Shown here: positions 1 through 64,000 of the stretch, one piece after another | How the letters are laid out: each line of letters opens with the position of its first letter | How positions within the stretch are numbered: position 1 is the stretch's first letter | The notes under the pieces: model-generated | Database searches by the model: none | What the model was told of the DNA's origin: nothing | Seen by the model: the letters and a program-made list of their open reading frames with translations, nothing else | Source of the DNA: Candidatus Versatilivorator sp. | GTDB taxonomy: Bacteria > Acidobacteriota > Terriglobia > Versatilivoradales > Versatilivoraceae | Assembly: GCA_965207735.1 (NCBI GenBank) | Contig: OZ242296.1 | Location: 800,001 to 864,000, forward strand | DNA length: 64,000 bases | Direction: 5' to 3' | Position numbers and translations under genes: made by a program

Positions 1-183
1 AAACACCTGCCGCTCTTGAAGTACTATCGGCCGGAGGAATTTCACGAACTCAAGAGGAAAGGGGAGGCGCTCGGAATCCCCCACGTGGAGTCGGGTCCCC
101 TGGTGCGAAGCTCCTATCACGCCGCCGAACAGGTGGACGATCTTCTCGCCAGAGACAGCCGGCCCTTCAAGATCCTGCAGTGA
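1..183 (+). CDS. lipA: lipoyl synthase, C-terminal fragment (runs off window start)
   Basis: Frame 1 reads [14 protein letters not shown]...[14 protein letters not shown] then TGA at 181-183; [11 protein letters not shown] is the LipA C-terminal signature. Confidence 0.9.
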
Positions 184-184
184 G

Positions 185-850
185 TTAATCCCGCCGCGTC
201 AAGAAACCCTCCAGGCCCTCGGAGCGGAGCTTTTCCAGCGCTTCCGTGGCTTTGGAACGACTCGGGAAATCGCCGACCAGGACCCTGTGGAATTCTCCGC
301 GGGGCGATTGGAAGAGGCTAACCGTCACCGGGTCGTAGTCTCCTTCCAATCTTCTCTTGAGACGCTGAGCCCGGGACTCTTGGGTGAATGAACCCACTTG
401 AACGGCAAGGCTCTCGGTAACCGTCTCGATTCTCAGGATTTCGAGCCGGACTCTGGCCGTCCCGGGTCGGACCATGTCGATTTCTTCGGCAGCCGCGCGG
501 GAAAGATCGATGATGCGCCCCTTGACAAAGGGCCCGCGGTCGTTGACGCGTATCTGAACCCTTTTGCCGTTGTCCAGGTTGTGCACTCGAACAACAGTCT
601 GGAAGGGCAAAGTTCGATGAGCCGCCGTCATGGCTTGCATGTCGTAGACTTCCCCGCTGCTGGTCCTCTCCCCGTGGAAGGGGTCGCCGTACCAGGAGGC
701 CATCCCGTAGATCTCGGAACGCGCCACCCTCAGATCCGGGGAGCCTGGAACCGGCACCAGGAGCCGCTTCTTCCCGCATCCGGCCGAGAACAGCAACAGG
801 GCCAAGCCGGCCCACAAGAAACAGCGGCATTGACGGTGGGACCAGCGCAT
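185..850 (-). CDS. rlpA: septal ring lytic transglycosylase RlpA family lipoprotein with SPOR domain
   Basis: Lipobox LFSAGC, GMASWYG...TAAHRTLP...VNDRGPF...IIDLS (DPBB domain), C-terminal VQVGSF SPOR motif; start set at ATG 850 rather than the ORF-track 1066. Confidence 0.88.
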
Positions 851-1097
851 TGAACGAGGGCAACGGGAGTTGATTGAATTCAGGAGAGGTCTCTGGCTAG
901 CCACTGGGTGGATCAACGAGGGAAAGTCCACCCGAGGCGGTGCTTCCCTGCTGTTCGACTTATTACGTGCCCGGGAAACCGGCCACACTATTCCTCGCGT
1001 CTTGGAACTGTACCGAAAAAACTGTTCTTCGGAGCCGACAGACCTGCTCGGGCCGGTTTTTTCCAACGGGCATCAGGGTAGCGACCTGCCGGCCGGG

Positions 1098-1337
1098 CTA
1101 AACTCTGGCATCGTCCAACGGCCAACTGTAGAGCCTGCCCTGGCGACGATCGAATTCCAACTGTCGCTCTTCCCTGTCCATCAGTTCCTGAATGTACTCC
1201 AGGACCTGTTCCTCGCCCCGTTCTGAAATCTGTTCCAGACAATTGATGATAGCGTCACGCAACTGCGTATGATGAGCGCCGGCTTTACCGGCATCCTGCT
1301 GCGAGCAGGATTGGCTCACTGACTTCGAATTTTCCAT
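1098..1337 (-). CDS. small hypothetical protein
   Basis: 79-aa ORF with AAAGGAG RBS upstream of ATG; no recognisable motif. Confidence 0.45.
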   Translation of the reverse strand: MENSKSVSQSCSQQDAGKAGAHHTQLRDAIINCLEQISERGEEQVLEYIQELMDREERQLEFDRRQGRLYSWPLDDARV

Positions 1338-1741
1338 TCTCGCTCCTTTCCGTGGGACGGTACCTCAAGTCGCCGGATTTGGGACAAAAAAGACCCTGGT
1401 TGAAGCGCCTTGCAGCGCTTCATCGAGAGGCCACGGAAATCAGGTCTCTCTGCAAAAGATACGGTCAAGAACAGGGCCACTATATTCCGAAATTTGTATT
1501 TAGGCAATACTTGTTTCTGCCTATTTTTTTCTCATTTTCGCGGTCGGAAACCGTCCCGGATTTTTCAGGTTCCTTCTAAGATTAGTTGACTCAATATGTT
1601 GTTAATTAGAGACTTATAGAAACTGTTCCCAAGCCTGAACCCACCGAGCCCGGGTTTTTGGGATCGCCAAGCGGGTCTCGAATGCCGGATAGGCGAGCTG
1701 CCTCGAAACTGCTCGGGCGCCGCATCCTTCCGGAGTTGATT

Positions 1742-3157
1742 TCAAGCCTGTCCGTCCGGCTTCAGTTTTTGCAGAATCTCTCCAACTCGTCTCTTTAGAG
1801 CGGCCTCGTCCAGCGTTGTCACGGTGCCCTGATCGAACAGCACCTTCCCCTCTGCCATGGTCAGGATCACATCCGACGCTCTGGCGGAATGAACGATGGC
1901 AGTCACCGGAGAAAACACCGGCTGGGTGTGGATTCCGGACAGATCGACCGCGATCAAGTCGGCTTTCTTGCCGGCTTCCAGAGACCCGATCGAGCTGGAC
2001 AACCCCAGTGCCTGGGCACCCCCCAGGGTTGCCAGTTGGAGTGCCTGCTCGGCCGCAAAGCCCTCCCGCGTGCTGCCGGCGTCCACCGACCCGTCTCCCC
2101 GGTCGAGCCAGGAGGGATTGAACAGGCCGAATCGCATCTCCTCAAACAGATCCATGCTGTTGTTGCTGGCCACGCTGTCGCTTCCCAACCCTAGCGGGAT
2201 TCCGGCGTGGAACAGCCGTTTCAGGTTCATCGATCCGTGGCCCAGTTTCCAATTGGACTTGGGGCAGTGGGCCACCGAGACGCGGCTCTTTCTGAGCAGG
2301 GGCATGTCGGCGGGCTGCAGCCGAACGCAGTGAACCAGCAGGGTTCCGGGGACCAGGGCCCCAAGACCGTGCAGGTATTGAATCGGACTGCACCCCGGAG
2401 TCGACCACCGGATGCCCCTGGCGCGCAGGGCATCCGCCATCGGTCCCTTGCCCGACTCGATCAGCAGGCTCTCCTCCTCGGACTCGGCCGCATGAATGCA
2501 CACCGGCAGATCTCTGGAGGCCGCCCATTGGCCGACCTTGCGGAACAGAGGCCCGCTCACGCTGTAGGGGGCGTGGGGAGACACTCCCAGAACGATCCTG
2601 TCGGAAAGGCTTCCACTGGATCGAGGCGACTGGTCGGCTGCACTCCCGATTCGCTCTTGCAGCTTCTCCAGTTTTCCCTCCAGGTCCTTTAGCCGCTCAT
2701 CGGCTTCCTCCGGCCTGGGCGAGAAGACCTCCTGAAACAAGACTCCCCGAAGGCCGCTGGCGGTGAGGGCATCCAGGCCGGCGCCCAGATCCATGGCGTC
2801 ACCCAGGGTGGTGACGCCGGCCCGAATGGCTTCGCAGGCGCCCGCCATGGCCGAGACTTCGAGGTCCCGGCGGGTCAGGAGCTCATACTTGGTCCGGGTG
2901 AGGCGCCGGATCCAGTCCCAAAAGGGAAGGTTCTCCAGGTAGCCCCGCAGCAGCGTGAGCTCCAGGTGGGAGTGCACATTGACCAGGCCGGGAAGCAGAG
3001 CCGCGCCCCTGAATTCCCGCACTTCCTGTCCGGGGTAGCTCCTGACCATGTCCGCGGCGGGGCCAAGGTCCTGGATGCGCTCGCCACTAAGGACCACCGC
3101 TCCCTTGGAAATCGGCGGGGAGCTGATCGGGATCACCCAGCTGGCGGAGAGAATCAT
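1742..3157 (-). CDS. metal-dependent amidohydrolase (MTA/SAH deaminase-like)
   Basis: PGLVNVHSH, HAPYS, IHAAES, HCPKSN, LGSDS, GSLEAGKKADLI motifs. Confidence 0.85.
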   Translation of the reverse strand: MILSASWVIPISSPPISKGAVVLSGERIQDLGPAADMVRSYPGQEVREFRGAALLPGLVNVHSHLELTLLRGYLENLPFWDWIRRLTRTKYELLTRRDLEVSAMAGACEAIRAGVTTLGDAMDLGAGLDALTASGLRGVLFQEVFSPRPEEADERLKDLEGKLEKLQERIGSAADQSPRSSGSLSDRIVLGVSPHAPYSVSGPLFRKVGQWAASRDLPVCIHAAESEEESLLIESGKGPMADALRARGIRWSTPGCSPIQYLHGLGALVPGTLLVHCVRLQPADMPLLRKSRVSVAHCPKSNWKLGHGSMNLKRLFHAGIPLGLGSDSVASNNSMDLFEEMRFGLFNPSWLDRGDGSVDAGSTREGFAAEQALQLATLGGAQALGLSSSIGSLEAGKKADLIAVDLSGIHTQPVFSPVTAIVHSARASDVILTMAEGKVLFDQGTVTTLDEAALKRRVGEILQKLKPDGQA

Positions 3158-3930
3158 GAGGCCAGTACCCGCGGGCCGAACGGGGCCAGGCGATAGCTGA
3201 CCTTGCCGGGGGAAGAGGCTATTTCAAAACCCGTGACACAAAATCCCCCTCCAAAAAGATCGGTGACCTGTCGCCTGAACTCCTGCTGAATGGCCGCTGT
3301 CCGGGCAGGATCCCCGCTCCGGATTAGCGCAATGTCGGCCGGAAGATGCACGTCCACCGATTCTGCCGGAAGCCGGTTTTCCTCCCGATTCATGCCGCTC
3401 TCAACTCGGGAGCGCACCCGGGGACTGCGCAGGTGCCATTCGGCCACCAGGCGATCGGTGGGAAGGCGGCCGTGCAGGGTGCTGGTGCTGGGGCCGTAGG
3501 CATCGGCCACGTAGCGTCGGCAAATGACTCCCAGACCTTCCAGATTGAAGTTCGCGTTGTGGATTTCCAGCGGATCGAAGGTCCACTCGATGCGGTGAAA
3601 TCCCCGGCGGATGGCCTCCTTACGCTGGGCCAGCTTGAGCGCCCTGCCAATGCCTCTGCGTCGAAACCCGCGCAGCACCCCTAGCATCTGGGAGTGAAGG
3701 TAGGATTCCCCCTCCCGGAAACCGGGGAACGCGTTGATGAATCCGGTGACCCGCCCTCCTCCATCCAGGGCCCCCAGCACCAGGCCTCCGATCTTGTCGA
3801 GGAGCAGCAACGTCCTCAAGGGCAGCAGGTCTTCATCCTTCCAGCCCCAGGTCGCCCGCTGGATCTCGACGCATTGACGCAGTGCCTCAAGCGAGGTCAG
3901 CTCTTCGATTCGAATCTTGGAGTCCGGCAT
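3154..3930 (-). CDS. GNAT family N-acetyltransferase
   Basis: HSQMLGV..FRRRGIGRALKLAQR acetyl-CoA motif, WTFDPL, PTDRLVAEW; 4-bp overlap with the downstream gene. Confidence 0.8.
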   Translation of the reverse strand: MPDSKIRIEELTSLEALRQCVEIQRATWGWKDEDLLPLRTLLLLDKIGGLVLGALDGGGRVTGFINAFPGFREGESYLHSQMLGVLRGFRRRGIGRALKLAQRKEAIRRGFHRIEWTFDPLEIHNANFNLEGLGVICRRYVADAYGPSTSTLHGRLPTDRLVAEWHLRSPRVRSRVESGMNREENRLPAESVDVHLPADIALIRSGDPARTAAIQQEFRRQVTDLFGGGFCVTGFEIASSPGKVSYRLAPFGPRVLAS

Positions 3931-3973
3931 GGGTTGCTATCGGTGGAGGGGGACCGCCTGAGGTGTCCCGGCG

Positions 3974-4789
3974 TCACTCGCCCACGTAGGTGAGATTGAA
4001 GAAAATGAAGTCTGCCACAAAATGGGAGACCAGGGCTGTCTCGAATCCCGCCCGCCAAAAGATGCCTCCGAACACCATCCCCGCCAGAAAGGCGGTCGTG
4101 AAGCCGAAGCTGCCATGGACCAGTCCGAACAACCAGGCGGACAGAAGAATGGAACCCAGGACCGCGAGCCACCCCAGGCGGGTCCATCCGCGATCCCTCA
4201 GGGGCTGGAGCATGCGAGCCAAAATATAGTAGAAGGCGGTCAACAGGAAGAAGCGAAAGACCAGTTCCTCGGTTGCCGCGGCCCGTAGCGACAGGACGAA
4301 GCTGTCGTAGAAACTGTCCATTTCACGCAAGTAGTACGGGATCCTTGGACTGAAGCGAAAGTGAGCGAACATGCGATGAAACGAAAGGCCGATGGCTGCT
4401 CCCGGAATGACCCCGAAGATCATGAGTCGTCGTCCCTTGCCGAGCCAGCCCGAGGGACGGTTGGCCAGGAAGGGCTGCAGGCCGGTCTTCATAGCGAATA
4501 CCGCTCCCAGAAAGGCGCAGGGCCCGTACAGACAAGACAGCCTCAGGAATTCCCACCAGGGCCAGTCCCGGCTTTGCTGGAGATTCAGGTCCGACAGGCA
4601 TTGGCTGAAGCTGGCCAGAAGACCCAGGACGGCGGCGTATCTGGCGGCCGTACGCCAATCGATTCCCTGAAAGAACCAGGGGGGGTGCCTGGCGGGCGCG
4701 CGGGGCGACCCGGTGGCTGTCGTCGTGTCTGATGGTGAGTCCGGATTCAACGGGTCGCACCCCTTTGCGGGCCGAAACTGCCGACCCAA
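3974..4789 (-). CDS. CPBP (CAAX/Abi) intramembrane glutamic endopeptidase
   Basis: Multi-TM protein with EELVFR, FGLVH and H..D motifs; exact start uncertain. Confidence 0.75.
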   Translation of the reverse strand: MGRQFRPAKGCDPLNPDSPSDTTTATGSPRAPARHPPWFFQGIDWRTAARYAAVLGLLASFSQCLSDLNLQQSRDWPWWEFLRLSCLYGPCAFLGAVFAMKTGLQPFLANRPSGWLGKGRRLMIFGVIPGAAIGLSFHRMFAHFRFSPRIPYYLREMDSFYDSFVLSLRAAATEELVFRFFLLTAFYYILARMLQPLRDRGWTRLGWLAVLGSILLSAWLFGLVHGSFGFTTAFLAGMVFGGIFWRAGFETALVSHFVADFIFFNLTYVGE

Positions 4790-4857
4790 TGCCCTAAAAC
4801 AAGGTGGCTAGGGCAACGCGAAACCGTCCGAAGCACAGGCCACCCTGTCTCCCCGGT

Positions 4858-6036
4858 TCAGCCCGGGGGGACTTCGACTTCCTGACCGCACCTCTCCGCA
4901 GACAGGTAGGAGGCGTACATCACGGCCAGCGTGTCTTCCGCCAATTCCCCACCGGACTGCGGCTCCCGCCCGGTGAAGACGCACTCCATGAAGTCCTGCA
5001 GCTCTTGCGGGTAGCCGCTCATCCAGTCTTCGTCGGGCGCCGGATGGCTCCAGCCCTGCTTGGTCCCAATTTTCTCCACGATATAGACATCCCGGAGCTG
5101 AACATCCTTGGGGTTGTAGGTGGTAACGGAGTCGGTCGGATTGATATTGCAGCGGGTGCGATGGTTGTTGGCCGTGACTTCCAGCCAGTTGTGCACGCCG
5201 CCCATCACGATCTCGCTGGAGAAGATGTCGGCCACCATGCCGTCCTCGAAGACCACATGCATCTGGCCGTAGTCCTCGACATCCTGGTAGTCGGTCCGCA
5301 GCAGTCCGGCGTCCCGATAGGTGTCCAACCGGGTGATCTCATGGACCCGGGCGCTGACCGAGCGGGGACGCAACGGTCGGCCCAGCCTGGCCAGGCCTTC
5401 CTCCCGCTTGAGGTAGAGCGCTGCCGTCAGGGGGTGGCAACCCTTGCCCACGATGGAGCCTCCTCCCGCCTGGGACCAGTGCCCGTAAGCTTCTGAGTGG
5501 GATCCGCTGTGGGATTCCTCTCCCATTATCCACAGGATTTGACCCTGGCTGGAGCGCAGAATCTCCCGCTCTTTTTGAACGGAGGGCGCGTAGACCCAGT
5601 TCTCGGCATACATGAGCTGCCGCCCCGAGCGGGCGGCTTCCTCCCGTATCCGGCGAGAGCTCGACAAGGCCTCCCGCATCATGGTTTCCCTGGAAAAGCT
5701 GCGGGCATCGAAGGAGTCCTGTCCTGCCCCGAAGTAACCGGTGAGCGGCTTTTCCACAATGACGTGCTTGTTGGCTTTGAAGGCCTCGACAGCCACGGCT
5801 TCGTGCACATAGGCAGGCGCGCAGATATCCACTACGTCCACTGCATTCAACAGGCCCTGCAGGGAGTCGAACGCCGTCAGACCGTGGACACCGGCAAAAG
5901 CCGCAGCGCTTTTCCGGGACCGGGACACGACACCCACCACCTCCAACGGGACGCCAAAGACCTGCTGGTAGCAGGCCAGGTGAAAACGGGCGGCGAATTG
6001 AGCCCCAACGATGCCGACTCGAATTGTTGAATGCAT
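4858..6036 (-). CDS. Gfo/Idh/MocA family oxidoreductase
   Basis: N-terminal Rossmann VGIVGA, HVIVEKP, GGGSIVGKGCHP. Confidence 0.85.
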   Translation of the reverse strand: MHSTIRVGIVGAQFAARFHLACYQQVFGVPLEVVGVVSRSRKSAAAFAGVHGLTAFDSLQGLLNAVDVVDICAPAYVHEAVAVEAFKANKHVIVEKPLTGYFGAGQDSFDARSFSRETMMREALSSSRRIREEAARSGRQLMYAENWVYAPSVQKEREILRSSQGQILWIMGEESHSGSHSEAYGHWSQAGGGSIVGKGCHPLTAALYLKREEGLARLGRPLRPRSVSARVHEITRLDTYRDAGLLRTDYQDVEDYGQMHVVFEDGMVADIFSSEIVMGGVHNWLEVTANNHRTRCNINPTDSVTTYNPKDVQLRDVYIVEKIGTKQGWSHPAPDEDWMSGYPQELQDFMECVFTGREPQSGGELAEDTLAVMYASYLSAERCGQEVEVPPG

Positions 6037-6101
6037 GGATTCTTGTCCTCCCGTAGGGGGGACACGCGGGTGGCAAGAGAGCCCGGTGACCTTTCGACGG
6101 G

Positions 6102-7298
6102 TTATCGAGGTGTCCCGGAAGTTCCCTTGGCTCCGTCCTCAGCCAGAAAGGTTCCGAGCCTTTGCAGGGCTTCCCGCAGGATGTCTCGGTCGGCCGCGTA
6201 GCAGAGGCGCACCGAGCCTTCCCCTCCGGCCCCGAAGGCCACACCGGGAGCGAACCCGACTCGCATCCGGAGCAGAAACCTGCGGCAGAAGTCGAAAGAG
6301 TCGGACAAGCCCTCGATACGGGGAAACAGGTAGAAGGCTCCCAGCGGTTCGGGAAGCGTGACTCCCGGCATGGCCTCCAGGGCCTGCCGGCAAAAATCGA
6401 GGTTGTCCCGCAGCCGCTCTCGCATCGACTCCAACTCCGATTCCCCGTCCCGTAGAGCCGCTTCTCCCGCTTTCTGAGCCATGGCCGGAGCGTGGGAGAC
6501 CACGAACTCGTTCAGTTCGGTAGACTTTTTGGCCGCATCCCGGCGGGTCACCAGCCATCCCAGACGCCAGCCGGTCATGCAGTAGGTCTTGGAGAAGGAT
6601 TGCACCACCAGCACGGCGTCGTCCCGGTCACACAGGCGCAATATCGACGGGGCCACCTGCCCGCCGTAATAGAGGCGTTCATAGACTTCATCGGCCAGCA
6701 GCCACAAACGGTGGCGGCGGCAGAACTCGAGCAGCGACTCCTGGTCCTGCAAGGAAGCCACCCAGCCCAGCGGGTTGGAAGGCGAGGTATAGAGGAGCAG
6801 CCGGGTTCGCGTGGTGAGGCAGGACTTGAGCCGGTCGAAATCGATCTCGTAACGGGAGCCCCTCAAGACCATCGGCACCTGCCTGGGTTTGGCGTTGAAC
6901 ATCTGCACGATGGCCGAACCGTTGGGCCAGGCCGGAGTCAAGAGCAAGGCCTCGTCCCCCGGATCCAGGGCGCAGCGAATGCCGACATTGAGGGCCTGTA
7001 CCCCGGAGCTGGTAATGACAATCTCCGATCCGGGGTCCAGTTCCACCCGGTGCAGCTCCCGGTACTTTTCCGCCAGGGCCTTTCGCAGGCTGGGAAGACC
7101 GGCGTTTTCGGTATAGAAGGTGTATCCGTCGGCCAACGCCCGGATTGCCGCCTGCTTGATGTAGTCGGGCGTGGGTTGGTCCGACTCACCGAAATAGAGC
7201 TTCAGCACCCCGTCCATGGAAAAGGCGATATCGGCGATCTCGCGAATGCGTGAAGCCGGCACCGCGGCGACCGAAGATGCCAGGGGAGCCTTTTCCAT
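6102..7298 (-). CDS. class I/II PLP-dependent aminotransferase
   Basis: SPSNPLG, ADEVY, SFSKTYCMTGWRLG; start at ATG 7298 (MEKAP). Confidence 0.88.
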   Translation of the reverse strand: MEKAPLASSVAAVPASRIREIADIAFSMDGVLKLYFGESDQPTPDYIKQAAIRALADGYTFYTENAGLPSLRKALAEKYRELHRVELDPGSEIVITSSGVQALNVGIRCALDPGDEALLLTPAWPNGSAIVQMFNAKPRQVPMVLRGSRYEIDFDRLKSCLTTRTRLLLYTSPSNPLGWVASLQDQESLLEFCRRHRLWLLADEVYERLYYGGQVAPSILRLCDRDDAVLVVQSFSKTYCMTGWRLGWLVTRRDAAKKSTELNEFVVSHAPAMAQKAGEAALRDGESELESMRERLRDNLDFCRQALEAMPGVTLPEPLGAFYLFPRIEGLSDSFDFCRRFLLRMRVGFAPGVAFGAGGEGSVRLCYAADRDILREALQRLGTFLAEDGAKGTSGTPR

Positions 7299-7446
7299 GA
7301 TGGCTTCAGACTGTCCGGGACAGCGGGAAACGTTCTTGTTGAGTTGGGTCGGCACTGTTCGAGCTCGTGGCTGCCACCCAGATCACGGGAAGACCTGCCG
7401 AATTCATTGAAATAGCGGAGAGGCTGTGGTACAAGAAAACTCAAGT

Positions 7447-7523
7447 GGCGCTATGGTGTAATTGGTTAACACGCTGCCCTCTCAAGGCAGAGAGTACGGG
7501 TTCGATCCCCGTTAGCGCTACCA
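7447..7523 (+). tRNA. tRNA-Glu (anticodon CTC)
   Basis: Cloverleaf: acceptor GGCGCTA/TAGCGCT, D arm GTGT..ACAC, anticodon arm CTGCC-CTCTCAA-GGCAG, T arm ACGGG-TTCGATC-CCCGT, encoded CCA. Confidence 0.95.
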
Positions 7524-7839
7524 ACCTCCTCAAGCCCTGAAATCCTCTCCTCAATCTTCTGATCCGCGCGAAGGCACCAGGCAACCTGGTGGTCGACGCC
7601 CGATAACGCAGGTTCGATTCCGAACCTGAATTCTATCCAAACAGTATCAGAAGAAGCCACGGGCAGGCGAGTCCTTTGAGATCCACGCTGCCTTCAAGTC
7701 GTTCCCGTTCGATCTCCTCCAGGTTTAGCTGAAGGGTGATGCTGGTTGGACCGCGGAAAACATTCTTTTTGCCCTCCTTTCGATCCAGGCAAAAATCAAA
7801 GAGGAGGGCAGCGGCGCCGGTCGGAATGTTAATGAACAT

Positions 7840-7890
7840 GCATATCATTATCATTATAGTATTGACATCCTTCACCGACGCTCCTATCCT
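7840..7890 (+). promoter_or_regulatory. sigma70 promoter with adjacent Fur-box-like site
   Basis: TTGACA (7862-7867), 17-bp spacer, TATCCT (7885-7890); just upstream is CATATCATTATCATTATA, whose reverse complement TATAATGATAATGATATG resembles the GATAATGATAATCATTATC Fur box. Confidence 0.65.
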
Positions 7891-7955
7891 GGCCACTTGG
7901 GTGCGGCAACTGTCATTGTCAGTTTTCGCCGCTCCCCGGGAGGAGGTGTCCCTTC

Positions 7956-9197
7956 ATGTCAGAGAGTCCTTTCGTCCAACGCCTTGGCCGCAGAGCATTT
8001 CTGGGGGCACTCTTTGCCCCGACCGCTCTCGCACTTGCCGACTGGAAGGAGTTCCGCGGAAACGGCTCCAGCTTGCTTGCCGGCCGGGAGCGCCTGCCGC
8101 TGGAGTGGTCGGATCAGACCAATCTCTCCTGGAATGCCACAACTCCCGGGTATGGTCAGTCCAGCCCCGTCATCTTCGATCGACACGTCTTTGTGACCTC
8201 CGTTGAAGGGGCTCGCAAGGATACTCTGATCCTCTCGGCCTTCGACCTTGCCGACGGAAGAGTACTCTGGACCCATCGAGCGGCGCCGGCACAGTCCATC
8301 CAGGAATCGGACATGATCAGCAAGGCGGCGCCCACTCCCATTGCCGATGCCGCCGGTGTCTACGCCTTCTTTGAAACAGGCAACCTCGTGGCCCTCGATC
8401 ACCAGGGACAACTCCGGTGGGAACGCCGGCTGACGGAGGAATTCGGAGAATTCAGGGGAAGGCACGGCATCGGAAGCTCGCTTCGCCTCTGCCAGTCCGG
8501 CGTGATGGCCCTGGTGGCCCACGCCGGGCCTTCCTATCTGATCTGTGTCGATCCGCGGACAGGCAAGACCGTTTGGAAAACGGACCGCCCCAAGAAGGTT
8601 TCCTGGACGACCCCCGCGGTGACGGAGCAGGATGGTCGCGAGTTGGCGCTGGTCAGCGGCGGCGACCGCGTGGACGCCTACGATACAAAGGACGGTTCAC
8701 TGCTGTGGACCCTGGAGGGGTTCGAACGGGCCTCCGTTCCGTCACCCACCCCCACCCCGGGAGGCGCGATCATCGGTTCCAGCAAGAAGGGCTGGACCTC
8801 GGCCATCCGGTTCGGCTCGGCTGCTTCTACAAAGCCCGAGATCGCCTGGAGAGCCGCCGAGGCTACTTCCTATTTCAGCTCTCCCCTGGTGCACCGCTCG
8901 CGCGTGTATATGGTCAACAAGGCCGGCGTCGCCTTCTGCCTGGACCTCGAGACAGGTCAGGAAGTGTGGCATCAGCGGCTCGAGGGGCCCTGCTGGGCCT
9001 CCTCCATCGCGGCCGGCGATTCCCTTTACTTTTTCGGCGTGAATGGAACCGTTGAAGTCTATAGCCCAGCGGACTTTCCTTCGAAGATTGCCGAGAATAA
9101 GCTATCGGAAGAATCACGCCTTTACGGCATTGCCGTGGACGAAGGACAGTTGGTCCTCCGCTTTGGCCGCCGACTCACCTGCATCCGGCAAGCCTGA
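7956..9197 (+). CDS. PQQ-binding-like beta-propeller repeat protein, putative Tat export
   Basis: GRRAFL Tat-like motif, DWKEFRG, SSPVI, repeated D..G...W propeller motifs; GGAGGAGG RBS. Confidence 0.8.
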   Translation: MSESPFVQRLGRRAFLGALFAPTALALADWKEFRGNGSSLLAGRERLPLEWSDQTNLSWNATTPGYGQSSPVIFDRHVFVTSVEGARKDTLILSAFDLADGRVLWTHRAAPAQSIQESDMISKAAPTPIADAAGVYAFFETGNLVALDHQGQLRWERRLTEEFGEFRGRHGIGSSLRLCQSGVMALVAHAGPSYLICVDPRTGKTVWKTDRPKKVSWTTPAVTEQDGRELALVSGGDRVDAYDTKDGSLLWTLEGFERASVPSPTPTPGGAIIGSSKKGWTSAIRFGSAASTKPEIAWRAAEATSYFSSPLVHRSRVYMVNKAGVAFCLDLETGQEVWHQRLEGPCWASSIAAGDSLYFFGVNGTVEVYSPADFPSKIAENKLSEESRLYGIAVDEGQLVLRFGRRLTCIRQA

Positions 9198-9257
9198 GCG
9201 GCGGCAACACTCTCGGATAGTCCTCCCGCCGTCGCTCCCTGCCATCCATTCCCTTAT

Positions 9258-9400
9258 CTGAAACAATCGACAACCGAAAAAGACAAAAGAAAAAGAGTGA
9301 TCCACGAAGGGCCACTAAGGCGTTGAGGTTAACCGCGACGGGATGTCAAGGTCGCGAAGAGATGGTCGATTTCTGATTGTTTCACTCTATGTAGAATCCG
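9258..9400 (-). repeat. dispersed ~150-bp intergenic repeat, copy 1
   Basis: Reverse complement aligns by eye with 43218-43386 and 47416-47578; short inverted ends TGAAACAA/TTGTTTCA. Confidence 0.8.
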
Positions 9401-9446
9401 CCCGGGCGGGCCGGACTTGCCTGGAGAGTCCGATAGAAAAAATTCA

Positions 9447-9475
9447 TTGCAATTGAAATTCATTTTCATAATAAT
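9447..9475 (+). promoter_or_regulatory. Fur-box-like operator overlapping the TonB-receptor promoter
   Basis: 7-1-7 inverted repeat TGAAATT-C-ATTTTCA (9454-9468) between TTGCAA (9447) and AATAAT (9470). Confidence 0.6.
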
Positions 9476-9575
9476 CTCCTGAGTGAAACGCCCTCCGCGG
9501 GGATTCGCTTCCGGCGCCCCATTCCCAAATCGCCACCTCAAGGAAAATCCGCACGTGCCGAAGAGAAGGAGTCGC

Positions 9576-12035
9576 ATGCTTCAGGTAATGGTCGGCACAC
9601 TCGCCATCGTTCTGGCCTCGACCGTATTCGCTCACACTTCGACACTTTGGATCCGCGGCCGGGTGCTGGACTCCTCCGGCACTCCCATGTCCGACGCTAG
9701 GGTGCAATTGACATCTGGCGATCAGCGTTTTGAGAGAAGCTTCCAGACCGGAGAGGAGGGCCTTTTCCAGTTCGGTGAGTTAAGCCTGGGCAACTATCGA
9801 ATCACTGTTTCCAGCCGGGGCTATCGTACGATTGACCGGATTCTTAGCCTGCCGGAAGATGCGGCGGATGAAGTCCGACTGACCTTGCAACCGGACCCGA
9901 GCTTGACGATCTACGAGCGCATTATGGTGGTTGGCGATCCCGAGCGTTTGGATGAAATCCCCGGTGCCGCCCACATCATCGGACCAAGGGAGTTGAAGCG
10001 ACAAAAGCAGGGGCTAGACGATATCCACCGCATGCTGAGGCAGATCCCTGGAGTCAATATTCAGGAAGAGGAGGGCTACGGGCTGCGGCCCAACATCGGG
10101 ATGCGAGGGACGGGTGTGGATCGAAGCTCCAAGATTACCCTGATGGAAGACGGAGTTCTGATTGCCCCGGCCCCCTACGCGGCCCCCTCGGCCTACTACT
10201 TCCCCACCTCCGGACGCATGCGATCGCTGGAAGTTCGCAAGGGGTCCAGCCAGATCAAGTACGGCCCCAGAACCAATGGCGGGGTCCTGAATCTCGTGTC
10301 CAGCGAAATCCCTCGAGCATTGAGTTTGGAGGGCAAGCTCGGTTTCGGATCGGACTCGGCGGGTCAGGGACACCTCAACCTGGGAGGCACGCACGGCAAC
10401 GTCGGATGGTTGGTGGAAAGCTACCAGGTGAAAACCGATGGCTTCAAGGAACTGGACGGCGGAGGAAACACGGGATTCTATGTCGGCGACTACCTGGCCA
10501 AGCTTCGCTTTCAAACCCCTCTGGATGCCAGAGTTTTTCAGCAATTCGAGGTAAAGCTAGGATCCACCGAGCAGGACTCGGAAGAAACTTATCTGGGCCT
10601 GACCGACGACGACTTTGCCCTCAACCCCAACCGTCGCTACGCGGCTTCTCAGGCCGACCGCTTCGATTCCAATCACCGTCAATATCAGGCCCGGTATTTC
10701 GTTGCCGTTCCGGGTGGCCTGGACGTGACCATGGTGGTTTACCGCAACAACTTCGCCCGGAACTGGTTCAAGCTCCAGAGCATTGGCGGCAACAGCATCT
10801 CGAGGATTTTCGGGGATCCTGACGCGTACGCCGGCGAGTTGGATATCGCCCGTGGGAGAGACAGTGACCCTGACATATTGAAGATCAGAGCCAACAACCG
10901 CCAGTATTTTTCACAAGGCATTCAGTCCGTGTTGGGTCTGCACCGCCACCTGGGAGGGGCTCAACATCGATTTGAATTCGGCTTTCGCTACCACCAGGAT
11001 CAGGAGGCTCGGCTTCAGCACGAGGACGGTTTCCAGATGAGTGGCGGCCGCATGAACCGAACCAGTTTTGGCGCTCCCGGAAGCCAGTCGAATCGACTCA
11101 GTGATGCCGAAGCCCGGTCCTTTTTTTTCCAGGACGAGATTCAATGGGACCGCTGGACGGTCATACCCGGTATCCGTTACGAGAATATCGACCTGACCCG
11201 AACCGATTTCTCCAAAACCGATCCGGGGAGAACCAACCCAACCCGGGTCGGAACCAATGCCGTGGAGGTGGCGATCCCGGGTGTCGGCATCAATTTCGAT
11301 GCCAGTCAAGACGTGCGGCTCTTTGGCGGCGTCCACAAGGGATTCTCTCCACCGGGGCCCGGATCGAACGAGTTTACCGAGGCGGAGAACAGCATCAATT
11401 ACGAATTCGGCTTCGGTCTGGGCCAGCCGGGCTTCAACACCCAACTGGTGGCCTTCTACAGCGATTACGGCAATCTCCTGGGGGCGGATACCTTGGCAGC
11501 GGGAGGACAGGGAACGGGCGACCTCTATAACGGAGGAGAAGCCCGTGTCGTGGGCATGGAGGCCTCGGTATCCTTCGACCCGGTTTCAAACTTGCAGTCC
11601 GGGTTTTCTCTTCCCGTGCAGATGACCTATACGGTCACCCACGGTGAGTTTCGAAACGCCTTCGATAGCGCTTTCGGGCCCTGGGGGGACGTGATCGTGG
11701 GAGACAGGCTTCCCTATCTTCCTCGCCACCAGTTCTATGCAAGCTTTGGAGTGAGAACCGGCAAATGGGATGCAGGTTTCGATACGCACTGGGGGAGCAG
11801 CATGAGAACCGTGGCCGGTCAGGGGCGAGCCCCCCTGCTGGAGCGCACCGACGCCTACGCCGTGCTCAACCTTTCGACAGAGTATGAGCTCTCACAACGG
11901 GCCAGTCTGTTTGCCAACCTGCAGAATGTGACCAACAATCGCTACATCGTGGCTCGCCGCCCCGCCGGAGCTCGACCGGCGCTTCCCCGTTTGTTCATGG
12001 CCGGGATTCACTTCAGGCTGGGCAGCGATCGCTAG
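9576..12035 (+). CDS. TonB-dependent receptor, FecA-like, with N-terminal carboxypeptidase-regulatory-like domain
   Basis: Signal peptide, plug QIPGVNIQEEEGYGLRPNIGMRG, EVRKGSSQIKYGP, C-terminal beta-strand; AAGGAG RBS before ATG 9576. Confidence 0.9.
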   Translation: MLQVMVGTLAIVLASTVFAHTSTLWIRGRVLDSSGTPMSDARVQLTSGDQRFERSFQTGEEGLFQFGELSLGNYRITVSSRGYRTIDRILSLPEDAADEVRLTLQPDPSLTIYERIMVVGDPERLDEIPGAAHIIGPRELKRQKQGLDDIHRMLRQIPGVNIQEEEGYGLRPNIGMRGTGVDRSSKITLMEDGVLIAPAPYAAPSAYYFPTSGRMRSLEVRKGSSQIKYGPRTNGGVLNLVSSEIPRALSLEGKLGFGSDSAGQGHLNLGGTHGNVGWLVESYQVKTDGFKELDGGGNTGFYVGDYLAKLRFQTPLDARVFQQFEVKLGSTEQDSEETYLGLTDDDFALNPNRRYAASQADRFDSNHRQYQARYFVAVPGGLDVTMVVYRNNFARNWFKLQSIGGNSISRIFGDPDAYAGELDIARGRDSDPDILKIRANNRQYFSQGIQSVLGLHRHLGGAQHRFEFGFRYHQDQEARLQHEDGFQMSGGRMNRTSFGAPGSQSNRLSDAEARSFFFQDEIQWDRWTVIPGIRYENIDLTRTDFSKTDPGRTNPTRVGTNAVEVAIPGVGINFDASQDVRLFGGVHKGFSPPGPGSNEFTEAENSINYEFGFGLGQPGFNTQLVAFYSDYGNLLGADTLAAGGQGTGDLYNGGEARVVGMEASVSFDPVSNLQSGFSLPVQMTYTVTHGEFRNAFDSAFGPWGDVIVGDRLPYLPRHQFYASFGVRTGKWDAGFDTHWGSSMRTVAGQGRAPLLERTDAYAVLNLSTEYELSQRASLFANLQNVTNNRYIVARRPAGARPALPRLFMAGIHFRLGSDR

Positions 12036-12082
12036 GAATGGAGGACTGCTTCCGGAGCACCCTTCGACCGCCCGACGCAGTG

Positions 12083-13093
12083 TCATGCCGTCGTTTCAGA
12101 GCCGACCCCAGGTTCTGGACTTTGTGGGCGAGGATTCGAGGAACCGAGTAGGCGATCGCACTCCTGCTGAATCAATTCGCAGTGCTCCAACTCCTCCTCG
12201 GCAAACTTCTGAAAAATGGCCTTGCCTCGGGTGTCGTTGAACTTTTCGGCGTAGCGTTTGAAGAAACGGTGGGCTCCCCGCTCCATGGACAGAGCTAGGT
12301 GTAGAGCTTCTTCCAGGCTCAACTGTTCCAGTTGCCTCTCTTGCAGCTCTTCGGGACTGGGAAACAACCGATTGAGCTCGTTGTAGTCGAAGTGCAGGAA
12401 GACGGGCGCCTTCAGAACCCGCTTGTTCCTCTTGACGAGGGCATCCCACTCACCCTCGAGTTCCCGCAGGTGTTTTTCTTCCTCGGCTGCCATTTCGAGG
12501 AAAGCGTTCCTTCCCCGCGCGTCCGTGGCTGCTTTGGCCAGTGACTGGTAGAAATTGACGCCGTTTTTCTCGGTCTGCAGGGCGATACGGAGGGCGTCGC
12601 GGGCGAAAACCAGGTCTGAGTCGAAATCTTCGTGCTTGGCCGGGCGATGTTTCTGGCAATCCTCACAGACGCCAAACACCTGGAAATGGTGTCGCACCGG
12701 CTGGAAGCGGTAGCGTGAGACCACCTGCTCCTGAAGTTGCTCCAATTCAGGGCTGAGGAACTCAATTGCCTTCTGGCACTCCACACAGATGATGTGGTGG
12801 TGGTGAGGGCGCTTGTAGAGCGGCTCAAATCGGCTGCGGCTGTCCCCCAGGTCGATTTCCCTTGCCAGACCCGCGTCGGTCAGGGCCTTCATGGTTCGCG
12901 AGACGGTGGCATACCCGATAGTCCTGTCCTTCTGCCGGACCTGGTGGTAGAGCTCCTCGGTGCTCAAGTGGCCTTCGGTCTTGAGGAAATTTTCAAGGAT
13001 TACCTGCCGCTGCCGGGTGATCTTGAGCTTTTTCTTCTTCAGATAGGCAGCAAAGATCGCCTTCTGTTCGACCAGCTCTTTGTTAGAGGCCAT
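12083..13093 (-). CDS. Fur-family regulator fused to a rubrerythrin/ferritin-like domain
   Basis: N-terminal TRQRQVIL..HLSTEELY..ATVSRT, HHHHIICVEC, CEDC; C-terminal EKNGVNFY...EEEKH and ERGAHRFF...EELEH. Confidence 0.85.
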   Translation of the reverse strand: MASNKELVEQKAIFAAYLKKKKLKITRQRQVILENFLKTEGHLSTEELYHQVRQKDRTIGYATVSRTMKALTDAGLAREIDLGDSRSRFEPLYKRPHHHHIICVECQKAIEFLSPELEQLQEQVVSRYRFQPVRHHFQVFGVCEDCQKHRPAKHEDFDSDLVFARDALRIALQTEKNGVNFYQSLAKAATDARGRNAFLEMAAEEEKHLRELEGEWDALVKRNKRVLKAPVFLHFDYNELNRLFPSPEELQERQLEQLSLEEALHLALSMERGAHRFFKRYAEKFNDTRGKAIFQKFAEEELEHCELIQQECDRLLGSSNPRPQSPEPGVGSETTA

Positions 13094-13416
13094 TGTCCAG
13101 CCTTTGGAGAGGGCGCCCGTATGACGGTTGGCTTGTAGAGGATCGTGGTTTAGACAGGAACGCTAGCCGGCAGAGTATAGCATCTCCTCGGAGCCGGCCA
13201 CAACCGCGCCCGTAACCGGCCCTTGGCCGTTCGGGTGCATTCTATCTCCAGCCCGAACTTCCCACTCATGCCCCCAGCTTCAGCAAGCGCAGGCGCAGCT
13301 CTTCGTTTGCGTCCTGGCGAAGCGCGTCTCCTGGCCCGTCACCGAAACTCCTGCGGCTAGACGAAGGCGACCGCCGACAGTAGGAGAGGAAAATTCTCTG
13401 GAAAATTCTCTCTTGT

Positions 13417-14903
13417 GAGCCTTTTGCAAAATTCGCAGATAGCGGGAATTTTCACGTGGGGAAAGATCAAGGAGGGCAGGTGGAAGGAGGGGCAAGACCA
13501 CTGTCTGTTGTATCATGAAGGTGTCTGAACCACATGATGAACGGAGGTGGAACTTGCCCCTTAGGGAAACCCTATCACGACACTGGTTCCGGTTTCAACG
13601 AGAGCTGTTTCCCCTGCTGGAGGAAGTTTTGGGGCCTCTGGGAGAGCGTTACCAGCGGCTGGTGCAGGTATTGGAGTTGGTGCGGGTGGAGGAGTTGCTG
13701 CCTTACAGTCGGGGCTGGCGTGGCCGGCCGCTGGAGGATCGGGCAGTGCTGGCGCGAGCCTATCTGGCGAAGTCGATGCTGGAGGTGGCGACCACGCGGG
13801 GATTGGTGGAGCGGCTGAGGAGTGAGGGGAGGCTGCGGCGGCTGTGCGGCTGGGAGAGGGCGTGGGAGGTACCGAGCGAGTCGACCTTCTCGCGGGCCTT
13901 TGCGGAATTCGCTGAGAGCGACCTGCCGGGGCGTTTGCACGAGGCATTGCTGGAGGAGACGCTGAAGGGCCACTTGGCGGGGCATGTGTCGAGGGACTCG
14001 ACGGCGATTGCGGGACGGGAAAAGCCAGCGGCCAAGGCTGCGCCGGAGGCCAAGCGGAAACGCCGGCGGGGCCGGCCGCCGAAGGGCGAGCGACGGCCCA
14101 AGCGGTTGAGCCGGCTGGAGCGGCAGGGGTCGATGACGCTGGAGGAAATGTTGAAGGAGTTGCCCAAGGCCTGCGACATCGGCGTCAAGCGCAACGCCAA
14201 GGGGCATCAGGAGAGCTGGACCGGCTACAAGCTACACCTCGACGCCATTGACGGCGGGATTCCGGTCAGTTGTCTGCTGACCTCGGCCTCGGTGCATGAC
14301 TCTCAGGCAGCCATTCCGCTGGCGACGCTGACGGCAAGGCGGGTCGAGAGTCTCTACGACTTGATGGACAGCGCCTACGATGCGCCGGAGATCCGGGCCT
14401 TCAGTGAGAAGCTGGGGCATGTGCCGATTATTGACGTCAACCCCCGCCGAAGAGCTACCTTGAAAGCCGAGCGGAAGCGGGAGGCACTGGCCCGGCGCTG
14501 TATCGGCCAAGTGACTCCCGAGGCGCGGCGCTACCGGGAACGCTCGACGGTGGAGCGGGTCAACGGACGGCTCAAGGAGGAGTTTGGCGGGAGGCAGGTG
14601 AGGGTTCGCGGCCCCGACAAGGTGAGGTGCCACCTGATGTTCGGCATTCTGGCCCTGACGGTGGATCAGTTGATGCGCCTGACGCTCTGAAGACCGGGTT
14701 GCCACCCCCAACCGCACAGCAGGTTCGCCCGCCTCAAGGCCGGGAGAGGGTAAGCTGTGCCTGCGTCCGGCGACCGCTGGCCATCCGGCCATCAGATTCG
14801 GGCTTTTTCCTTCAAAAGGGTCTTTGCAGCTGGGTAGTCACCGCCGGAACATCACTGTTGCCAGCCCAATGTCATGCCCGATTCCGAATTTTGCAAAAGG
14901 CTC
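13417..14903 (+). mobile_element. insertion sequence (IS5/IS1182-like DDE), 1487 bp
   Basis: Perfect 19-bp TIR GAGCCTTTTGCAAAATTCG / CGAATTTTGCAAAAGGCTC; 4-bp TSD TTGT (13413-13416, 14904-14907). Confidence 0.9.
13515..14690 (+). CDS. DDE transposase
   Basis: PSESTFSR, DSTAI, GYKLHL, MDSAYD, Y..R..VERVNGRLK. Confidence 0.9.
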   Translation: MKVSEPHDERRWNLPLRETLSRHWFRFQRELFPLLEEVLGPLGERYQRLVQVLELVRVEELLPYSRGWRGRPLEDRAVLARAYLAKSMLEVATTRGLVERLRSEGRLRRLCGWERAWEVPSESTFSRAFAEFAESDLPGRLHEALLEETLKGHLAGHVSRDSTAIAGREKPAAKAAPEAKRKRRRGRPPKGERRPKRLSRLERQGSMTLEEMLKELPKACDIGVKRNAKGHQESWTGYKLHLDAIDGGIPVSCLLTSASVHDSQAAIPLATLTARRVESLYDLMDSAYDAPEIRAFSEKLGHVPIIDVNPRRRATLKAERKREALARRCIGQVTPEARRYRERSTVERVNGRLKEEFGGRQVRVRGPDKVRCHLMFGILALTVDQLMRLTL

Positions 14904-14909
14904 TTGTGT

Positions 14910-15279
14910 GAGCCTTTTGCAAAATTCCGTAGGCGACGGTTTTGGGGGTCGGGAGAGGGAACAGGGAATGCGAGGGACAGGTCGGCTCTGTGTCTGAATG
15001 GCCACAAAAGGCACAAAAGCCGGAATCGGCAGGTCTCAAATCTCATGGAGGCATCCGGGTTCAGAGAACACGGCTCTCCGTGGAACGGCCACAAAAGGCA
15101 CAAAAACGGGATTGGGCAAGACTGGAGCCCTGTTTTGTGCTTTTTGTGGTTGAGCCGTTTCCCATTCGCCGGGCAGCGGGACCTTTCCCGGGAGAAGCCA
15201 GTGGAGAGGTCAGTCACGGGACAGGCCGATCCTCTATTGTTTCATGCAAATGCCCCATTCCGCATTTTGCAAAGGCCTC
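14910..15279. mobile_element. non-autonomous MITE sharing ends with the adjacent IS
   Basis: Ends GAGCCTTTTGCAAAAT / ATTTTGCAAAGGCCTC; TSD GTGT (14906-14909, 15280-15283); no transposase; internal GGCCACAAAAGGCACAAAA repeats. Confidence 0.8.
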
Positions 15280-15394
15280 GTGTGTTATCTTTTTTGTGCT
15301 CTGTGCGGGCGCAAGAAGCGAACCGCCAAGGCCCTGACCGCCACAACGGCAAGAAGAGCGGGCTCTTTGGTGATGGCGATACGGGAGGTGCAGC

Positions 15395-15550
15395 ATGAAT
15401 GTGGCCGCCTCGGAAACGTTCATATCAACCATTGTGGGCCGCATCGTGAGAGGCTTCCAGTCTTCGCGGGTCGTCCTATTTGGATCCCTTGCACGGGGCG
15501 TGGCAACCGAACAGAGGAATCCATGGCCAACCAGGTGCAAATCCGAATAG
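15395..15550 (+). pseudogene. truncated minimal nucleotidyltransferase (MNT antitoxin-like)
   Basis: GGAGG RBS, then MNVAASETFISTIVGRIVRGFQSSRVVLFGSLARG; the DxD motif that should follow is missing and the frame stops inside osmC. Confidence 0.6.
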
Positions 15551-15966
15551 ACCAGACGAGCCCGGCGGCCTCCACCACCCAGGTCCGAGGCCATCGGATT
15601 TCAGTGGACCGTCCTTTGGAAAAGGGGGGCGAGGACCGGGGACCCATGGGGGGCGAGCTGATCCTGGTCGGTCTGGGGGGATGCTTTACCAGCAACCTTC
15701 TGGCAGCCATCCGAGCCCGTCAGGCGCCGGTGAGCCGGGTATCCACGACAGTCACCGCCACGCTGGCTGAGAGCCCTTCCCGCTTTGCCGCTATTGATCT
15801 GGCCGTATCCGCCGACTGCAGCGATGCCGCGCTTCTCCAAAAGCTGGTCAGCATCGCCGAACGGGCCTGTATTGCGGCCAATACCCTGCGGGGCGGTGTG
15901 AGTCTGAAGGTTCGTGTCGCCGCAATGGAGCCAGCCGAAGAGGTGTCCTGCCCTAAGAACGCCTAA
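15523..15966 (+). CDS. OsmC family protein
   Basis: DRP...GGEDRGPMGGELILVGLGGC ... AERACIAANTL (two conserved Cys); GAGG RBS before ATG 15523. Confidence 0.85.
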   Translation: MANQVQIRIDQTSPAASTTQVRGHRISVDRPLEKGGEDRGPMGGELILVGLGGCFTSNLLAAIRARQAPVSRVSTTVTATLAESPSRFAAIDLAVSADCSDAALLQKLVSIAERACIAANTLRGGVSLKVRVAAMEPAEEVSCPKNA

Positions 15967-15973
15967 TCCCATT

Positions 15974-15998
15974 GTAGGAGTGCCCCTTGTGGGCACCC
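15974..15998 (+). repeat. GTAG-type REP-like palindrome
   Basis: GTAG followed by GAGTGCCC-CTTGT-GGGCACCC hairpin just after the osmC stop. Confidence 0.5.
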
Positions 15999-16185
15999 AA
16001 TGAGGATGGCTGTGCTTGGACCGTCATATCCGCGGCGGGCTTCCCTCAGGTCCTCTGAAGCAACGTCACGCCATGATCGCCGCGGCCGTCTCGCGGAGGC
16101 AGTTTTGCCTTGCGGCTAAGCCATAAATCCAATAAAATCCGAAGCTTCGGGGCAATAACCGATCCGTGACCGCCCGGACGACCCT

Positions 16186-17409
16186 ATGCCGGTGCTGTCG
16201 GAAGGGATGTTTCATCCACCCATGGCCGTTTATCTGGATTGCGCCGCCACCGCCCCGGTCGATCCCCGGGTGCAACGGGAGGTCATGACCTATCTGGGCG
16301 TTGAATTCGGCAATGCCGGCAGTCGGCACCACGGGTTCGGTTCCAGAGCTCGTAGCGCCGTGGAGAGGGCGCGTGTCCAAGTCGCGGCGGTGGTGGGCGC
16401 CACCCGGGGCGAAATTATCTTCACCAGCGGCGCTACCGAAAGCAACAACCTGGCCCTGCTGGGTTTGGCCGAGCACGGGGCCGGGACCGACAGGTTTCAC
16501 CTTGTCAGCACCAGGATTGAGCACAAGTCCGTATTGGAACCCCTGCGGGCCCTTTCCGGCCGCGGTTTTGAAGTCACCCTGGTGGCTCCGGAGCCCGGCG
16601 GCTGGGTGCGTCCAGGGGCTATCCGGGACGCACTCCGAGAAAATACCCTGCTGGTCTCGGTCATGCAGGTCAACAACGAGACCGGCGTCATTCAGCCCAT
16701 CCTGGAAATCGCCCGGCTGCTCGAGAACCATCCGGCTTACCTGCACGTGGATGCCGCCCAAGGCTTCGGGAAAGAGATCGCATCGCTACGCAACCGTCGC
16801 ATCGACTTGATCAGCATCAGCGGTCATAAGGTCTACGCCCCCAAGGGCATCGGCGCCCTGGTCACCCGCCGGCGGAACGGACAGCGGCCTCCTCTCACCC
16901 CTTTAATGCATGGGGGAGGCCAGGAACTGGGGTTACGTCCCGGGACATTGCCGGTTCCGCTCATCGCCGGACTTGGCAAGGCCTCCGAACTGGCTTTGGC
17001 GGAGCACCAGGAACGCAACACGGTCTGTCGAAGGTTCAAGGAAATTCTCCTGCGGGAATTGCGGATGCTGAAGCCTGTCTTCAACGGGGATCTCGACCGC
17101 ACGGTCCCTCAGATTGTCAACTTTTCCTTGCCGGGAATCAGCTCGGAGGAAGCCATCGAGGCCGTGAGCCAGGTAGCCGCCATCTCCAACGGATCGGCCT
17201 GTACTTCGACCTCCGATAGCTGCAGCCACGTGCTGAGCGCTCAGAAGCTGGACGAGGCCCGCATGGAGGGGGCGCTTCGCCTTTCCTGGTGCCACCTGAG
17301 CCGTCAGCCCGACTGGAACGCCTTCATCCAGGCAGTCGAGGGGATTGGAGAACCGGCTCTCCCCGAAAGCTCAACCGCGGTGGGGATTGGCCAGGCCGGC
17401 GCCGCCTGA
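16186..17409 (+). CDS. cysteine desulfurase (IscS/DndA-like group I)
   Basis: YLDCAATAP, FTSGATESNN, EHKSV, VNNETG, DAAQ, SGHK (PLP Lys), RPGT, NGSACTS (catalytic Cys); real start may be 16207 or 16222. Confidence 0.9.
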   Translation: MPVLSEGMFHPPMAVYLDCAATAPVDPRVQREVMTYLGVEFGNAGSRHHGFGSRARSAVERARVQVAAVVGATRGEIIFTSGATESNNLALLGLAEHGAGTDRFHLVSTRIEHKSVLEPLRALSGRGFEVTLVAPEPGGWVRPGAIRDALRENTLLVSVMQVNNETGVIQPILEIARLLENHPAYLHVDAAQGFGKEIASLRNRRIDLISISGHKVYAPKGIGALVTRRRNGQRPPLTPLMHGGGQELGLRPGTLPVPLIAGLGKASELALAEHQERNTVCRRFKEILLRELRMLKPVFNGDLDRTVPQIVNFSLPGISSEEAIEAVSQVAAISNGSACTSTSDSCSHVLSAQKLDEARMEGALRLSWCHLSRQPDWNAFIQAVEGIGEPALPESSTAVGIGQAGAA

Positions 17410-17429
17410 AAGCGGACGACACCATCCGA

Positions 17430-17906
17430 ATGGCACAAGACCGGCAGCAGCACATTCGGTACAAGCGATCCCGGTTTTCAACACGGCTGCCGCTGGACCG
17501 CCGCTATACGGCCTCGCACTTCTGGACTGTCGAGCAGCAAACCGGCCTTTGGCGGGTGGGAATGACCAAATTCGCCACACGGATGCTCGGTGATCTTGTA
17601 GAATTCGAATTCGATGCCAAGCCCGGCCAGCAGGTCAGTGTCGGACAGACCATCGGCTGGATCGAAGCCTTCAAGGCCCTGACCGACCTCTATTGCGTGG
17701 TCGACGGAGTATTCAGGAGTGTGAACCCCCTGATCGAAGAGGATATCAGTCTGGTCGACTCCGATCCCTACGGAAAGGGGTGGCTCTACAGCGCCAGCGG
17801 TACTCCTGAGTCCAAGAGCGTGGACGTGCACGGATACGTGGAGATTCTGGATCTCACCATCGACAAGATGAAAGAGCAGTCGGGAAACAGGGATAGCGAT
17901 GGATAA
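17430..17906 (+). CDS. glycine cleavage H-like (lipoyl-carrier fold) protein
   Basis: RYTASHFW, RVGMTKFA..LGDL, IEAFKA (lipoyl-Lys position), VNP, DPYGKGWLY. Confidence 0.85.
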   Translation: MAQDRQQHIRYKRSRFSTRLPLDRRYTASHFWTVEQQTGLWRVGMTKFATRMLGDLVEFEFDAKPGQQVSVGQTIGWIEAFKALTDLYCVVDGVFRSVNPLIEEDISLVDSDPYGKGWLYSASGTPESKSVDVHGYVEILDLTIDKMKEQSGNRDSDG

Positions 17907-19038
17907 GGCCCGCTACATCATGATCGGTGGGTTTCTGGGGGCCGGCAAGACGACAGCGGTGCTGCGACTGGCCAAGCTCTTGGAAGGCCGCGGGTCGCAA
18001 GTGGGACTGATCACCAACGACCAGAGCCACGGGTTGGTCGATACCGCCCTGCTCGGCTCCAGCGGGTTTCCCGTGGAGGAAATCACCGGCGGTTGCTTCT
18101 GCTGCAAGTTCGATTCCCTGGTGAGCGCCTCCGAACGGCTTTCCCGAGAGCGGCAGCCCGATGTCTTCCTGGCCGAGCCGGTGGGAAGCTGCACCGATTT
18201 GAAAGCCACCGTGGATTATCCCCTGCGCCGCATGTACGGGGAGAACTACTGGATTGCTCCCTTGAGCGTGATGGTGGATCCGGTTCGCGCCCTGCGCATT
18301 CTGGAGCTGGAGCCCGGGAGGTCTTTCTCACCCAAGGTGGTTTACGTCTACCGCAAGCAATTGGAGGAAGCCGACATCATCGTCATCAACAAGATCGATC
18401 TGCTCAGCCCGCAACGCCTGGAGCGGCTTCGCGGGGCCCTGCAGGAGTCCTTTTCCCCGCACCTTGTGTTGTCCGTTTCCGCTCGCCAGGACAAAGGCCT
18501 GGAGGAATGGTTCGAACAGATCACCCAGCCCCGGGCCTGCACACGGGGTGATCTGGCCGTGGACTACGACACCTACGCCGAGGGAGAGGCGCTTCTCGGC
18601 TGGCTAAACTGCAGCTTGCGGGTCGGGGCTGCGGCTCCCTTTGACGGTAACCTTTTTCTGCGGGACGCCATGGCAGCCATCCAGCGACGGATACGATCCC
18701 GGGAAATCGCCCACTTGAAGATGACCTTGACCCCTGACGAACAGGGCCAGGATATCGGGGTGGCCAATCTCACCGGTAGCGATGTCGCTCCTGACCAGTC
18801 CCATGTGTTGCAGGAACCTCTGAGGGCCGGGGAACTCATCGTCAATCTGAGGGCGGAGGCCGACCCGGACGCCTTGCGGACCCAGGTTCAGGAAGCCCTC
18901 GCGGCCCTCCGCCGGGATGGGGGCCTGGAATTCGAGATCGAGCATCTGGAATCGTTCCGTCCGGCCCGGCCCACCCCCACCCACCGGCTGCAGGCGTCGG
19001 AGACCGGGGTCGCGGCCTCACAGTCCGTTTCGGCTTGA
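17899..19038 (+). CDS. COG0523/CobW-type G3E metallochaperone GTPase
   Basis: GGFLGAGKTT, GGCFCC (CxCC), EPVG, NKID. Confidence 0.88.
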   Translation: MDKARYIMIGGFLGAGKTTAVLRLAKLLEGRGSQVGLITNDQSHGLVDTALLGSSGFPVEEITGGCFCCKFDSLVSASERLSRERQPDVFLAEPVGSCTDLKATVDYPLRRMYGENYWIAPLSVMVDPVRALRILELEPGRSFSPKVVYVYRKQLEEADIIVINKIDLLSPQRLERLRGALQESFSPHLVLSVSARQDKGLEEWFEQITQPRACTRGDLAVDYDTYAEGEALLGWLNCSLRVGAAAPFDGNLFLRDAMAAIQRRIRSREIAHLKMTLTPDEQGQDIGVANLTGSDVAPDQSHVLQEPLRAGELIVNLRAEADPDALRTQVQEALAALRRDGGLEFEIEHLESFRPARPTPTHRLQASETGVAASQSVSA

Positions 19039-19090
19039 ATATGGCGACAACCACCACGTCAGGATACCGGGCCACCCAATGCCGGGAGCG

Positions 19091-19447
19091 ATGATGGCGC
19101 CAGCAGCAAAAATCCTCTATTGTCGTTGCGCCTACGCCAAGGTAATCGCTCCGGAAGTCAAGGACGAGGTCCTTCAAAGGCTCACGCAATCCGGGGTGCC
19201 CTTTGAGGCCGTGCCCGATTTGTGCGAGATGTCTGCCCGGCGCGATCCGGCGCTCAAACGCTTGGCGGCGGAGGATGGAACCAAGATTGCAGCCTGCTAT
19301 CCTCGAGCCGTAAGGTGGCTTTTTTCAGCAGCCCAGTCCCCTCTGCCTAAAGACACGGTTGATATTGTGAACATGCGCGTTGACAGTGCCGAAACCGTCG
19401 CCCAGGGTCTCCTTCAAGAGCATTCGAAAGGAGAAGATTCATCGTGA
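19091..19447 (+). CDS. small Cys-rich protein resembling the HdrA N-terminal Fe-S domain
   Basis: YCRC...DLC...IAACYPR...VNMR follows the CxC...LC...AACSPR...NIR pattern; stop overlaps the next GTG. Confidence 0.65.
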   Translation: MMAPAAKILYCRCAYAKVIAPEVKDEVLQRLTQSGVPFEAVPDLCEMSARRDPALKRLAAEDGTKIAACYPRAVRWLFSAAQSPLPKDTVDIVNMRVDSAETVAQGLLQEHSKGEDSS

Positions 19448-20337
19448 TCGCCCCCAAGCTGCCTCTCCAGATCGGCCTCTACCAGAACGGCGGCCACCAC
19501 CTGCTCGGCGAGGACCGGCAGTACGACCTGACCCGCAGCCTTCTGGACAAGGGCTATGCGGTTTCGGTTATCCGTTCGGACAGTCAAATTGGACAAATCC
19601 GGGAAGGGGCCTGGCTCTTTCTGGGGTGCTTCGGCAAGGAAGAAGCGTTTCCGTCCGTGGGAAACGGGAACGGAGCCAAGCTCTACTTCCGGGACATCGA
19701 TGGTCTGGAAACCTCGCAGATACTGGAGGCCGTGGAGCAGGTGCGCGGTGAAACCGAGCTGCCCGATCCGGGCGGCTGGAAACCCTGGTTTCCGGTGATC
19801 GATTACAACCGCTGCACCAACTGCATGCAATGCCTGAGCTTCTGTCTGTTTGACGTCTACGGTGTACACGAGGACAAGATCCAGGTGCAGAACGAGAGCA
19901 ATTGCAAGACGGACTGCCCCGCCTGCTCCCGAGTCTGCCCCGAGGTGGCCATTCTCTTTCCCAAGTACAAGAGCGGTCCCATCAACGGAGACGTGGTGCG
20001 GCAGGAGGACATTCAGCGTGAGGCCATGAAGGTGGACATCTCGGCCCTGCTGGGCGGGGATCTATACGGGTCCCTGCGGCAGCGCCAGACGGAAGCTCGC
20101 CAGCGTTTCTCCACCGAGCGGGACGAGTCTCGAGCCCTGCTGGAGCGCAAGAAGTGCCTGCGCAAGCTCAAGAAGGATTTTGACATCCCGGACGAGGTTC
20201 TGATGAGCCTGCCTTCGGCCGGCGACATCCAGGAGCGGGCCGAACGGGCCAAGGCAAAGCTGGCTGCCCGCCAGGAGCGCTCCCAGACCGTCAGGGACAC
20301 CCGGCCGGCGCCCACCGAAGACGACTGGGGAATCTAG
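19444..20337 (+). CDS. 2x[4Fe-4S] ferredoxin-domain protein
   Basis: CTNCMQCLSFC and CKTDCPACSRVCP; charged helical C-terminal tail. Confidence 0.85.
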   Translation: MIAPKLPLQIGLYQNGGHHLLGEDRQYDLTRSLLDKGYAVSVIRSDSQIGQIREGAWLFLGCFGKEEAFPSVGNGNGAKLYFRDIDGLETSQILEAVEQVRGETELPDPGGWKPWFPVIDYNRCTNCMQCLSFCLFDVYGVHEDKIQVQNESNCKTDCPACSRVCPEVAILFPKYKSGPINGDVVRQEDIQREAMKVDISALLGGDLYGSLRQRQTEARQRFSTERDESRALLERKKCLRKLKKDFDIPDEVLMSLPSAGDIQERAERAKAKLAARQERSQTVRDTRPAPTEDDWGI

Positions 20338-20340
20338 CCG

Positions 20341-21546
20341 ATGCTCACAACTTTGCTCTCCTTTGGCTACCGCGTGGTTCGAACCACCGATGCCCGTCTG
20401 CTGTGGAAGATCGGCTACAACTTCGGGTACAAGGGCATCCGTTCCGTTCAGCGATTCAAGGCCCGGCTCAAGCAGGGACAGACCTTTCCCCCGTTTCTCT
20501 ATATCTCCATCACCAATAGCTGCAACCTGCGCTGCCAGGGATGCTGGGTGGACGTCGACAAGCCCCAGTCCCTGATCAGCTTCGAGGACATGAACCGCTT
20601 GATCGGGAATGCCAAGCAGCATGGGAACAGCTTTTTCGGGATCCTGGGGGGAGAGCCGTTCCTCCATCCCGACCTCATCGCCATCCTGAAGGCTCACCCC
20701 GACTGCTACTTTCAGATCTTCACCAACGGGCACGCCATCACCGACAAGGTGGCCGCCGAGCTCCGCAAGGCCGGCAACGCCACACCCCTGGTCAGCGTGG
20801 AAGGGACCGAAGCCGTCAGCGACGTGCGGCGCGGCCGCAAAGGAGTCCTGAATCGGACCCTGGCCGGCATCCAGGCCAGTCTTCGGCACCGTCTGATCAC
20901 CGGGGTCGCCACCAGTGTCTGCCAGAGCAACTTCGACGACCTGGTCCGGGAGTCCTGGATCGACAACCTCATCGATATGGGAGTGCACTACACCTGGTTC
21001 CACACCTATCGCGCCGTAGGGCCCGTAGCCAACCCCCAGCTGGCCCTGACCGCCGAGCAGGGGCTCCGACTGCGCCGGTTCGTGCTGGATATGCGCAACC
21101 GCAAGCCCATCGGGATCGTGGATGCCTACTACGACGACCGGGGGGAGGCGCTGTGCCCGGCGGCCACCGGGATCAGCCACCACATCAGTCCCTTTGGCGA
21201 CGTGGAGCCCTGCCCCGTGGTCCAGTTCGCCAACGAGTCCATCCACGACAACCAGGGGGACCTGTTCAAGACCATGACCGAGTCGCCCTTGCTGGAGGAC
21301 TTTCGGCGCACGGCCGCCGGGGCTACCCGGGGCTGCATCGTGCTGGAACGACCCGATCTCCTCAAGCAGGTGGTGGAGCGCAACAGCGCTCAAGACACCA
21401 CCCTGCGGCACACAGCCATGCCGGAACTGGAGCAGATGCAATCCAGGCCCAGCCAGTACAATCCGGGCAACGAGCTGCCGGAGGAGAACTGGGCCTACCG
21501 TTTCGCCAAGAAGCACTGGTTCTTCGGATTTGGAGCCTACACCTGA
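20341..21546 (+). CDS. radical SAM enzyme with C-terminal SPASM/twitch-like Cys
   Basis: CNLRCQGC, GGEPF, FTNG; LCPAA..ISPFGDVEPCP...GCI. Confidence 0.9.
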   Translation: MLTTLLSFGYRVVRTTDARLLWKIGYNFGYKGIRSVQRFKARLKQGQTFPPFLYISITNSCNLRCQGCWVDVDKPQSLISFEDMNRLIGNAKQHGNSFFGILGGEPFLHPDLIAILKAHPDCYFQIFTNGHAITDKVAAELRKAGNATPLVSVEGTEAVSDVRRGRKGVLNRTLAGIQASLRHRLITGVATSVCQSNFDDLVRESWIDNLIDMGVHYTWFHTYRAVGPVANPQLALTAEQGLRLRRFVLDMRNRKPIGIVDAYYDDRGEALCPAATGISHHISPFGDVEPCPVVQFANESIHDNQGDLFKTMTESPLLEDFRRTAAGATRGCIVLERPDLLKQVVERNSAQDTTLRHTAMPELEQMQSRPSQYNPGNELPEENWAYRFAKKHWFFGFGAYT

Positions 21547-21587
21547 AGAGGAGTCCCGCCGCGGGAATCCAGGAGGGAGTCGCCAGC

Positions 21588-23378
21588 ATGATCCGGAAGG
21601 TAGTGGACGATCTCAAGCAGGCGCCGGATTCCGGAAACGGAGTTCTGCTGACACTTCCGGCCAAGGTCCCCAAGCAAGCCTATCGCCCGGCTCAGTCCAA
21701 TATTCCCGACGACAAGCGGGTCCGGGTCTTTCTGAAGAAGGTCGTGGCCGATCATGTCCGCACGGTGGGCGCGGTGCCGCCGCTGACCATGGATGAGCTG
21801 CGGGACCATGCCACCGCCGTATTGACGAAGGCCGGGCTGGAAAGCAAGTACCGGGACTACGCCGCCATTCTGGTCGGCAACGAGTCCTGGAGGGATACCC
21901 TGGCGCAGATTCCCTTCAACCGCCGTCTCCTGCTGCTCCCCAAGTGCCTGCGGGTGGAAGAACGCTGTCCGGCCCCCTTCGACGAGTTCGGGCTGCTCTG
22001 CAAGGAGTGCGGGCTGTGCTCTATCCAGGACCTGTCGGTGGAGGCCGAGAGGCTGGGCTACGCCGTCCTGGTTGCGGAGGGTTCGGCTATCGTGCGGCAG
22101 ATGATCGAGACGGGCAAGATCGAAGCGGTGGTGGGAGTCAGTTGCATCAACGTGCTGGAGAAGTGCTTCCCCCATATGGAAGCGGCAGCCGTGCCGGGAA
22201 TGGCCATTCCGCTGCTTCAGGACGATTGCGTGAACACCACCGTGGACCTGGACTGGGTCTGGGACCTGATTCACCTGACGGCCGACGACAAGACCTATCG
22301 CCTCGACCTGGACGGGCTCAAGAGCGAGGTTCAGAGTTGGTTCCGCAGGGAGGCGTTGGCGGAGCTGATGGGCGCGCCCTCGGAGGAGACGGCTGTCATC
22401 GCCCAGGACTGGCTGGCCAAGGCCGGAAAGCGCTGGAGACCCTATCTGGCCACCTGCACCACCATGGCGCTGCAGAGCCACCGGCAGGAGGCCTCCCCCC
22501 AAGCCTCGGCAGACCTGAAGAAGCTGGCGGTGGCCATTGAATGCTTCCACAAGGCCTCCCTGATCCACGACGACATCGAGGACGGCGACCTGGAGCGCTA
22601 CGGCAGCCAAGCGCTGCACGCCGAGGTTGGAATGCCGGTAGCTCTCAACGTGGGAGACTATCTGCTGGGAGAGGGCTACCGCTTGATCTCCGAGCTTTCC
22701 ATCGATCCGGCCGTTCGGGTGGAGATGCTGCGGCTGGCCTCGGAAGGCCACCTGACCTTGAGTCGCGGTCAGGGGTTGGAACTCTGCTGGGCCAGGAGTC
22801 CCAAGCCCCTCTCCTCCCTGCAGGTGCTGGATATCTTCCGCAAGAAGACGGCGCCGGCCTTCGAAGTGGCGCTGCGTCTGGGAGCCTGCCTGGCAGGCGC
22901 CGACGAAGAAACCCACTCCGTCCTGCGCCAGTACAGCCAATCGCTGGGCATCGCCTATCAGATCCGCGACGATCTGGAGGACTACAACGGAAGCGGCGAT
23001 TCCAACGACCTGGAGGCCCTGCGGCCCTCCCTGATTCTGGCCATTGCGCACAAGCGCGCCCTGCAGGGCCGCGAAAAGGACCTCATTTCCTCCCTCTTTT
23101 GCTTGGAGCGTGGCTATTCCCAGGTCTCGGCTGAAGTGCAGCGCATCCTGGTGGAACGCGGGGTCACCGAGAAGGCCGAAGAACTTCTGGAGGCCTACAA
23201 GGAAGAGGCGGTTCGTTCCTTGCGCTTTCTCTCCAACCCGACGCTGAAGGGATTGCTGCGCCGGGTGGTGGGCAAGATCTTCGGCGAGCAGTTCATCGAG
23301 GGCTACTGCAGTGAGTTTGAGGCTCGAAATGCTGCAGGTCGCGCGCCTGGCCCCCAACCTGTTGCGCGAAGCCACTGA
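21588..23378 (+). CDS. DUF116-like Cys-rich domain fused to trans-polyprenyl diphosphate synthase
   Basis: N-terminal LLPKCLR..CPA...CKECGLC...GVSC; C-terminal GKRWRP, IHDDIED (FARM), KKT, QIRDDLED (SARM); AGGAGGGAG RBS before ATG 21588. Confidence 0.85.
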   Translation: MIRKVVDDLKQAPDSGNGVLLTLPAKVPKQAYRPAQSNIPDDKRVRVFLKKVVADHVRTVGAVPPLTMDELRDHATAVLTKAGLESKYRDYAAILVGNESWRDTLAQIPFNRRLLLLPKCLRVEERCPAPFDEFGLLCKECGLCSIQDLSVEAERLGYAVLVAEGSAIVRQMIETGKIEAVVGVSCINVLEKCFPHMEAAAVPGMAIPLLQDDCVNTTVDLDWVWDLIHLTADDKTYRLDLDGLKSEVQSWFRREALAELMGAPSEETAVIAQDWLAKAGKRWRPYLATCTTMALQSHRQEASPQASADLKKLAVAIECFHKASLIHDDIEDGDLERYGSQALHAEVGMPVALNVGDYLLGEGYRLISELSIDPAVRVEMLRLASEGHLTLSRGQGLELCWARSPKPLSSLQVLDIFRKKTAPAFEVALRLGACLAGADEETHSVLRQYSQSLGIAYQIRDDLEDYNGSGDSNDLEALRPSLILAIAHKRALQGREKDLISSLFCLERGYSQVSAEVQRILVERGVTEKAEELLEAYKEEAVRSLRFLSNPTLKGLLRRVVGKIFGEQFIEGYCSEFEARNAAGRAPGPQPVARSH

Positions 23379-24195
23379 GCGGGTCGACGACTTCCTGCGG
23401 AACCAGATCAATCCGGACGGAGGATTCCGGGATCGTGTCGGCCAAAGCGATCTCTACTACACCGTCTTCGGCCTTGAAGGTCTGATCGCCCTGCGACAAG
23501 AGCCGCCTTACTCGCGGGTGCGCCCCTTCCTGGAAGGATTCGGGGACGGCGATGGGTTGGACCTGGTCCATCTGGCCTGCCTGGCCCGCTGCTGGGCAGC
23601 TCTTCCTTCCGGCAGCCTCTCTCCCGAAACCTGCCGGTGCCTGGTCGAAAGGCTGGAATCCTTTCGAGCCGGGGACGGAGGATACGCACCCACCCCTGGT
23701 GCCCCCGCGGGCGCCGTTTACCACGGCTTTTTGGTCCTGGGAGCTTACCAGGACCTGGGGGTTCCCATCCCAGACCCTACGGGGTTGGCAACTTCGGTCC
23801 AGGCGCTTCAATTGGACAGCGGGGGCTTTTCCGGCCGCCCCGGCCTACCGGCCCCTTCCACCCCCAATACCGCGGCAGCCCTGACCCTTCTCCGGCAATT
23901 CGGCTCCCCTGCCCTCCCCGGAGGCTCCGACTGGCTCTTGAGCCAGGCCTGCCCCGACGGCGGCTTTCGTGCAGCGGAAGACACGCCCATTCCCGACCTG
24001 CTCTCGACAGCTACCGCCCTGCATGCCCTGGCCGGGCAACAGGTTTCCTTCCAACACCTCAAGGAACCAACGCTGGATTTTCTAGACACCCTCTGGACCA
24101 GCCGGGGAGCCTTCTACGGAAACTGGACCGACGAGGTGGCCGACTGCGAATACACCTACTACGCCTTGCTCGCCCTGGGCCACCTGAGCCTGTGA
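23311..24195 (+). CDS. prenyltransferase/squalene-oxidase repeat (alpha/alpha barrel) protein
   Basis: QINPDGGF, GDGGY, QLDSGGF, QACPDGGF repeats; DLYYT and DCEYTYY; GTG start overlapping the upstream gene. Confidence 0.8.
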   Translation: MSLRLEMLQVARLAPNLLREATERVDDFLRNQINPDGGFRDRVGQSDLYYTVFGLEGLIALRQEPPYSRVRPFLEGFGDGDGLDLVHLACLARCWAALPSGSLSPETCRCLVERLESFRAGDGGYAPTPGAPAGAVYHGFLVLGAYQDLGVPIPDPTGLATSVQALQLDSGGFSGRPGLPAPSTPNTAAALTLLRQFGSPALPGGSDWLLSQACPDGGFRAAEDTPIPDLLSTATALHALAGQQVSFQHLKEPTLDFLDTLWTSRGAFYGNWTDEVADCEYTYYALLALGHLSL

Positions 24196-24206
24196 GACTC
24201 GGTAGC

Positions 24207-24420
24207 CCCGGGAGCGCGGGCATCCCGCCCCCATCCTTATTCCTGCAAATAGTCTCCCGTCCAGGGTCACTCCCTCGCAAAGCGCACCAAACCCACCTTC
24301 ACGGGGTTCTCTTCCATAAGGCGGAAGGTAAGAAATTGCATTGTTTCCGCTTCGTCGAAGTGCGGGAGGTAGCCACGATCGTGCCAATTCCTCTGCGGGC
24401 GGGACGCCCGCGCTCCCGGG
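24207..24420. repeat. inverted REP pair flanking a RAYT remnant
   Basis: CCCGGGAGCGCGGGCATCCCGCCC (24207-24230) and its 23/24 reverse complement at 24397-24420. Confidence 0.8.
24245..24390 (-). pseudogene. internally deleted REP-associated tyrosine transposase (RAYT)
   Basis: WHDRGYLPHFD..TMQFLTFRL (RAYT N-terminus) joined directly to EENPVKVGLV...*PW (RAYT C-terminus); HUH core absent. Confidence 0.7.
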
Positions 24421-24537
24421 TGGGCCTTGTTGACGGACACCATTGCTTGCACCGCTAAACCAGTCCGAGAAATGATTGCAGTGTAGCCAATGCCCATTGA
24501 AGATAAAATCTCAGGAAATCTCAGGTTTTGGGCTAAC

Positions 24538-26619
24538 CCATCTTTAACACGGCTTCCAAGTATACGTTTATTATCAACAGGTTACAAAAGGCTCAACGCG
24601 CAAGTGGCACTACAAACGCGTTGAAACCGGAGATTTTGGAGGAATCAGACGATCATCTTGCGGATCCCTCCAGGAGAGGGATCGATGCCCAGGGCGTCGT
24701 AGATGGCCCTCTGATCGGGTTCGGCCCGTGTGGCCTTGCGGACGTGCAAGGTCCGCCCGTCCTGACGCCGGAAGGTGACCGTGACCCGCTGCTGTCCTTC
24801 CAGGATGCGCCGCAGCGTGGTCCAACTGGAGGCCTCGCCGCGCTGCTTGAGGCGTTTGCGGATGACCTGCACCAGTTGATAGGCGATGACCGTCAGAAAC
24901 AGGTGACCTTCCGAGCGCACCGGCTTGTGATGATAGATGGGCCGCAGGCCCAGCTCGGACTTCAGGGAGCGAAACACCGCTTCCACGTCGGTCAGAGTCG
25001 TGTAGGTACGCCAGAGACTTTCCTCGTCCCAGTCAGTCTGGTTGCTGCGCAGGCAGTAGACCCCCGGATGGGTGGCCATCGAGCCCTGGCGGGGACGGTG
25101 CTTCCATCTCAGCGCTGTCGCCTTGCGGCCGCTCTCGTCGGTGAGGACCTCGATGCTGTAGTGTTGCCCCACCCCGCGGCTCTGTTCCTTCAGCCGCCCG
25201 ATCCTCTCCCGGACCTTCTCGACGCCTTTGTGAGTCCGCGGCCGGGAAAGCCCCTCGGAGAGTCGGGTGAGCCCCTGCTCGAAGCGCCGGCTGAAGCGCT
25301 CCACGATGCCCTTCTCCTTCTCAGCCCGCTGCTGTGAGCGGCAGTAGAGACGCACTTCCTGCCCGTCGTCGGAGATCTCCTTGTGGAGCTGCAGCTCGGC
25401 CTTGGAAGCCGTCTCCACCGTCACGGCCGCCTCGGCATCGAACTGCCTCCGGCCCTGGCGGCTGGCCACCAGGTAGCGATACCCTTCCTCCCTCAACCAC
25501 TGGATCCGGTCCTCGGTCGCCACCCCCCGATCCATCACCACCAAGGCTCCCCGGGGCGCCTCCAGCGCCTCCAGCATCCCCTCCAGGGTGCGGGGCTCAT
25601 CCACCCTACCGGCAAAGACCTCCGAGCGGCGCACAAACCCCGCCCCGTCCAGCACCAACCCCAGCGTCAGCAGCCGACAGTCGCTGCGCTTGTCCTTCGA
25701 GTGGCCCCGCTCGGCCTTGGGCTGATGGCTGGCCGCCCCTTCGAAGAAGGTGTTGGTCAGATCGAACAGGGTGACGGTCGGCTCCAGATCGAACAACCCC
25801 ATGGCCCGGGTGAAGAGGTGACGCTCGATGGCCTCCCGATGCTTCATCAGCGCGTCCGAGGCCCGATACATCTGCATCAGACTCAGGCTCTCGAAGTCAA
25901 CCTCCAGCAACTCGCCCAAGCCGCTGCGCCGCCTGAGCCAGCCCCAGGTGGCCCTCTCCGAGCCCGGTCGGGCCAGACGGCCTACCATGGCCCCCAACGC
26001 CGCTGCCCGCATCGGTCCGTTCAGCCCTAACTCGGTCAGCAGATCCCCCAGCCCCAACTGCTCCAGCGCCCAGCAACCGACCTGCTCCACCCCCACGCTG
26101 CGCGGACGTGTCAAGGCCACCGAATCCACCTCGACCGTCTGCAGGTCCTCTGAGGCGGCCTCCCCGCCAACGCCGGTCACGTCGGCTTCGCCCTCAAGCA
26201 AGCGCTGGGCCATGCGTTGGGCTTCCTCCTCCAACGGGGTGGAAGCCACCGGCAAGAGAGGCAACTGACCGGTGAGGATCTGATCGAGACGGCGGCACAA
26301 CAAGGGCCAGTCCTCACGGGGGATCGAGAAGTGTCGACCGAGGTTGAGGAGGGTCTGCTGGCGGACCTTGCCACTGACGCGATGGGAGCGGACGAGGCGG
26401 TGGGTGAAGTAGGTCTGTCCGGAATGGAGGCTGCGGGTCTGGGTGCGTCGGATGAACATGGGAGGGACGCTACCAGAGGAGAGAGAGGGGGTCAAGCCCA
26501 TCCCATACGATTATGGCACTACATTCACCTCCTCAACCAAGAATCAACAACTTACGGGTGGTTTTAGGCTAAAATGGGGGTAAAATACCTCAAATCGGCC
26601 GTTTCTTTGTTAAAGATGG
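24538..26619 (-). mobile_element. IS1634-family insertion sequence
   Basis: TIR CCATCTTTAACA / TGTTAAAGATGG; direct repeat GCTAAC on both sides (boundary ambiguous by 1 bp). Confidence 0.88.
24645..26459 (-). CDS. IS1634-family transposase
   Basis: MFIRR...RQQTLLNLG, FDLTNTFFEG, RGHSKDKRSD, VMDRG, VEAVFRSLKSELGLRPIYH. Confidence 0.92.
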   Translation of the reverse strand: MFIRRTQTRSLHSGQTYFTHRLVRSHRVSGKVRQQTLLNLGRHFSIPREDWPLLCRRLDQILTGQLPLLPVASTPLEEEAQRMAQRLLEGEADVTGVGGEAASEDLQTVEVDSVALTRPRSVGVEQVGCWALEQLGLGDLLTELGLNGPMRAAALGAMVGRLARPGSERATWGWLRRRSGLGELLEVDFESLSLMQMYRASDALMKHREAIERHLFTRAMGLFDLEPTVTLFDLTNTFFEGAASHQPKAERGHSKDKRSDCRLLTLGLVLDGAGFVRRSEVFAGRVDEPRTLEGMLEALEAPRGALVVMDRGVATEDRIQWLREEGYRYLVASRQGRRQFDAEAAVTVETASKAELQLHKEISDDGQEVRLYCRSQQRAEKEKGIVERFSRRFEQGLTRLSEGLSRPRTHKGVEKVRERIGRLKEQSRGVGQHYSIEVLTDESGRKATALRWKHRPRQGSMATHPGVYCLRSNQTDWDEESLWRTYTTLTDVEAVFRSLKSELGLRPIYHHKPVRSEGHLFLTVIAYQLVQVIRKRLKQRGEASSWTTLRRILEGQQRVTVTFRRQDGRTLHVRKATRAEPDQRAIYDALGIDPSPGGIRKMIV

Positions 26620-26633
26620 GCTAACCATATCCG

Positions 26634-28550
26634 ATGAATTCAAATACTGTGCTCGATCGCGAAAAACTCAGGCACACCTTGGCTCGCGCCACCCGCAAGC
26701 TGCTGGATTCCCGGGTCCCGGCAGGCCACTGGGAAGGTGAGTTGTCGAGCAGCGCCCTCTCCACCGCCACCGCGGTGCTGGCTTTGGCCCTGCTGCTGCG
26801 GGAGGGAGAAGGGCGTCTGGATCCGAGTCTGGCGGCCACCTGTCGGAATTTGACGGCCAAGGGAAGGGACTGGCTGGTTGAGAACCAAAATCCGGACGGT
26901 GGTTTCGGCGATACAGTCGGGAGCCCCGGCAACCTGAGCACCACGGCGCTGGGCTGGGGGGCCTTGACAGCCGCGGACGGTGGTTGTGACCAGACTCTGA
27001 ACGCTACTCGGGCCTGGCTGACGGCCAGGACCGGAGGTCTGGACGCCGGGGCGCTGGCCACGGCCATTACCGCCCGCTATGGGGATGATCGCACCTTCTC
27101 GGCACCCATCCTGACCGCCTGCGCCCTGGCCGGAGCCTTCGGACCGGATAAAGGCGTCTGGAGCCGCGTCCCTCAGCTCCCTTTCGAGCTGGCCGTCTGT
27201 CCCCCGCAGTGGTTCAAGTGGCTGCGCCTGCCGGTGGTCAGCTATGCCCTGCCGGCCCTGATCGCCATCGGCCAGGTCCGCCACTGCTTCCATGCCACTC
27301 GAAATCCCTTGCTGCGCCTGATCCGCTCCCTGGCACGACGAAGGAGCCTGGAGATCCTGCAGACCATTCAGCCGGCAAGCGGCGGTTACCTGGAAGCGGT
27401 TCCTCTCACCAGCTTCGTGATCATGAGCCTGGCGGCCAGCGGGCAGGCATGCCACCCGGTCGTCTTGCGGGGTGTGGATTTTTTGGCGGCCACCGCTCGG
27501 GCCGACGGATCCTGGCCCATCGATACCAACCTGGCAACCTGGGTGACCACCCAGTCCCTCGCTTCCCTGGCGGCCGGAGGGGATCTCGAATCCCACCTGG
27601 ATGCGGAAGAGCGCCGAGACCTCCGGCGCTGGCTGCTGGATCAGCAATATCACAGCCTGCACCCCTATACCCATGCCGAGCCTGGCGGCTGGGCCTGGAC
27701 CGATCTGCCGGGCGGGGTTCCGGATGCCGACGATACCGCCGGCGCCCTGCTGGCCTTGAGCTACCTGGGACCCGGCGATGTCGAGTCGATTCAAGCCGCT
27801 TCCGCCGGCGTGGAGTGGCTGCTCGATCTGCAGAACTCTGACGGAGGCATTCCAACCTTCTGTCGTGGCTGGGGCCGGCTGCCCTTCGACCGCAGCAGCC
27901 CCGATCTCACGGCCCATGCGCTGCTGGCCTGGTCAAGCTGGCAACAGGCTGTTCCGCTCCGGCTTCGATCCCGCCTGCAGTCGGCCGGGAGGCGCGGTGT
28001 GAACTATCTGTCCGTTTCCCAACGAGAGGACGGCGCCTGGGTGCCGCTCTGGTTCGGTAACCAGGCGGCCCGAGGCGAAGAGAACCCGACCTATGGCACG
28101 GCCCGGGTAGTGCTGGCTCTCAACCGTCTGAGCGACGACGGAGACTTTCCGGTTGAAGGAATGAGGAGTCGAGGCATCGACTGGTTGCTGGCTGCGCAGA
28201 ACGCCGACGGTGGCTGGGGCGGATCTGCAGGAGTGGCATCCACCATCGAAGAGACGGCTCTGGCGGTACAGACCCTGGCGGATGCCCCGGATGTGGCTTC
28301 GCATTCCCTGGACCTGACGAGGAGCCCCGTGGAGGTCGCCATCGCCAAGGGGGTATCCTTGCTGGTCGCTGCCACCCGAGGGGGGCGGGATTTCAAGCCG
28401 TCGCCCATCGGACTCTACTTTTCCAAGCTGTGGTACTTCGAGCGCCAGTATCCGGTTATCTTCTCCGTGGCCGCCCTGGGTCGGGCAGCCTCCACGGATT
28501 ATCGATGCACCCTTTCCAATACCTCGGCCGGCGGAGGCGGAAACAGGTAG
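26634..28550 (+). CDS. squalene-hopene-cyclase-like class II terpene cyclase
   Basis: GHWEGEL, QW repeats (QNPDGGFG, QNSDGG, QREDGAW, QNADGGWG), catalytic PDADDTA (DxDD). Confidence 0.88.
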   Translation: MNSNTVLDREKLRHTLARATRKLLDSRVPAGHWEGELSSSALSTATAVLALALLLREGEGRLDPSLAATCRNLTAKGRDWLVENQNPDGGFGDTVGSPGNLSTTALGWGALTAADGGCDQTLNATRAWLTARTGGLDAGALATAITARYGDDRTFSAPILTACALAGAFGPDKGVWSRVPQLPFELAVCPPQWFKWLRLPVVSYALPALIAIGQVRHCFHATRNPLLRLIRSLARRRSLEILQTIQPASGGYLEAVPLTSFVIMSLAASGQACHPVVLRGVDFLAATARADGSWPIDTNLATWVTTQSLASLAAGGDLESHLDAEERRDLRRWLLDQQYHSLHPYTHAEPGGWAWTDLPGGVPDADDTAGALLALSYLGPGDVESIQAASAGVEWLLDLQNSDGGIPTFCRGWGRLPFDRSSPDLTAHALLAWSSWQQAVPLRLRSRLQSAGRRGVNYLSVSQREDGAWVPLWFGNQAARGEENPTYGTARVVLALNRLSDDGDFPVEGMRSRGIDWLLAAQNADGGWGGSAGVASTIEETALAVQTLADAPDVASHSLDLTRSPVEVAIAKGVSLLVAATRGGRDFKPSPIGLYFSKLWYFERQYPVIFSVAALGRAASTDYRCTLSNTSAGGGGNR

Positions 28551-28595
28551 CTTGCCGTGTAACCGACGAACAGGTCTGCCATGGTTCGACTCCGT

Positions 28596-30170
28596 TCAAT
28601 AGGTCGGCTTCCCTACCCCGCGGGGAGCATGGAAGCTCCCGCGGGTGAGTCCCCGGCCGGCTTCGATGTAGTCGTCCAGCTTCCGCTTCAGATCCGCCAC
28701 TACATCCGGGTATTGCGCGGCCACATCCGTCAGCTCGTCGGGGTCCTTTTCGCGGCTGTAGAGCTGGGGCGGATAGGTGCCGGAGTATTCGTCCGGATTC
28801 CACACCGCGCTGAAGTTCCATTCAGGGGTTCGCACCGCCCCGATCCATCCGTAGGCCATGACGGCGTGATCGTGAATGCTCCGGGTTTTCCCCGTGACCA
28901 GCGGCCAGAAGTCCTTTCCGGTGACCCGCGGGACCGGCTCCAGTTCCAGTCGTCCCAGCAGGGTGGGAACGTAGTCGGGGATCTGGACGAAGCCGCCCAC
29001 TCGCCGGCCGGCGCCTTCCCTGCCGGGCAGGCGAACCAGCAGGGGCAGATGAGACACTTGGCGGCGAATGCGTTCCGGCCCTTTGCAGAACTGGCCCTGC
29101 TCCCCCAGCAGTGCTCCATGATCAGACATGAAGGCCACGATGGAGTTGTCGAACAGTCCCAGTTCCTCGATCGCCTTGAAGATCTCTCCCAGCCAGTAGT
29201 CCACACATTCGCTTTCGGCGAAGTAGTTGGCTCTCAAGCGTTTGACTCCCTCCTCCGGAACCTCGACATCATCATAGGGCGGCGTGGCCCAGGTGGGTCC
29301 CTTGGCATTGGGCATGTAATTGTCCAGAAACCTCCTGGGCGGGTCCCAGGGCTCGTGGGGATCGAAGGCCTCCATTTGGAGGAAAAAGGGCTTGTGGCCG
29401 TGATTTTCCCTGAGCCAGGCAATGACCTTCCTGGCAGTAATTTCAATCAGGGATTCGCCCTCCTTCAGCCACCGGCTCATGTTCAGCTTACCCTGGTTGA
29501 CTTCCCACCGCAGGTCGGCTCTGGAGAAAGGGCTGAAATTCTCCAAGTAGGCTTCCGGGACCACATCGGTGATCTCCGGCAGTTGGTGAGGCAAGGTGGC
29601 GTAGTAATCGAAGGAATGGCCTCTGACCCAGTCGAAATAGCGGAAACCTCGATGAAAGTTTCGCCCCGGCCGGGTGAAATGGAGAATGTCGGCGATCAGG
29701 GCGGTGGCGTAGCCGGCTTCATGAAGGGTCTCGGCCAGGGTGACATCTTCGAAAAACAATGGATGCCAGCCAGGCATTTGCACCGGATCATGCTGCTGAT
29801 AGTAGTCGAAAGGCACGATTCTTCGTCCGGTCATGAGGTTTCGCCGAATGGGAACCGTCGGCAAGGCCTCCGGGTAGGCATCTTCGAAGATGACGCTGTC
29901 TTGCGCAAAGCGGTTGAGGTTGGGGCAGTCCACCTGGTTACCCCCATAGCAGGCCAGGTTGTCGGCACGAAAGGTGTCCACGTCCAGCAGGATGAGATTC
30001 AGCCGGTTGCCCTTGTCCCTCTGGTCCGGCGGTTTTTCCCAGACTCCGCCGGAAGCATCAGTGTCACTCCCCTCAGGCCGGCTGCCGGCGCAGCCCGCCA
30101 GGCCGACGGCCGCCGCCGAGGCCGGAGCCCGCGTCAGAAATTCCCTTCTGGAGAAATGTTTGGGCGCCAT
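28596..30170 (-). CDS. Tat-exported sulfatase-like hydrolase
   Basis: SRREFL Tat motif, DTFRAD, PTVPIRRNLMTG, DPHEPWDPP, SDHG, QLY..EKDPDE; start ATG 30170. Confidence 0.85.
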   Translation of the reverse strand: MAPKHFSRREFLTRAPASAAAVGLAGCAGSRPEGSDTDASGGVWEKPPDQRDKGNRLNLILLDVDTFRADNLACYGGNQVDCPNLNRFAQDSVIFEDAYPEALPTVPIRRNLMTGRRIVPFDYYQQHDPVQMPGWHPLFFEDVTLAETLHEAGYATALIADILHFTRPGRNFHRGFRYFDWVRGHSFDYYATLPHQLPEITDVVPEAYLENFSPFSRADLRWEVNQGKLNMSRWLKEGESLIEITARKVIAWLRENHGHKPFFLQMEAFDPHEPWDPPRRFLDNYMPNAKGPTWATPPYDDVEVPEEGVKRLRANYFAESECVDYWLGEIFKAIEELGLFDNSIVAFMSDHGALLGEQGQFCKGPERIRRQVSHLPLLVRLPGREGAGRRVGGFVQIPDYVPTLLGRLELEPVPRVTGKDFWPLVTGKTRSIHDHAVMAYGWIGAVRTPEWNFSAVWNPDEYSGTYPPQLYSREKDPDELTDVAAQYPDVVADLKRKLDDYIEAGRGLTRGSFHAPRGVGKPTY

Positions 30171-30437
30171 GGAGATACTCCTTTCCCTTGTCGGGAACAC
30201 ACCTGTTTCACTCTGTATCAGCCGCCTCATTATATGGGACGGCAGCGCAGCCGGGTGAGAAGTGAATAGTGGAGAGTGGAGAGTTATTTGACCGGTTGGT
30301 GTTTCACTCTGCATGATTTGCACGCCAGGGCGGTGCTGGACTTGTAGCCGCTGGGCCAGCCGGTGCACGACTTCGCTGAAGAAGGATCGGTTTCGTGAGA
30401 AAATACCATCCCTCACGATGACCATAAAGGAGGCGCC

Positions 30438-31403
30438 TTGAAGAAAATCACTCGTGATCAGGCCAGAAAGTATGCCTTTGATTGGGAAGACGAGCCGCTG
30501 TTGAGAGTCAGGCCCGGCGAGAGCTTCGAAATCGAGACCTGGGATGCCAGCACCGGCTATTTTCGCACCCCGGACGACAAGGCCATTCCAAGCCTGCGGC
30601 CCGGATTCGACCGAGACCCTCCGCTGGCCAATCCCATTGGCGGACCGGTCTGGCTGGAGGGCGCTGAAGCGGGAGACCTGCTCGAAGTGAACATCGAGGC
30701 CATCACGGTGGCGGAGTATTCCTGGACGGCGGTGGGTCCCAACCGCGGACCTCTGGGCGCCTCAACCCGCTGGCCGGAGCTTTCATCCCAATACGCCACC
30801 AGGATCTTCCGTCATGCTTCAGGGCCCAGCGGCACCACCCGGGACGGCACCTTGCATTTCAATCAACGGATCCAGTGGCCCATCACTCCCTTTGTCGGGA
30901 CTCTGGGGGTGGCCCCTGACCGCGAGGTAACTACCAGCGGCGACGGACAGGGCCCCTGGGGCGGCAACCTGGACATCCGTGATCTGGCCCCCGGAAATAA
31001 AATCTATCTTCCCATCTTTCATCCGGGCGCCCGTTTTTACCTGGGCGATATCCACGCCAGTCAAGGGGACACCGAATTCACCGGTACGGCCGCGGAAACC
31101 AATGCCACCGTGCGCCTGAGCCTTGAACTGGCGAAGGGCAAGACCATTCCCTTCATGCGGATCGAAAAGCCCGACTCCATCGTTGCCGTCCACGCCTACC
31201 GGCCCCTGGAAGTTGCCGTGGAGACGGCCACCTTCCACCTGATGGACTGGCTCATCACCGATTACGGATTCACCCCCACCGACGCCTACTGCCTGGTGAG
31301 CGTCTGTCCCGACTTCCGCATCAACGTCTATCAGATGTGCAAGCTGGGAAAGCTGAACTTCGTGGCGGGGGCAGAGATTCCCACCCGCTACCTCGACCGG
31401 TAA
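30438..31403 (+). CDS. acetamidase/formamidase family protein
   Basis: NPIGGPVWLEGAEAGD, GGNLDI, GDIHASQGDTE; AAGGAGG RBS before TTG. Confidence 0.85.
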   Translation: MKKITRDQARKYAFDWEDEPLLRVRPGESFEIETWDASTGYFRTPDDKAIPSLRPGFDRDPPLANPIGGPVWLEGAEAGDLLEVNIEAITVAEYSWTAVGPNRGPLGASTRWPELSSQYATRIFRHASGPSGTTRDGTLHFNQRIQWPITPFVGTLGVAPDREVTTSGDGQGPWGGNLDIRDLAPGNKIYLPIFHPGARFYLGDIHASQGDTEFTGTAAETNATVRLSLELAKGKTIPFMRIEKPDSIVAVHAYRPLEVAVETATFHLMDWLITDYGFTPTDAYCLVSVCPDFRINVYQMCKLGKLNFVAGAEIPTRYLDR

Positions 31404-31699
31404 AGGCTTCCTTGGGTCCGGCAGACGGGAATTCTGTGCTCAGTGCGAGCGGTCCAGGCCGCCACGTCCTGGGAGAGCAGGTCGGAAGTTAACGTGAATG
31501 CATCTTGCACCCCGGAAACGCTCCCAGGACGATTTTGGCTCTCTCAGCGGGCACTTTCTCCCCGCCTGTGGGCTATCCGGAATTTCTGTCCCGATCGTCC
31601 GAAAAACGAGGCTGTAGGATTCGCCGTACTGCATCCTCTCGGGGGCCGGCGATCTGGAGCACCTGGAGGCAGGAGGCCGTACGTGATAGGATAGGCTGT

Positions 31700-31933
31700 A
31701 TGAGCCCTGAAAGCATCACTCTCATCGGTATCGGAGTTGCCCTGCTCAGTGCCCTGGTGCTCCTCTTCCGCTGGCTGCGCCGGGACCTCCAGGGTCTACG
31801 CCAGGACATGAGGGACATGGAAGGCCGCCTAAATGCCCGGATCGACGCCTTGAGCTCGCGGATCGACTCGGTCAACTCCCGGATCGACGCTCTCTTTCAG
31901 GCCCTCTTCAGCCGCAAAGACCCCGCAGCGTGA
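31700..31933 (+). CDS. small membrane-anchored coiled-coil hypothetical protein
   Basis: 77 aa: one TM helix followed by heptads LNARIDA/LSSRIDS/VNSRIDA. Confidence 0.6.
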   Translation: MSPESITLIGIGVALLSALVLLFRWLRRDLQGLRQDMRDMEGRLNARIDALSSRIDSVNSRIDALFQALFSRKDPAA

Positions 31934-32040
31934 AGGCTTGGTTCCTTTTCTCTCCCCGTTATCCAACCTCACGTTAAAATCAGGACCCACGGAGATAAAG
32001 AGTGAACCACCAATGAACACGAAATAGTCTATCGTGTTTG

Positions 32041-32421
32041 CTACTTGGACCCCACTGACTTGCGGCCGGGGGCGGCCTGATAGAGGCGGTCGATTTTGGC
32101 CGCCAGGATGAAGTCGTTCTGGCTCAGGCCGTCGATCTTGTGGGTGTAGATCTTGATGTCGACCTTGCCCCAGGCCAGGGCCAGGTCAGGGTGGTGCCAT
32201 TCCCGCTCGGCGAGTTCGCCCACTCCGTTCACGAAGTCGAGGGCTGTCCTGAAATTCTTGAACCGGAAGCTCTTGACCAGGTGGTGCTCTTCCACGGCTT
32301 CCCAGGCGTTTACTTCCTGCAGGAACTTCCCGATCGCTTTCCCTTTGAGTGGTGGAATCCCACCGCGGCAGGGAACGCAGTTCTTGTGGATCAAGCCGCC
32401 GACTTCGGGTTTCGTGGTCAT
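32041..32421 (-). CDS. pterin-4-alpha-carbinolamine dehydratase
   Basis: CVPC, FKNF..ALDFVN, EWHHPD, THKIDGLSQNDFILAAKID. Confidence 0.88.
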   Translation of the reverse strand: MTTKPEVGGLIHKNCVPCRGGIPPLKGKAIGKFLQEVNAWEAVEEHHLVKSFRFKNFRTALDFVNGVGELAEREWHHPDLALAWGKVDIKIYTHKIDGLSQNDFILAAKIDRLYQAAPGRKSVGSK

Positions 32422-32500
32422 ACCCGCTCCTTCCGTCGCCCTCAGGGCGCTTTCCGCAGGGCCGGCTGCCGGTTTCCCCGGTCCCTCGCAGCCACTCTCC

Positions 32501-32980
32501 TCACTCCGACTCAATCAAGGCCACCGCGTAGGCAGCGCATCCCTCTCCTTTTCCCAAAGGCCCCAGCCTCTCGTGGGTGGTCGCCTTGACGGATACCCGG
32601 CCGGTTTCCAGGCCCAGCACCCCGGCGATGGCCTCCCTCATCCGGGGGACGTAGGCGGCAATCCTGGGAGCTTCCAGCACCACCGTCGCATCCAGGTTGA
32701 CAACGGTGTAGTCATGAGTCTTGATCAGCCGGGCTACTTCTCTCAGGAAGTCCGCGCTGGGCGCATCCCGGAACCGCTCGTCGTTGTCCGGGAAATGGCT
32801 GCCGATGTCGCCCAGCGCCGCCGCTCCCAGGAGCGCATCGCAGATGGCATGCAACAACACGTCGGCATCCGAGTGGCCCAGCAGTCCGCGCTCCCCGGGA
32901 ATCTCAACTCCCCCGAGAATCAGGCTGCGTCCCGGCGAAAACGCGTGAATGTCGTACCCGAATCCAATGCGAGTCATCAA
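32501..32980 (-). CDS. ispF: 2-C-methyl-D-erythritol 2,4-cyclodiphosphate synthase
   Basis: RIGFGYDIH, GHSDADVLLHAICDALLGA, GDIG, VKATT.E.LG. Confidence 0.95.
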   Translation of the reverse strand: MMTRIGFGYDIHAFSPGRSLILGGVEIPGERGLLGHSDADVLLHAICDALLGAAALGDIGSHFPDNDERFRDAPSADFLREVARLIKTHDYTVVNLDATVVLEAPRIAAYVPRMREAIAGVLGLETGRVSVKATTHERLGPLGKGEGCAAYAVALIESE

Positions 32981-33258
32981 TGTCGGATTTCAAAGTGGGT
33001 GTAGCTGTGCCGCCAAGCCCGCCATTCCATCCGGAGGTTGTCAACCCTGGCCGAATAGGGTCCCTTGCGTGCCTGTACCAACAGGGCCTCGATGAGGGCT
33101 CGCTCACCCTCGAGTTCAATCTCGACCTCTCCGCTGGATAGATTCCTGGTGAATCCGACCAGCCCCAGGCGGGAGGCGTGGCGATAGATGAAGAAGCGGA
33201 ATCCAACTCCCTGGACGGCGCCCCCAATTAGTATTCTGGCCCCGGCTTTCACAAGCAC
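32977..33258 (-). CDS. acyP: acylphosphatase
   Basis: VQGVGFR, G.TRNL..GEVE. Confidence 0.9.
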   Translation of the reverse strand: MLVKAGARILIGGAVQGVGFRFFIYRHASRLGLVGFTRNLSSGEVEIELEGERALIEALLVQARKGPYSARVDNLRMEWRAWRHSYTHFEIRH

Positions 33259-33398
33259 CGAACATAGATTCTCCCCTGGGGAATGTCAATTCGGTATTTC
33301 GCCAATCTGCAAAAGTCGAGGCTTGCATTTTTTCTGGAATTTGATAGGTTTGCTGCATTCCGCGTTTCAATGATCCAAACCCAGCTAGGACGCCCAAG

Positions 33399-33869
33399 AT
33401 GAAAACCCAAATCAATGTTCGCATCAACGGACAAGAGCGCACCGACGAAGTCGAGCCTCGCCTGCTGTTGATCCACTATCTCCGCGAGGTCATCGGCCTC
33501 AAGGGGCCTCACATTGGATGTGAAACCTCCATCTGTGGCGCTTGCACGGTGGCTTTCAACGGAAAGACGGTCAAGTCTTGCGCCCTGTTGGCCGTACAAG
33601 CCGACGGCCAGGACATCGTGACGGTCGAAGGGCTGGCCACTGACGGGCAATTGCATCCGGTTCAGGAGGCCTTCTGGAACGAGCATGGCCTGCAATGCGG
33701 CTTTTGCACCCCCGGCATGCTGATGACTACCAGAGAGCTGATCGAGAGGAATCCCGAGCCGACCGATGAGGAGATACGCCACGGCCTGGAAGGCAACCTG
33801 TGTCGCTGCACGGGTTATCAGCACATCGTCAATGCAGTGAAATCTGCCGCAGCCAAGGTAGGAGGGTAA
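33399..33869 (+). CDS. coxS: molybdenum hydroxylase small [2Fe-2S] subunit
   Basis: [29 protein letters not shown]. Confidence 0.9.
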
Positions 33870-33872
33870 GCG

Positions 33873-36209
33873 ATGGAGACGACCGTAACAAAGAAGATCG
33901 ACAAACTGGTTGGAAAACCCATCCGGCGGCGGGAGGACCCGAGGCTCATCACCGGCACCGCCACCTACGTGGAGGACATCGAGCTACCCGGTATGCACTA
34001 CGCCGCGGTGGTACGCAGCCCCCATCCGGCGGCCAATATCAAGAGCATCGACACCCAGGCGGCCGAACAGCACCCGGGCGTGGTGGCCGTTTACACCGGG
34101 AAGGATATTGACCACCTGGGAGCCGTTCCCTGTGGGATTTCCCTGCCTGACCTGAGGATCCCCCACCATCACCTGCTGGCCCAGGACCGCGTCTACTACG
34201 TGGGCCATCCCGTGGCCGTTGTGGTCGCCAGGGATCGTTATATCGTCGCCGACGCCGTGGACTTGGTGGAGGTGGAATACGAGCCTACGGACTCGGTATC
34301 AGATCCCGAGGAGGCACTGGAATCGGCCGCTCCCCCGGTCCACTCCGAGTGGCCCGACAACGTGGCCTTTACCCACCATCAGGAGGGTGGAGACATCGAG
34401 AAGGCCTTTGCGGAAGCCGACGTGATCGTCAAGGAGCGCATCGTCAGCCAGCGCCTGGCCCCGTCGGCCATGGAGCCCCGGGGCACAGTGGCCTCCTGGA
34501 ATTCAGGCGACGAGACGCTCACGGTCTACAGTTCGACTCAAATCCCTCACATCCTGAGAACTCTCATGGCAGGTGTGCTGGGTTTGCCCGAGCACAAACT
34601 GCGGGTGATAGCCCCGGAGGTCGGCGGCGGGTTTGGAAGCAAGTGCGAGCTCTATCCCGAGGAAGCCCTGACGGCCTTCATCGCCATGAAGATCGGCAAG
34701 CCGGTCAAGTGGGTCCTGACGCGGCGCGACGAGTTTCTGGCCACCATTCACGGCCGGGGCCACGTCGACTTCTACGAACTGGCCGCCAAGAAGGACGGCA
34801 CCATGCTGGGACTCAAGGTCAAGATCATTCAGGATGTGGGGTCCTTCCACATGCTGTTGACGCCGGCCATGCCCACCCTCTCGGTGCTGATGTTGCCTGG
34901 CCTGTACCGGTTCAAGAATGTCAACGCCGACGTGGTGGGAGTCTTCACCCACAGGATGGCCACCGATCTCTATCGGGGCGCGGGCCGGCCCGAAGCCACC
35001 CACGGGATTGAGCGCATGGTGGAAGTTCTGGCCGCCGAACTAAAGATGGACCCGGTGGAACTGCGAATCAAGAACTTCGTTCCACCCAGCGACTTCCCCT
35101 ACGACACTCCCATGGGAGTCTCCTATGACAGCGGCAACTACGCGGCCATTCTGGAGAAGGCCGTGGAGACGGTCGGCTACTCTCAACTGCGGCAGGAGCA
35201 GCAGGAGGCCCGCCGACAGGGCCGTCTGATGGGGATCGGCATCGCGACCTACGGCGAAATCTGCGCCTTCGGCCCCTCTCCCGCTCTGCCCACCGGGGGT
35301 TGGGAGAGCGCTACCGTCAAGATCGAACCTTCCGGGCAGGTCACCGTTATGACGGGCACGTCCCCCCACGGCCAGGGGACGCAAACCACCTTCAGCCAGA
35401 TTGCGGCCGACGAGCTGGGGGTGGACATCAACGACATTGTGGTGGCCCACGGGGATACGTCCACGGTGCAGCACGGAGTGGGCACCTTCGGCAGCCGCAA
35501 CACCTCCGTTGGAGGAACAGCCCTGGTCCTGGCCATTCGGGAACTCAAGGAGAAGATCGAAACCTATGGCGCCATGTTGCTCGAGTCCGACGACGTGACT
35601 TACGCCGCCGGCGCCTGCACTTGCAACAAGACCGGAAAGACCGTCACCCTGGGCGAAATCGCGATGACCAGCTGGACCGGTCCCACTTACCCCGCCAATA
35701 CACAGCCTGGACTGGTTGCAACCAACTACTGGGAACCCCCCAACTTTGCCTTCCCCTTCGGGGCTCACATCGTGGTGAGCGAAGTCGATCCGGACACGGG
35801 TGAAGTGGCCATCAAGCGCTACCTGGCGGTGGATGACTGCGGAAAGGTCATCAATCCCCTGCTGGTGGACGGCCAGGTGCACGGCGGCGTCGCCCAAGGC
35901 CTGGGACAGGCGCTTTACGAGCAGGTGGTCTACGATGACGTGGGTCAGCTCGTCACCGGGGAATACATGGACTACGCCCTGCCCAAGGCCGCCATGGTGC
36001 CGACCATCGAAACCGACCGCACCGAAACTCCCTCCCCGGTGAATCCTCTGGGCGTCAAGGGTGTCGGCGAAGCGGGCACCATCGCAGCCTCCCCCGCCGT
36101 GGTAAATTCGGTGGTGGACGCTCTTTCCCACCTGGGGGTTCGGCATATCAACATGCCTCTGACCCCGGAAAAAATCTGGAAACTTGTTCAGCAAGGAGGT
36201 TCAGCGTGA
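33873..36209 (+). CDS. coxL: molybdenum hydroxylase large subunit (form II CoxL-like)
   Basis: RREDPRL, GGGFGSK, YRGAGR active-site loop, GQG, GTFGSR, KGVGEAG. Confidence 0.85.
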   Translation: METTVTKKIDKLVGKPIRRREDPRLITGTATYVEDIELPGMHYAAVVRSPHPAANIKSIDTQAAEQHPGVVAVYTGKDIDHLGAVPCGISLPDLRIPHHHLLAQDRVYYVGHPVAVVVARDRYIVADAVDLVEVEYEPTDSVSDPEEALESAAPPVHSEWPDNVAFTHHQEGGDIEKAFAEADVIVKERIVSQRLAPSAMEPRGTVASWNSGDETLTVYSSTQIPHILRTLMAGVLGLPEHKLRVIAPEVGGGFGSKCELYPEEALTAFIAMKIGKPVKWVLTRRDEFLATIHGRGHVDFYELAAKKDGTMLGLKVKIIQDVGSFHMLLTPAMPTLSVLMLPGLYRFKNVNADVVGVFTHRMATDLYRGAGRPEATHGIERMVEVLAAELKMDPVELRIKNFVPPSDFPYDTPMGVSYDSGNYAAILEKAVETVGYSQLRQEQQEARRQGRLMGIGIATYGEICAFGPSPALPTGGWESATVKIEPSGQVTVMTGTSPHGQGTQTTFSQIAADELGVDINDIVVAHGDTSTVQHGVGTFGSRNTSVGGTALVLAIRELKEKIETYGAMLLESDDVTYAAGACTCNKTGKTVTLGEIAMTSWTGPTYPANTQPGLVATNYWEPPNFAFPFGAHIVVSEVDPDTGEVAIKRYLAVDDCGKVINPLLVDGQVHGGVAQGLGQALYEQVVYDDVGQLVTGEYMDYALPKAAMVPTIETDRTETPSPVNPLGVKGVGEAGTIAASPAVVNSVVDALSHLGVRHINMPLTPEKIWKLVQQGGSA

Positions 36210-37051
36210 TTCCCCAGGAATTCAATTATTCCAGACCCGGAACGGTGCAGGAAGCCGTCGACCTGCTGGCCGACAACGACGCCAAAGTGCTGGCAGGGGG
36301 CATGAGCCTGATCCCCCTGATGAAGCTGCGGCTCTCCGCTCCCGAACACCTTGTCGACCTGGGCCGCATTCCCGACTTGACTCGGATTACGGAGAATGGA
36401 GGAAGCCTGCATCTGGGGGCCCTGCTTACCCACCACCAAGTGGCCACCTCGGCCCTGGTTCAGGAGAAGTGCCCCCTTATCGCCGAGACCGCCGCCCATA
36501 TCGGGGACGCCCAGGTGCGGAACATGGGTACCTTGGGCGGCAGCGCCGCCCACGCCGATCCTGCCGCCGATTATCCGGCGGCTCTTTGCGCCCTGGAGGC
36601 CAAGGTCAGGCTGGTTCGAAGGAATTCGGAACGCTTGGTGGACATCGGGGATTTCTTCGTGGATGCCCTCACCACGGACGTCGAGCCCGACGAGATCATC
36701 ACCGAGCTCATCCTGCCCGTTGAAGAGCCTGGCACCGGCGTCAGCTACCAGAAGCTGCGCCAACCGGCATCGGGCTTTGCCATCGTGGGAGTTGCGGCGC
36801 GGGTGCGAACCTCCGGCGGGAAGATCTCCATGGCTCGAATCGGTGTGACCGGACTGGGCGCCACCGCCTACCGGGCTACCGGGGTGGAGGCGCTGCTGGA
36901 GGGCTCTGAGGGTTCCCAAGACGACGTCGCCAAGGCTTCCGCCGCGGTGGACGAGGGGGTCGACGCCCTTTCGGATCTGCACGCCTCCAGCGACTATCGC
37001 AGGCACGTGGCCCGCGTCTACACCGCTCGCGCCATCCAGGCCGCGTTGTAG
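36206..37051 (+). CDS. coxM: molybdenum hydroxylase FAD subunit
   Basis: LAGGMSLIPLMKLR, QVRNMGTLGGS, ADPAAD. Confidence 0.88.
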   Translation: MIPQEFNYSRPGTVQEAVDLLADNDAKVLAGGMSLIPLMKLRLSAPEHLVDLGRIPDLTRITENGGSLHLGALLTHHQVATSALVQEKCPLIAETAAHIGDAQVRNMGTLGGSAAHADPAADYPAALCALEAKVRLVRRNSERLVDIGDFFVDALTTDVEPDEIITELILPVEEPGTGVSYQKLRQPASGFAIVGVAARVRTSGGKISMARIGVTGLGATAYRATGVEALLEGSEGSQDDVAKASAAVDEGVDALSDLHASSDYRRHVARVYTARAIQAAL

Positions 37052-37059
37052 GGGGCCCA

Positions 37060-37506
37060 TTGAAAATCAGCGGATCCCGTCTCCTTGCCGTGGACCAGGA
37101 GGAGTGTTACCGGTTGCTGCAGGACCCACGCGTACTGGAGCAATGCATGCCCGGCTGCCGGAGCCTGGTCCAGGTGGGCGAAAATACCTATGCCATGAAG
37201 ATGAAGATGGCTCTGGCCAGCATTTCCGGCCTCTTCGACGGCAAGGTTCGCATTGCCGACCGCAACTCCCCCAACAGCTTTCGCCTCCTGGTTGAAGGAT
37301 CCGGCAGAATCGGCTTCCTGAAGGGAGACGGCCTGCTGCAGTTGACCCCCGAAAAGGATGGAACGTCCATTGGCTATGAGGGAGAGGTGCGGGTGGGAGG
37401 CACCATCTCGGCCGTGGGGCAGCGGCTGCTGGACACGACCTCCAAGATGATGATCAAGCGTTTCTTCGACAAGTTGGCAAGCACCCTGCCCAATGTTGAG
37501 AGCTAA
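37060..37506 (+). CDS. coxG: CoxG/SRPBCC family protein
   Basis: DPRVLEQCMPGC, VGG.ISAVGQRLL; follows coxM. Confidence 0.8.
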   Translation: MKISGSRLLAVDQEECYRLLQDPRVLEQCMPGCRSLVQVGENTYAMKMKMALASISGLFDGKVRIADRNSPNSFRLLVEGSGRIGFLKGDGLLQLTPEKDGTSIGYEGEVRVGGTISAVGQRLLDTTSKMMIKRFFDKLASTLPNVES

Positions 37507-37644
37507 GCACCGGGTTTGCCGCCTTGACTTCCTGCCAACGAGTCATACCGTTCCCTCAGACGAAGCTTTCCCCGCGACTGAAAGACCGATTGCTTCCGCT
37601 CGTTTTGGTTTTCGGGTAGTCCAATACGCTGAGCCTGTACCTTA

Positions 37645-38670
37645 GCCCGCATTTCTCACCAGGGGGCATGTGCGCGCTGAAGGGAAAAAGACAAGCCAGG
37701 GCATGCCCAGCGCCGTCTGTTACCCGCAAGCCCTTACCATAGAGCCAATCAACGTACTGAAGATAAACTACTGCACCAGCGACTTGGGTAGAGTCGAGGA
37801 CTGGCGCGTTGACTATAGGGTCCGGTGGCTATTCCGTCGCTTTCGCTTCGGGCCTCAGTCCGGCTCCCTTATCACGTTTCCAGTCCCCGCTCTCCGAACC
37901 GGACGTGCGGTTTTCCCGCATCTCGGCTCTCCAGTGGGATCATGCGTCTCGCACACAGGTCCCCGCTCGCATCCGTGGACGACTCCTATGGGATTGGCAC
38001 CCGTCCCCCACTCCATCCACTTCCGCTCCCGGGTTGCCGCCAGGCCTGTTGATGCCCTGACGACGCCGTCCTCCTCCGACGACCCTTTCACTTTTGCATG
38101 TGATGCTTCCGGAGTCTCCGGCCCTTTTTTGGTCGGGGTTTCAGGCTTTCGCCACTCCCGGGACCCTTCCCCCTTCGGTCACCGCTCCTCACCTGAGGCC
38201 CCTTCCCTCCACCGGTATTACCCGGCTTCTCCGGTACTACAGGCCTCTCCGCCACCCTGTCGGCCTAGACTGACTCTCGCGAGCTTCCGGTTCGGTGCGT
38301 GCCTCACCACCCACAGGGCTTCCCATGTTGCTGCCTTCTTCCCCTTCCATGCGTGCCAGCGCCACTACCCCGGCGGGTCCAAAGGGGTGCCCGCGTCGCT
38401 CGCTTCCCCCTCCGTCTTCGGCCTTCCCCATTTCTCAGGTGGGTCGGCCCCCGCATTGCCCGTTTCGAGGCCTGCTCGACGTTCACTCGCGTTCCGGCCC
38501 GCATGCTCGCTGAACCGCCTTAAGCGGCCCTTTGACACCAGAGGGCTTCAGACCATATCGTTACCTCCATGATCCGCCCTGGCTGCTACCAACCGGAGCG
38601 ACAGTTGTTGGACGGGTTTCGCACCCGTTGGAAGAAGGCGCCTTTCCATGGCGCACTGAGAAATGCGGGC
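37645..38670. mobile_element. ~160-bp MITE whose right TIR is interrupted by a group II intron
   Basis: Left end GCCCGCATTTCTCACCA; removing the intron restores the identical sequence on the minus strand at the right end; TA flanks both ends. Confidence 0.7.
37788..38656 (-). ncRNA. ORF-less group II intron (IIB type), 869 nt
   Basis: 5' GTGCGCCATGGAAAGGCG; domain V GAGAGCCGAGATGCGGGAAAACCGCACGTCCGGTTCG; 3' end CTCGACTCTAC; EBS1 UGAGAA complementary to the 5' exon end TTCTCA; no RT ORF. Confidence 0.88.
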
Positions 38671-38673
38671 TAG

Positions 38674-40253
38674 GAGTCTGCGCCGCAGAAAACCCGGGCA
38701 GGGCTGAATGATACAATAACGGGCTTAGAGACATCATAGGAGGTGGTGGATGGGGACAAGGTTTCGCCCGTATCAGCCGAAGCAACTGTTGATGTTGCCG
38801 CCGGACCTGGGGGAGTGGGTACCGGAAGGGCACTTGGCCCATCAGGTGAGTGAGTTGGTGGATGGGCTGGAGTTGAGAGCGTTTTACCGGCCCTATGAAG
38901 AGGACGGGAGGCGCAACTCGCCCTACGAGCCGCGGATGATGGTGAAGGTGTTGATTTACGCCTATGCGACAGGGGTGTTCTCGTCGCGCAAGATCGCGAG
39001 GAAGCTGGAGGAAGACGTGGCGTTTCGGATGCTGGCGGCGGGGAACTTTCCGCAGCATCGGACGTTGTGCGAGTTTCGCCGCCGGCATTTGAAGGACTTC
39101 AAGCAGCTGTTCGTACAGGTGGTGAGCTTGGCGCGGGAGATGGGGATGGTGGGGTTGGGGCGATTGGGGATCGACGGGACGAAGGTGCGGGCGAACGCGA
39201 GCCGGCGCAAGGCGATGAGCTATGGTCGGATGAAGGAGCGGGAGCGGCAACTGAAGGCAGAGATCCATGAGTTGTTGAAGAAGGCGCGGCGGGAGGACCG
39301 GGAGGAAGATGAGCGGTACGGGGAAGACCGGCGTGGGGATGAGTTGCCCGAGGAGTTGCGGCGGCGGGAGGACCGGCTGGCGGCGATCGAGGCGGCCAAG
39401 CAGCGGCTGGAGGCGGCCCAGCGGGAGGCCGATGAGGAGCGGGGGCGCAAACCGGGACAGGACCGCAACCCGAAAGCACGACGGCCCTACAAGCGGGCCT
39501 ACGGAGAACCGGAGGAGAAGGCGCAGAGTAATTTCACCGATCCGGAAAGCCGGATCATGAAGACTTCCACCGAGGGGTTCCAGCAGTGCTACAACGCGCA
39601 GGTGGCGGTGGACGGAGAGCACCAGATCATTGTGGCCACCGAGGTAACGGCGCAGGCGAGCGATCAGGGGCAGATGATGGAGTTGCTGGAGGAGGTGGAG
39701 GAGAGCTTCCAGGAGATACCGAAACAGGTGCTGGCGGATGCGGGCTACTGCAATGAGGAGGACTTGCAGGCCCTGGAAGAGAGAGGAGTGGACGGTTATG
39801 TTGCGCTGGGGCGCGAGGGGAAGCGGGCGGTAGAGATCGATCCCAGGAAGCATCCGGCCAAGAGTCGTATGAGGAAGAAGCTGGCCAGCCTAGCCGGTCA
39901 GGTGGAGTATCGGCGGAGGAAGTGGATTGCCGAAGCCCCTCATGGGTGGATCAAGGAGGGGCTGGGATTCCGACGGTTCAGTCTGCGGGGCTTGCAATCA
40001 GTGCAGGGGGAGTGGGACTTGGTGTGTCTGGCCCTCAACATCAAGAGGATGAGTGCGTTGATGGCGGCCTGAAGCAAGGGATTTCCACCCAATACCCAGG
40101 GCCACGGAGGTCCTCAACCGCCCATTGTGGGAGCCCACAGGACGCTTGAGACTCTATCAACGCCCAAGTGGCTCCCAAGCACTCCTTGGAACCGGCCTTG
40201 CGCAGTAGCCTCTCGCTCTTGAACTTTCCGAAATCGTCCTGCGGCGCAGACTC
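38674..40253 (+). mobile_element. IS1182-family insertion sequence
   Basis: TIR GAGTCTGCGCCGCAG / CTGCGGCGCAGACTC flanked by CTAG (38670-38673, 40254-40257). Confidence 0.9.
38750..40072 (+). CDS. IS1182-family transposase
   Basis: YEPRMMVKVLIYAY..GVFSSRKI, IDGTKVRANAS, NFTDPESRIM, LADAGY, Y.RR..IAE. Confidence 0.92.
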   Translation: MGTRFRPYQPKQLLMLPPDLGEWVPEGHLAHQVSELVDGLELRAFYRPYEEDGRRNSPYEPRMMVKVLIYAYATGVFSSRKIARKLEEDVAFRMLAAGNFPQHRTLCEFRRRHLKDFKQLFVQVVSLAREMGMVGLGRLGIDGTKVRANASRRKAMSYGRMKERERQLKAEIHELLKKARREDREEDERYGEDRRGDELPEELRRREDRLAAIEAAKQRLEAAQREADEERGRKPGQDRNPKARRPYKRAYGEPEEKAQSNFTDPESRIMKTSTEGFQQCYNAQVAVDGEHQIIVATEVTAQASDQGQMMELLEEVEESFQEIPKQVLADAGYCNEEDLQALEERGVDGYVALGREGKRAVEIDPRKHPAKSRMRKKLASLAGQVEYRRRKWIAEAPHGWIKEGLGFRRFSLRGLQSVQGEWDLVCLALNIKRMSALMAA

Positions 40254-40486
40254 CTAGTACCGAAAGGCCTTCGGAAGCTGTGCGTCCGGCCTCTTCAGCA
40301 GAATATTCCGTGAAAGATTAGCGGTTTGGAGATCCTCGGGCAAACTGCAGATGGAACATCCGAACGCTTGGCGGCAACACCCTGATCCAACCCGACTTTG
40401 CCTTCTTGCTATAGCGGGAAGAATCAAGGCAACGACAAAGCCGCCTGTCGATACTCCGACAGGCGGCTGGAGATCATCCGCAAAAA

Positions 40487-40849
40487 CTAGAAGGGAGTTG
40501 GGGGAATTGCGGGTAGCTTGAAGTAAAGCATGAAGGCGATCAGCAGCGTGTAGAGGACCAGCGATTCGATAAGCACCAGTCCCAGCAACAGGGCGAATCG
40601 GATGGAGGCCGCCGCCCCCGGATTTCTGGCGAGGCTTTCGCAGGCTGCCGAGACGGCCCGCCCTTGGGCCAAGCCGCAAATGGCGGCGGCGAAGGCCATG
40701 GCGAAACCGATGCTGATGTAATGCCAGTGGCTGCCAGTACCTTCCGTAGAGAACGGCCACCAACTGGTGGCATCGGTTTGGGCAAAGACTGGTGATGCCG
40801 CGAACAGAACGACGATGCTGATGAAAACTACCGAGTAAAATCGCTTCAC
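40487..40849 (-). CDS. atpE: F0F1 ATP synthase subunit c
   Basis: GLAQG, ARNP loop, LIESLVLY; AAGGAG RBS before GTG 40849. Confidence 0.9.
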   Translation of the reverse strand: MKRFYSVVFISIVVLFAASPVFAQTDATSWWPFSTEGTGSHWHYISIGFAMAFAAAICGLAQGRAVSAACESLARNPGAAASIRFALLLGLVLIESLVLYTLLIAFMLYFKLPAIPPTPF

Positions 40850-41024
40850 GATGGATTCTCCTTTCGGTTGGGGTTCGGCACGGATGCCCGATCTAACGGA
40901 AATCCGCTGGAACCGATAAAGCGCCACTTGGAGGTGGTTCCCGGGAACCCCTCGTGCATCCCGGGCTCACACAAGTGGCAGGGATGGTCGAATTCGACCC
41001 TGCCGGCGCCGTGACGTCCGAGGC

Positions 41025-41774
41025 TCAATGCTCCTCCGAGACGGCGCCCGCAATGTAAATCATGGTCAGGACCATGAAGATGAAAGCCTGCAGAAAACTG
41101 GCAAATACTCCCAGTGCCATGATGGGAAGCGGCACTATGAAGGGGACAAGGCCAAAGAACACGGCCACGACCTGGTGCTCGCCGAAGATGTTTGCGAAAA
41201 GACGGACCGACAGCGAAAAGGGTCGGGCCAGGTGGCTGATGATTTCTATCGGAACCATCAACGGCGCCATCAAGGGCACCGGACCGGCAAAGTGCTTGAG
41301 ATAGGGAACCAACCCCTGCTTTCGAATTCCCAGGTAGTTGTAGTAGAGGAACACCACCAGGGCGCAGCCGACGGTCACGTTGATGCTGCTGGTCGGGGAG
41401 GCAAATCCCGGGATCTGCCCGCAAAGGTTCATCAGCAGGATGAAGATCCCGATGGTGGCCACCATGGGAAGGTACTTTTTGGCCCCATGGCCGATGATCT
41501 CCTCCAACTGCCCGTTGAGGAATTCAACCACCAGCTCCAAAATCTGTTGAATCTTGCCTGGCTTCTCCAGAGAAAAGGACCGCCCGGCGATGGGGAAAAA
41601 CACCGCACAGAAGAGAAACACCACCCCGGCAAAGGTTACGTGCTCAGGGACGATCATGTGCCCGGGAGCGTACGTGTAGCCAAACAGTCCAAAGAGGCTG
41701 CCGAGCAGGGCCGCTACCGCCGGGCCCAAGGTGCTGTTGACCCATTCGGCTATCCAGGTGCTACCGTGTTCCAT
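41025..41774 (-). CDS. atpB: F0F1 ATP synthase subunit a
   Basis: IEIISHLARPFSLSVRLFANI, LQAFIF. Confidence 0.95.
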   Translation of the reverse strand: MEHGSTWIAEWVNSTLGPAVAALLGSLFGLFGYTYAPGHMIVPEHVTFAGVVFLFCAVFFPIAGRSFSLEKPGKIQQILELVVEFLNGQLEEIIGHGAKKYLPMVATIGIFILLMNLCGQIPGFASPTSSINVTVGCALVVFLYYNYLGIRKQGLVPYLKHFAGPVPLMAPLMVPIEIISHLARPFSLSVRLFANIFGEHQVVAVFFGLVPFIVPLPIMALGVFASFLQAFIFMVLTMIYIAGAVSEEH

Positions 41775-42219
41775 GGCAGGGGTCCTCGTTCCAACCTTTG
41801 ATCACCTGCAGCACACACTCGACCAGCACGGCGCCGACTACCAGAACCAAGCCCGAGAAAAATCCGAAGACCTCCAGCAGATCAACGCGGAATGTAGCAT
41901 AGAGCGACAGCCCAATCAAGGCGTATCTTAAGACATACTTGAAGATAGCAGTACGGGCCGTTCTCCTGGGGGGGGGCTGGGTCGCGCGGGTGATTTCCAG
42001 GAGATGGTCTACCCCTTGCTTGAGCCACCGGAAGTTGATCCAGGAGAGCACAGCCCCTGTCAGGAAGCCCAGTCCCGAGTCGAGTCCACCGAGAATCAGA
42101 GCCGCCAGGCAGGCCGGAATGCCCAGGCCAACGCTGATCTTCCACAGCCGACGGTCAAGGCCCTCGTCGATCAAAGCCGAGATGGAGAGACTCCTTGAAT
42201 GCAACTCATTCCTTCCCAT
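41761..42219 (-). CDS. atpI: ATP synthase subunit I-like membrane protein
   Basis: Four TM segments between atpZ and atpB; start set at ATG 42219. Confidence 0.7.
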   Translation of the reverse strand: MGRNELHSRSLSISALIDEGLDRRLWKISVGLGIPACLAALILGGLDSGLGFLTGAVLSWINFRWLKQGVDHLLEITRATQPPPRRTARTAIFKYVLRYALIGLSLYATFRVDLLEVFGFFSGLVLVVGAVLVECVLQVIKGWNEDPCHGTR

Positions 42220-42415
42220 CGACCTTCTTGACCACTCGAAAGAGATTGACGAACGCCGCTGCGATCCCGAACAGGATTCCGATGAAGCTGAAGGTGTTTC
42301 GGTTGCCGGTCCAGCCGTCCAGCAGGTATCCCAGGCCGTAACCAACGGCGATACAAACCGGAAACATGATCCCCAGCGTCAGCAGGTCGCCGTACTGTTT
42401 ATACTTGGCCGCCAC
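42206..42415 (-). CDS. atpZ: AtpZ/AtpI family small membrane protein
   Basis: IAVGYGLGYLLDGW, G.LFGIAAAF pattern at the head of the atp genes. Confidence 0.8.
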   Translation of the reverse strand: MAAKYKQYGDLLTLGIMFPVCIAVGYGLGYLLDGWTGNRNTFSFIGILFGIAAAFVNLFRVVKKVDGKE

Positions 42416-42496
42416 CTTGTTTGCGCTCCTGCCTGCGGATGCATTATTATCCCGTTTCAGTCAATGTCTGCCGCCCATGTTCACCTGGAGGACGCC

Positions 42497-43108
42497 ATGT
42501 CCGGAAAATACACTCTTGGGGTTGCATTCGTCGTCGCTTCGTTTCTTTTTGCCGGCTGTAGTCAGGCACCCGAGCCTCCGCAGCCAACCGACTCCGGGAC
42601 GGAAGCTCCCAAAACGGAAGAAGCGGCTGCAGCACCGGAGGAAATCAAGGTCCACGATCTGGCGAAGGAAGATATCACCCAAATCCCGGACCTTACCAGC
42701 CGCAACCTGTCGGTCATGGGAGTCAAGCTCGGAGACCCGACGGCAGAGGTCAACCAGAACAAGCAGTTGGGAAAATCCCTCGGAACCACTCCCGTCGGCG
42801 GCCTCTATCGCTCCGCTTATCAGGAACGGGGCATCTACCTGGACTTCGACAAACAGACCGGCAAGGTCATCGCAATCTACGTCAACACCAGCTTGGCCAG
42901 AAAGGTGAAGGGGCGATTTCGTTCGATTCTGCGGCGGGGGAACCTGGACCTGTTCAAGAAGATGTTCGGGCCGGAGCCTCGCCGTCTGCGGCCCGATCTC
43001 CAGACCACAAGCTGGCGCTATCCCAAGAAAGGCGTAGAGCTGATCCAGACCCGAAGCGGGAATCAGAGAACCTACACCTTCAAGCTGGTGAGACCCCGAA
43101 GAGGCTGA
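42497..43108 (+). CDS. hypothetical lipoprotein
   Basis: GGAGG RBS, lipobox LFAGC, Pro/Glu/Ala-rich linker. Confidence 0.7.
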   Translation: MSGKYTLGVAFVVASFLFAGCSQAPEPPQPTDSGTEAPKTEEAAAAPEEIKVHDLAKEDITQIPDLTSRNLSVMGVKLGDPTAEVNQNKQLGKSLGTTPVGGLYRSAYQERGIYLDFDKQTGKVIAIYVNTSLARKVKGRFRSILRRGNLDLFKKMFGPEPRRLRPDLQTTSWRYPKKGVELIQTRSGNQRTYTFKLVRPRRG

Positions 43109-43217
43109 TTCCCGGTTCTCGCCCCCGGGAAGTCCGATGGCAGGCCCCGAACCCTGAACCTGCGATCAAGGCAGACTTCCCTTTCCGACAACTAAGCCCA
43201 CCCCCGGCCCTGCCTGA

Positions 43218-43386
43218 CGGATCACACGAGAGTGAAACAATCGGAAATCGATCATCCCTTCCTAATCTTGGTTTCCCGTTGCGTTTAACCCCAACGCCTT
43301 AGTGGCCCTTCGTCGTTCTTCGTGCCCCTTCGTGGATAAGTCTTTTTCTTTTGTCTCTTGTCGTTTTTCGGTTGTTTCAGGCAAGC
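43218..43386 (+). repeat. dispersed ~150-bp intergenic repeat, copy 2
   Basis: AGAGTGAAACAATCGGAAATCGATCATCCCTTC...CGCCTTAGTGGCCCTTCG...GGTTGTTTCAG. Confidence 0.8.
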
Positions 43387-43408
43387 CGGGCCCCTGCCTG
43401 CCGGGTCG

Positions 43409-45016
43409 TTACTTCTTCCTGGCTTCCTGGACCGGCGGCAGCTTTGCCAGCCGAGCCTCGGTACGATCGAAGAAGCCCGGCTGTACCCGCTGCACAATCT
43501 TCTCAACCGGTTTTTCGATGTACTTGAAGAAGGGCTTGGGATAGATACCGATCCAGAAACACATGATCACCAGAGGCAGCAGCGTGGCGTACTCTCTGAC
43601 ACTCAGGTCCTTCAAATCCTTGTTCTTGGGATTGGTCACCGGCCCGAACATCATGCGTTGATACAGCCAGAGCATGTAGGCCGCTCCCAGCACGATCCCC
43701 GCGCAGCCCCAGGCTCCCCAGCTCCAATGTCGCTGGAAGGCGCCCGCCAGAATGGTGAATTCACCGATAAATCCGTTGAGCAGCGGCAGCCCGATGGAAG
43801 CCATGGTGATGATCAGGAAAATGACGGCATAGCCCGGCATGACTCGGGAGAGTCCGCCATATTCCGATATCTCCCGCGTGTGCCTCCGTTCATAGACGAT
43901 TCCCACGATCAGGAAGAGAGCGCCGGTCGAAATTCCGTGATTGATCTGTTGCAGGATGCTGCCGTTGATCCCGTTGGGATTGAGCGCAAACAATCCCAGC
44001 ATGCAGAATCCCAGGTGGCTGACCGACGAGTATGCGACCAGTTTCTTGGCATCCTTCTGCATCATGGCCACCAGGGCTCCATAGATGATCCCGACGATCG
44101 ACAGGAAGATCATCAGGTGGAGCAGTCCGAACTGCTGGTCAAACCAACCAAAGGTCAGATAGGCAAAGCTCAGCGAAGTGGTGTCCTGTACCGCATCCGG
44201 AAACATGGGCAGGCTGAAGCGGATGAAACCGTAGGTGCCCATCTTCAGCAGCACGCCGGCCAGGATAACCGAACCGGCGGTGGGGGCCTCCACGTGGGCA
44301 TCCGGGAGCCAGGTATGGAACGGGAACATGGGGACCTTGATGGCAAAACCGATGAAGAAGGCCAGGAACACCCAGAACTGGTACTCCCAGGGATAATCCA
44401 GCTCCAGCAGCGCCGGGATGCTGAAGGTGTAGACCCCGGTCACCTCGTGGTTGTAGAAGTAGAGAGCCAGGATGCCCAGCAGCAGCAGCACCGATCCGAA
44501 CAGCGTGTACAGGAAGAATTTAATTGCCGCGTACAGCTTTCTGGCCCCTCCCCACACGCCGATCAGGAAGTACATGGGGACCAGCATGACCTCCCAGAAG
44601 ACGTAAAAGAGAAAGAGATCCATGGCCATGAAGACGCCCAGCATGCCGGTCTGGAGCATCAGCATGAAGATGTAATATTCCTTGACTCTCTCCTGAATCG
44701 CATTCCAGGAGGAGAGAATGGACAGGAATCCCAGTCCGGTGGTCAACACGATCAACAACAGGCTGATGCCGTCGATGCCGAAGTGATATTCCACACCGAT
44801 GGAGGGGATCCAGGACGCCCGCTCCACGAATTGCAGTCCTTCAGCTTCCGTGTCGAACCCGGTGATTAGGGGGATCGACACCAGAAATCCGATGGCGGCC
44901 ACGATGTTGGCAAACCAGCGAATGAACTCGGTCTTTTCCTTGTTCACCAGCAGCAGCAGCAGGGCGCCCAGCAGCGGCGTGTAGGCGACAATGGACAAGA
45001 GATGGTTTTCAAACAT
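43409..45016 (-). CDS. nuoM: NADH-quinone oxidoreductase subunit M
   Basis: GIDGIS, FWE.MLVPMY, KVPMFPFHTWLPDAHVEAP, LLKMG, YSSVSH. Confidence 0.93.
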   Translation of the reverse strand: MFENHLLSIVAYTPLLGALLLLLVNKEKTEFIRWFANIVAAIGFLVSIPLITGFDTEAEGLQFVERASWIPSIGVEYHFGIDGISLLLIVLTTGLGFLSILSSWNAIQERVKEYYIFMLMLQTGMLGVFMAMDLFLFYVFWEVMLVPMYFLIGVWGGARKLYAAIKFFLYTLFGSVLLLLGILALYFYNHEVTGVYTFSIPALLELDYPWEYQFWVFLAFFIGFAIKVPMFPFHTWLPDAHVEAPTAGSVILAGVLLKMGTYGFIRFSLPMFPDAVQDTTSLSFAYLTFGWFDQQFGLLHLMIFLSIVGIIYGALVAMMQKDAKKLVAYSSVSHLGFCMLGLFALNPNGINGSILQQINHGISTGALFLIVGIVYERRHTREISEYGGLSRVMPGYAVIFLIITMASIGLPLLNGFIGEFTILAGAFQRHWSWGAWGCAGIVLGAAYMLWLYQRMMFGPVTNPKNKDLKDLSVREYATLLPLVIMCFWIGIYPKPFFKYIEKPVEKIVQRVQPGFFDRTEARLAKLPPVQEARKK

Positions 45017-45102
45017 GAATCAAGCTCCCGATCGTGTGTCTGCGATGACCCTGCCGGCCGGGCTCCCCAACCCGGCCTCCGTGCCCTCCAACCGTCCTGG
45101 GT

Positions 45103-47160
45103 TCATGTCAGAATGAAATAGCCGACAATCAAAAGTATGCCGCCGATGGTCAGTGCCGCGTAGGTCTGGATAACGCCGGTCTGAATTCGTCGCAGGGGAA
45201 AGCTGAGGTAATAGATAAGGTCGGAACGTCGAACTGCCAGATCGACAATCCAGTAGTCGAAGAATCCGGAAATCGAGGCCGCCACCCGGGTCAACCAGGC
45301 CGAGCCGTTCACTGCCCCGTCAACCACCGAGTTGTCGAATCCCGACAAACGGTTGCCCAAGTCCTTGGTCCGATTGACGAAGAGCAGGTCGTAAAGTTCA
45401 TCCACCCAGTACTTGTTGAGCAACGTCGTGTAGATTTTCCTGAAGCGGGACATCAGCCGTTCCGGTACCGCCGGGTCGGTCAGATAGAAGTGTCGTGCAA
45501 CCCCCAGCCCGACCAGGGCGATGGCTACTGAAAACGCCATGAGTCCCCACTCCAGGCCTTCGGAAGCATGTCCTCCTTCGCCTGCTGCCGCATGGGCAAG
45601 GACCGGCGCCAGAAAATGCTCGAAGTATTGTGGCAGGTGGTGAAGATACTGGCCGATCAGGTGGGGAATGCCGACCCAACCCGAGACCACCGCCCCAACC
45701 GCCAGCAGCCCCAGGGGGACCGTCATGACCCGCGGAGACTCATGAACGTGGGAATCCACCTCCGGAGACATCCGGGACTTGCCCAAAAAGGTCAGGAACA
45801 TCATTCGAAACATATAGAAGGAGGTCATTCCCGCCGCCAGGACTCCCACCGCCCACAACAGCAGGTGCCCCTGTGAACCGGAGAAGGCGCGCCACAAAAT
45901 TTCGTCCTTGCTGAAGAAGCCCGCCAGGGGAGGAAACCCCGCGATCGCCACCGTTCCGATCATCATGGTCCAGAAGGTGACCGGGATGCGTGACTTGAGT
46001 CCCCCCATTCGGCGCATGTCCTGCTCCCCGCTCAGGGCGTGGATGACGCTGCCGGCCCCCAGGAACAGCAGCGCCTTGAAGAAGGCATGGGTCATCAGGT
46101 GGAACACGCCGGCGCCGAATGCCCCCACGCCGCAGGCCAGGAACATGTAGCCCAACTGACTGACGGTGGAGTAGGCCAGTACCCGCTTGATATCGTTCTG
46201 AACCAGGCCGATCGAGGCCGCAAAAATAGCGGTGAAGGCTCCCACTACGGCCACCAGCAGCATGGCCTCGGGAGAAAAAACGAACAGCGGGCTGCAGCGG
46301 GCCACCATGTAGACGCCGGCGGTAACCATGGTGGCGGCGTGAATCAGGGCGCTGACGGGTGTAGGCCCTTCCATGGCGTCCGGAAGCCAGACGTAGAGCG
46401 GGACCTGGGCCGACTTGCCCATGGCCCCCACAAACAGCAGCAGGCAGATCGCGGTAATGGTGGCGTCGCCGCTGGCCAGTGCTCCGGCCTCAGCCTGGCT
46501 TTCAACCAGTCCGAAGACCCGGGTGAAGTCGAGGGTCCCAAAGGCAGTGAAGATCAGGAACATTCCCAGCATGAAGCCGAAGTCCCCGATCCGATTGACG
46601 ATAAAAGCCTTCTTGCCTGCGTCGGCGGCGCTCTTCCTCTCGAAGTAGAAGCCAATCAGCAGGTAGGAACAGAGTCCGACTCCCTCCCAGCCCACGAACA
46701 TGACCACGAAGTTGTTGGCCAGGACCAGCGTCAACATCGAGAACATGAACAGGTTCATGTAGGTGAAGAAGCGGGCGTAGCCTCCTTCGTGGGCCATGTA
46801 TCCGATGGAATAGATGTGGATCAGGAACCCCACGCCGGTAACGACCAGAATCATCACCGCCGACAAGGGATCCAGTTGATATCCCCACTGCACCAGAAAC
46901 TGGGAGATGGCTCCCGAGCTGAGCTCTCCCGCGCCGGCAGGGATCCAGGTGAACAGTTCCTGCTCCACCAGCCGCTGCCCTTCGGGTCTGCCCAAAAGTT
47001 GGTAAAAAGCGCCCAGCGACAGCAGAAAAGAAACCCCTACCACCCCGCAGGCCACCGTGCTGATGCAGGCCTTCGAGCATCGTCTGCCCAGAAGGCCGTT
47101 AACGAGGGCTCCCGCCGCCGGGAACAACGGAATCAGCGCGAGCATCTCCAGAAAATTCAT
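45103..47160 (-). CDS. nuoL: NADH-quinone oxidoreductase subunit L
   Basis: GWEGVG, NRIGD, GKSAQ, WLPDAMEGPTPVSALIHAATMVTAG, THAFFKALLFL. Confidence 0.93.
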   Translation of the reverse strand: MNFLEMLALIPLFPAAGALVNGLLGRRCSKACISTVACGVVGVSFLLSLGAFYQLLGRPEGQRLVEQELFTWIPAGAGELSSGAISQFLVQWGYQLDPLSAVMILVVTGVGFLIHIYSIGYMAHEGGYARFFTYMNLFMFSMLTLVLANNFVVMFVGWEGVGLCSYLLIGFYFERKSAADAGKKAFIVNRIGDFGFMLGMFLIFTAFGTLDFTRVFGLVESQAEAGALASGDATITAICLLLFVGAMGKSAQVPLYVWLPDAMEGPTPVSALIHAATMVTAGVYMVARCSPLFVFSPEAMLLVAVVGAFTAIFAASIGLVQNDIKRVLAYSTVSQLGYMFLACGVGAFGAGVFHLMTHAFFKALLFLGAGSVIHALSGEQDMRRMGGLKSRIPVTFWTMMIGTVAIAGFPPLAGFFSKDEILWRAFSGSQGHLLLWAVGVLAAGMTSFYMFRMMFLTFLGKSRMSPEVDSHVHESPRVMTVPLGLLAVGAVVSGWVGIPHLIGQYLHHLPQYFEHFLAPVLAHAAAGEGGHASEGLEWGLMAFSVAIALVGLGVARHFYLTDPAVPERLMSRFRKIYTTLLNKYWVDELYDLLFVNRTKDLGNRLSGFDNSVVDGAVNGSAWLTRVAASISGFFDYWIVDLAVRRSDLIYYLSFPLRRIQTGVIQTYAALTIGGILLIVGYFILT

Positions 47161-47415
47161 GAAATGACCTTGGTGGCGTTGCGGGAGCCCCGAATCAAAA
47201 GGACCTCAGGTAGAGCCAAGGAGAAGAACACGGAATGGCCGCTGGCCGGGTTCCGGCGTGTTGGGCTGGAAATGGCTACCGCCGATTGCGGGTTGCTCGA
47301 GAACCTCGAGAAATCCGCGTTTGCCGGACCCTATAGGTAAGCCGCTGGATTTTTAGCACAAGTCCATTTTTGAAGTCAATGGGTTTCAGGCAAGTGAGGC
47401 CCCCGCCTTGGTGTG

Positions 47416-47578
47416 CGGATCATACATAGAGTGAAACAATCAGAAATCGATCATCCCTTCGCGAACTTGGCACCCCGTCTCGGTTAACCTCAGCGCCTTA
47501 GTGCCCCGTCGTCGTTCTTTGTGCCCCTTGGTGGATAACTCTTTTTCTTTTGTCTCTTGTCGGTTGTTTCAGACAAGC
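47416..47578 (+). repeat. dispersed ~150-bp intergenic repeat, copy 3
   Basis: TACATAGAGTGAAACAATCAGAAATCGATCATCCCTTCGCG...GGTTGTTTCAGACAAGC. Confidence 0.8.
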
Positions 47579-47897
47579 TGGCGGATTTTCCTCACCTCAG
47601 CGAGACCCACGTGGCCGTAGAAACCATGAACCGCCATTTGCTGCTGGCAGCCCTAGGAAACCTGGTCGTGACCATCGGATTGGCTATTTATCTGTCTACC
47701 CATCGCAAGATGGAGGTCACCGACGTCGCGGAAGCCAATGAGCCCTGACGCCGGCAAGACCCTTTTGCCGGGTCCAGTCGAGATGGGTTGCCACCCTATA
47801 GGGTTTCCCGGATCCTGGCGGGTTTGGTGGCGTCCCAGATGGTCCTGTTTCTCGAATCCGCTACCTCAACCAGGACGGCCAGCTTGTGGCGGCCCCA

Positions 47898-49184
47898 TCA
47901 CTCCTCGCCGAAACCGAACCGGTAGACGAAGCCGATCAGGAACACACTCTGGCTTGTGACCAATTCGTCGGCCCCCTTGATGAAGAATGGCTGGTCTGAC
48001 CAGTCGTAGCGGTACTCGAACTTGGTGCTGAAGTTCGGACGCACGCGATAGTCGGCCGTCAGGGTGATTTCCTTCAAGTCCTGGGCGATCCCGGTAGCAA
48101 AGGCATCCTTGTCCGCGAAGTACTCGAACCGGGGTGAAAAAGCCCACTTCTTGTCGGTAGTGCTGAAACGCACGGCGCCGGCAATGCCCTGCCAGGCCGT
48201 TCGCTCGAAATGGGGTTGGGACTCGGCATCGAATCCATAGTCATAGTTGATCAATACCTCGACCTGATCGTTGACGCTGGCGCTGATCACTGTGTCGAAA
48301 AGATGCCTCCATGGGTTGTTGAGACCGTCCAGTTCCGGGCCTCCCAGATACCCTTGACTGATGCTGAAATTGTCGTTCGGCGAAACCGCGATCGACCACC
48401 CGACGCTCTTCCCCGTATTGTTGTCGGTGGAGTTGTTCCAGCCGTTCACAAGATAGAAACCCACGTCGACCGTGTCCGAAGCCGAATAACTGGTACGGAC
48501 TCCCGTGTGGTAATAGGGCTGGGCAAAGCCGAAGAGGATCGACTGCTGGTATTGATAGTTGTCGATGGTGTCCAGGACTTCCGCACCCACAAAGGTTCCG
48601 AACTTGCCCACGTCGACGGTCAAACCGTCTCCGACGGGGGCGACATAGCTGACGTAAGCCTGCTGAATGTTTTTGATGATTTCTTGCTGCCCGCCAACGG
48701 GCTCGAAGGAGTGATAGGTGTCGGCAGCCGGGCCGTAGACCAGATCGATGCGGTAGCCCAGGCTATTGGCGTCACCGACGGGCCGGTCAAAAATTACTTT
48801 TGCCAGATCGAACTGAAAGCTGTTGTGTCTGGTGTCGAGCCCGCGAAGATCGACAATGCCGCTCTCGGGATCGTTTGAGTTATAGCCGTAATAGGCATCC
48901 ACGTAGCCACTGATTTTGGTCTGCTTGAAAAAATCCAATATGGGCGCCGTGTCGCTGGACTCTACCTCAGGTGCGGCCGCCTCGACGGTTTTGGTTTCGC
49001 CGGGCGGTTCGGTTTTCTGAGAAGTCGTTTCGCTCTTTCCTTCCAGTTCGGCGATCCGCTCCTCCAGCTTCTTGATTCGTTCCAGCAGCTTCTCCTGACT
49101 ACTGTCCTCTGCAAAGGTCACCCCATTCGACAAACCCGTGGCCAGTAGTCCAGCCAAAAACAGCGTGACCCATTTCGTTTTCAT
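47898..49184 (-). CDS. putative outer-membrane beta-barrel porin (BBP2/DUF1597-like) with N-terminal coiled coil
   Basis: Signal peptide, LLERIKKLEERIAELE, ISGYVDAYY, QQAYVSY, GKFGT.VG.E, NGWN, C-terminal aromatic strand; start ATG 49184. Confidence 0.8.
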   Translation of the reverse strand: MKTKWVTLFLAGLLATGLSNGVTFAEDSSQEKLLERIKKLEERIAELEGKSETTSQKTEPPGETKTVEAAAPEVESSDTAPILDFFKQTKISGYVDAYYGYNSNDPESGIVDLRGLDTRHNSFQFDLAKVIFDRPVGDANSLGYRIDLVYGPAADTYHSFEPVGGQQEIIKNIQQAYVSYVAPVGDGLTVDVGKFGTFVGAEVLDTIDNYQYQQSILFGFAQPYYHTGVRTSYSASDTVDVGFYLVNGWNNSTDNNTGKSVGWSIAVSPNDNFSISQGYLGGPELDGLNNPWRHLFDTVISASVNDQVEVLINYDYGFDAESQPHFERTAWQGIAGAVRFSTTDKKWAFSPRFEYFADKDAFATGIAQDLKEITLTADYRVRPNFSTKFEYRYDWSDQPFFIKGADELVTSQSVFLIGFVYRFGFGEE

Positions 49185-49245
49185 TGATCTCCTTTCCTTT
49201 CCGGTTCCATTCAGTCCCAAATTGTGGAACCCATAGAGGCCCCAA

Positions 49246-49304
49246 ACAAAAAAAGACGCCCATCGGCACGAGTCCCCACTCGGATCCAATGGACGTCTCT
49301 GTCC
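49246..49304 (-). promoter_or_regulatory. leader terminator overlapped by an ANTAR-type hairpin
   Basis: Minus strand GGAC-AGAGAC-GTCC (AxxGxx hexaloop) overlaps the 5' arm of AGACGTCCATTGG...CCGATGGGCGTCT-TTTTTT. Confidence 0.6.
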
Positions 49305-49387
49305 AAATCACCACCACCGGGCCACTCCCGTCGGCGGTGGGCGATCTATCCCCCTTCGATACGACTCTGTATCAAAGAAGTACTCTC

Positions 49388-49415
49388 ATTTTAAGGTTAC
49401 CGCTCCAATGGTCAA
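49388..49415 (-). promoter_or_regulatory. putative sigma70 promoter of the porin leader
   Basis: TTGACC, 16-bp spacer, TAAAAT on the minus strand. Confidence 0.45.
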
Positions 49416-49503
49416 ATCATTTTTGTTTATGCCATCTATCAAAGCAGATTATGGATCGGTCGCGAAATCCACAGCCCGTCCCGGCAGTTCTCTGCCGCGG
49501 TGC

Positions 49504-50064
49504 TCACTGGTTCAATTCGTGGCAGAAGTGACAGGCTAGGGAAGCTCCTTGGGATTCGTGGCAACTCATACAGTGTTCCATGGACGTTGGCACCTCCTGC
49601 GTGAGGCTGTCCCGCAGCTCCACCGAACCGTGGCAGGTGGCACAGGTAACTCCAGAGGCCAGATGTTCCTGGTGGCTGAAGAAGACAAAATCGGGGATCT
49701 TGTAGACACGAACCCAAGGAATGGATTCGCCCCTTTGCTCGTAGCCCTCCAACATTGTTCCCACGGCTGATATCTCGCCCCCGGCTCCACGGTGGCAGGA
49801 CAGGCAAAGAGACAAGGACGGGAACCCTGCGCTACCGCCTCTACCCTTCATGGTATGGCAGGCGGCGCATTGCAGCCCCAGCTCGGCGTGGGTGCGATGG
49901 CTGAATGGAACCGGCTGCGGGACCGGTTCCGGCGCAGGCTGGGTTCGGGAGGCATTGTCGCGTGCACCCGAGATCCAGGGGATTGCCGCCAGCAAGGCCA
50001 GGCAAAGCGCAGGAACCAACGGCTTGCAAGCTCGCTGAAGACGGTGCGTCAAGAGAGTGACCAT
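49504..50064 (-). CDS. pentaheme cytochrome c (c3/ActA-like)
   Basis: QPVPFSHRTH; five CxxCH: CAACH, CLSCH, CATCH, CMSCH, CHFCH. Confidence 0.88.
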   Translation of the reverse strand: MVTLLTHRLQRACKPLVPALCLALLAAIPWISGARDNASRTQPAPEPVPQPVPFSHRTHAELGLQCAACHTMKGRGGSAGFPSLSLCLSCHRGAGGEISAVGTMLEGYEQRGESIPWVRVYKIPDFVFFSHQEHLASGVTCATCHGSVELRDSLTQEVPTSMEHCMSCHESQGASLACHFCHELNQ

Positions 50065-50098
50065 GAAGTCGAACTGAACGATCCTGGAGGAAGGTCCT

Positions 50099-52000
50099 TC
50101 ATGGTAAGGCGAAGGCTACCAGGGCATCGCCATAGCTGTCGTTGTATTTGTTGCCGCCGCCGGCGGCGATGACCACCAGTTGTTTCTTCAAACGGCTCGA
50201 CCAGAAGGTCATGGGAGTGGCGTGACCGCTGAAATCGAGCCGGGTAACCCAAAGCTCCCGGCCGGTTTCGGAATGGAAGGCCCGAAAGCGGCGGTCATTG
50301 GTTGCGGCGATAAACACCAGTCCTCCGGCAGTCACGATGGACCCGCCCAGGTTGGGTGAGCCTGTTCCGGTGATGCCTCGAGCTGCCAGATCCTCCACCA
50401 GGCCGAGCGGCACTTGCCAGCGCAGGCTTCCCCGGTTCAGGTCGATGGCCGTGAGCGTCCCCCAGGGGGGATCCTGACAGGGGACCCTGCGGGAATCCCA
50501 GAAACGTCCTTGGCGGATCCCCCGGGCCAGATAGGGCAGGCGGCTTCCTGCGCGCCCCTCCACCATCCTTACCACCTGCCCCACATCCATGGAGTTGACG
50601 AACAACAAATTCAAGCTGGGATCGTAGGATGCGCCGCCCCAATTGGGCCCTCCATTGGTGCCGGGGAACAGCACCGTGTACTCCAGGCCCTGTGGCTGAT
50701 ACATTTTACCCAGGATTGCCGTTTCCAGGATGGTCCTGCACTCGGCCTCCGTTTTAGGGTCCAGCCGGTTGATCTCCTCGAGCTCCATGCCTTGACGCGC
50801 AATCGCCGGCGGCTTGAGCGGAACCGGCTGAGTAGGCCAGGCCTCCTCTCCGGGAACCGGGCTCGCCGGAACGGGCCGCTCTTCGATTGGAAAGAGGGGT
50901 TTCCCCGTCACCCGATTGAACAGAAAGAGGAATCCCATCTTGGTGATTTGGGCCACCCCTGGCACCCTTCTCCCCTGTCGGCGCACCTCAACCAGATTGG
51001 GCTGCGCCGGCAGGTCCCAGTCCCAAAGGTCATGGTGGGTGATCTGGTAGTGCCACAGGCGCCGCCCGGTGCGAATGTCCAGGGCGACCAGGCAATCTCC
51101 GAACCAGTTCTTTCCCTTGCGTCCGCCTCCGTAGCGGTCGGGGGACGGAGAGCTCACCGGAAGATAGAGGATGCCACGTTCGGGATCGCAACTCATGGGA
51201 GCCCAGACGTTGGTCCCTCCCCGGTCCCTCCAGGACTCCGGTTCCCAGGTGTCGTTCCCCACTTCGCCGGGTTTAGGCACGGTGTTGAAACGCCAGACCA
51301 ATCGGCCGCTATCGGCATCGAAGGCACGGACGTCTCCATCGGGCCCCTCGGGCAGCCCGTCCGACACCACCGAGCCCACAATCACCAGATTCTCAAAGAT
51401 CAGGGGAGGTGAGCTCACCCCGTAGACGCGTTTTGGAAAACGGTCGGCCATGCCTGTTCGAAGATTCACGACACCCCTGCTGCCGAAACTTCCGACCGGC
51501 AGCCCGGTTCGGGCGTTCAAGGCAAACAGTCGACCGTCCAGCGTTCCCCAATAGAGCCGTTTTTCCTTGCCTCGACGCCAGTAGGCCGGGCCTCGATTGA
51601 TAAACAGGTTATAGGGCCGATGCTTGTCGAGCTTGGGGTCGAAGGCCCAGAGCTCCTTCCCCGTCGCCGAGTCCAGAGCAATCGCCCGGCCGAAGGGGGT
51701 GGTCAGATAAAGGACGCCGTCGACCGCCAGGGGTGTGCATTCAAAGGCAGAACGCACGGGATATTCCGATCCGTCGCTGATGTCGCCGGTATGGTAGGTC
51801 CAGGCGACCTTCAGTTGACCGACGTTTTCCCGGTCGATCTGCTTCAAGGGCGAATATTTTCGCGCCGCCAGGTCCCCGCCGTAATGGGGCCATTCCTGGG
51901 CAAGGGACTTTCCGGCGACGGCATGCAGACTCAGCAGCAGGACGGGCAATCCCCACCGCAGCCACCCAATGGGACACCCGGATCTCAATAGTAGATTCAT
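50099..52000 (-). CDS. PQQ-dependent dehydrogenase (glucose/quinate family, periplasmic)
   Basis: EWPHYGGD..ARKYSPLKQI, FECTPL, HHDLWDWD, GPNWGG, PCQDPPWG, GHATPMT. Confidence 0.88.
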   Translation of the reverse strand: MNLLLRSGCPIGWLRWGLPVLLLSLHAVAGKSLAQEWPHYGGDLAARKYSPLKQIDRENVGQLKVAWTYHTGDISDGSEYPVRSAFECTPLAVDGVLYLTTPFGRAIALDSATGKELWAFDPKLDKHRPYNLFINRGPAYWRRGKEKRLYWGTLDGRLFALNARTGLPVGSFGSRGVVNLRTGMADRFPKRVYGVSSPPLIFENLVIVGSVVSDGLPEGPDGDVRAFDADSGRLVWRFNTVPKPGEVGNDTWEPESWRDRGGTNVWAPMSCDPERGILYLPVSSPSPDRYGGGRKGKNWFGDCLVALDIRTGRRLWHYQITHHDLWDWDLPAQPNLVEVRRQGRRVPGVAQITKMGFLFLFNRVTGKPLFPIEERPVPASPVPGEEAWPTQPVPLKPPAIARQGMELEEINRLDPKTEAECRTILETAILGKMYQPQGLEYTVLFPGTNGGPNWGGASYDPSLNLLFVNSMDVGQVVRMVEGRAGSRLPYLARGIRQGRFWDSRRVPCQDPPWGTLTAIDLNRGSLRWQVPLGLVEDLAARGITGTGSPNLGGSIVTAGGLVFIAATNDRRFRAFHSETGRELWVTRLDFSGHATPMTFWSSRLKKQLVVIAAGGGNKYNDSYGDALVAFALP

Positions 52001-52186
52001 GACGGAGGGACCTGTGGCAGGTGAGTCAATGGGATGTCGGTCGCAATCAACGAAGAGAGAGATGGTCGTCCACGGTGGGCATATGCTCGAACGAGTCCGG
52101 CATGGAAAAAAGCAGGATGTTCACGGGAGACCTCCCTGGGAGTCGATGGTTTCCGGACGGTTCGGCAATGTGGAGGGCACAGCCGA

Positions 52187-53542
52187 TCAGTAGATGAAAT
52201 CCGCCTCGTAGCCGCGAGTCGAACGGGCTTGCCGTGTTGGTTCCGGTGGAGGAGGGAGGGCCGCCAACCTTTTCTGCCACTTCAGCTTGAGTTTCTGAAA
52301 CGCGCTTCTGTATTCCGGCTTCAGTGGCTTCGACGGCTTCATCTTGAGGGTGAGCGGATTCACGAAGACGCCGTTTCGCCGCACTCGGTAATCCAGATGA
52401 GGGCCGGTTGACAATCCAGTCGACCCTACGTAGCCGATCACCTGGCCCTGGGTGACTTTGGAGCCTCTCCGCAATCCCCTGGCATAGCGGGACAGGTGGG
52501 CGTAGCTGGTCGTAAAGCCGTTGCCGTGCTTGATCTGAACCAGCTTGCCATACCCGCCCTTCCGTCCGCGAAACTGCACTCGGCCGTTGCCGGCAGCCAC
52601 TACCGGAGTGCCGGTGGGGGCCGCGTAGTCGACTCCGAGGTGCGGCCGTAGCTTTCTCAGGACAGGATGAAGTCTGCGGTAGGAGAAACGCGAGCTGATG
52701 CGGGAAAACTTGACTGGAGACCTCAGAAAGTCCCGTTTGAGCGATCGTCCGACATCGTCGAAGTATCCCACTTCACCCTCGGGATCCTCGAATCGGTATC
52801 CAGTGAAGAGTTTCCCCGAGTTTTGGAACTCAACGGCCAGGATTTTGCCATATCTGACCATCCGATCTGCCAGATAGAGCTTTTCCACCATTAGGCGAAA
52901 GTGATCCCCTCTTTGGATCTCGGTGTTGAAGTCAATATCCCAGGAAAAGATCTCCGCCAAGTCCAGGGCCAATTGATCCTTTTCCTGCAATTTGGCAAGC
53001 GTGCGGAACAATGACGATTCAATGGTTCCAACCACCGGCAGAATGCGCTTTTCATACTCGATGGGAATCAGTTGAGCACGAAAGTCATCCTCGGTGCGAT
53101 CCACCTTCAGAAACTTGAAGGCATCCACCTGGTAGCGAAACCCGGTCAGCCTGCCGTCCGGGAACCGTTCCAGCTCGAACCGATTCCCCGCCCTGATCTT
53201 GGCCAGGTTGTAGATTGGCCGGGTGGCTTGCACCACCTGCAAAACGGTTTCAGGGGAGAAACCATAGGTCCTCAGCAAATTGTCGAAGGAAGTGTTTCTG
53301 GGAATTTTCCCTTGAATCAACTCCGCTTGGGGTGGGGGTGGGGGAAGATTGGGGGCAGGCGCGCCCCGGCGGACCACGGGCTTCATGGGTGCAGCCGCAG
53401 GATCGTCAGGCAGCAACCACAGGCAGGCCAGGGACAACCCGACGATTGCGCTGACCATGACAACGGACTCGAGCCGCTCGTTCAGATTGGAAGCGAGACG
53501 GCGAGGTCGTTGTTGGACCATGGCGTCAACCAAGGGGGACAA
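52187..53542 (-). CDS. M23 family peptidoglycan endopeptidase (MepM-like)
   Basis: HLGVD (HxxxD), YAHLS, STGPHLDY; start uncertain. Confidence 0.88.
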   Translation of the reverse strand: MSPLVDAMVQQRPRRLASNLNERLESVVMVSAIVGLSLACLWLLPDDPAAAPMKPVVRRGAPAPNLPPPPPQAELIQGKIPRNTSFDNLLRTYGFSPETVLQVVQATRPIYNLAKIRAGNRFELERFPDGRLTGFRYQVDAFKFLKVDRTEDDFRAQLIPIEYEKRILPVVGTIESSLFRTLAKLQEKDQLALDLAEIFSWDIDFNTEIQRGDHFRLMVEKLYLADRMVRYGKILAVEFQNSGKLFTGYRFEDPEGEVGYFDDVGRSLKRDFLRSPVKFSRISSRFSYRRLHPVLRKLRPHLGVDYAAPTGTPVVAAGNGRVQFRGRKGGYGKLVQIKHGNGFTTSYAHLSRYARGLRRGSKVTQGQVIGYVGSTGLSTGPHLDYRVRRNGVFVNPLTLKMKPSKPLKPEYRSAFQKLKLKWQKRLAALPPPPEPTRQARSTRGYEADFIY

Positions 53543-53626
53543 TCAGAGCCGATTCGGGTCTTTCGAAAGGCCGGGAAAGCTCCTTAAGCTAACAGATCAT
53601 CCCAGCGCATACAAGCAAAAGGCTCT

Positions 53627-54034
53627 CTAGATGTACTTGCTGTGCTCCTTGAGCAGGCAGCGATCCATGACCACCGTCAAGCCGGCTCCCTCGGCCCTGT
53701 CCGCAGCCTTCCCATCCACGACACCCTCTTGCATCCAAATGGCCCCGACCCCGATCTGCATGGTCTGATCCACCACCAGGGAGACGGCCTCCGGACGGCG
53801 GAAGACATTGACCAGATCAATGGGAGTGGAAGGAGGAATATCGAGCAGGCTGGGATAGCAGAATTCTCCCAGGATCGCCTGGTGGTTGGGATTTACGGGA
53901 ACGATACGGTAGCCCTGGGTTTGCATGTAGCGGGCTACCGCATTGCTGGGCCTGCTTGGATTGGCCGAAAGACCGACTACGGCAATGGTCTTGGAATGTT
54001 CAAGCAAGCGCTTGATTTCCGTGGGATCGTTCAT
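53627..54034 (-). CDS. CoA-binding domain protein
   Basis: TIAVVGLS..PSRPS, PVNP, VFRR, WMQEG, MDRC. Confidence 0.88.
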   Translation of the reverse strand: MNDPTEIKRLLEHSKTIAVVGLSANPSRPSNAVARYMQTQGYRIVPVNPNHQAILGEFCYPSLLDIPPSTPIDLVNVFRRPEAVSLVVDQTMQIGVGAIWMQEGVVDGKAADRAEGAGLTVVMDRCLLKEHSKYI

Positions 54035-54202
54035 GGGTCCGCAGGCTTGGATGAGCCCGCAAGTTTCATCGGATCACTATTACGGGCCAAGCGATTCGGG
54101 CCAACTGCCCCGGATTCATGCGCATGCGTCGATTGCGGGCCGCCATGGAGTGGGTATCCGGCTTGTTCCCGGCTTCGCGGATCCAATTTGAGCCAGCCGA
54201 CC

Positions 54203-54940
54203 TCACCCCTTGCCGCTTGCGTCCGCAGTCGAATCCAGGAACCGCATCACTTCCTGGCGGCTCAAGTGGCGGTACTCGCCCGGTTTGAGTCGACCGTCTT
54301 TCAAAAAGCCGATCTGAACACGGCGCAACTTGATCACAGAGTGCCCGACACGGTCAAACACTTTCCGGATCTGGTTGTTCCTGCCCTCGACCAGCATGAT
54401 TCTCAGCCAGCAGTTGTCGGCCTGCCTCACGACGGCAATCTTGCAGGGCGCCAACTTTTTTCCTTCCAGGGAGAGTCCCTTCGAGATCCTTGCCAGAATC
54501 GACCGACTGGGAGCACCCCGCACCTTGGCCATATAGGTCTTGGGACAATGGGGTCCGGCTGAGGCGACTCGGTTGGCAAACTGACCGTCGTTGGTCAACA
54601 GGAGCAGTCCTTCAGTGTTGAAATCCAGCCGCCCAACCGTGCTCACTCCCGGCGGGCACCCCCGGATCAGCTGACTTACCAGAGGCCTTCCAGCCGGGTC
54701 CGAAAGGGTGCACAAGTACCCTCGAGGCTTGTTCAGGAGCAGATAGGTCTGCCTTCCGGGAGGACGAATACGTCTTCCATCGACCCGAACATGGTCGCAG
54801 GAAGTATCCACTTTGGCTCCCGGCCGATTGATCGACCTGCCGTTTACGGTGACCCGTCCCTCCTGGATCAACACCTCGGCCTTGCGCCGGGAACAGACAC
54901 CTGCATTGGCAATGACTTTCTGTAGCCGATCCGTCACCAC
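54203..54940 (-). CDS. rluB: rRNA pseudouridine synthase (RluB-like)
   Basis: S4 domain RLQKVIA.AG.CSRR, VGRLDFNTEGLLLLTNDG, EGRNNQIR. Confidence 0.85.
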   Translation of the reverse strand: MVTDRLQKVIANAGVCSRRKAEVLIQEGRVTVNGRSINRPGAKVDTSCDHVRVDGRRIRPPGRQTYLLLNKPRGYLCTLSDPAGRPLVSQLIRGCPPGVSTVGRLDFNTEGLLLLTNDGQFANRVASAGPHCPKTYMAKVRGAPSRSILARISKGLSLEGKKLAPCKIAVVRQADNCWLRIMLVEGRNNQIRKVFDRVGHSVIKLRRVQIGFLKDGRLKPGEYRHLSRQEVMRFLDSTADASGKG

Positions 54941-55695
54941 GATTCCGATTCCCGAACGGCTGGAGCCTGCCCGGAGACTCTGGCGCCGCCGCTGCGGTCC
55001 TGGCTGGCATCGGAAGGCTCCCTGCTCCGGGCCGCATTTTCATCCCCGGACGACAGTTCTTCAGCGCCCGAGGATCCGGCGGCCCTTTCCCCCCGGCTCA
55101 TCTGTTCGACCGCTTCCCTGGCCCTCTCGGTTCCACTCACCACCGCCATTCCTTCCAGGGAGGCCTCGGCCAGTTCCTGGTATTCATCCAGGCTGGGGAG
55201 TTCACCCAAGTTCTTGAGCCCGAATTGAAACAAAAAGTCCCGAGTGGTCTTGTAGAGAATGGGCCTGCCTACCACGTTCTTTCGACCGCCGGTGGTTACC
55301 AGTTTCTTTTCGACCAGGGTCTTCATTACGGCAGCAGCATTGACGCCGCGAATTTCCTGGATTTCCGGAAGGGTGACCGGCTGCTTGTAGGCGATGACAG
55401 CCAGGGTCTCCAAGGCTGCCAGAGAGAGTCTGATCGACGGGGCCTGGTGTTTCAGGAACTTCCGAACCCAGACGTGATGTTCCGCCTTGGTGGCCATCTT
55501 GTAGCCGTCAGCGATTTCCTTGATTTCGATTCCGTATTCGGACGAGGCGTAGCGGCGACGGAGATGCGAAAGCGTTTGGCGAATGGCAGCCTCGTTCTCC
55601 TCGCCCAGCAACTCGACCATGGAAGCCATCGTGACGGGTTCCTCCGCCAGGTAAATGAGCGCCTCCACAATGGGCCTCAGCTGTTCCTCATTCAT
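54934..55695 (-). CDS. scpB: SMC-Scp complex subunit ScpB
   Basis: LSLAALETLAVIAYKQPVT, IRGVN, GRPILY.TT. Confidence 0.93.
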   Translation of the reverse strand: MNEEQLRPIVEALIYLAEEPVTMASMVELLGEENEAAIRQTLSHLRRRYASSEYGIEIKEIADGYKMATKAEHHVWVRKFLKHQAPSIRLSLAALETLAVIAYKQPVTLPEIQEIRGVNAAAVMKTLVEKKLVTTGGRKNVVGRPILYKTTRDFLFQFGLKNLGELPSLDEYQELAEASLEGMAVVSGTERAREAVEQMSRGERAAGSSGAEELSSGDENAARSREPSDASQDRSGGARVSGQAPAVRESESW

Positions 55696-55719
55696 GCCGA
55701 ATCCCGTTCCTCTCAGAAA

Positions 55720-56511
55720 TCACGACGGAATGCCCGCGACTGTCATTTCGATCCTGCCCGTCCATTGTTCAAGGTCACCCATCACTTCGGCAAATCGCTT
55801 CTTGCGCCTGGCCACAATCTCTCCGAAGCGCTGCTTTTGAACCAGAACAATGGCCTGCAGATAGGACATTTCCAACAGAGCGACAAACGCCACCACCAGG
55901 GCTCTTCGGCCCCGATAGGCGGCAAACAAACGCTCGACCGAAACCTCACCCGGCGAATCCTCGAAAATGGTCTTCAAGTCTTGGAGAACCTGCCCGATGG
56001 TCACCTCCTCCTGCTCGATTTCCATCGCTCGGGCGACCTTGCGCCGCTCCTGGATTCTATGTAAGCAGATGATCAGGTCGAAAGAGCTGGCTTTCAGCTC
56101 GGATTCGACGGTTGCGTCCTGAAAATCCTTCACTCCAGGCAGCGTCCAGCTGGCCCGTTCCAACAGTTCCTTCTGGTGAAGCATTTGCGCGGCGTTTTTG
56201 AACTTTTCGTGCTCCAGCAGCCGATGCACCAACTCGGTCCGAGGATCTTCCTCCTGGCTTTCAGGCTGAAGCGGATCGGCCGGCAGGAGCATCCTGGACT
56301 TGATATGGATGAGGGTCGCCGCCATGAGCAGGAACTCGCCGGCCAGCTTGATGTCCAGCTCCTGCATGGCCTGGATCGTGTCCAGGTACTGCCGCGTAAT
56401 CTTGGCGATGGGAATATCGTAGATGTCGATCTGCTGCTTTCGAATCAGTTCCAGCAACAGATCCAGGGGGCCTTCGTAGGCCGGCAACTGAATCCTGTAA
56501 GGATCGTCCAT
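55720..56511 (-). CDS. scpA: segregation and condensation protein A
   Basis: YEGPLDLLL.LI, EFLLMAATL..IKSR.LLP, EDPR. Confidence 0.93.
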   Translation of the reverse strand: MDDPYRIQLPAYEGPLDLLLELIRKQQIDIYDIPIAKITRQYLDTIQAMQELDIKLAGEFLLMAATLIHIKSRMLLPADPLQPESQEEDPRTELVHRLLEHEKFKNAAQMLHQKELLERASWTLPGVKDFQDATVESELKASSFDLIICLHRIQERRKVARAMEIEQEEVTIGQVLQDLKTIFEDSPGEVSVERLFAAYRGRRALVVAFVALLEMSYLQAIVLVQKQRFGEIVARRKKRFAEVMGDLEQWTGRIEMTVAGIPS

Positions 56512-56517
56512 GGGCGG

Positions 56518-57519
56518 TCAGGTGATCTTCATGGCCTGTCGCACGGCCTGCATGGTTTCACCGGCCACTTGAGCGGCCTGCCGATTCCCGTCCTGGATGA
56601 TCTCACCGATCTCCTGGCGGCGGCCGGCGTAGTCCCGCCGGCGTTCCAGCAGGGGCGACAGCTCCCGGACCAGACCGTCGCTCATCCACTTCTTGCAGTC
56701 GACGCAACCGATCGCGGCCGTTCGGCAGTCCCGTTGGACAGTCGCCTGAATCTCCGGGGAGGAATAGATTTTGTGGTAGGAAAAAACCGGACAGATATCG
56801 GGATTCCCCGGATCGTGGCGACGTTTGCGGGCAGGATCGGTCATCATCGTCCTGACCTTGGTGTGAATGGTCTGGGGAGAGTCGGAAAGAGAGATATCGT
56901 TGCCGTAACTCTTGCTCATCTTTCGCCCATCCAGTCCGGGAAGCCGCGGAACGGGGGTCAACAGGGCCTGGGGCTCTGGGAAGACGGGTCCGTAAAGGGC
57001 ATTGAAACGCCGGCCGATCTCCCGAGTGAGTTCCACGTGCGGCACCTGGTCTTCGCCCACGGGAACGGCGTCTGCCCTGTACATCAGGATATCCGCCGCC
57101 TGTAGCACCGGATACCCCAGGAAGCCGTAGTTGCCCAGGTCCTTGTCGGTAACGTTGGCTCGCTGTTCCTTGTAGGTCGGGACCCTTTCCAGCCATCCCA
57201 GCGGCGTGATCATCGAAAACAGGAGGTGCAGCTCGGCGTGTTCTGGAACTGCCGACTGCACGAACAGCACCGATTTTTCGGGGTCCAGGCCGGCAGCCAG
57301 CCAATCGATCATCATTTCAGTGCGGAACTGATCGATTTCCGAGGTATCGGCAAAATCGGAGGTCAGGGCATGCCAATCGGCAATGAAATGGAAACTCCGG
57401 TACCGCTCCTGCAGTTCCACCCAATTCTTCAGGGCGCCCACCACGTGGCCGAGATGGAGCTTGCCTGTGGGACGCATCCCACTGGATATGCGAGGTCTGT
57501 TCGGCTCTGAGGAAACCAT
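56518..57519 (-). CDS. trpS: tryptophan--tRNA ligase
   Basis: SGMRPTGKLHLGH, YPVLQAADI, VGEDQ, KMSKS. Confidence 0.95.
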   Translation of the reverse strand: MVSSEPNRPRISSGMRPTGKLHLGHVVGALKNWVELQERYRSFHFIADWHALTSDFADTSEIDQFRTEMMIDWLAAGLDPEKSVLFVQSAVPEHAELHLLFSMITPLGWLERVPTYKEQRANVTDKDLGNYGFLGYPVLQAADILMYRADAVPVGEDQVPHVELTREIGRRFNALYGPVFPEPQALLTPVPRLPGLDGRKMSKSYGNDISLSDSPQTIHTKVRTMMTDPARKRRHDPGNPDICPVFSYHKIYSSPEIQATVQRDCRTAAIGCVDCKKWMSDGLVRELSPLLERRRDYAGRRQEIGEIIQDGNRQAAQVAGETMQAVRQAMKIT

Positions 57520-57551
57520 ATGGCAATGAGCGTCCGGCAACGGCTATTCCG

Positions 57552-58202
57552 CTAGGCGATAACCCAGTATACGATTCGTATGAACGGTCTCAGTACATCA
57601 CCCAAGACGCCGAAATAGAAACAGACGAACAGAATGAGAAATCCATAGGGTCGAATCCGGTCGTAGGCATCTGCCAGATCCCGAGGCAAAAAGTGCGGCA
57701 AAATCCAACTTCCGTCCAAGGGCGGAATGGGAATCATGTTGAACACGGCCAGGGCGGTATTGAGGATCGCTCCCAGCAGACACATCCGCCAGAGCGGCTC
57801 CAGCGCCGTCCCATCGATCACTCCTCCAGACATCTGATAGCTCTGGAGACCCTTTATGCCCAGCAGAAAAACGGCCAGCAGCATAACGTTGCTGATAGGT
57901 CCCGCCGCCGAAATCCAGATGTCGGCCTTGCGGCGGTCCTTGACATGAAGGGGATTCCAGGGAACCGGCTTGGCCCAACCGAAGAGCAGCCCCCCCGAAA
58001 AGTAAGCAATGGTGGGGAAGATCAGGGTTCCAACCACGTCGATATGGGGGATCGGGTTCAAGGTGACCCTTCCGAGATAACGCGCCGTGGGGTCACCAAA
58101 CCACTCCGCAGTCCAGGCATGAGCCGCCTCATGAACGCTGAGCGAAAACAAAAACACGAGCATGAAAAAAAGAAACTGAACCAACTGAGCAGTGTCGATC
58201 AC
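57552..58202 (-). CDS. site-2 protease (M50) family protein
   Basis: HEAAH, AGPISN, FNMIPIPPLDG; start set at GTG 58202. Confidence 0.88.
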   Translation of the reverse strand: MIDTAQLVQFLFFMLVFLFSLSVHEAAHAWTAEWFGDPTARYLGRVTLNPIPHIDVVGTLIFPTIAYFSGGLLFGWAKPVPWNPLHVKDRRKADIWISAAGPISNVMLLAVFLLGIKGLQSYQMSGGVIDGTALEPLWRMCLLGAILNTALAVFNMIPIPPLDGSWILPHFLPRDLADAYDRIRPYGFLILFVCFYFGVLGDVLRPFIRIVYWVIA

Positions 58203-58432
58203 GGAAGCTCCGATGACGAAAACAGAACCCGACGCCCTGCCCCTTGAGGGAAGCCCGAACGCCACAATCAGCAGCAGCTTAGCATAGGTGAGCGGCGAAA
58301 CTCTAGCCGGGTCGCCATCGCGGTTCGGCCCTCCGGCGGGCTTCCTTGTTGGATCGAAATGCTGATAGTATAATGGTTTGCAGCGGATAGCCCCGAGAGA
58401 CAACCGCTGGCGAGATCCTCCCAGAGAGCCTT

Positions 58433-59233
58433 ATGAGCCTGCTGCTGCTTCGATTGACCATCGGATTCTATTCGGTAGGCCTGCTCCACTCATTTCTGAC
58501 CATCATCACCCGCAAGAAGACACTGTTTCGGGTCGCCCTGACCGGTATTTGCGTGGGATTCCTGTGCCATCTGCTGGCGATTTCCATGGCCTGGTACGAA
58601 ACCCGCCACCCCCCGATCGACGAATTGCAGGGGGTGCTTTCCTTTTTCGCCCTGATGATCGTGCTGGCATTCCTCCTGGCTTATGCCCGCTATCGTTTGG
58701 ATTCATTGAGTGTGTTCGTTTTCCCGCTGGCTTTCATTCTGACGCTGGCAGCCAATTTGACGTCGGAGCCCAGCCAGCCCTTTCCCGAGATCTTGGGAAG
58801 TCTTTGGCTTTACCTGCATGTGCCCTTCATCTTCCTTGCCTACGCGGCTTTTTTTGTGGCCTTCGCCTCCGGCTTGATGTACCTCATCCAGGAAAACGAG
58901 TTGAAACGTCGAAGACCTCAGGCGTTCTACTATCGTCTGCCCTCGCTTGAAGTCTGCGACGAATTGGGATACCGGGCTCTCAGTATCGGGTTTCCCCTGT
59001 TGACTTTGGGACTGGTGGCCGGTGTCCTCTGGCAGGCGCCGTGGGAACTGGACAAGAAGATCATCGCCTCCTTCAGCACCTGGATCGTCTATGCCGTTCT
59101 TATCGCCTATCGTCTCTCTGAAGGACTGCGCGGCAGGCGCGCGGCCTGGATGTCCATCCTGGGATTCATTCTCATCCTGGCAACCTTTTTCGGGACCCGC
59201 TCCCAGGGAAGCGCCCATCCTTTCATACAATGA
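58433..59233 (+). CDS. cytochrome c assembly CcsA/HemX-like membrane protein
   Basis: Multi-TM, LHV, LPSLE..D, W..DKK, GLRGRR; precedes hemA. Confidence 0.8.
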   Translation: MSLLLLRLTIGFYSVGLLHSFLTIITRKKTLFRVALTGICVGFLCHLLAISMAWYETRHPPIDELQGVLSFFALMIVLAFLLAYARYRLDSLSVFVFPLAFILTLAANLTSEPSQPFPEILGSLWLYLHVPFIFLAYAAFFVAFASGLMYLIQENELKRRRPQAFYYRLPSLEVCDELGYRALSIGFPLLTLGLVAGVLWQAPWELDKKIIASFSTWIVYAVLIAYRLSEGLRGRRAAWMSILGFILILATFFGTRSQGSAHPFIQ

Positions 59234-60495
59234 GTCTCCTACTGGTAGGACTAAGCCACAAGACAGCTCCGGTCGAAATCCGTGAGAGGCTTCACTTTCC
59301 GGATTCCAGTCTGCAAGAGGCATTGCAGCGCCTCACCTCCCAGTCGGCCATTGCCGAGAGTTTGATCCTGTCGACCTGCAATCGGACAGAGGTTCTGGCC
59401 CACTCGGCCGACGCTCAACGCGGGGTGATGCTGGTCAGAAACTTCATCTCCGATTTCCACCGCCAGCCGGAAAGGTCGTTACACCCCTACCTCTACGACC
59501 TGACCCATTCCGAGGTGGTGCGCCATGTGTTCCGTGTTGCCAGCAGTCTGGATTCGATGGTGCTGGGGGAACCTCAGATATTGGGTCAGTTCAAGACCGC
59601 GTTCAGTCTGGCCCGCAGGATCGGCTCCGTGGGGGATGCTCTGAGTCCGCTGATTCGTCGAGCCTTTTTTGTGGCTAAACGGGTGCGCTCGGAGACCGCC
59701 ATCTCCAGCGCTGCAGTTTCGGTCAGCTTTGCCGCAGTGGAATTGGCCAGAAAGATTTTCGACCACTTGAGCGGACGCACGGTATTGCTGATGGGCGCCG
59801 GAAAGATGAGCGAACTGGCGGCGAAGCACCTGATATCCCAGGGAATCACCCAACTGCTGGTCTGGAACCGGACCTATCGGCGAGCCGTGGAAATGGCCAG
59901 GGACCTGAATGGCGAGGCTATTCCCCCGGAAGAGCTCTTTCGCCATGTCGAACGGGCCGATATTCTCATATGCTCCACCGGTTCCCCCGGGTTCATCCTC
60001 ACCAAGTCCGACGGGCAGCGGTTGATCCAGTTGCGCAAGAACCGGCCGGTCTTCATCATCGATATCGCGGTTCCCCGAGACGTGGATCCCGAGGTGAACG
60101 ACCTGGACAACCTGTTTCTCTACGACATCGACGACCTGCAGCATGTTGTCGACGCCAACCTCAAGCAGCGCCTCAGGGAGGCCCATGTTGCGGAAGCCAT
60201 CGTCCAGGAGGAAGTCCAGTCCTTCATCAAGCAAGCGCGAGGGTTGGATGTGGCTCCAGCCATCGTCTCGTTACGGAGGCACTGGGACGCCATCCGCAGA
60301 GAGGAGCTCGCCAGGAACCGCAAGAAACTGGGCGCTCTGAATGAACAGCAGGAAGCGGCGCTGGAGCAGTTGACTCGAGGGATGTTGAACAAGATCCTGC
60401 ACGGCCCCATCTCGGAAATCAAATCGTTGGGCCAGGACCCCGCCGCGGAGCAGAAAATCGCCGCCATCAAGAGGATGCTGGGACTGAAGCACTGA
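59230..60495 (+). CDS. hemA: glutamyl-tRNA reductase
   Basis: HKTAPVEIRE, STCNRTE, SLDSMVLGEPQILGQ, GAGKM, DIAVPRD. Confidence 0.96.
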   Translation: MSLLLVGLSHKTAPVEIRERLHFPDSSLQEALQRLTSQSAIAESLILSTCNRTEVLAHSADAQRGVMLVRNFISDFHRQPERSLHPYLYDLTHSEVVRHVFRVASSLDSMVLGEPQILGQFKTAFSLARRIGSVGDALSPLIRRAFFVAKRVRSETAISSAAVSVSFAAVELARKIFDHLSGRTVLLMGAGKMSELAAKHLISQGITQLLVWNRTYRRAVEMARDLNGEAIPPEELFRHVERADILICSTGSPGFILTKSDGQRLIQLRKNRPVFIIDIAVPRDVDPEVNDLDNLFLYDIDDLQHVVDANLKQRLREAHVAEAIVQEEVQSFIKQARGLDVAPAIVSLRRHWDAIRREELARNRKKLGALNEQQEAALEQLTRGMLNKILHGPISEIKSLGQDPAAEQKIAAIKRMLGLKH

Positions 60496-60554
60496 CCCGC
60501 GGAGGGTGGGCGGCCATTTTGCGCATCATAACGGACCCACCAACCCGGTGAGAA

Positions 60555-61478
60555 ATGCAAAGTAAACCCCTCGTCATCGGCTCGCGAGGCAGTCCGCTGG
60601 CTCTTAGGCAGGCGGATCTGATCAAGAACCGCCTGCGCCAGACCGACCCTCTACTGCCCATATCCGTCCGCCGCATCCTCACCACCGGGGATCAACGCAC
60701 CGGGCCTCCCTTGCACCAGCTTGGCGGCAAAGGGGTCTTCACCAAGGAGATCGAAGAGGCCCTGCTTCGTGGCGAGATCGACTTGGCCGTCCACAGTCTC
60801 AAGGACCTTCCCACCGATCTTCCCGACGGCCTGTGCCTGGGCGCCATCACCTCCAGAGAAGATGCGCGGGACGCCTTCCTTTCCAACCGGTTCGGTTGCC
60901 TGGCGGAACTTCCCCCTCGGTCCACCGTAGGGACCAGCAGCCTGCGGCGCCAATGCCAGCTATTGCACTTCCGTCCCGATCTGCAGGTGAAGAACCTGCG
61001 GGGCAATCTGGATACCCGCCTCCGCAAGTTGGACGAGGGAGGTTACGACGCGATAATTCTGGCCTGCGCCGGGCTGATTCGACTGGGTTTGGATCATCGC
61101 ATCCGGGAACGAATATCCATCGACACCATCTGTCCGGCCATTGGACAAGGTGCGCTGGCGGTGGAGGTGCGCTGCGGCGACCGCTCGACCCACGACCGCA
61201 TCCGCCAGCTGGATGACCGCGATTCCAAACGAGCCGCAGAGGCGGAACGGAGCCTGCTGAAATGCCTGGGGGGCGGATGCCAGGTCCCGATTGCCGGATT
61301 TGCGGCCGTCGACGGCGCACACTTGCAATTGACCGGACTGGTTGGAGCCGCCGACGGAAGGCGCCTGATCCGGGAGCTCGGCCGATCAAGTCTGGAGGAA
61401 CCCTCGCGATTGGGGCGCTGGGTCGCCCGCAGGCTCCTCGATCGCGGCGCCGGAGACCTGCTGCAAATGACGGGATGA
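60555..61478 (+). CDS. hemC: hydroxymethylbilane synthase
   Basis: GSRGSPLA, GKGVFTKE, VHSLKD, GTSSLRR, LRGNLDTRL, LGGGCQVP. Confidence 0.96.
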   Translation: MQSKPLVIGSRGSPLALRQADLIKNRLRQTDPLLPISVRRILTTGDQRTGPPLHQLGGKGVFTKEIEEALLRGEIDLAVHSLKDLPTDLPDGLCLGAITSREDARDAFLSNRFGCLAELPPRSTVGTSSLRRQCQLLHFRPDLQVKNLRGNLDTRLRKLDEGGYDAIILACAGLIRLGLDHRIRERISIDTICPAIGQGALAVEVRCGDRSTHDRIRQLDDRDSKRAAEAERSLLKCLGGGCQVPIAGFAAVDGAHLQLTGLVGAADGRRLIRELGRSSLEEPSRLGRWVARRLLDRGAGDLLQMTG

Positions 61479-61482
61479 GCCA

Positions 61483-63012
61483 ATGACAAGGTCGATGAAG
61501 ACAGTCGTTTACCTGATCGGGGCAGGCCCGGGCGATCCTGAACTCCTCACCTTGAAGGGGCGCCGCTGCCTGGAGGCAGCCGACTGCGTCGTTTACGACC
61601 ACCTGGTCAACCGCGAACTACTGCAATTCGCTCCCGGCGGGGCGGAGCGGGTCTATGTAGGCAAGCAGGGAGGCCAAGACCATATTTCCCAGACGGAGAT
61701 CAATTCCCTGCTGCTGGCCCGAGCCCGCCAGGGAAAGACTGTGGCCCGCCTCAAGGGAGGCGACCCCTTCATCTTCGGACGCGGTGGGGAGGAGGCGGAA
61801 GTCCTGGCGCAGGCCGGCATTCCCTTCGAGGTCGTGCCCGGCGTCTCGGCAGGCTCGGCCGCGCCGGCCTACGCCGGAATTCCCCTGACCCACCGGGACT
61901 ACGGCCCCACCGTGGCATTTGTGGCAGCCCAGCAGGATCCAAACAAGGAGGATCCACTGCTGGACTGGGGGAACATTTCCTCGGCGGCCCAAACTCTGGT
62001 CTTCTTCATGGGGGCCAGGAGCCTGAGGCAGGTGGTGGAGCAGCTCACCCGCCACGGGCGAAGCCCCGCCACCCCGGTTGCCCTGATCCGCTGGGGAACC
62101 CGTCCCTCACAAGAGGTCGTAACCGGCACCCTGGGGTCCATCCTGGACCGCGCCGGACCGATGGACCCTCCCACCCTGATTGTTGTCGGCGAAGTGGTCC
62201 GCCTGAGGGAGCGGCTGAGATGGTTCGACAATCGTCCCCTGTTCGGAAAGCGTATTCTGATCACCCGTCCCCGCCGGCAGGCTCAGGACTTCCGCAGAGC
62301 GCTGGAGTTGCTGGGCGCCAGGGCCATCTCCTTTCCCACGGTAGAGGTGCGGGAGCCGGACTCCTGGGCAATGCTGGATCGAGCCCTCGAGACCATCGAT
62401 CGATACGATTGGCTCATCTTCACCAGCGTCAACGGGGTCAAGTACTTCTTCCAGAGATACTTTCGACGTCATCCCGATATTCGCCAGCTCAAGGGGGTCC
62501 GCATCGCCGCCATCGGGCCGGCCACCCGGCGGGCCGTTCTCGACTTCAACCTGGCCGTGGACACTCTGCCGAGCGACTACCAGGCCGAGGGCCTGGTGGA
62601 AAGCCTGCGCGGCAAGGTGGTCAAGGGCATGCGGGTGCTGCTGCCCAGGGCCCGGGTGGCCCGGGAAGTGCTGCCCCGGCAACTGCAACGCCAGGGCGCC
62701 CGGGTCGAGGTGGTCGAAGCCTATCGAACCGCCCCCCCTGACAACGCTCCGTCCCGGTGGAGACAAGTCCTGGATGAATCTCCGCCCGACATGGTGGTTT
62801 TCACCAGTTCCTCGACCGTCGCCAATCTTTCCGACCTTTCCCTTCCCCGGCCCCTGGCCGAGAGCCTGAAGGGGGTGGCCGTGGCTTGTATCGGACCCAT
62901 CACCGCAGGAACAGCCCGGCAACTGGGTCTGCAGGTGGACCTTGTCCCGCCAAAGTACACCACGGCTTCGCTGCTTGAGGCCATGGAGACCTACTTCTTG
63001 CGGAAGGGTTGA
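61483..63012 (+). CDS. cobA/hemD: fused uroporphyrinogen-III C-methyltransferase / uroporphyrinogen-III synthase
   Basis: GAGPGDP, RLKGGDPFIFGRGGEE, then ILITRP, FTSVNGV, FTSSSTV, IGPITA. Confidence 0.93.
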   Translation: MTRSMKTVVYLIGAGPGDPELLTLKGRRCLEAADCVVYDHLVNRELLQFAPGGAERVYVGKQGGQDHISQTEINSLLLARARQGKTVARLKGGDPFIFGRGGEEAEVLAQAGIPFEVVPGVSAGSAAPAYAGIPLTHRDYGPTVAFVAAQQDPNKEDPLLDWGNISSAAQTLVFFMGARSLRQVVEQLTRHGRSPATPVALIRWGTRPSQEVVTGTLGSILDRAGPMDPPTLIVVGEVVRLRERLRWFDNRPLFGKRILITRPRRQAQDFRRALELLGARAISFPTVEVREPDSWAMLDRALETIDRYDWLIFTSVNGVKYFFQRYFRRHPDIRQLKGVRIAAIGPATRRAVLDFNLAVDTLPSDYQAEGLVESLRGKVVKGMRVLLPRARVAREVLPRQLQRQGARVEVVEAYRTAPPDNAPSRWRQVLDESPPDMVVFTSSSTVANLSDLSLPRPLAESLKGVAVACIGPITAGTARQLGLQVDLVPPKYTTASLLEAMETYFLRKG

Positions 63013-63566
63013 AGTATGCGGGAGATTGGCGTGTAGAGGGCGCCGGAGGGGTGGAGCTGGCTGCCCATGACCACGATTTCTCTGGCGTCGAACCGTAGCG
63101 CCTCCAACCGTTCCGTTCCCAGTGCCGCCAGCAGCTTCCGAATGTTTTTCCCCGATCGAACCCTCCCCAAGGTGAAATGGGGGGAAAAGGGGCGTGATTC
63201 AGCAGGAAAGCCTATTGCGACCAGTTCCTTTTCAACCCTCAGCTGCAGGTGCTTCAATCCTTCGGGAAGCTGTTTCAGTCCCGCCCAGATAACCCTGGGC
63301 GCCCGCCTGTTGGGGAAGCAACCCAGTTCAGTCAATTCCAGTCGGACAGGTGGAGCCGGAAGGGCCGCCTGCTGCACCGCCTGCACCACCTCGCCCAGCC
63401 GCTCTGTCGGAACCGACCCCAGAAACTTGAGGGTCAGATGGATGTTGTGGGGTCTGACCCATCCGACCTGGGCGCCACTCTCTCGCAACTCTTGCTGGGT
63501 GGCTGCCAGCCCCTCCCTGGCAAAGGGAGGCAGCTCGAGACAGACGAAGGTCCTAACGGCTTCCAT
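62991..63566 (-). CDS. thpR: RNA 2',3'-cyclic phosphodiesterase (2H family)
   Basis: HLTL and HFTL 2H motifs, PRVIWAG. Confidence 0.9.
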   Translation of the reverse strand: MEAVRTFVCLELPPFAREGLAATQQELRESGAQVGWVRPHNIHLTLKFLGSVPTERLGEVVQAVQQAALPAPPVRLELTELGCFPNRRAPRVIWAGLKQLPEGLKHLQLRVEKELVAIGFPAESRPFSPHFTLGRVRSGKNIRKLLAALGTERLEALRFDAREIVVMGSQLHPSGALYTPISRILQPFRKK

Positions 63567-63602
63567 GGGAGAGAAGATTGTGGAAATTCCCTGAGGATCG
63601 TT

Positions 63603-64000
63603 TCAGTCCAGCACCACAAAGGGTGGCGGGCTGGGGGTTTCTTCCAGGCAGTACCCGAGGCTGAACGCCACCGAATCGGTCAAGAGCTCCACCAACGGTC
63701 CGGTTTGATAGCACAGAGCCTTCCGAAGCGCCAGCGAATATCGTTCAGCCAGGTCGGAGCGAATTACCGCGGGCGGAAAACCGGCTCTTAGCAGAAAGAA
63801 GTTCGAGAACAGGCGCAGGGTCTTTCCGTTGTGACGGTCAAAGGGTTGTATGTCGGCCAATTTCAGCAACACCAGGGCGGCTTGCTCCACTTCGTGCATC
63901 TCGCCGAAACTGTCCGCCAGACACCACTGCAGGGTGTTCTCGACCAGGTGCGGAACCATCTCTCCCGTTGCGGGATCGTGGCCTTCAAACAGGGGTGTGG
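63603..64000 (-). CDS. Fic-domain protein, C-terminal part, degenerate motif (runs off window end)
   Basis: H.VEQAAL...IQPFDRHNGKTLRL...LLRAGFPP resembles Fic HPFxxGNGRxxR context. Confidence 0.6.
   Translation of the reverse strand, partial: TPLFEGHDPATGEMVPHLVENTLQWCLADSFGEMHEVEQAALVLLKLADIQPFDRHNGKTLRLFSNFFLLRAGFPPAVIRSDLAERYSLALRKALCYQTGPLVELLTDSVAFSLGYCLEETPSPPPFVVLD

What the first reader, a model, noticed from the sequence alone, without database searches (positions are those of the whole stretch)
15523..28550. Candidate undescribed biosynthetic system: sulfur/Fe-S relay and radical SAM coupled to polyprenyl synthase and class II terpene cyclase
Seen: ten co-oriented genes, several overlapping or abutting (17899/17906, 19444/19447, 20337/20341, 23311/23378): OsmC, cysteine desulfurase, GcvH-like carrier, COG0523 GTPase, HdrA-N-like protein, 2x[4Fe-4S] ferredoxin, radical SAM, DUF116-polyprenyl synthase, prenyltransferase-fold protein and, past an inserted IS, a DxDD cyclase. 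Established: hopanoid loci need HpnCDE or squalene synthase, glycine cleavage needs GcvT/P, Dnd needs DndB-E and sHdr needs sHdrABC; none of these is in the window. Inference: a dedicated pathway builds a head-to-tail polyprenyl chain, transfers and cyclises it, and modifies it by radical/Fe-S chemistry, possibly inserting desulfurase-derived sulfur via the GcvH-like carrier. The product could be a sulfur-containing or radical-modified cyclic terpenoid lipid or cofactor. I know of no characterised pathway with this gene set.
Basis: partly seen in the sequence, partly recalled or inferred. Interest (0 to 1): 0.9.

Follow-up and report, generated by a model that had tools for sequence, protein, structure and literature searches.

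The report
Orphan radical-SAM cyclic terpenoid pathway
This is a real gene cluster, conserved across several bacterial phyla, whose five-part core (prenyl-chain synthase, ring-forming enzyme, its partner, a ferredoxin and one radical enzyme) likely makes a still unidentified cyclic terpenoid lipid, while the sulfur and lipoyl genes are found in oxygen-respiring carriers and likely act as helpers rather than putting sulfur into the product.

Summary
The genes and overlaps are real. Eight of them keep one order in 47 of 80 related loci from five phyla; OsmC and the IS do not belong. In 151 Planctomycetota genomes, the DUF116-synthase, toroid protein and cyclase occur in the same 33, the ferredoxin in 32 of them, and none in the other 118. 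Each of the 33 has exactly one radical SAM enzyme: 26 a sister of the Mss-type lipid C–C-coupling family, 7 an unrelated B12-type enzyme. The GcvH-like gene is missing from exactly the 10 genomes that lack haem-copper oxidase. A desulfurase is adjacent in only 10 of 33. Best reading: a squalene-independent route to a cyclised, radically C–C-linked polyprenoid lipid, with an aerobe-specific Fe–S/redox helper module. Sulfur insertion into the product is less likely. The cyclase is the published 'SHC-like' clade of unknown substrate. No product is known.

The parts
19091..19447 (+). Core: small four-cysteine protein (CxC...C...C), likely an Fe-S domain; fused to the ferredoxin in some relatives
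   Evidence: No Pfam or NCBIfam family; four Cys invariant in 19 of 19 aligned; present in 46 of 46 wide loci; fused to the ferredoxin in L094, L109, L110, L111; HdrA likeness not confirmed. Start codon uncertain (19079 to 19094)
19444..20337 (+). Core: 2x[4Fe-4S] ferredoxin, likely electron donor to the radical SAM enzyme
   Evidence: Fer4 hits; eight Cys invariant; in 32 of 33 carrier genomes and 0 of 118 others
20341..21546 (+). Core: radical SAM enzyme with a three-cysteine auxiliary site (C272, C291, C332), sister of the Mss-type family; replaced by a B12-type enzyme in some genomes
   Evidence: 29-32% identical to the Mss-type proteins in L114-L127; 26 + 7 mutually exclusive distribution
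21588..23378 (+). Core: DUF116 (seven invariant Cys) fused to a trans-isoprenyl diphosphate synthase with DDIED and DDLED motifs, A/S at the chain-length positions, and RYG in place of the usual RRG
   Evidence: AlphaFold model, mean pLDDT 81; in 33 of 151 genomes
23311..24195 (+). Core: single alpha/alpha-toroid protein with conserved acidic residues (D47, D229, D278, E280), no DxDD and no Zn Cys/His ligands; likely partner of the cyclase
   Evidence: the same 33 genomes and 0 of 118 others; natural in-frame fusion with the cyclase, P0267
26634..28550 (+). Core: two-domain class II terpene cyclase of the 'SHC-like' type, intact D364-x-D366-D367
   Evidence: (94 bits against the SHC cut-off of 431); the same 33 genomes and 0 of 118 others
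17430..17906 (+). Helper: dedicated GcvH paralogue with an invariant lipoyl-site lysine; found only in carriers that have haem-copper oxidase
   Evidence: the ordinary GcvH lies elsewhere, beside GcvP
17899..19038 (+). Helper: COG0523/CobW GTPase with a C-terminal domain, likely a metal or cluster chaperone
   Evidence: in all 23 oxidase-positive carriers, 2 of 10 oxidase-negative carriers and 4 of 118 non-carriers
16222..17409 (+). Helper (lineage-restricted): cysteine desulfurase, DndA-like clade here, IscS-like clade in most other loci
   Evidence: within the locus in 36 of 46 wide near loci but adjacent in only 10 of 33 sampled carriers
24531..26625 (-). Not part of the system: IS1634 element inserted between the toroid and cyclase genes; both genes are intact
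15523..15966 (+). Not part of the conserved system: OsmC-like neighbour, seen only in close relatives of this genome
   Evidence: 4 of 80 loci

Best explanation
A five-part core that co-occurs across genomes likely makes a cyclised, radically C-C-linked polyprenoid lipid without squalene, and the GcvH-like, CobW and desulfurase genes likely keep its iron-sulfur chemistry working in oxygen-respiring hosts. Shown: gene content, conserved catalytic motifs, co-occurrence, the radical SAM swap and the oxidase link. Inferred steps: (1) the DUF116-synthase builds an all-trans head-to-tail prenyl diphosphate of C20 or longer; (2) the toroid protein, bound to the cyclase, removes or transfers the diphosphate; (3) the DxDD cyclase protonates the terminal alkene and forms several rings; (4) the radical SAM enzyme, reduced by the ferredoxin pair, abstracts hydrogen from unactivated C-H and forms a C-C bond, joining two chains as Mss does or closing a further ring; (5) in aerobes, the desulfurase, the GTPase and the lipoylated carrier rebuild or re-reduce the clusters. 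The order of steps 3 and 4 and the role of the DUF116 cluster are open.
For: Synthase, toroid protein and cyclase occur in the same 33 of 151 genomes and in none of the other 118, also where the genes are unlinked; ferredoxin 32 of 33. One radical SAM in each carrier, of two unrelated kinds, 26 + 7 with no overlap. The commoner kind keeps CNxxCxGC, GGEP, the block III residues and VEPC as described for Mss (PMC13159169 supplement) and is about 30% identical to proteins that match all six blocks. The other kind has an archaeal B12-binding radical SAM cluster among its three listed neighbours (cosine 0.99); archaeal B12 enzymes cyclise, methylate or desaturate isoprenoid chains. No squalene/phytoene synthase in 16 of 50 carrier genomes tested, including G059, a single-chromosome assembly; no true SHC in 5 of 5 of these. 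DxDD is invariant in 40 of 40 cyclases. A toroid-cyclase fusion exists, and the clade's dimer surface shows a published rate shift. GcvH-like presence matches haem-copper oxidase presence in 36 of 36 genomes; the oxidase-negative carriers are not one clade on the synthase tree (3 changes, p-AU 2e-6); Mss worked only anaerobically in E. coli.
Against: No product, activity or transcript is shown. The Mss link rests on the paper's description of motifs, not on alignment with the characterised enzymes; the cassette enzyme keeps only part of blocks V and VI. A B12-type enzyme could methylate rather than cross-link, so the two kinds may give different products. 34 of 50 carriers, and this genome, do have squalene/phytoene synthases. 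The oxidase link rests on about three independent events and on MAGs; G195 counts as GcvH-positive only through two partial hits at contig ends (110 and 103 bits). Lipoyl proteins are commoner in aerobes anyway, although 5 of the 10 oxidase-negative carriers keep an ordinary GcvH. Several profiles (A7-A12) included sequences from the sampled genomes, so those positives are partly built in. The invariant RYG may mean that the synthase uses an acceptor other than IPP.
Confidence: 0.5

Rival explanations
1. One reading: desulfurase sulfur travels via the lipoylated GcvH-like carrier and the auxiliary cluster, and the radical SAM enzyme inserts it into the terpenoid to give a sulfur-containing lipid or cofactor.
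For: Two separate desulfurase clades sit in the cassette (11 and 32 rows), with no scaffold gene among the conserved neighbours. The lipoyl-site lysine is invariant in 33 of 33 and 17 of 17 aligned. The auxiliary site has only three invariant Cys, which leaves a site open, as in C-S bond-forming enzymes (recalled).
Against: The carrier is absent from 10 of 33 genomes that keep the whole core. The desulfurase is adjacent in 10 of 33, and four single-chromosome carrier assemblies (G125, G145, G162, G209) have one distant copy only. The B12-type replacement has one invariant Cys outside the radical SAM motif. The toroid protein lacks the Zn Cys/His ligands of S-prenyltransferases.
Confidence: 0.15
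2. Same core, but the radical step is a decoration of the cyclised product (adenosyl addition as in HpnH, methylation or desaturation), not a chain-to-chain cross-link.
For: Weak HpnH match (41.6 bits, cut-off 225). B12-type enzymes include lipid methylases and a desaturase.
Against: Adenosyl addition or methylation would be hard to swap between two unrelated families; hydrogen abstraction with loss of 2H is what both families share in lipid chemistry (inference). The nearest sister family matches Mss motifs.
Confidence: 0.17
3. The synthase or the toroid protein prenylates a non-IPP acceptor (an aromatic compound, a glycerol backbone or the GcvH-like protein), and the cyclase acts on that meroterpenoid or tethered chain.
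For: Invariant R-to-Y change at a usual IPP-binding arginine (44 of 44; RRG in the genome's two ordinary synthases). The best PDB hit of the synthase domain is titled 'prenyltransferase' (9v4g). The toroid profile is closest to Rab GGTase beta (E 1.7e-16). The sister clade includes the meroterpenoid cyclase Lon15.
Against: The other usual IPP ligands are kept (K281 in 40 of 44; R284 and H321 in 44 of 44). No conserved gene for an acceptor lies nearby. GcvH-like is dispensable in 10 of 33 carriers.
Confidence: 0.13
4. A divergent triterpene cyclase that uses squalene made elsewhere in the genome; the neighbours are incidental.
For: This genome has three squalene-synthase-like genes and no other SHC.
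Against: 16 of 50 carriers lack PF00494. Co-occurrence with the DUF116-synthase is exact (33 of 33, 0 of 118). The SHC model score is far below its cut-off.
Confidence: 0.05

Closest known systems
'SHC-like' / unknown-function clade of class II cyclases (Santana-Molina 2020, PMC7306690; McShea 2025, PMC12414744 = PMC12324236)
   Same: Divergent SHC homologue with intact catalytic residues, in Planctomycetota, Verrucomicrobiota and Acidobacteriota, with a polyprenyl synthase nearby; both papers leave the substrate unknown.
   Different: The passages I read name no radical SAM, ferredoxin, toroid partner, GcvH or DUF116 (0 text hits for DUF116, radical SAM and glycine cleavage in the 2020 supplement). 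Figure S10 there is an image I could not see and may show some of these neighbours. I built no tree with their reference sequences.
Epoxy-polyprenyl cyclase clusters of actinomycetes (Lon15, AtoE, Bra4, PlaT2)
   Same: Sister clade of the SHC-like group; they cyclise head-to-tail polyprenyl chains.
   Different: They take epoxidised substrates. Here no epoxidase is among the conserved neighbours, DxDD is intact, and 10 carriers lack haem-copper oxidase.
Membrane-spanning lipid synthase Mss (PMC13159169), with Gms and Tes
   Same: Radical SAM enzymes that join lipid tails by C-C bonds; shared CNxxCxGC, GGEP and VEPC motifs.
   Different: The cassette enzyme is shorter (401 aa), about 30% identical to Mss-type proteins, lacks parts of blocks V and VI, occurs in aerobes and is tied to terpenoid genes. 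Gms has two full auxiliary clusters; this enzyme has three auxiliary Cys.
Hopanoid (hpn) clusters: HpnCDE or Sqs, SHC, HpnH
   Same: Class II cyclase plus a radical SAM enzyme.
   Different: No squalene synthesis genes in the cassette and none in 16 of 50 carriers; SHC and HpnH models score far below cut-off.
DUF116-polyprenyl synthetase fusion, Psta_0175 of Pirellula staleyi (Makarova 2015, PMC5898192)
   Same: The same domain fusion; DUF116 was proposed to be a flavodoxin-like electron-transfer domain. The models here show an alternating strand/helix domain at moderate confidence.
   Different: Mentioned there in one sentence, with no pathway context.
Lipoate-binding protein systems (glycine cleavage; sHdr-LbpA with LipS1/S2, recalled)
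   Same: GcvH-fold carrier with a conserved lysine beside Fe-S and radical SAM genes.
   Different: No GcvT/P, no lipoate ligase and no flavoprotein among the conserved neighbours; the carrier is dispensable in oxidase-negative carriers.

Membership tests
Squalene-hopene cyclase (TIGR01507) | Score above the curated cut-off of 431 bits | tested here: not met
   94.3 bits
Squalene-hopene cyclase (TIGR01507) | DxDD general acid and two toroid domains | tested here: met
   D364/D366/D367 in 40 of 40; both Pfam domains
Hopanoid pathway | Squalene supply (HpnCD or Sqs) in the genome | tested here: not met
   Present in this genome but not found in 16 of 50 carriers
'SHC-like' unknown-function clade | Intact catalytic residues, 550-700 aa, PVC or Acidobacteriota host, polyprenyl synthase nearby | tested here: met
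   638 aa
'SHC-like' unknown-function clade | Placement in the published clade on a tree with its reference sequences | not tested
   No reference sequences were fetched
Epoxy-polyprenyl cyclase clusters | A linked epoxidase (recalled as a feature of these clusters) | tested here: not met
   None among the conserved neighbour families in 80 near and 20 further loci
Mss | Blocks I-III (CNxxCxGC; GGEP with L, F, N; N, S, R and glycines) | tested here: met
Mss | Blocks IV-VI in full (W then P, Q, R; D next to F, Y, H, N, VEPC; three P with C) | tested here: not met
   W, Q, R, D, H, VEPC, F, the last C and one P are kept; the F beside D, the Y, the N and two P are not
Mss | E <= 1e-50 and >= 30% identity to the T. 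ethanolicus or T. maritima enzyme | not testable with these tools
Gms | Full SPASM domain with two auxiliary clusters, length over 420 aa | tested here: not met
   401 aa and three auxiliary Cys
GDGT ring synthase (Grs) family, for the B12-type replacement | Sequence similarity to GrsA/B | tested here: inconclusive
   The likeness is recalled; a motif search in the PMC11214058 supplements found nothing; best NCBIfam hit TIGR04013 at 67-77 bits, cut-off 251; archaeal B12 cluster as Atlas neighbour
Protein prenyltransferase beta subunit | Zn ligands Asp, Cys and His (recalled) | tested here: not met
   D229 is kept, but the positions I map by eye to the Cys and His are L231 and Y281; C279 is in only 24 of 45
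trans-Isoprenyl diphosphate synthase | Both Asp-rich motifs, KT, and the N-terminal K/R and H | tested here: met
trans-Isoprenyl diphosphate synthase | RR after the first Asp-rich motif | tested here: not met
   RY in 44 of 44 and in three distant copies read by eye
Dnd phosphorothioation | DndA above cut-off with dndB-E linked | tested here: not met
   466 < 480 bits; no dnd family among the other window proteins scanned
Glycine cleavage system | GcvH linked to GcvT/P and above the GcvH cut-off | tested here: not met
   72-82 bits against cut-offs of 116-117; the ordinary pair lies elsewhere
HdrA N-terminal domain | Profile match to solved HdrA | tested here: not met
   No HdrA chain at E <= 5; a fold comparison was not available

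The most novel reading that the evidence does not exclude
An oxygen-independent, squalene-free route to a membrane-spanning cyclic terpenoid: a head-to-tail polyprenyl chain is cyclised by a cyclase-toroid heterodimer and dimerised or cross-linked by an Mss-like radical enzyme. About a fifth of the sampled Planctomycetota and many Acidobacteriota would make it, and it could be a source of orphan regular-polyprenoid fossils such as cheilanthanes. A lipoyl protein would serve as an oxygen-protection device for a radical SAM pathway.
Probability: 0.2. Interest if true: 0.95.

Novelty: new variant of a known kind. Interest (0 to 1): 0.78.

Why it matters
Two papers name the substrate of this cyclase clade as an open question that bears on how triterpenoid cyclases evolved and on fossil molecules with no known source; cheilanthane biosynthesis is listed as uncharacterised. 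The co-occurrence data give a minimal gene set to express. They also suggest why expressing the cyclase alone may fail: it likely needs its own substrate, a partner subunit and anoxic radical chemistry. The swap between two unrelated radical SAM families points to what the radical step must do. The match between the GcvH-like gene and respiratory oxidase suggests a general way for aerobes to run oxygen-sensitive lipid chemistry.

Tried and rejected
Literature searches for the gene set found no paper: (five terms; four terms) gave 0 papers; one search gave 3 and one distinct work; two searches gave nothing that ties this cluster to a fossil. Subscription papers are mostly not in the library. 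Polycyclic polyprenoid sulfides of sediments are recalled only; no call supports a link. ESM Atlas gave no usable hit for the DUF116 part, and PDB sequence profiles gave nothing real for DUF116 or the small Cys protein. Complex prediction for cyclase plus toroid protein was not available, so binding is untested. Fold searches of both models were not available, and the toroid protein was not modelled. The C-terminal Cys574 of the synthase is invariant in 44 near copies but absent from three distant ones read by eye, lies in the overlap with the next gene's start, and is disordered in the model: rejected as a general cluster ligand. I first took the second-tier radical SAM hits for Gms beside tes; no shared tes-like neighbour stood out in the 14 loci fetched of 15 genomes, and their motifs fit Mss instead. 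No RNA holder was listed for the operon; this says nothing about expression. OsmC, Fur, the TonB receptor and LipA (just outside the window) were rejected as members because they are not conserved neighbours beyond close relatives (LipA lies outside the flanks that were compared).
Full report
Observation. The ten ORFs, their strand and the quoted overlaps are in the sequence. Family scans give OsmC, an aminotransferase class V cysteine desulfurase (best model DndA, 466 bits, cut-off 480), GCV_H, CobW, no family for the small Cys protein, Fer4, Radical_SAM, DUF116 plus polyprenyl_synt, Prenyltrans, an IS1634 transposase, and both SQHop cyclase domains. The genome is one contig of 5.26 Mb, 100% complete. 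Its closest named relatives are titled Candidatus Versatilivorator or Terriglobia (Acidobacteriota). Of the nine cassette genes, the GTPase, small protein, ferredoxin, toroid protein and cyclase have no other tblastn match in the genome. The ordinary GcvH lies beside GcvP elsewhere. The IS is one of 12 near-identical copies and is absent from a 95%-identical relative.

Conservation. The synthase was found in 13 of 13 genomes of the same genus and 1 of 27 other relatives. A scan of 35 of 64 parts of the GTDB collection confirmed 585 relatives, about 1100 estimated in all; the best 80 loci come from Acidobacteriota, Planctomycetota, Hydrogenedentota, Verrucomicrobiota, Armatimonadota and a few others. 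Of these 80 loci, many on short contigs, 48 hold all eight genes from GcvH-like to cyclase, and 47 keep the window's order. In the 46 loci with wide flanks the counts are: small Cys protein 46, ferredoxin 46, toroid 44, cyclase 43, GcvH-like 43, CobW 43, this radical SAM 41, desulfurase 36 (29 within 1 kb of a cassette gene), OsmC 4. Clustering of all ORFs showed no further neighbour family shared broadly across phyla. The linked desulfurases fall into two clades, DndA-like (11 rows, support 100) and IscS-like (32 rows, support 84), each crossing phyla; one further long-branch row (L080) stands apart (quick tree).

Core versus helpers. One sample of 151 genomes from the phylum of G044 (Planctomycetota by the title of L015; at least 90% completeness requested) was searched seven times. 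The DUF116 domain of the fusion is in 33. The cyclase and the toroid protein are in the same 33 and in none of the other 118, also where they lie on other contigs or far apart. The ferredoxin is in 32 of the 33 and 0 of 118; the miss is G101, whose contig ends inside the cassette. The window's type of radical SAM scores above 560 bits in 26 carriers, and a different, B12-binding-type enzyme occurs in the other 7, with no overlap. The same replacement sits between ferredoxin and synthase in L056, L066 and L090. The cassette-type GcvH scores above 170 bits in 22 carriers and in no non-carrier (ordinary GcvH reaches about 100); G195 has two partial hits at contig ends and is counted as a 23rd. 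The 10 carriers without it are exactly the 10 without haem-copper oxidase subunit I, and G070, G074 and G090, which have the B12-type enzyme with GcvH, have the oxidase: 36 of 36 agree. The window's genome has the oxidase too. The cassette-type CobW is in all 23 oxidase-positive carriers, 2 of 10 negative ones and 4 of 118 non-carriers. A desulfurase lies beside a cassette gene in 10 of 33, all in the subfamily nearest the window (read against the positions). On a synthase tree of 23 rows (7 of the 10 oxidase-negative carriers), the oxidase-negative rows need 3 changes and are rejected as one clade (p-AU 2e-6), so the pattern rests on a few independent events, not on 36. Caveats: these are mostly MAGs, kin are not independent, and profiles A7-A12 included sequences from 20 of the 33 carriers.

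Enzyme anatomy. Synthase: both Asp-rich motifs, KT, R284 and H321 are invariant in 44 aligned copies. A323/S324 before the first motif fit a product of C20 or longer (established rule, recalled). The usual RRG reads RYG in 44 of 44, while the genome's two ordinary synthases read RRG. DUF116 has seven invariant Cys. AlphaFold gives a helical synthase domain at high confidence and a strand/helix DUF116 domain at moderate confidence (pLDDT 81 whole, 69 domain alone), in line with the flavodoxin-like fold proposed in PMC5898192 (passages). Cyclase: DxDD is invariant in 40 of 40; it aligns with SHC at E 1e-18 but scores 94 bits against a cut-off of 431. Toroid protein: best profile match Rab GGTase beta (E 1.7e-16); conserved D47, D229, D278, E280, R42 and several Tyr; no DxDD and no Zn Cys/His; 494 clusters at 50% identity score E <= 1e-30. 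P0267 is a natural 898-aa fusion of toroid and cyclase with four cluster members. Radical SAM: three invariant Cys beyond the CxxxCxxC motif. Its next-best family in the sample (206-249 bits, 15 non-carrier genomes, ORFs of 443-503 aa) matches all six conserved blocks described for Mss in the supplement of PMC13159169 (passages). The window enzyme is 29-32% identical to these proteins and keeps blocks I-III, most of IV and parts of V-VI. That makes it a sister of Mss-type enzymes, not an Mss. For the B12-type enzyme, the Atlas lists an archaeal B12-binding cluster among its top three; a likeness to GDGT ring synthases is recalled and unconfirmed.

Substrate. No squalene/phytoene synthase was found in 16 of the 50 carrier genomes tested (50 of the 80 loci), among them the single-chromosome assembly G059. 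Five of these 16 have no true SHC either. The window's genome does have three squalene-synthase-like genes, two of them near a P450-like gene, IspH and transporters, and no other SHC, so squalene is not excluded as a substrate here. It cannot be the general one.

Mechanism. I favour a squalene-independent route to a cyclised polyprenoid lipid in which a radical step forms a C-C bond (0.5 for the full account; about 0.9 that the core is a dedicated non-hopanoid terpenoid pathway). The reason for C-C formation is that the slot is always filled, by either of two unrelated families, and hydrogen abstraction from inert lipid chains is what their characterised relatives share: Mss and Gms join tails (PMC13459092 sections 2.2 and 2.3; PMC11186832 passages), while archaeal B12 enzymes cyclise, methylate or desaturate isoprenoid chains (PMC11214058 passages; bioRxiv 2025.10.20.683597 abstract and part of one section). 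Mss worked only under anoxic conditions (PMC13159169 passages and part of a section), which offers a reason why aerobic carriers add a lipoyl protein, a metal chaperone and often a desulfurase. All chemical steps are inferred. Sulfur insertion (0.15), decoration instead of cross-linking (0.17), prenylation of another acceptor (0.13) and squalene use (0.05) remain.

What is known. PMC7306690 (passages and supplement passages) defines 'SHC-like' cyclases of Planctomycetes and Verrucomicrobia with intact catalytic residues and a neighbouring polyprenyl synthase, and suggests a non-squalene precursor; its figure S10 could not be seen and may show more neighbours. PMC12414744/PMC12324236 (passages) places the clade as sister to epoxy-polyprenyl cyclases, calls its function undemonstrated and reports a rate shift at its dimer surface, which fits a new partner such as the toroid protein (inference). 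Searches found no paper on the whole gene set. Earlier notes of this scan describe the same operon in other genomes and gave me the lead to the 2020 paper; a word search for the Mss and aerobe points found no note, but I saw only excerpts.

Unpublished genome. G070 (locus L056) may not be published from without its depositors' permission. It supplies one of ten examples of the B12-type replacement, one of the 36 rows of the oxidase comparison, one of the 16 genomes without squalene synthase, one desulfurase row, and rows of alignments A2, A4-A7 and A10. No conclusion rests on it alone.

Verdict. Real, widespread and uncharacterised; partly anticipated in print and already seen by this scan. 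The sharper result is a five-part obligatory core with an exchangeable radical enzyme and an aerobe-linked helper module. Interest 0.78; new variant of a known kind (synthase plus class II cyclase cluster), with a 0.2 chance of a new class of membrane lipid.

Noticed in passing
window 9483-13093: A FecA-like TonB-dependent receptor and a Fur-rubrerythrin fusion lie upstream of the cassette in this genome and in 5 loci of close relatives only: iron uptake next to an Fe-S-rich operon.
   Followed up: partly
window 24196-26633; L012, L013, L024, L053: The spacer between toroid and cyclase genes looks like an insertion hot spot in this genus: IS1634 here, 2.3-2.8 kb spacers in three relatives, and the cyclase more than 10 kb away or missing in L013. 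The IS may uncouple cyclase expression.
   Followed up: partly
G000:C1:2043000-2055000 (L091) and C1:3323600 (L092): Three squalene-synthase-like genes, two near a P450-like gene, IspH and RND/MMPL-like transporters (read by eye from ORFs), with no SHC or OSC in the genome: a second orphan terpenoid locus.
   Followed up: no
L114-L127: Proteins that match the described Mss blocks in 15 of 151 sampled genomes, none of them a cassette carrier; in 4 of 14 fetched loci they neighbour B12-binding radical SAM genes, one near the ladderane-associated model TIGR04072 (302 bits, cut-off 360).
   Followed up: partly
P0267: Natural three-toroid protein: the toroid partner fused in frame to the N-terminus of the SHC-like cyclase.
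   Followed up: partly
window 21588-23378, residue 338: Invariant Tyr in place of the second Arg of the RR motif in every synthase of this family examined; unexplained.
   Followed up: partly
G000:C1:799278-800132: The genome's lipoyl synthase LipA lies just outside the window, about 16 kb upstream of the cassette.
   Followed up: no
window 13515-14690 and 38750-40072: Two further transposases (DDE with DUF772) in the window; the genome is rich in IS elements.
   Followed up: no

Follow-up and report, generated by a model that had tools for sequence, protein, structure and literature searches.

An ORF-less group II intron in the terminal inverted repeats of IS1380-type elements of Candidatus Versatilivorator, and the probable exchange of its targeting domains with RT-bearing introns

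The window analyzed here is a stretch of 64,000 nucleotides from Candidatus Versatilivorator sp. A molybdopterin dehydrogenase (CoxS/L/M/G-like) cluster at 33399-37506 on its plus strand ends just upstream of a MITE, and a gene for ATP synthase subunit c lies on the far side from that cluster. The MITE is split by a minus-strand intron and is followed by an IS1182-family element. The features of the locus are as follows, with the evidence for each in parentheses:

37642..37645, plus strand: left target-site 4-mer TTAG; the right one is CTAG at 38670-38673, with one mismatch (target duplication analysis)
37646..37787, no strand assigned: remainder of the 155-bp MITE, forming the 3' exon, with the empty terminal inverted repeat (TIR) at 37646-37663 (element pairing and alignment)
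37788..38656, minus strand: ORF-less group II intron, IIB-type with class F (IIF)-like features (Rfam, copy alignment, folds)
37790..37895, minus strand: long domain VI, with a bulged A at 37794 as the predicted branch point (fold)
37896..37929, minus strand: domain V, with AGC triad, 5-nt loop, and one extra bulged A (Rfam match and fold)
37933..38195, minus strand: short domain IV of about 260 nt, boundaries approximate (sequence comparison)
about 38175-38087, minus strand: degenerate 5'-terminal fragment of an RT gene (73% identity with the beginning of the RT in metagenome intron L160)
38365, minus strand: EBS3 (G), pairing with the first 3' exon base, C (covariation: 86% Watson-Crick, mutual information 1.1 bits)
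38432..38437, minus strand: EBS1 (UGAGAA), pairing with exon -6 to -1 (covariation: 80-87% Watson-Crick at -1 to -5, 59% at -6)
38458..38462, minus strand: EBS2 (CGGGC), pairing with exon -14 to -10 (covariation for -11 to -14: 61-71% Watson-Crick at -12 to -14, 56% at -11)
38657..38669, minus strand: outer 13 bp of the split TIR, forming the 5' exon with IBS1 and most of IBS2 (copy flanks, pairing)
38674..40253, plus strand: IS1182-family element in the CTAG next to the split TIR, with CTAG repeated at 40254-40257 and the transposase at 38750-40072 (profile match, end comparison)

The segment 38656..37788 on the minus strand is a group II intron of 869 nt running from GTGCG to CTCTAC, with the boundaries proposed in a preliminary description of this locus. 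Rfam matches above the gathering score cover both domain I (RF02003, 38630-38487, 80.8 bits) and domains V-VI (RF00029, 37931-37788, 41.2 bits), and the hallmarks of the group are present in the form of a GUGYG start, an AY end, the catalytic triad of domain V, and a bulged A in domain VI, which is about 105 nt long. The RNA of the whole intron folds better than 20 of 20 shuffled sequences (z = -4.1), and splicing of the 869-nt RNA, either unaided or assisted by a maturase, is predicted on these structural grounds; the joined-exon form of the site is also present as DNA. Domain V, initially described as intact, is indeed of the catalytic type but displays one extra bulged A, which is common to most of the ORF-less relatives and to one multi-copy RT-bearing family. 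The description of domain IV as short and RT-less stands, as it encodes no RT, and a 300-aa ORF on the opposite strand has no Pfam match. The 73% identity between the start of this domain and the start of the L160 RT gene indicates that the 869-nt intron derives from an RT intron by deletion; the remnant is visible only at the DNA level against L160, and a tblastn comparison of the intron with the resident RT yielded nothing usable among the matches listed. Rfam detected no structured RNA in the intron flanks, and a promoter scan found no outward sigma-70 promoter upstream of the window copy. The one weak sigma-70-like site recovered (10/12, at 38532-38561, plus strand, versus 0.6 expected) lies on the antisense strand of the intron and points at the IS1182 transposase.

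The arms 37643-37658 and 38657-38672 are perfectly complementary over 16 nt, in agreement with the earlier proposal that the joined exons match the plus-strand repeat at 37643 and that the intron splits one TIR of an element whose other TIR is empty. That element is 155 bp long, rather than about 160 bp, and is an internal-deletion form of a 243-bp MITE. The TAG that had been counted as part of the TIR belongs instead to a 4-bp target duplication, since the four bases next to the repeat differ between elements (CTAG, TTAG, CTAA) and 45 of 62 paired elements carry them as a duplication; the TIR proper starts at CCCGC. A search for the parent element showed that the 19-bp motif is the perfect TIR of a 1698-bp IS with a 4-bp duplication and the intron site after base 13, whose transposase belongs to the IS1380 family (NF033539, 410 bits against a cut-off of 180; PF13701). 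Pairing of inverted copies yields 21 paired IS1380 copies, 18 of them identical once introns are set aside, and 40 paired MITEs, and the 13-mer core before the junction has 157 exact occurrences in the genome, as against 0.22 expected under a 4th-order Markov model. The MITEs are short (mostly 243 bp), non-coding, and dispersed, with the TIR and duplication size of the autonomous IS; as they share only 17-20 terminal bases with it, we infer their mobilization by the IS1380 transposase. Thus, the MITE TIR is a target as originally stated, but the same target is common to the autonomous IS.

The hairpin that was placed around 38431-38439 has its loop at 38439-38431, and the exon pairings proposed with it were examined by covariation over domain I of 101 introns from this genome, its congeners, and other hosts, weighted by 25 EBS1 groups, with some genomes possibly included under two ids. 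In an unbiased scan of all 345 domain-I positions, EBS1, EBS3, and EBS2 emerge as the top partners, with exon -1 to -6 matched to intron 220-225 (window 38437-38432), exon +1 to intron 292 (38365), and exon -11 to -14 to intron 196-199, which together with the adjoining base correspond to 38462-38458. The EBS1/IBS1 pairing (UGAGAA/UUCUCA) is thereby upheld, and so is the EBS2 candidate, with a weaker signal and with exon position -10 not having the EBS2 base as its top partner. The target duplication ends with exon position -14; in the relative G011, a U at the last EBS2 position is accompanied by A at -14 in all five copies concerned, and the five copies with C there have G in two cases and A in three. 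EBS3 is A in a sister intron whose 3' exon begins with T. Recognition through EBS1, EBS2, and EBS3-IBS3 is that of subgroup IIB; the available text of PMC8643678 on EBS2a concerns IIB1/IIB2 introns. Class C, with its short EBS1, lack of EBS2, and insertion after a stem-loop, is ruled out, because a 6-bp EBS1 and an EBS2 covary with sequence-specific targets.

The genome contains 28 copies of this intron at 99.6% identity or more, 22 of which are identical. Each has its own flanks, and in all 28 the 5' exon ends in TTCTCA and the 3' exon starts with CC, the insertion lying after base 13 of the 19-bp TIR, whether in the IS1380 element, in one of its MITEs, or in a degenerate end. With 19 copies in paired MITEs, 6 in the IS (that is, in 6 of 20 near-identical IS copies), 3 in unpaired or degenerate ends, and none in unrelated sequence, the proposed specialization on a transposon end is well borne out, and all four end types, both those of the MITE and those of the IS, are occupied. 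Repeats are hard to assemble, and no contig examined from the public runs spans the whole locus; nevertheless, the individual flanks of every copy, the depth of 223 on the intron contig versus 6-9 on its flanks in run X1 (possibly the source sample, depth being no copy number), and the presence of the same scaffold in five congeners leave an assembly artefact with a practically negligible probability. The element in the window is a real, recently active, and non-autonomous retroelement. Three sites carry scars of imprecise intron loss: a normal-length MITE retaining only the first intron bases (G000:C1:572744, plus strand), a TIR-like site with about 20 intron bases (G000:C1 331238, minus strand), and a 117-nt remnant joining the 5' and 3' intron ends (G000:C1 4261108, minus strand).

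An RT-bearing relative of 1996 nt with the same EBS1 occupies the same base of the TIR (target A) in a diverged IS1380 copy at C1:5004992. A second repeat (target B) is targeted by 13 more long introns, and a third repeat (target C) holds one long intron, one 866-nt ORF-less intron, and one 117-nt remnant. Target B is a dispersed repeat with 83 exact 17-mers, in copies of which two intron-bearing IS1380 elements are themselves inserted, and target C comprises 20 sites in a GC-rich hairpin context. Fourteen of the sister RT genes are intact (passing the NCBIfam cut-off and free of stops) and one is broken; the two sister RTs that were scanned have only RVT_1 and GIIM, with no endonuclease domain. 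Hence, we regard the fourteen intact endonuclease-less RT introns, including the one in the same TIR, as candidate helpers. The lack of an RT ORF, the ORF remnant, the related intact RTs in the same genome, and the identical copies at well-paired sites all agree with the non-autonomous nature ascribed to the intron at the outset, and on this comparative evidence its mobilization in trans by a sister RT is likely. Counting against this assignment, domains V-VI of the intron are only about 69-72% identical to those of the resident RT introns. Domain IV, the usual RT-binding region, matches none of them. At their shared target, the short introns number 28 and the RT introns one.

The affinities of the lineage can be read from both its RNA and its presumed protein partner. 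The 5-nt domain V loop, the long structured domain VI, the IIB-like EBS1/2/3, and an RT-X protein without En are shared with class F/IIF introns such as Ni.ha.I1 (g3), as characterized in the accessible portions of PMC3753933 and PMC3552965, the latter of which describes class F itself as poorly supported. The helper-candidate RT is 45% identical to Ni.ha.I1 over 16-454, and in a tree with only three reference RTs and long branches the sister RT groups with Ni.ha.I1 (96/95), apart from Sr.me.I2 (g1) and another pSymA RT. Membership in class D is ruled out, as the sister RT is 32% identical to the pSymA RT versus 45% to Ni.ha.I1. The pSymA RT that served as the class D comparison is one we take to be RmInt1-like. 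Structure and RT would thus place the lineage near class F, with the tree bearing on the sister RTs and three references.

The orientation of the copies relative to replication is informative with regard to how they spread. Replichores were defined by taking dnaA (3.54 Mb) as the origin and the skew maximum (0.73 Mb) as the terminus, and these calls are approximate due to a segment at about 4.0-4.5 Mb of G000:C1 in which the GC skew is reversed within the replichore, possibly through a repeat-mediated inversion. On this basis, 25 of 29 junctions (the 28 short copies and the RT form) lie on the lagging-strand template (P=1e-4), versus 49 of 133 empty ends, with the remaining 4 facing the opposite way; by local GC skew, 23 of 29 are in the favoured orientation. 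Among intact ends, 24/66 are filled in the favoured orientation versus 3/81 in the disfavoured one. In four relatives 32 of 38 junction matches are in the favoured orientation, a count that assumes a terminus opposite dnaA, drops 5 of 43 matches without an intact intron start, and includes matches not all checked as whole introns. The lagging-template bias favours separate retrohoming events over transport by the transposase as the source of the copies. Owing to the inverted arrangement of the TIRs, one end of any IS or MITE has the favoured orientation; the two targets per host that had been envisaged are therefore on offer, but in practice mostly one end per element, that on the lagging-strand template, is used. 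None of the 26 intron-bearing elements of this genome is filled at both ends (P=0.033). We reject the notion that this reflects an exclusion between introns, since it follows from the strand bias and since one element (L129) of G011 carries introns at both ends.

Two accounts dispensing with repeated retrohoming were weighed against these data. Under the first, one or a few introns entered a MITE or IS and the IS1380 transposase then moved the intron-bearing elements, leaving the host mobile. The outer 13 bp of the TIR are intact, the target duplications agree in 21 of the 26 elements that bear an intron, and the same intron-bearing MITE recurs unchanged at two sites, which could reflect co-transposition or gene conversion. 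Moreover, an analysis that includes empty MITEs puts same-end pairs closer together than chance would (P=0.012), but this clustering vanishes under the proper control, among intron-bearing MITEs alone (P=0.127), so that co-transposition can no longer be deduced from MITE haplotypes. Further, copies occur at four different ends plus 3 unpaired sites, the host MITEs differ by about 7-10 bases while their introns are identical, and transposition would erase the strand bias, given that the IS itself lies either way. We accordingly consider this account unlikely overall, though a minority contribution of the transposase is possible. The second holds that DNA gene conversion between TIR-flanked repeats spread and homogenized the copies without an RNA step. 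The introns have evidently recombined with one another, PMC3522654 reports gene conversion among intron copies, and such a process could explain the association with IS1182 described below. Nevertheless, the sequence common to solo sites amounts to no more than about 13-16 bp upstream and 2-3 bp downstream, and gene conversion predicts neither the EBS/IBS covariation nor the fork-orientation bias, rendering it extremely doubtful.

Hence, we have considerable confidence that retrohoming with a borrowed sister RT best accounts for a 28-copy ORF-less intron at base 13/14 of an IS1380-type TIR. In this scheme, read-through transcription would cross the TIR, the RNA would splice out as a lariat bound by the sister RT, EBS1/2/3 would pair with TIR DNA exposed on the lagging-strand template, and the RNA would reverse-splice and then be copied from a fork primer. 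For the host element, the insertion leaves 13 bases of the TIR in place and displaces bases 14-19. Transposases bind inner TIR bases. Impaired transposition of the host is plausible given this displacement, and its putative immobilization appears to us somewhat more probable than continued mobility; the strand bias limits the extent of later host movement, some of which may nonetheless have taken place.

The IS1182 element of the window has 12 other near-full copies in the genome. Ten of the 13 lie in a CTAG adjoining an IS1380-type TIR, though only 97 of 1718 genomic CTAG sites are of this kind (CTAGCCC accounts for 214 of the 1718). In 7 copies the left end of IS1182 abuts an intron-filled TIR, and favoured ends are filled in 7/7 cases with IS1182 versus 17/59 without it (P=4e-4). 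Related IS1182-type ends abut TIRs in congeners too: among 18 pattern matches in relatives, 13 resembled IS1182-type ends by eye and 2 of these 13 precede an intron start, but 7 of 8 such ends in G009 are in the disfavoured orientation, precluding a test.

Five of 13 congeners contain the 3' half of the ORF-less intron, in full or for the greater part, at 92-98% identity, and a sixth contains some of it; elsewhere among 40 relatives it matches only in short conserved stretches. All five scaffold-holding congeners tested also hold intact RT genes, and the closest named RTs come from Ca. Versatilivorator and other Acidobacteriota MAGs. Of 34 loci fetched from relatives, 30 gave 31 introns, 26 with target A (24 in the TIR and 2 at another site) and 5 with target B. 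Contigs of the intron family, without the flanks of this organism, occur in four sponge metatranscriptome runs from 3 studies, the RNA runs with a readable label being sponge metagenomes. Joints of ligated exons or of circles were absent among the matches listed for these contigs, and four other runs gave none bypassing the intron; contigs are no guide to splicing, for or against. More distant ORF-less relatives (L167, L183, L185) with 70-76% similarity in domain IV are found on metagenome contigs. Several related introns form head-to-tail tandem arrays (L020, L044-L045, L054-L056, L059, L065, L069), and that of L059 also contains an ORF-less intron of another form, 719 nt long. In G004, a further RT intron with a 526-aa frame is present in 18 copies and likewise switches strand around dnaA.

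The two halves of these introns have discordant histories. In trees of domains I-II, introns group by target with short and long forms mixed, whereas in those of domains V-VI all ORF-less forms come together. Thus, the short and long target-C introns are 98% identical in domains I-II but 72% in domains V-VI, whereas the target-A and target-C short forms are 86% identical in domains I-II but 98% in domains V-VI; more generally, domains V-VI are 96-99% identical among ORF-less forms versus 64-73% to RT forms. Informative sites switch from grouping by target to grouping by scaffold at intron position ~400-460, with 2, 2, and 6 runs in three quartets versus about 29-52 expected (0 of 100000 shuffles match in each). 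AU tests on 16 chosen rows, with groups named after the first trees were seen, reject ORF-less monophyly on domains I-II (p 1e-50) and target-A monophyly on domains V-VI (p 5e-4). Targeting halves of three kinds, also found in RT-bearing introns, occur on the same ORF-less 3' scaffold, which indicates that domains I-II have recombined. An origin of this pattern without recombination, through separate ORF deletions from each RT intron or EBS point mutations in one lineage, would have a precedent in T. elongatus, for which EBS mutation is a published route in the part of PMC2882425 available to us. It is contradicted, however, by the above identities in domains V-VI, by those between the target-C short and long forms in domains I-II, and by about 40 target-grouping sites that lie mostly outside the EBS; being also largely rejected by the AU tests, it strikes us as very unlikely.

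We posit instead that domains IV-VI constitute an ORF-less scaffold common to at least six congeneric genomes, that domains I-II group with RT introns of the same target, and that the scaffold was likely re-aimed by recombination near the junction of domains II and III. A simple route would be a single crossover between a long and a short copy followed by retrohoming of the hybrid; the exchange may have involved DNA crossover or RT template switching, with transfer in either direction. No near-identical RT-bearing parent of the scaffold is present among 51 metagenome matches, the nearest RT introns (L160 and others) matching domains V-VI at 87-89%.

Both homing into inverted repeats and trans-mobilized ORF-less introns are already known, each having been published separately. 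According to the consulted text of PMC4615759 and PMC5894124, RmInt2 of Sinorhizobium meliloti GR4 (class D) homes into the inverted repeats of ISRm17; the former adds that the number of targets is thereby doubled and that one of them is always on the lagging strand, and documents a lagging-template bias for the endonuclease-minus RmInt1 and RmInt2. The present intron resembles RmInt2 in its fixed site in both inverted repeats of an IS, the endonuclease-minus RT, and the lagging-template bias. Unlike RmInt2, which has its own RT and 7 copies, it is ORF-less and class F-like, with 28 copies targeting both IS1380 and MITEs. A second parallel is offered by TeI3 of Thermosynechococcus elongatus, with 17 ORF-less copies versus 8 RT forms, for which those sections of PMC2882425 that we could draw on describe mobilization of the ORF-less copies in trans by driver RTs, families with different EBS, one of them in an IS (ISEL1), and exon shuffling between introns. 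As in TeI3, the ORF-less copies outnumber the RT forms and ORF remnants are kept. Unlike the window lineage, TeI3 is IIB1, its RT has an endonuclease domain, and its retargeting is ascribed to EBS mutation; here, whole domain I-II modules are shared with RT introns and the scaffold is of different ancestry. Bacterial ORF-less introns are rare and nearly always accompanied by a related RT in the excerpted account of the review PMC4424553. Our literature search, in an incomplete collection and judged by titles and the starts of abstracts, found no paper on a group II intron with an IS1380 or MITE target, nor one on natural domain I exchange between introns. What is added here is a single ORF-less 3' scaffold carrying three different targeting halves that are shared with RT-bearing introns.

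Thus, two separately published strategies, inverted-repeat homing and trans-mobilized ORF-less introns, are joined in one high-copy element, which also offers a natural example, with clear statistical backing, of the transfer of group II targeting modules from one scaffold to another. On balance, we lean toward the view that the ORF-less domain IV-VI scaffold is a long-lived, genus-wide retro-parasite, re-aimed via the domain I-II modules of co-resident autonomous introns at no fewer than three targets, namely the IS1380 TIR and two other dispersed repeats. Such a SINE-like element, more numerous than the RT intron of its own target, would represent natural modular retargeting and may also cap the spread of IS1380 and its MITEs. 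Module exchange of this kind bears on the escape of introns from target saturation and on the freedom with which domain I can be grafted in targetron design. Moreover, the system opens two questions to experiment: does a TIR that contains an intron still support transposition, and by what means does a class F-like RT cope with a domain IV of foreign origin?
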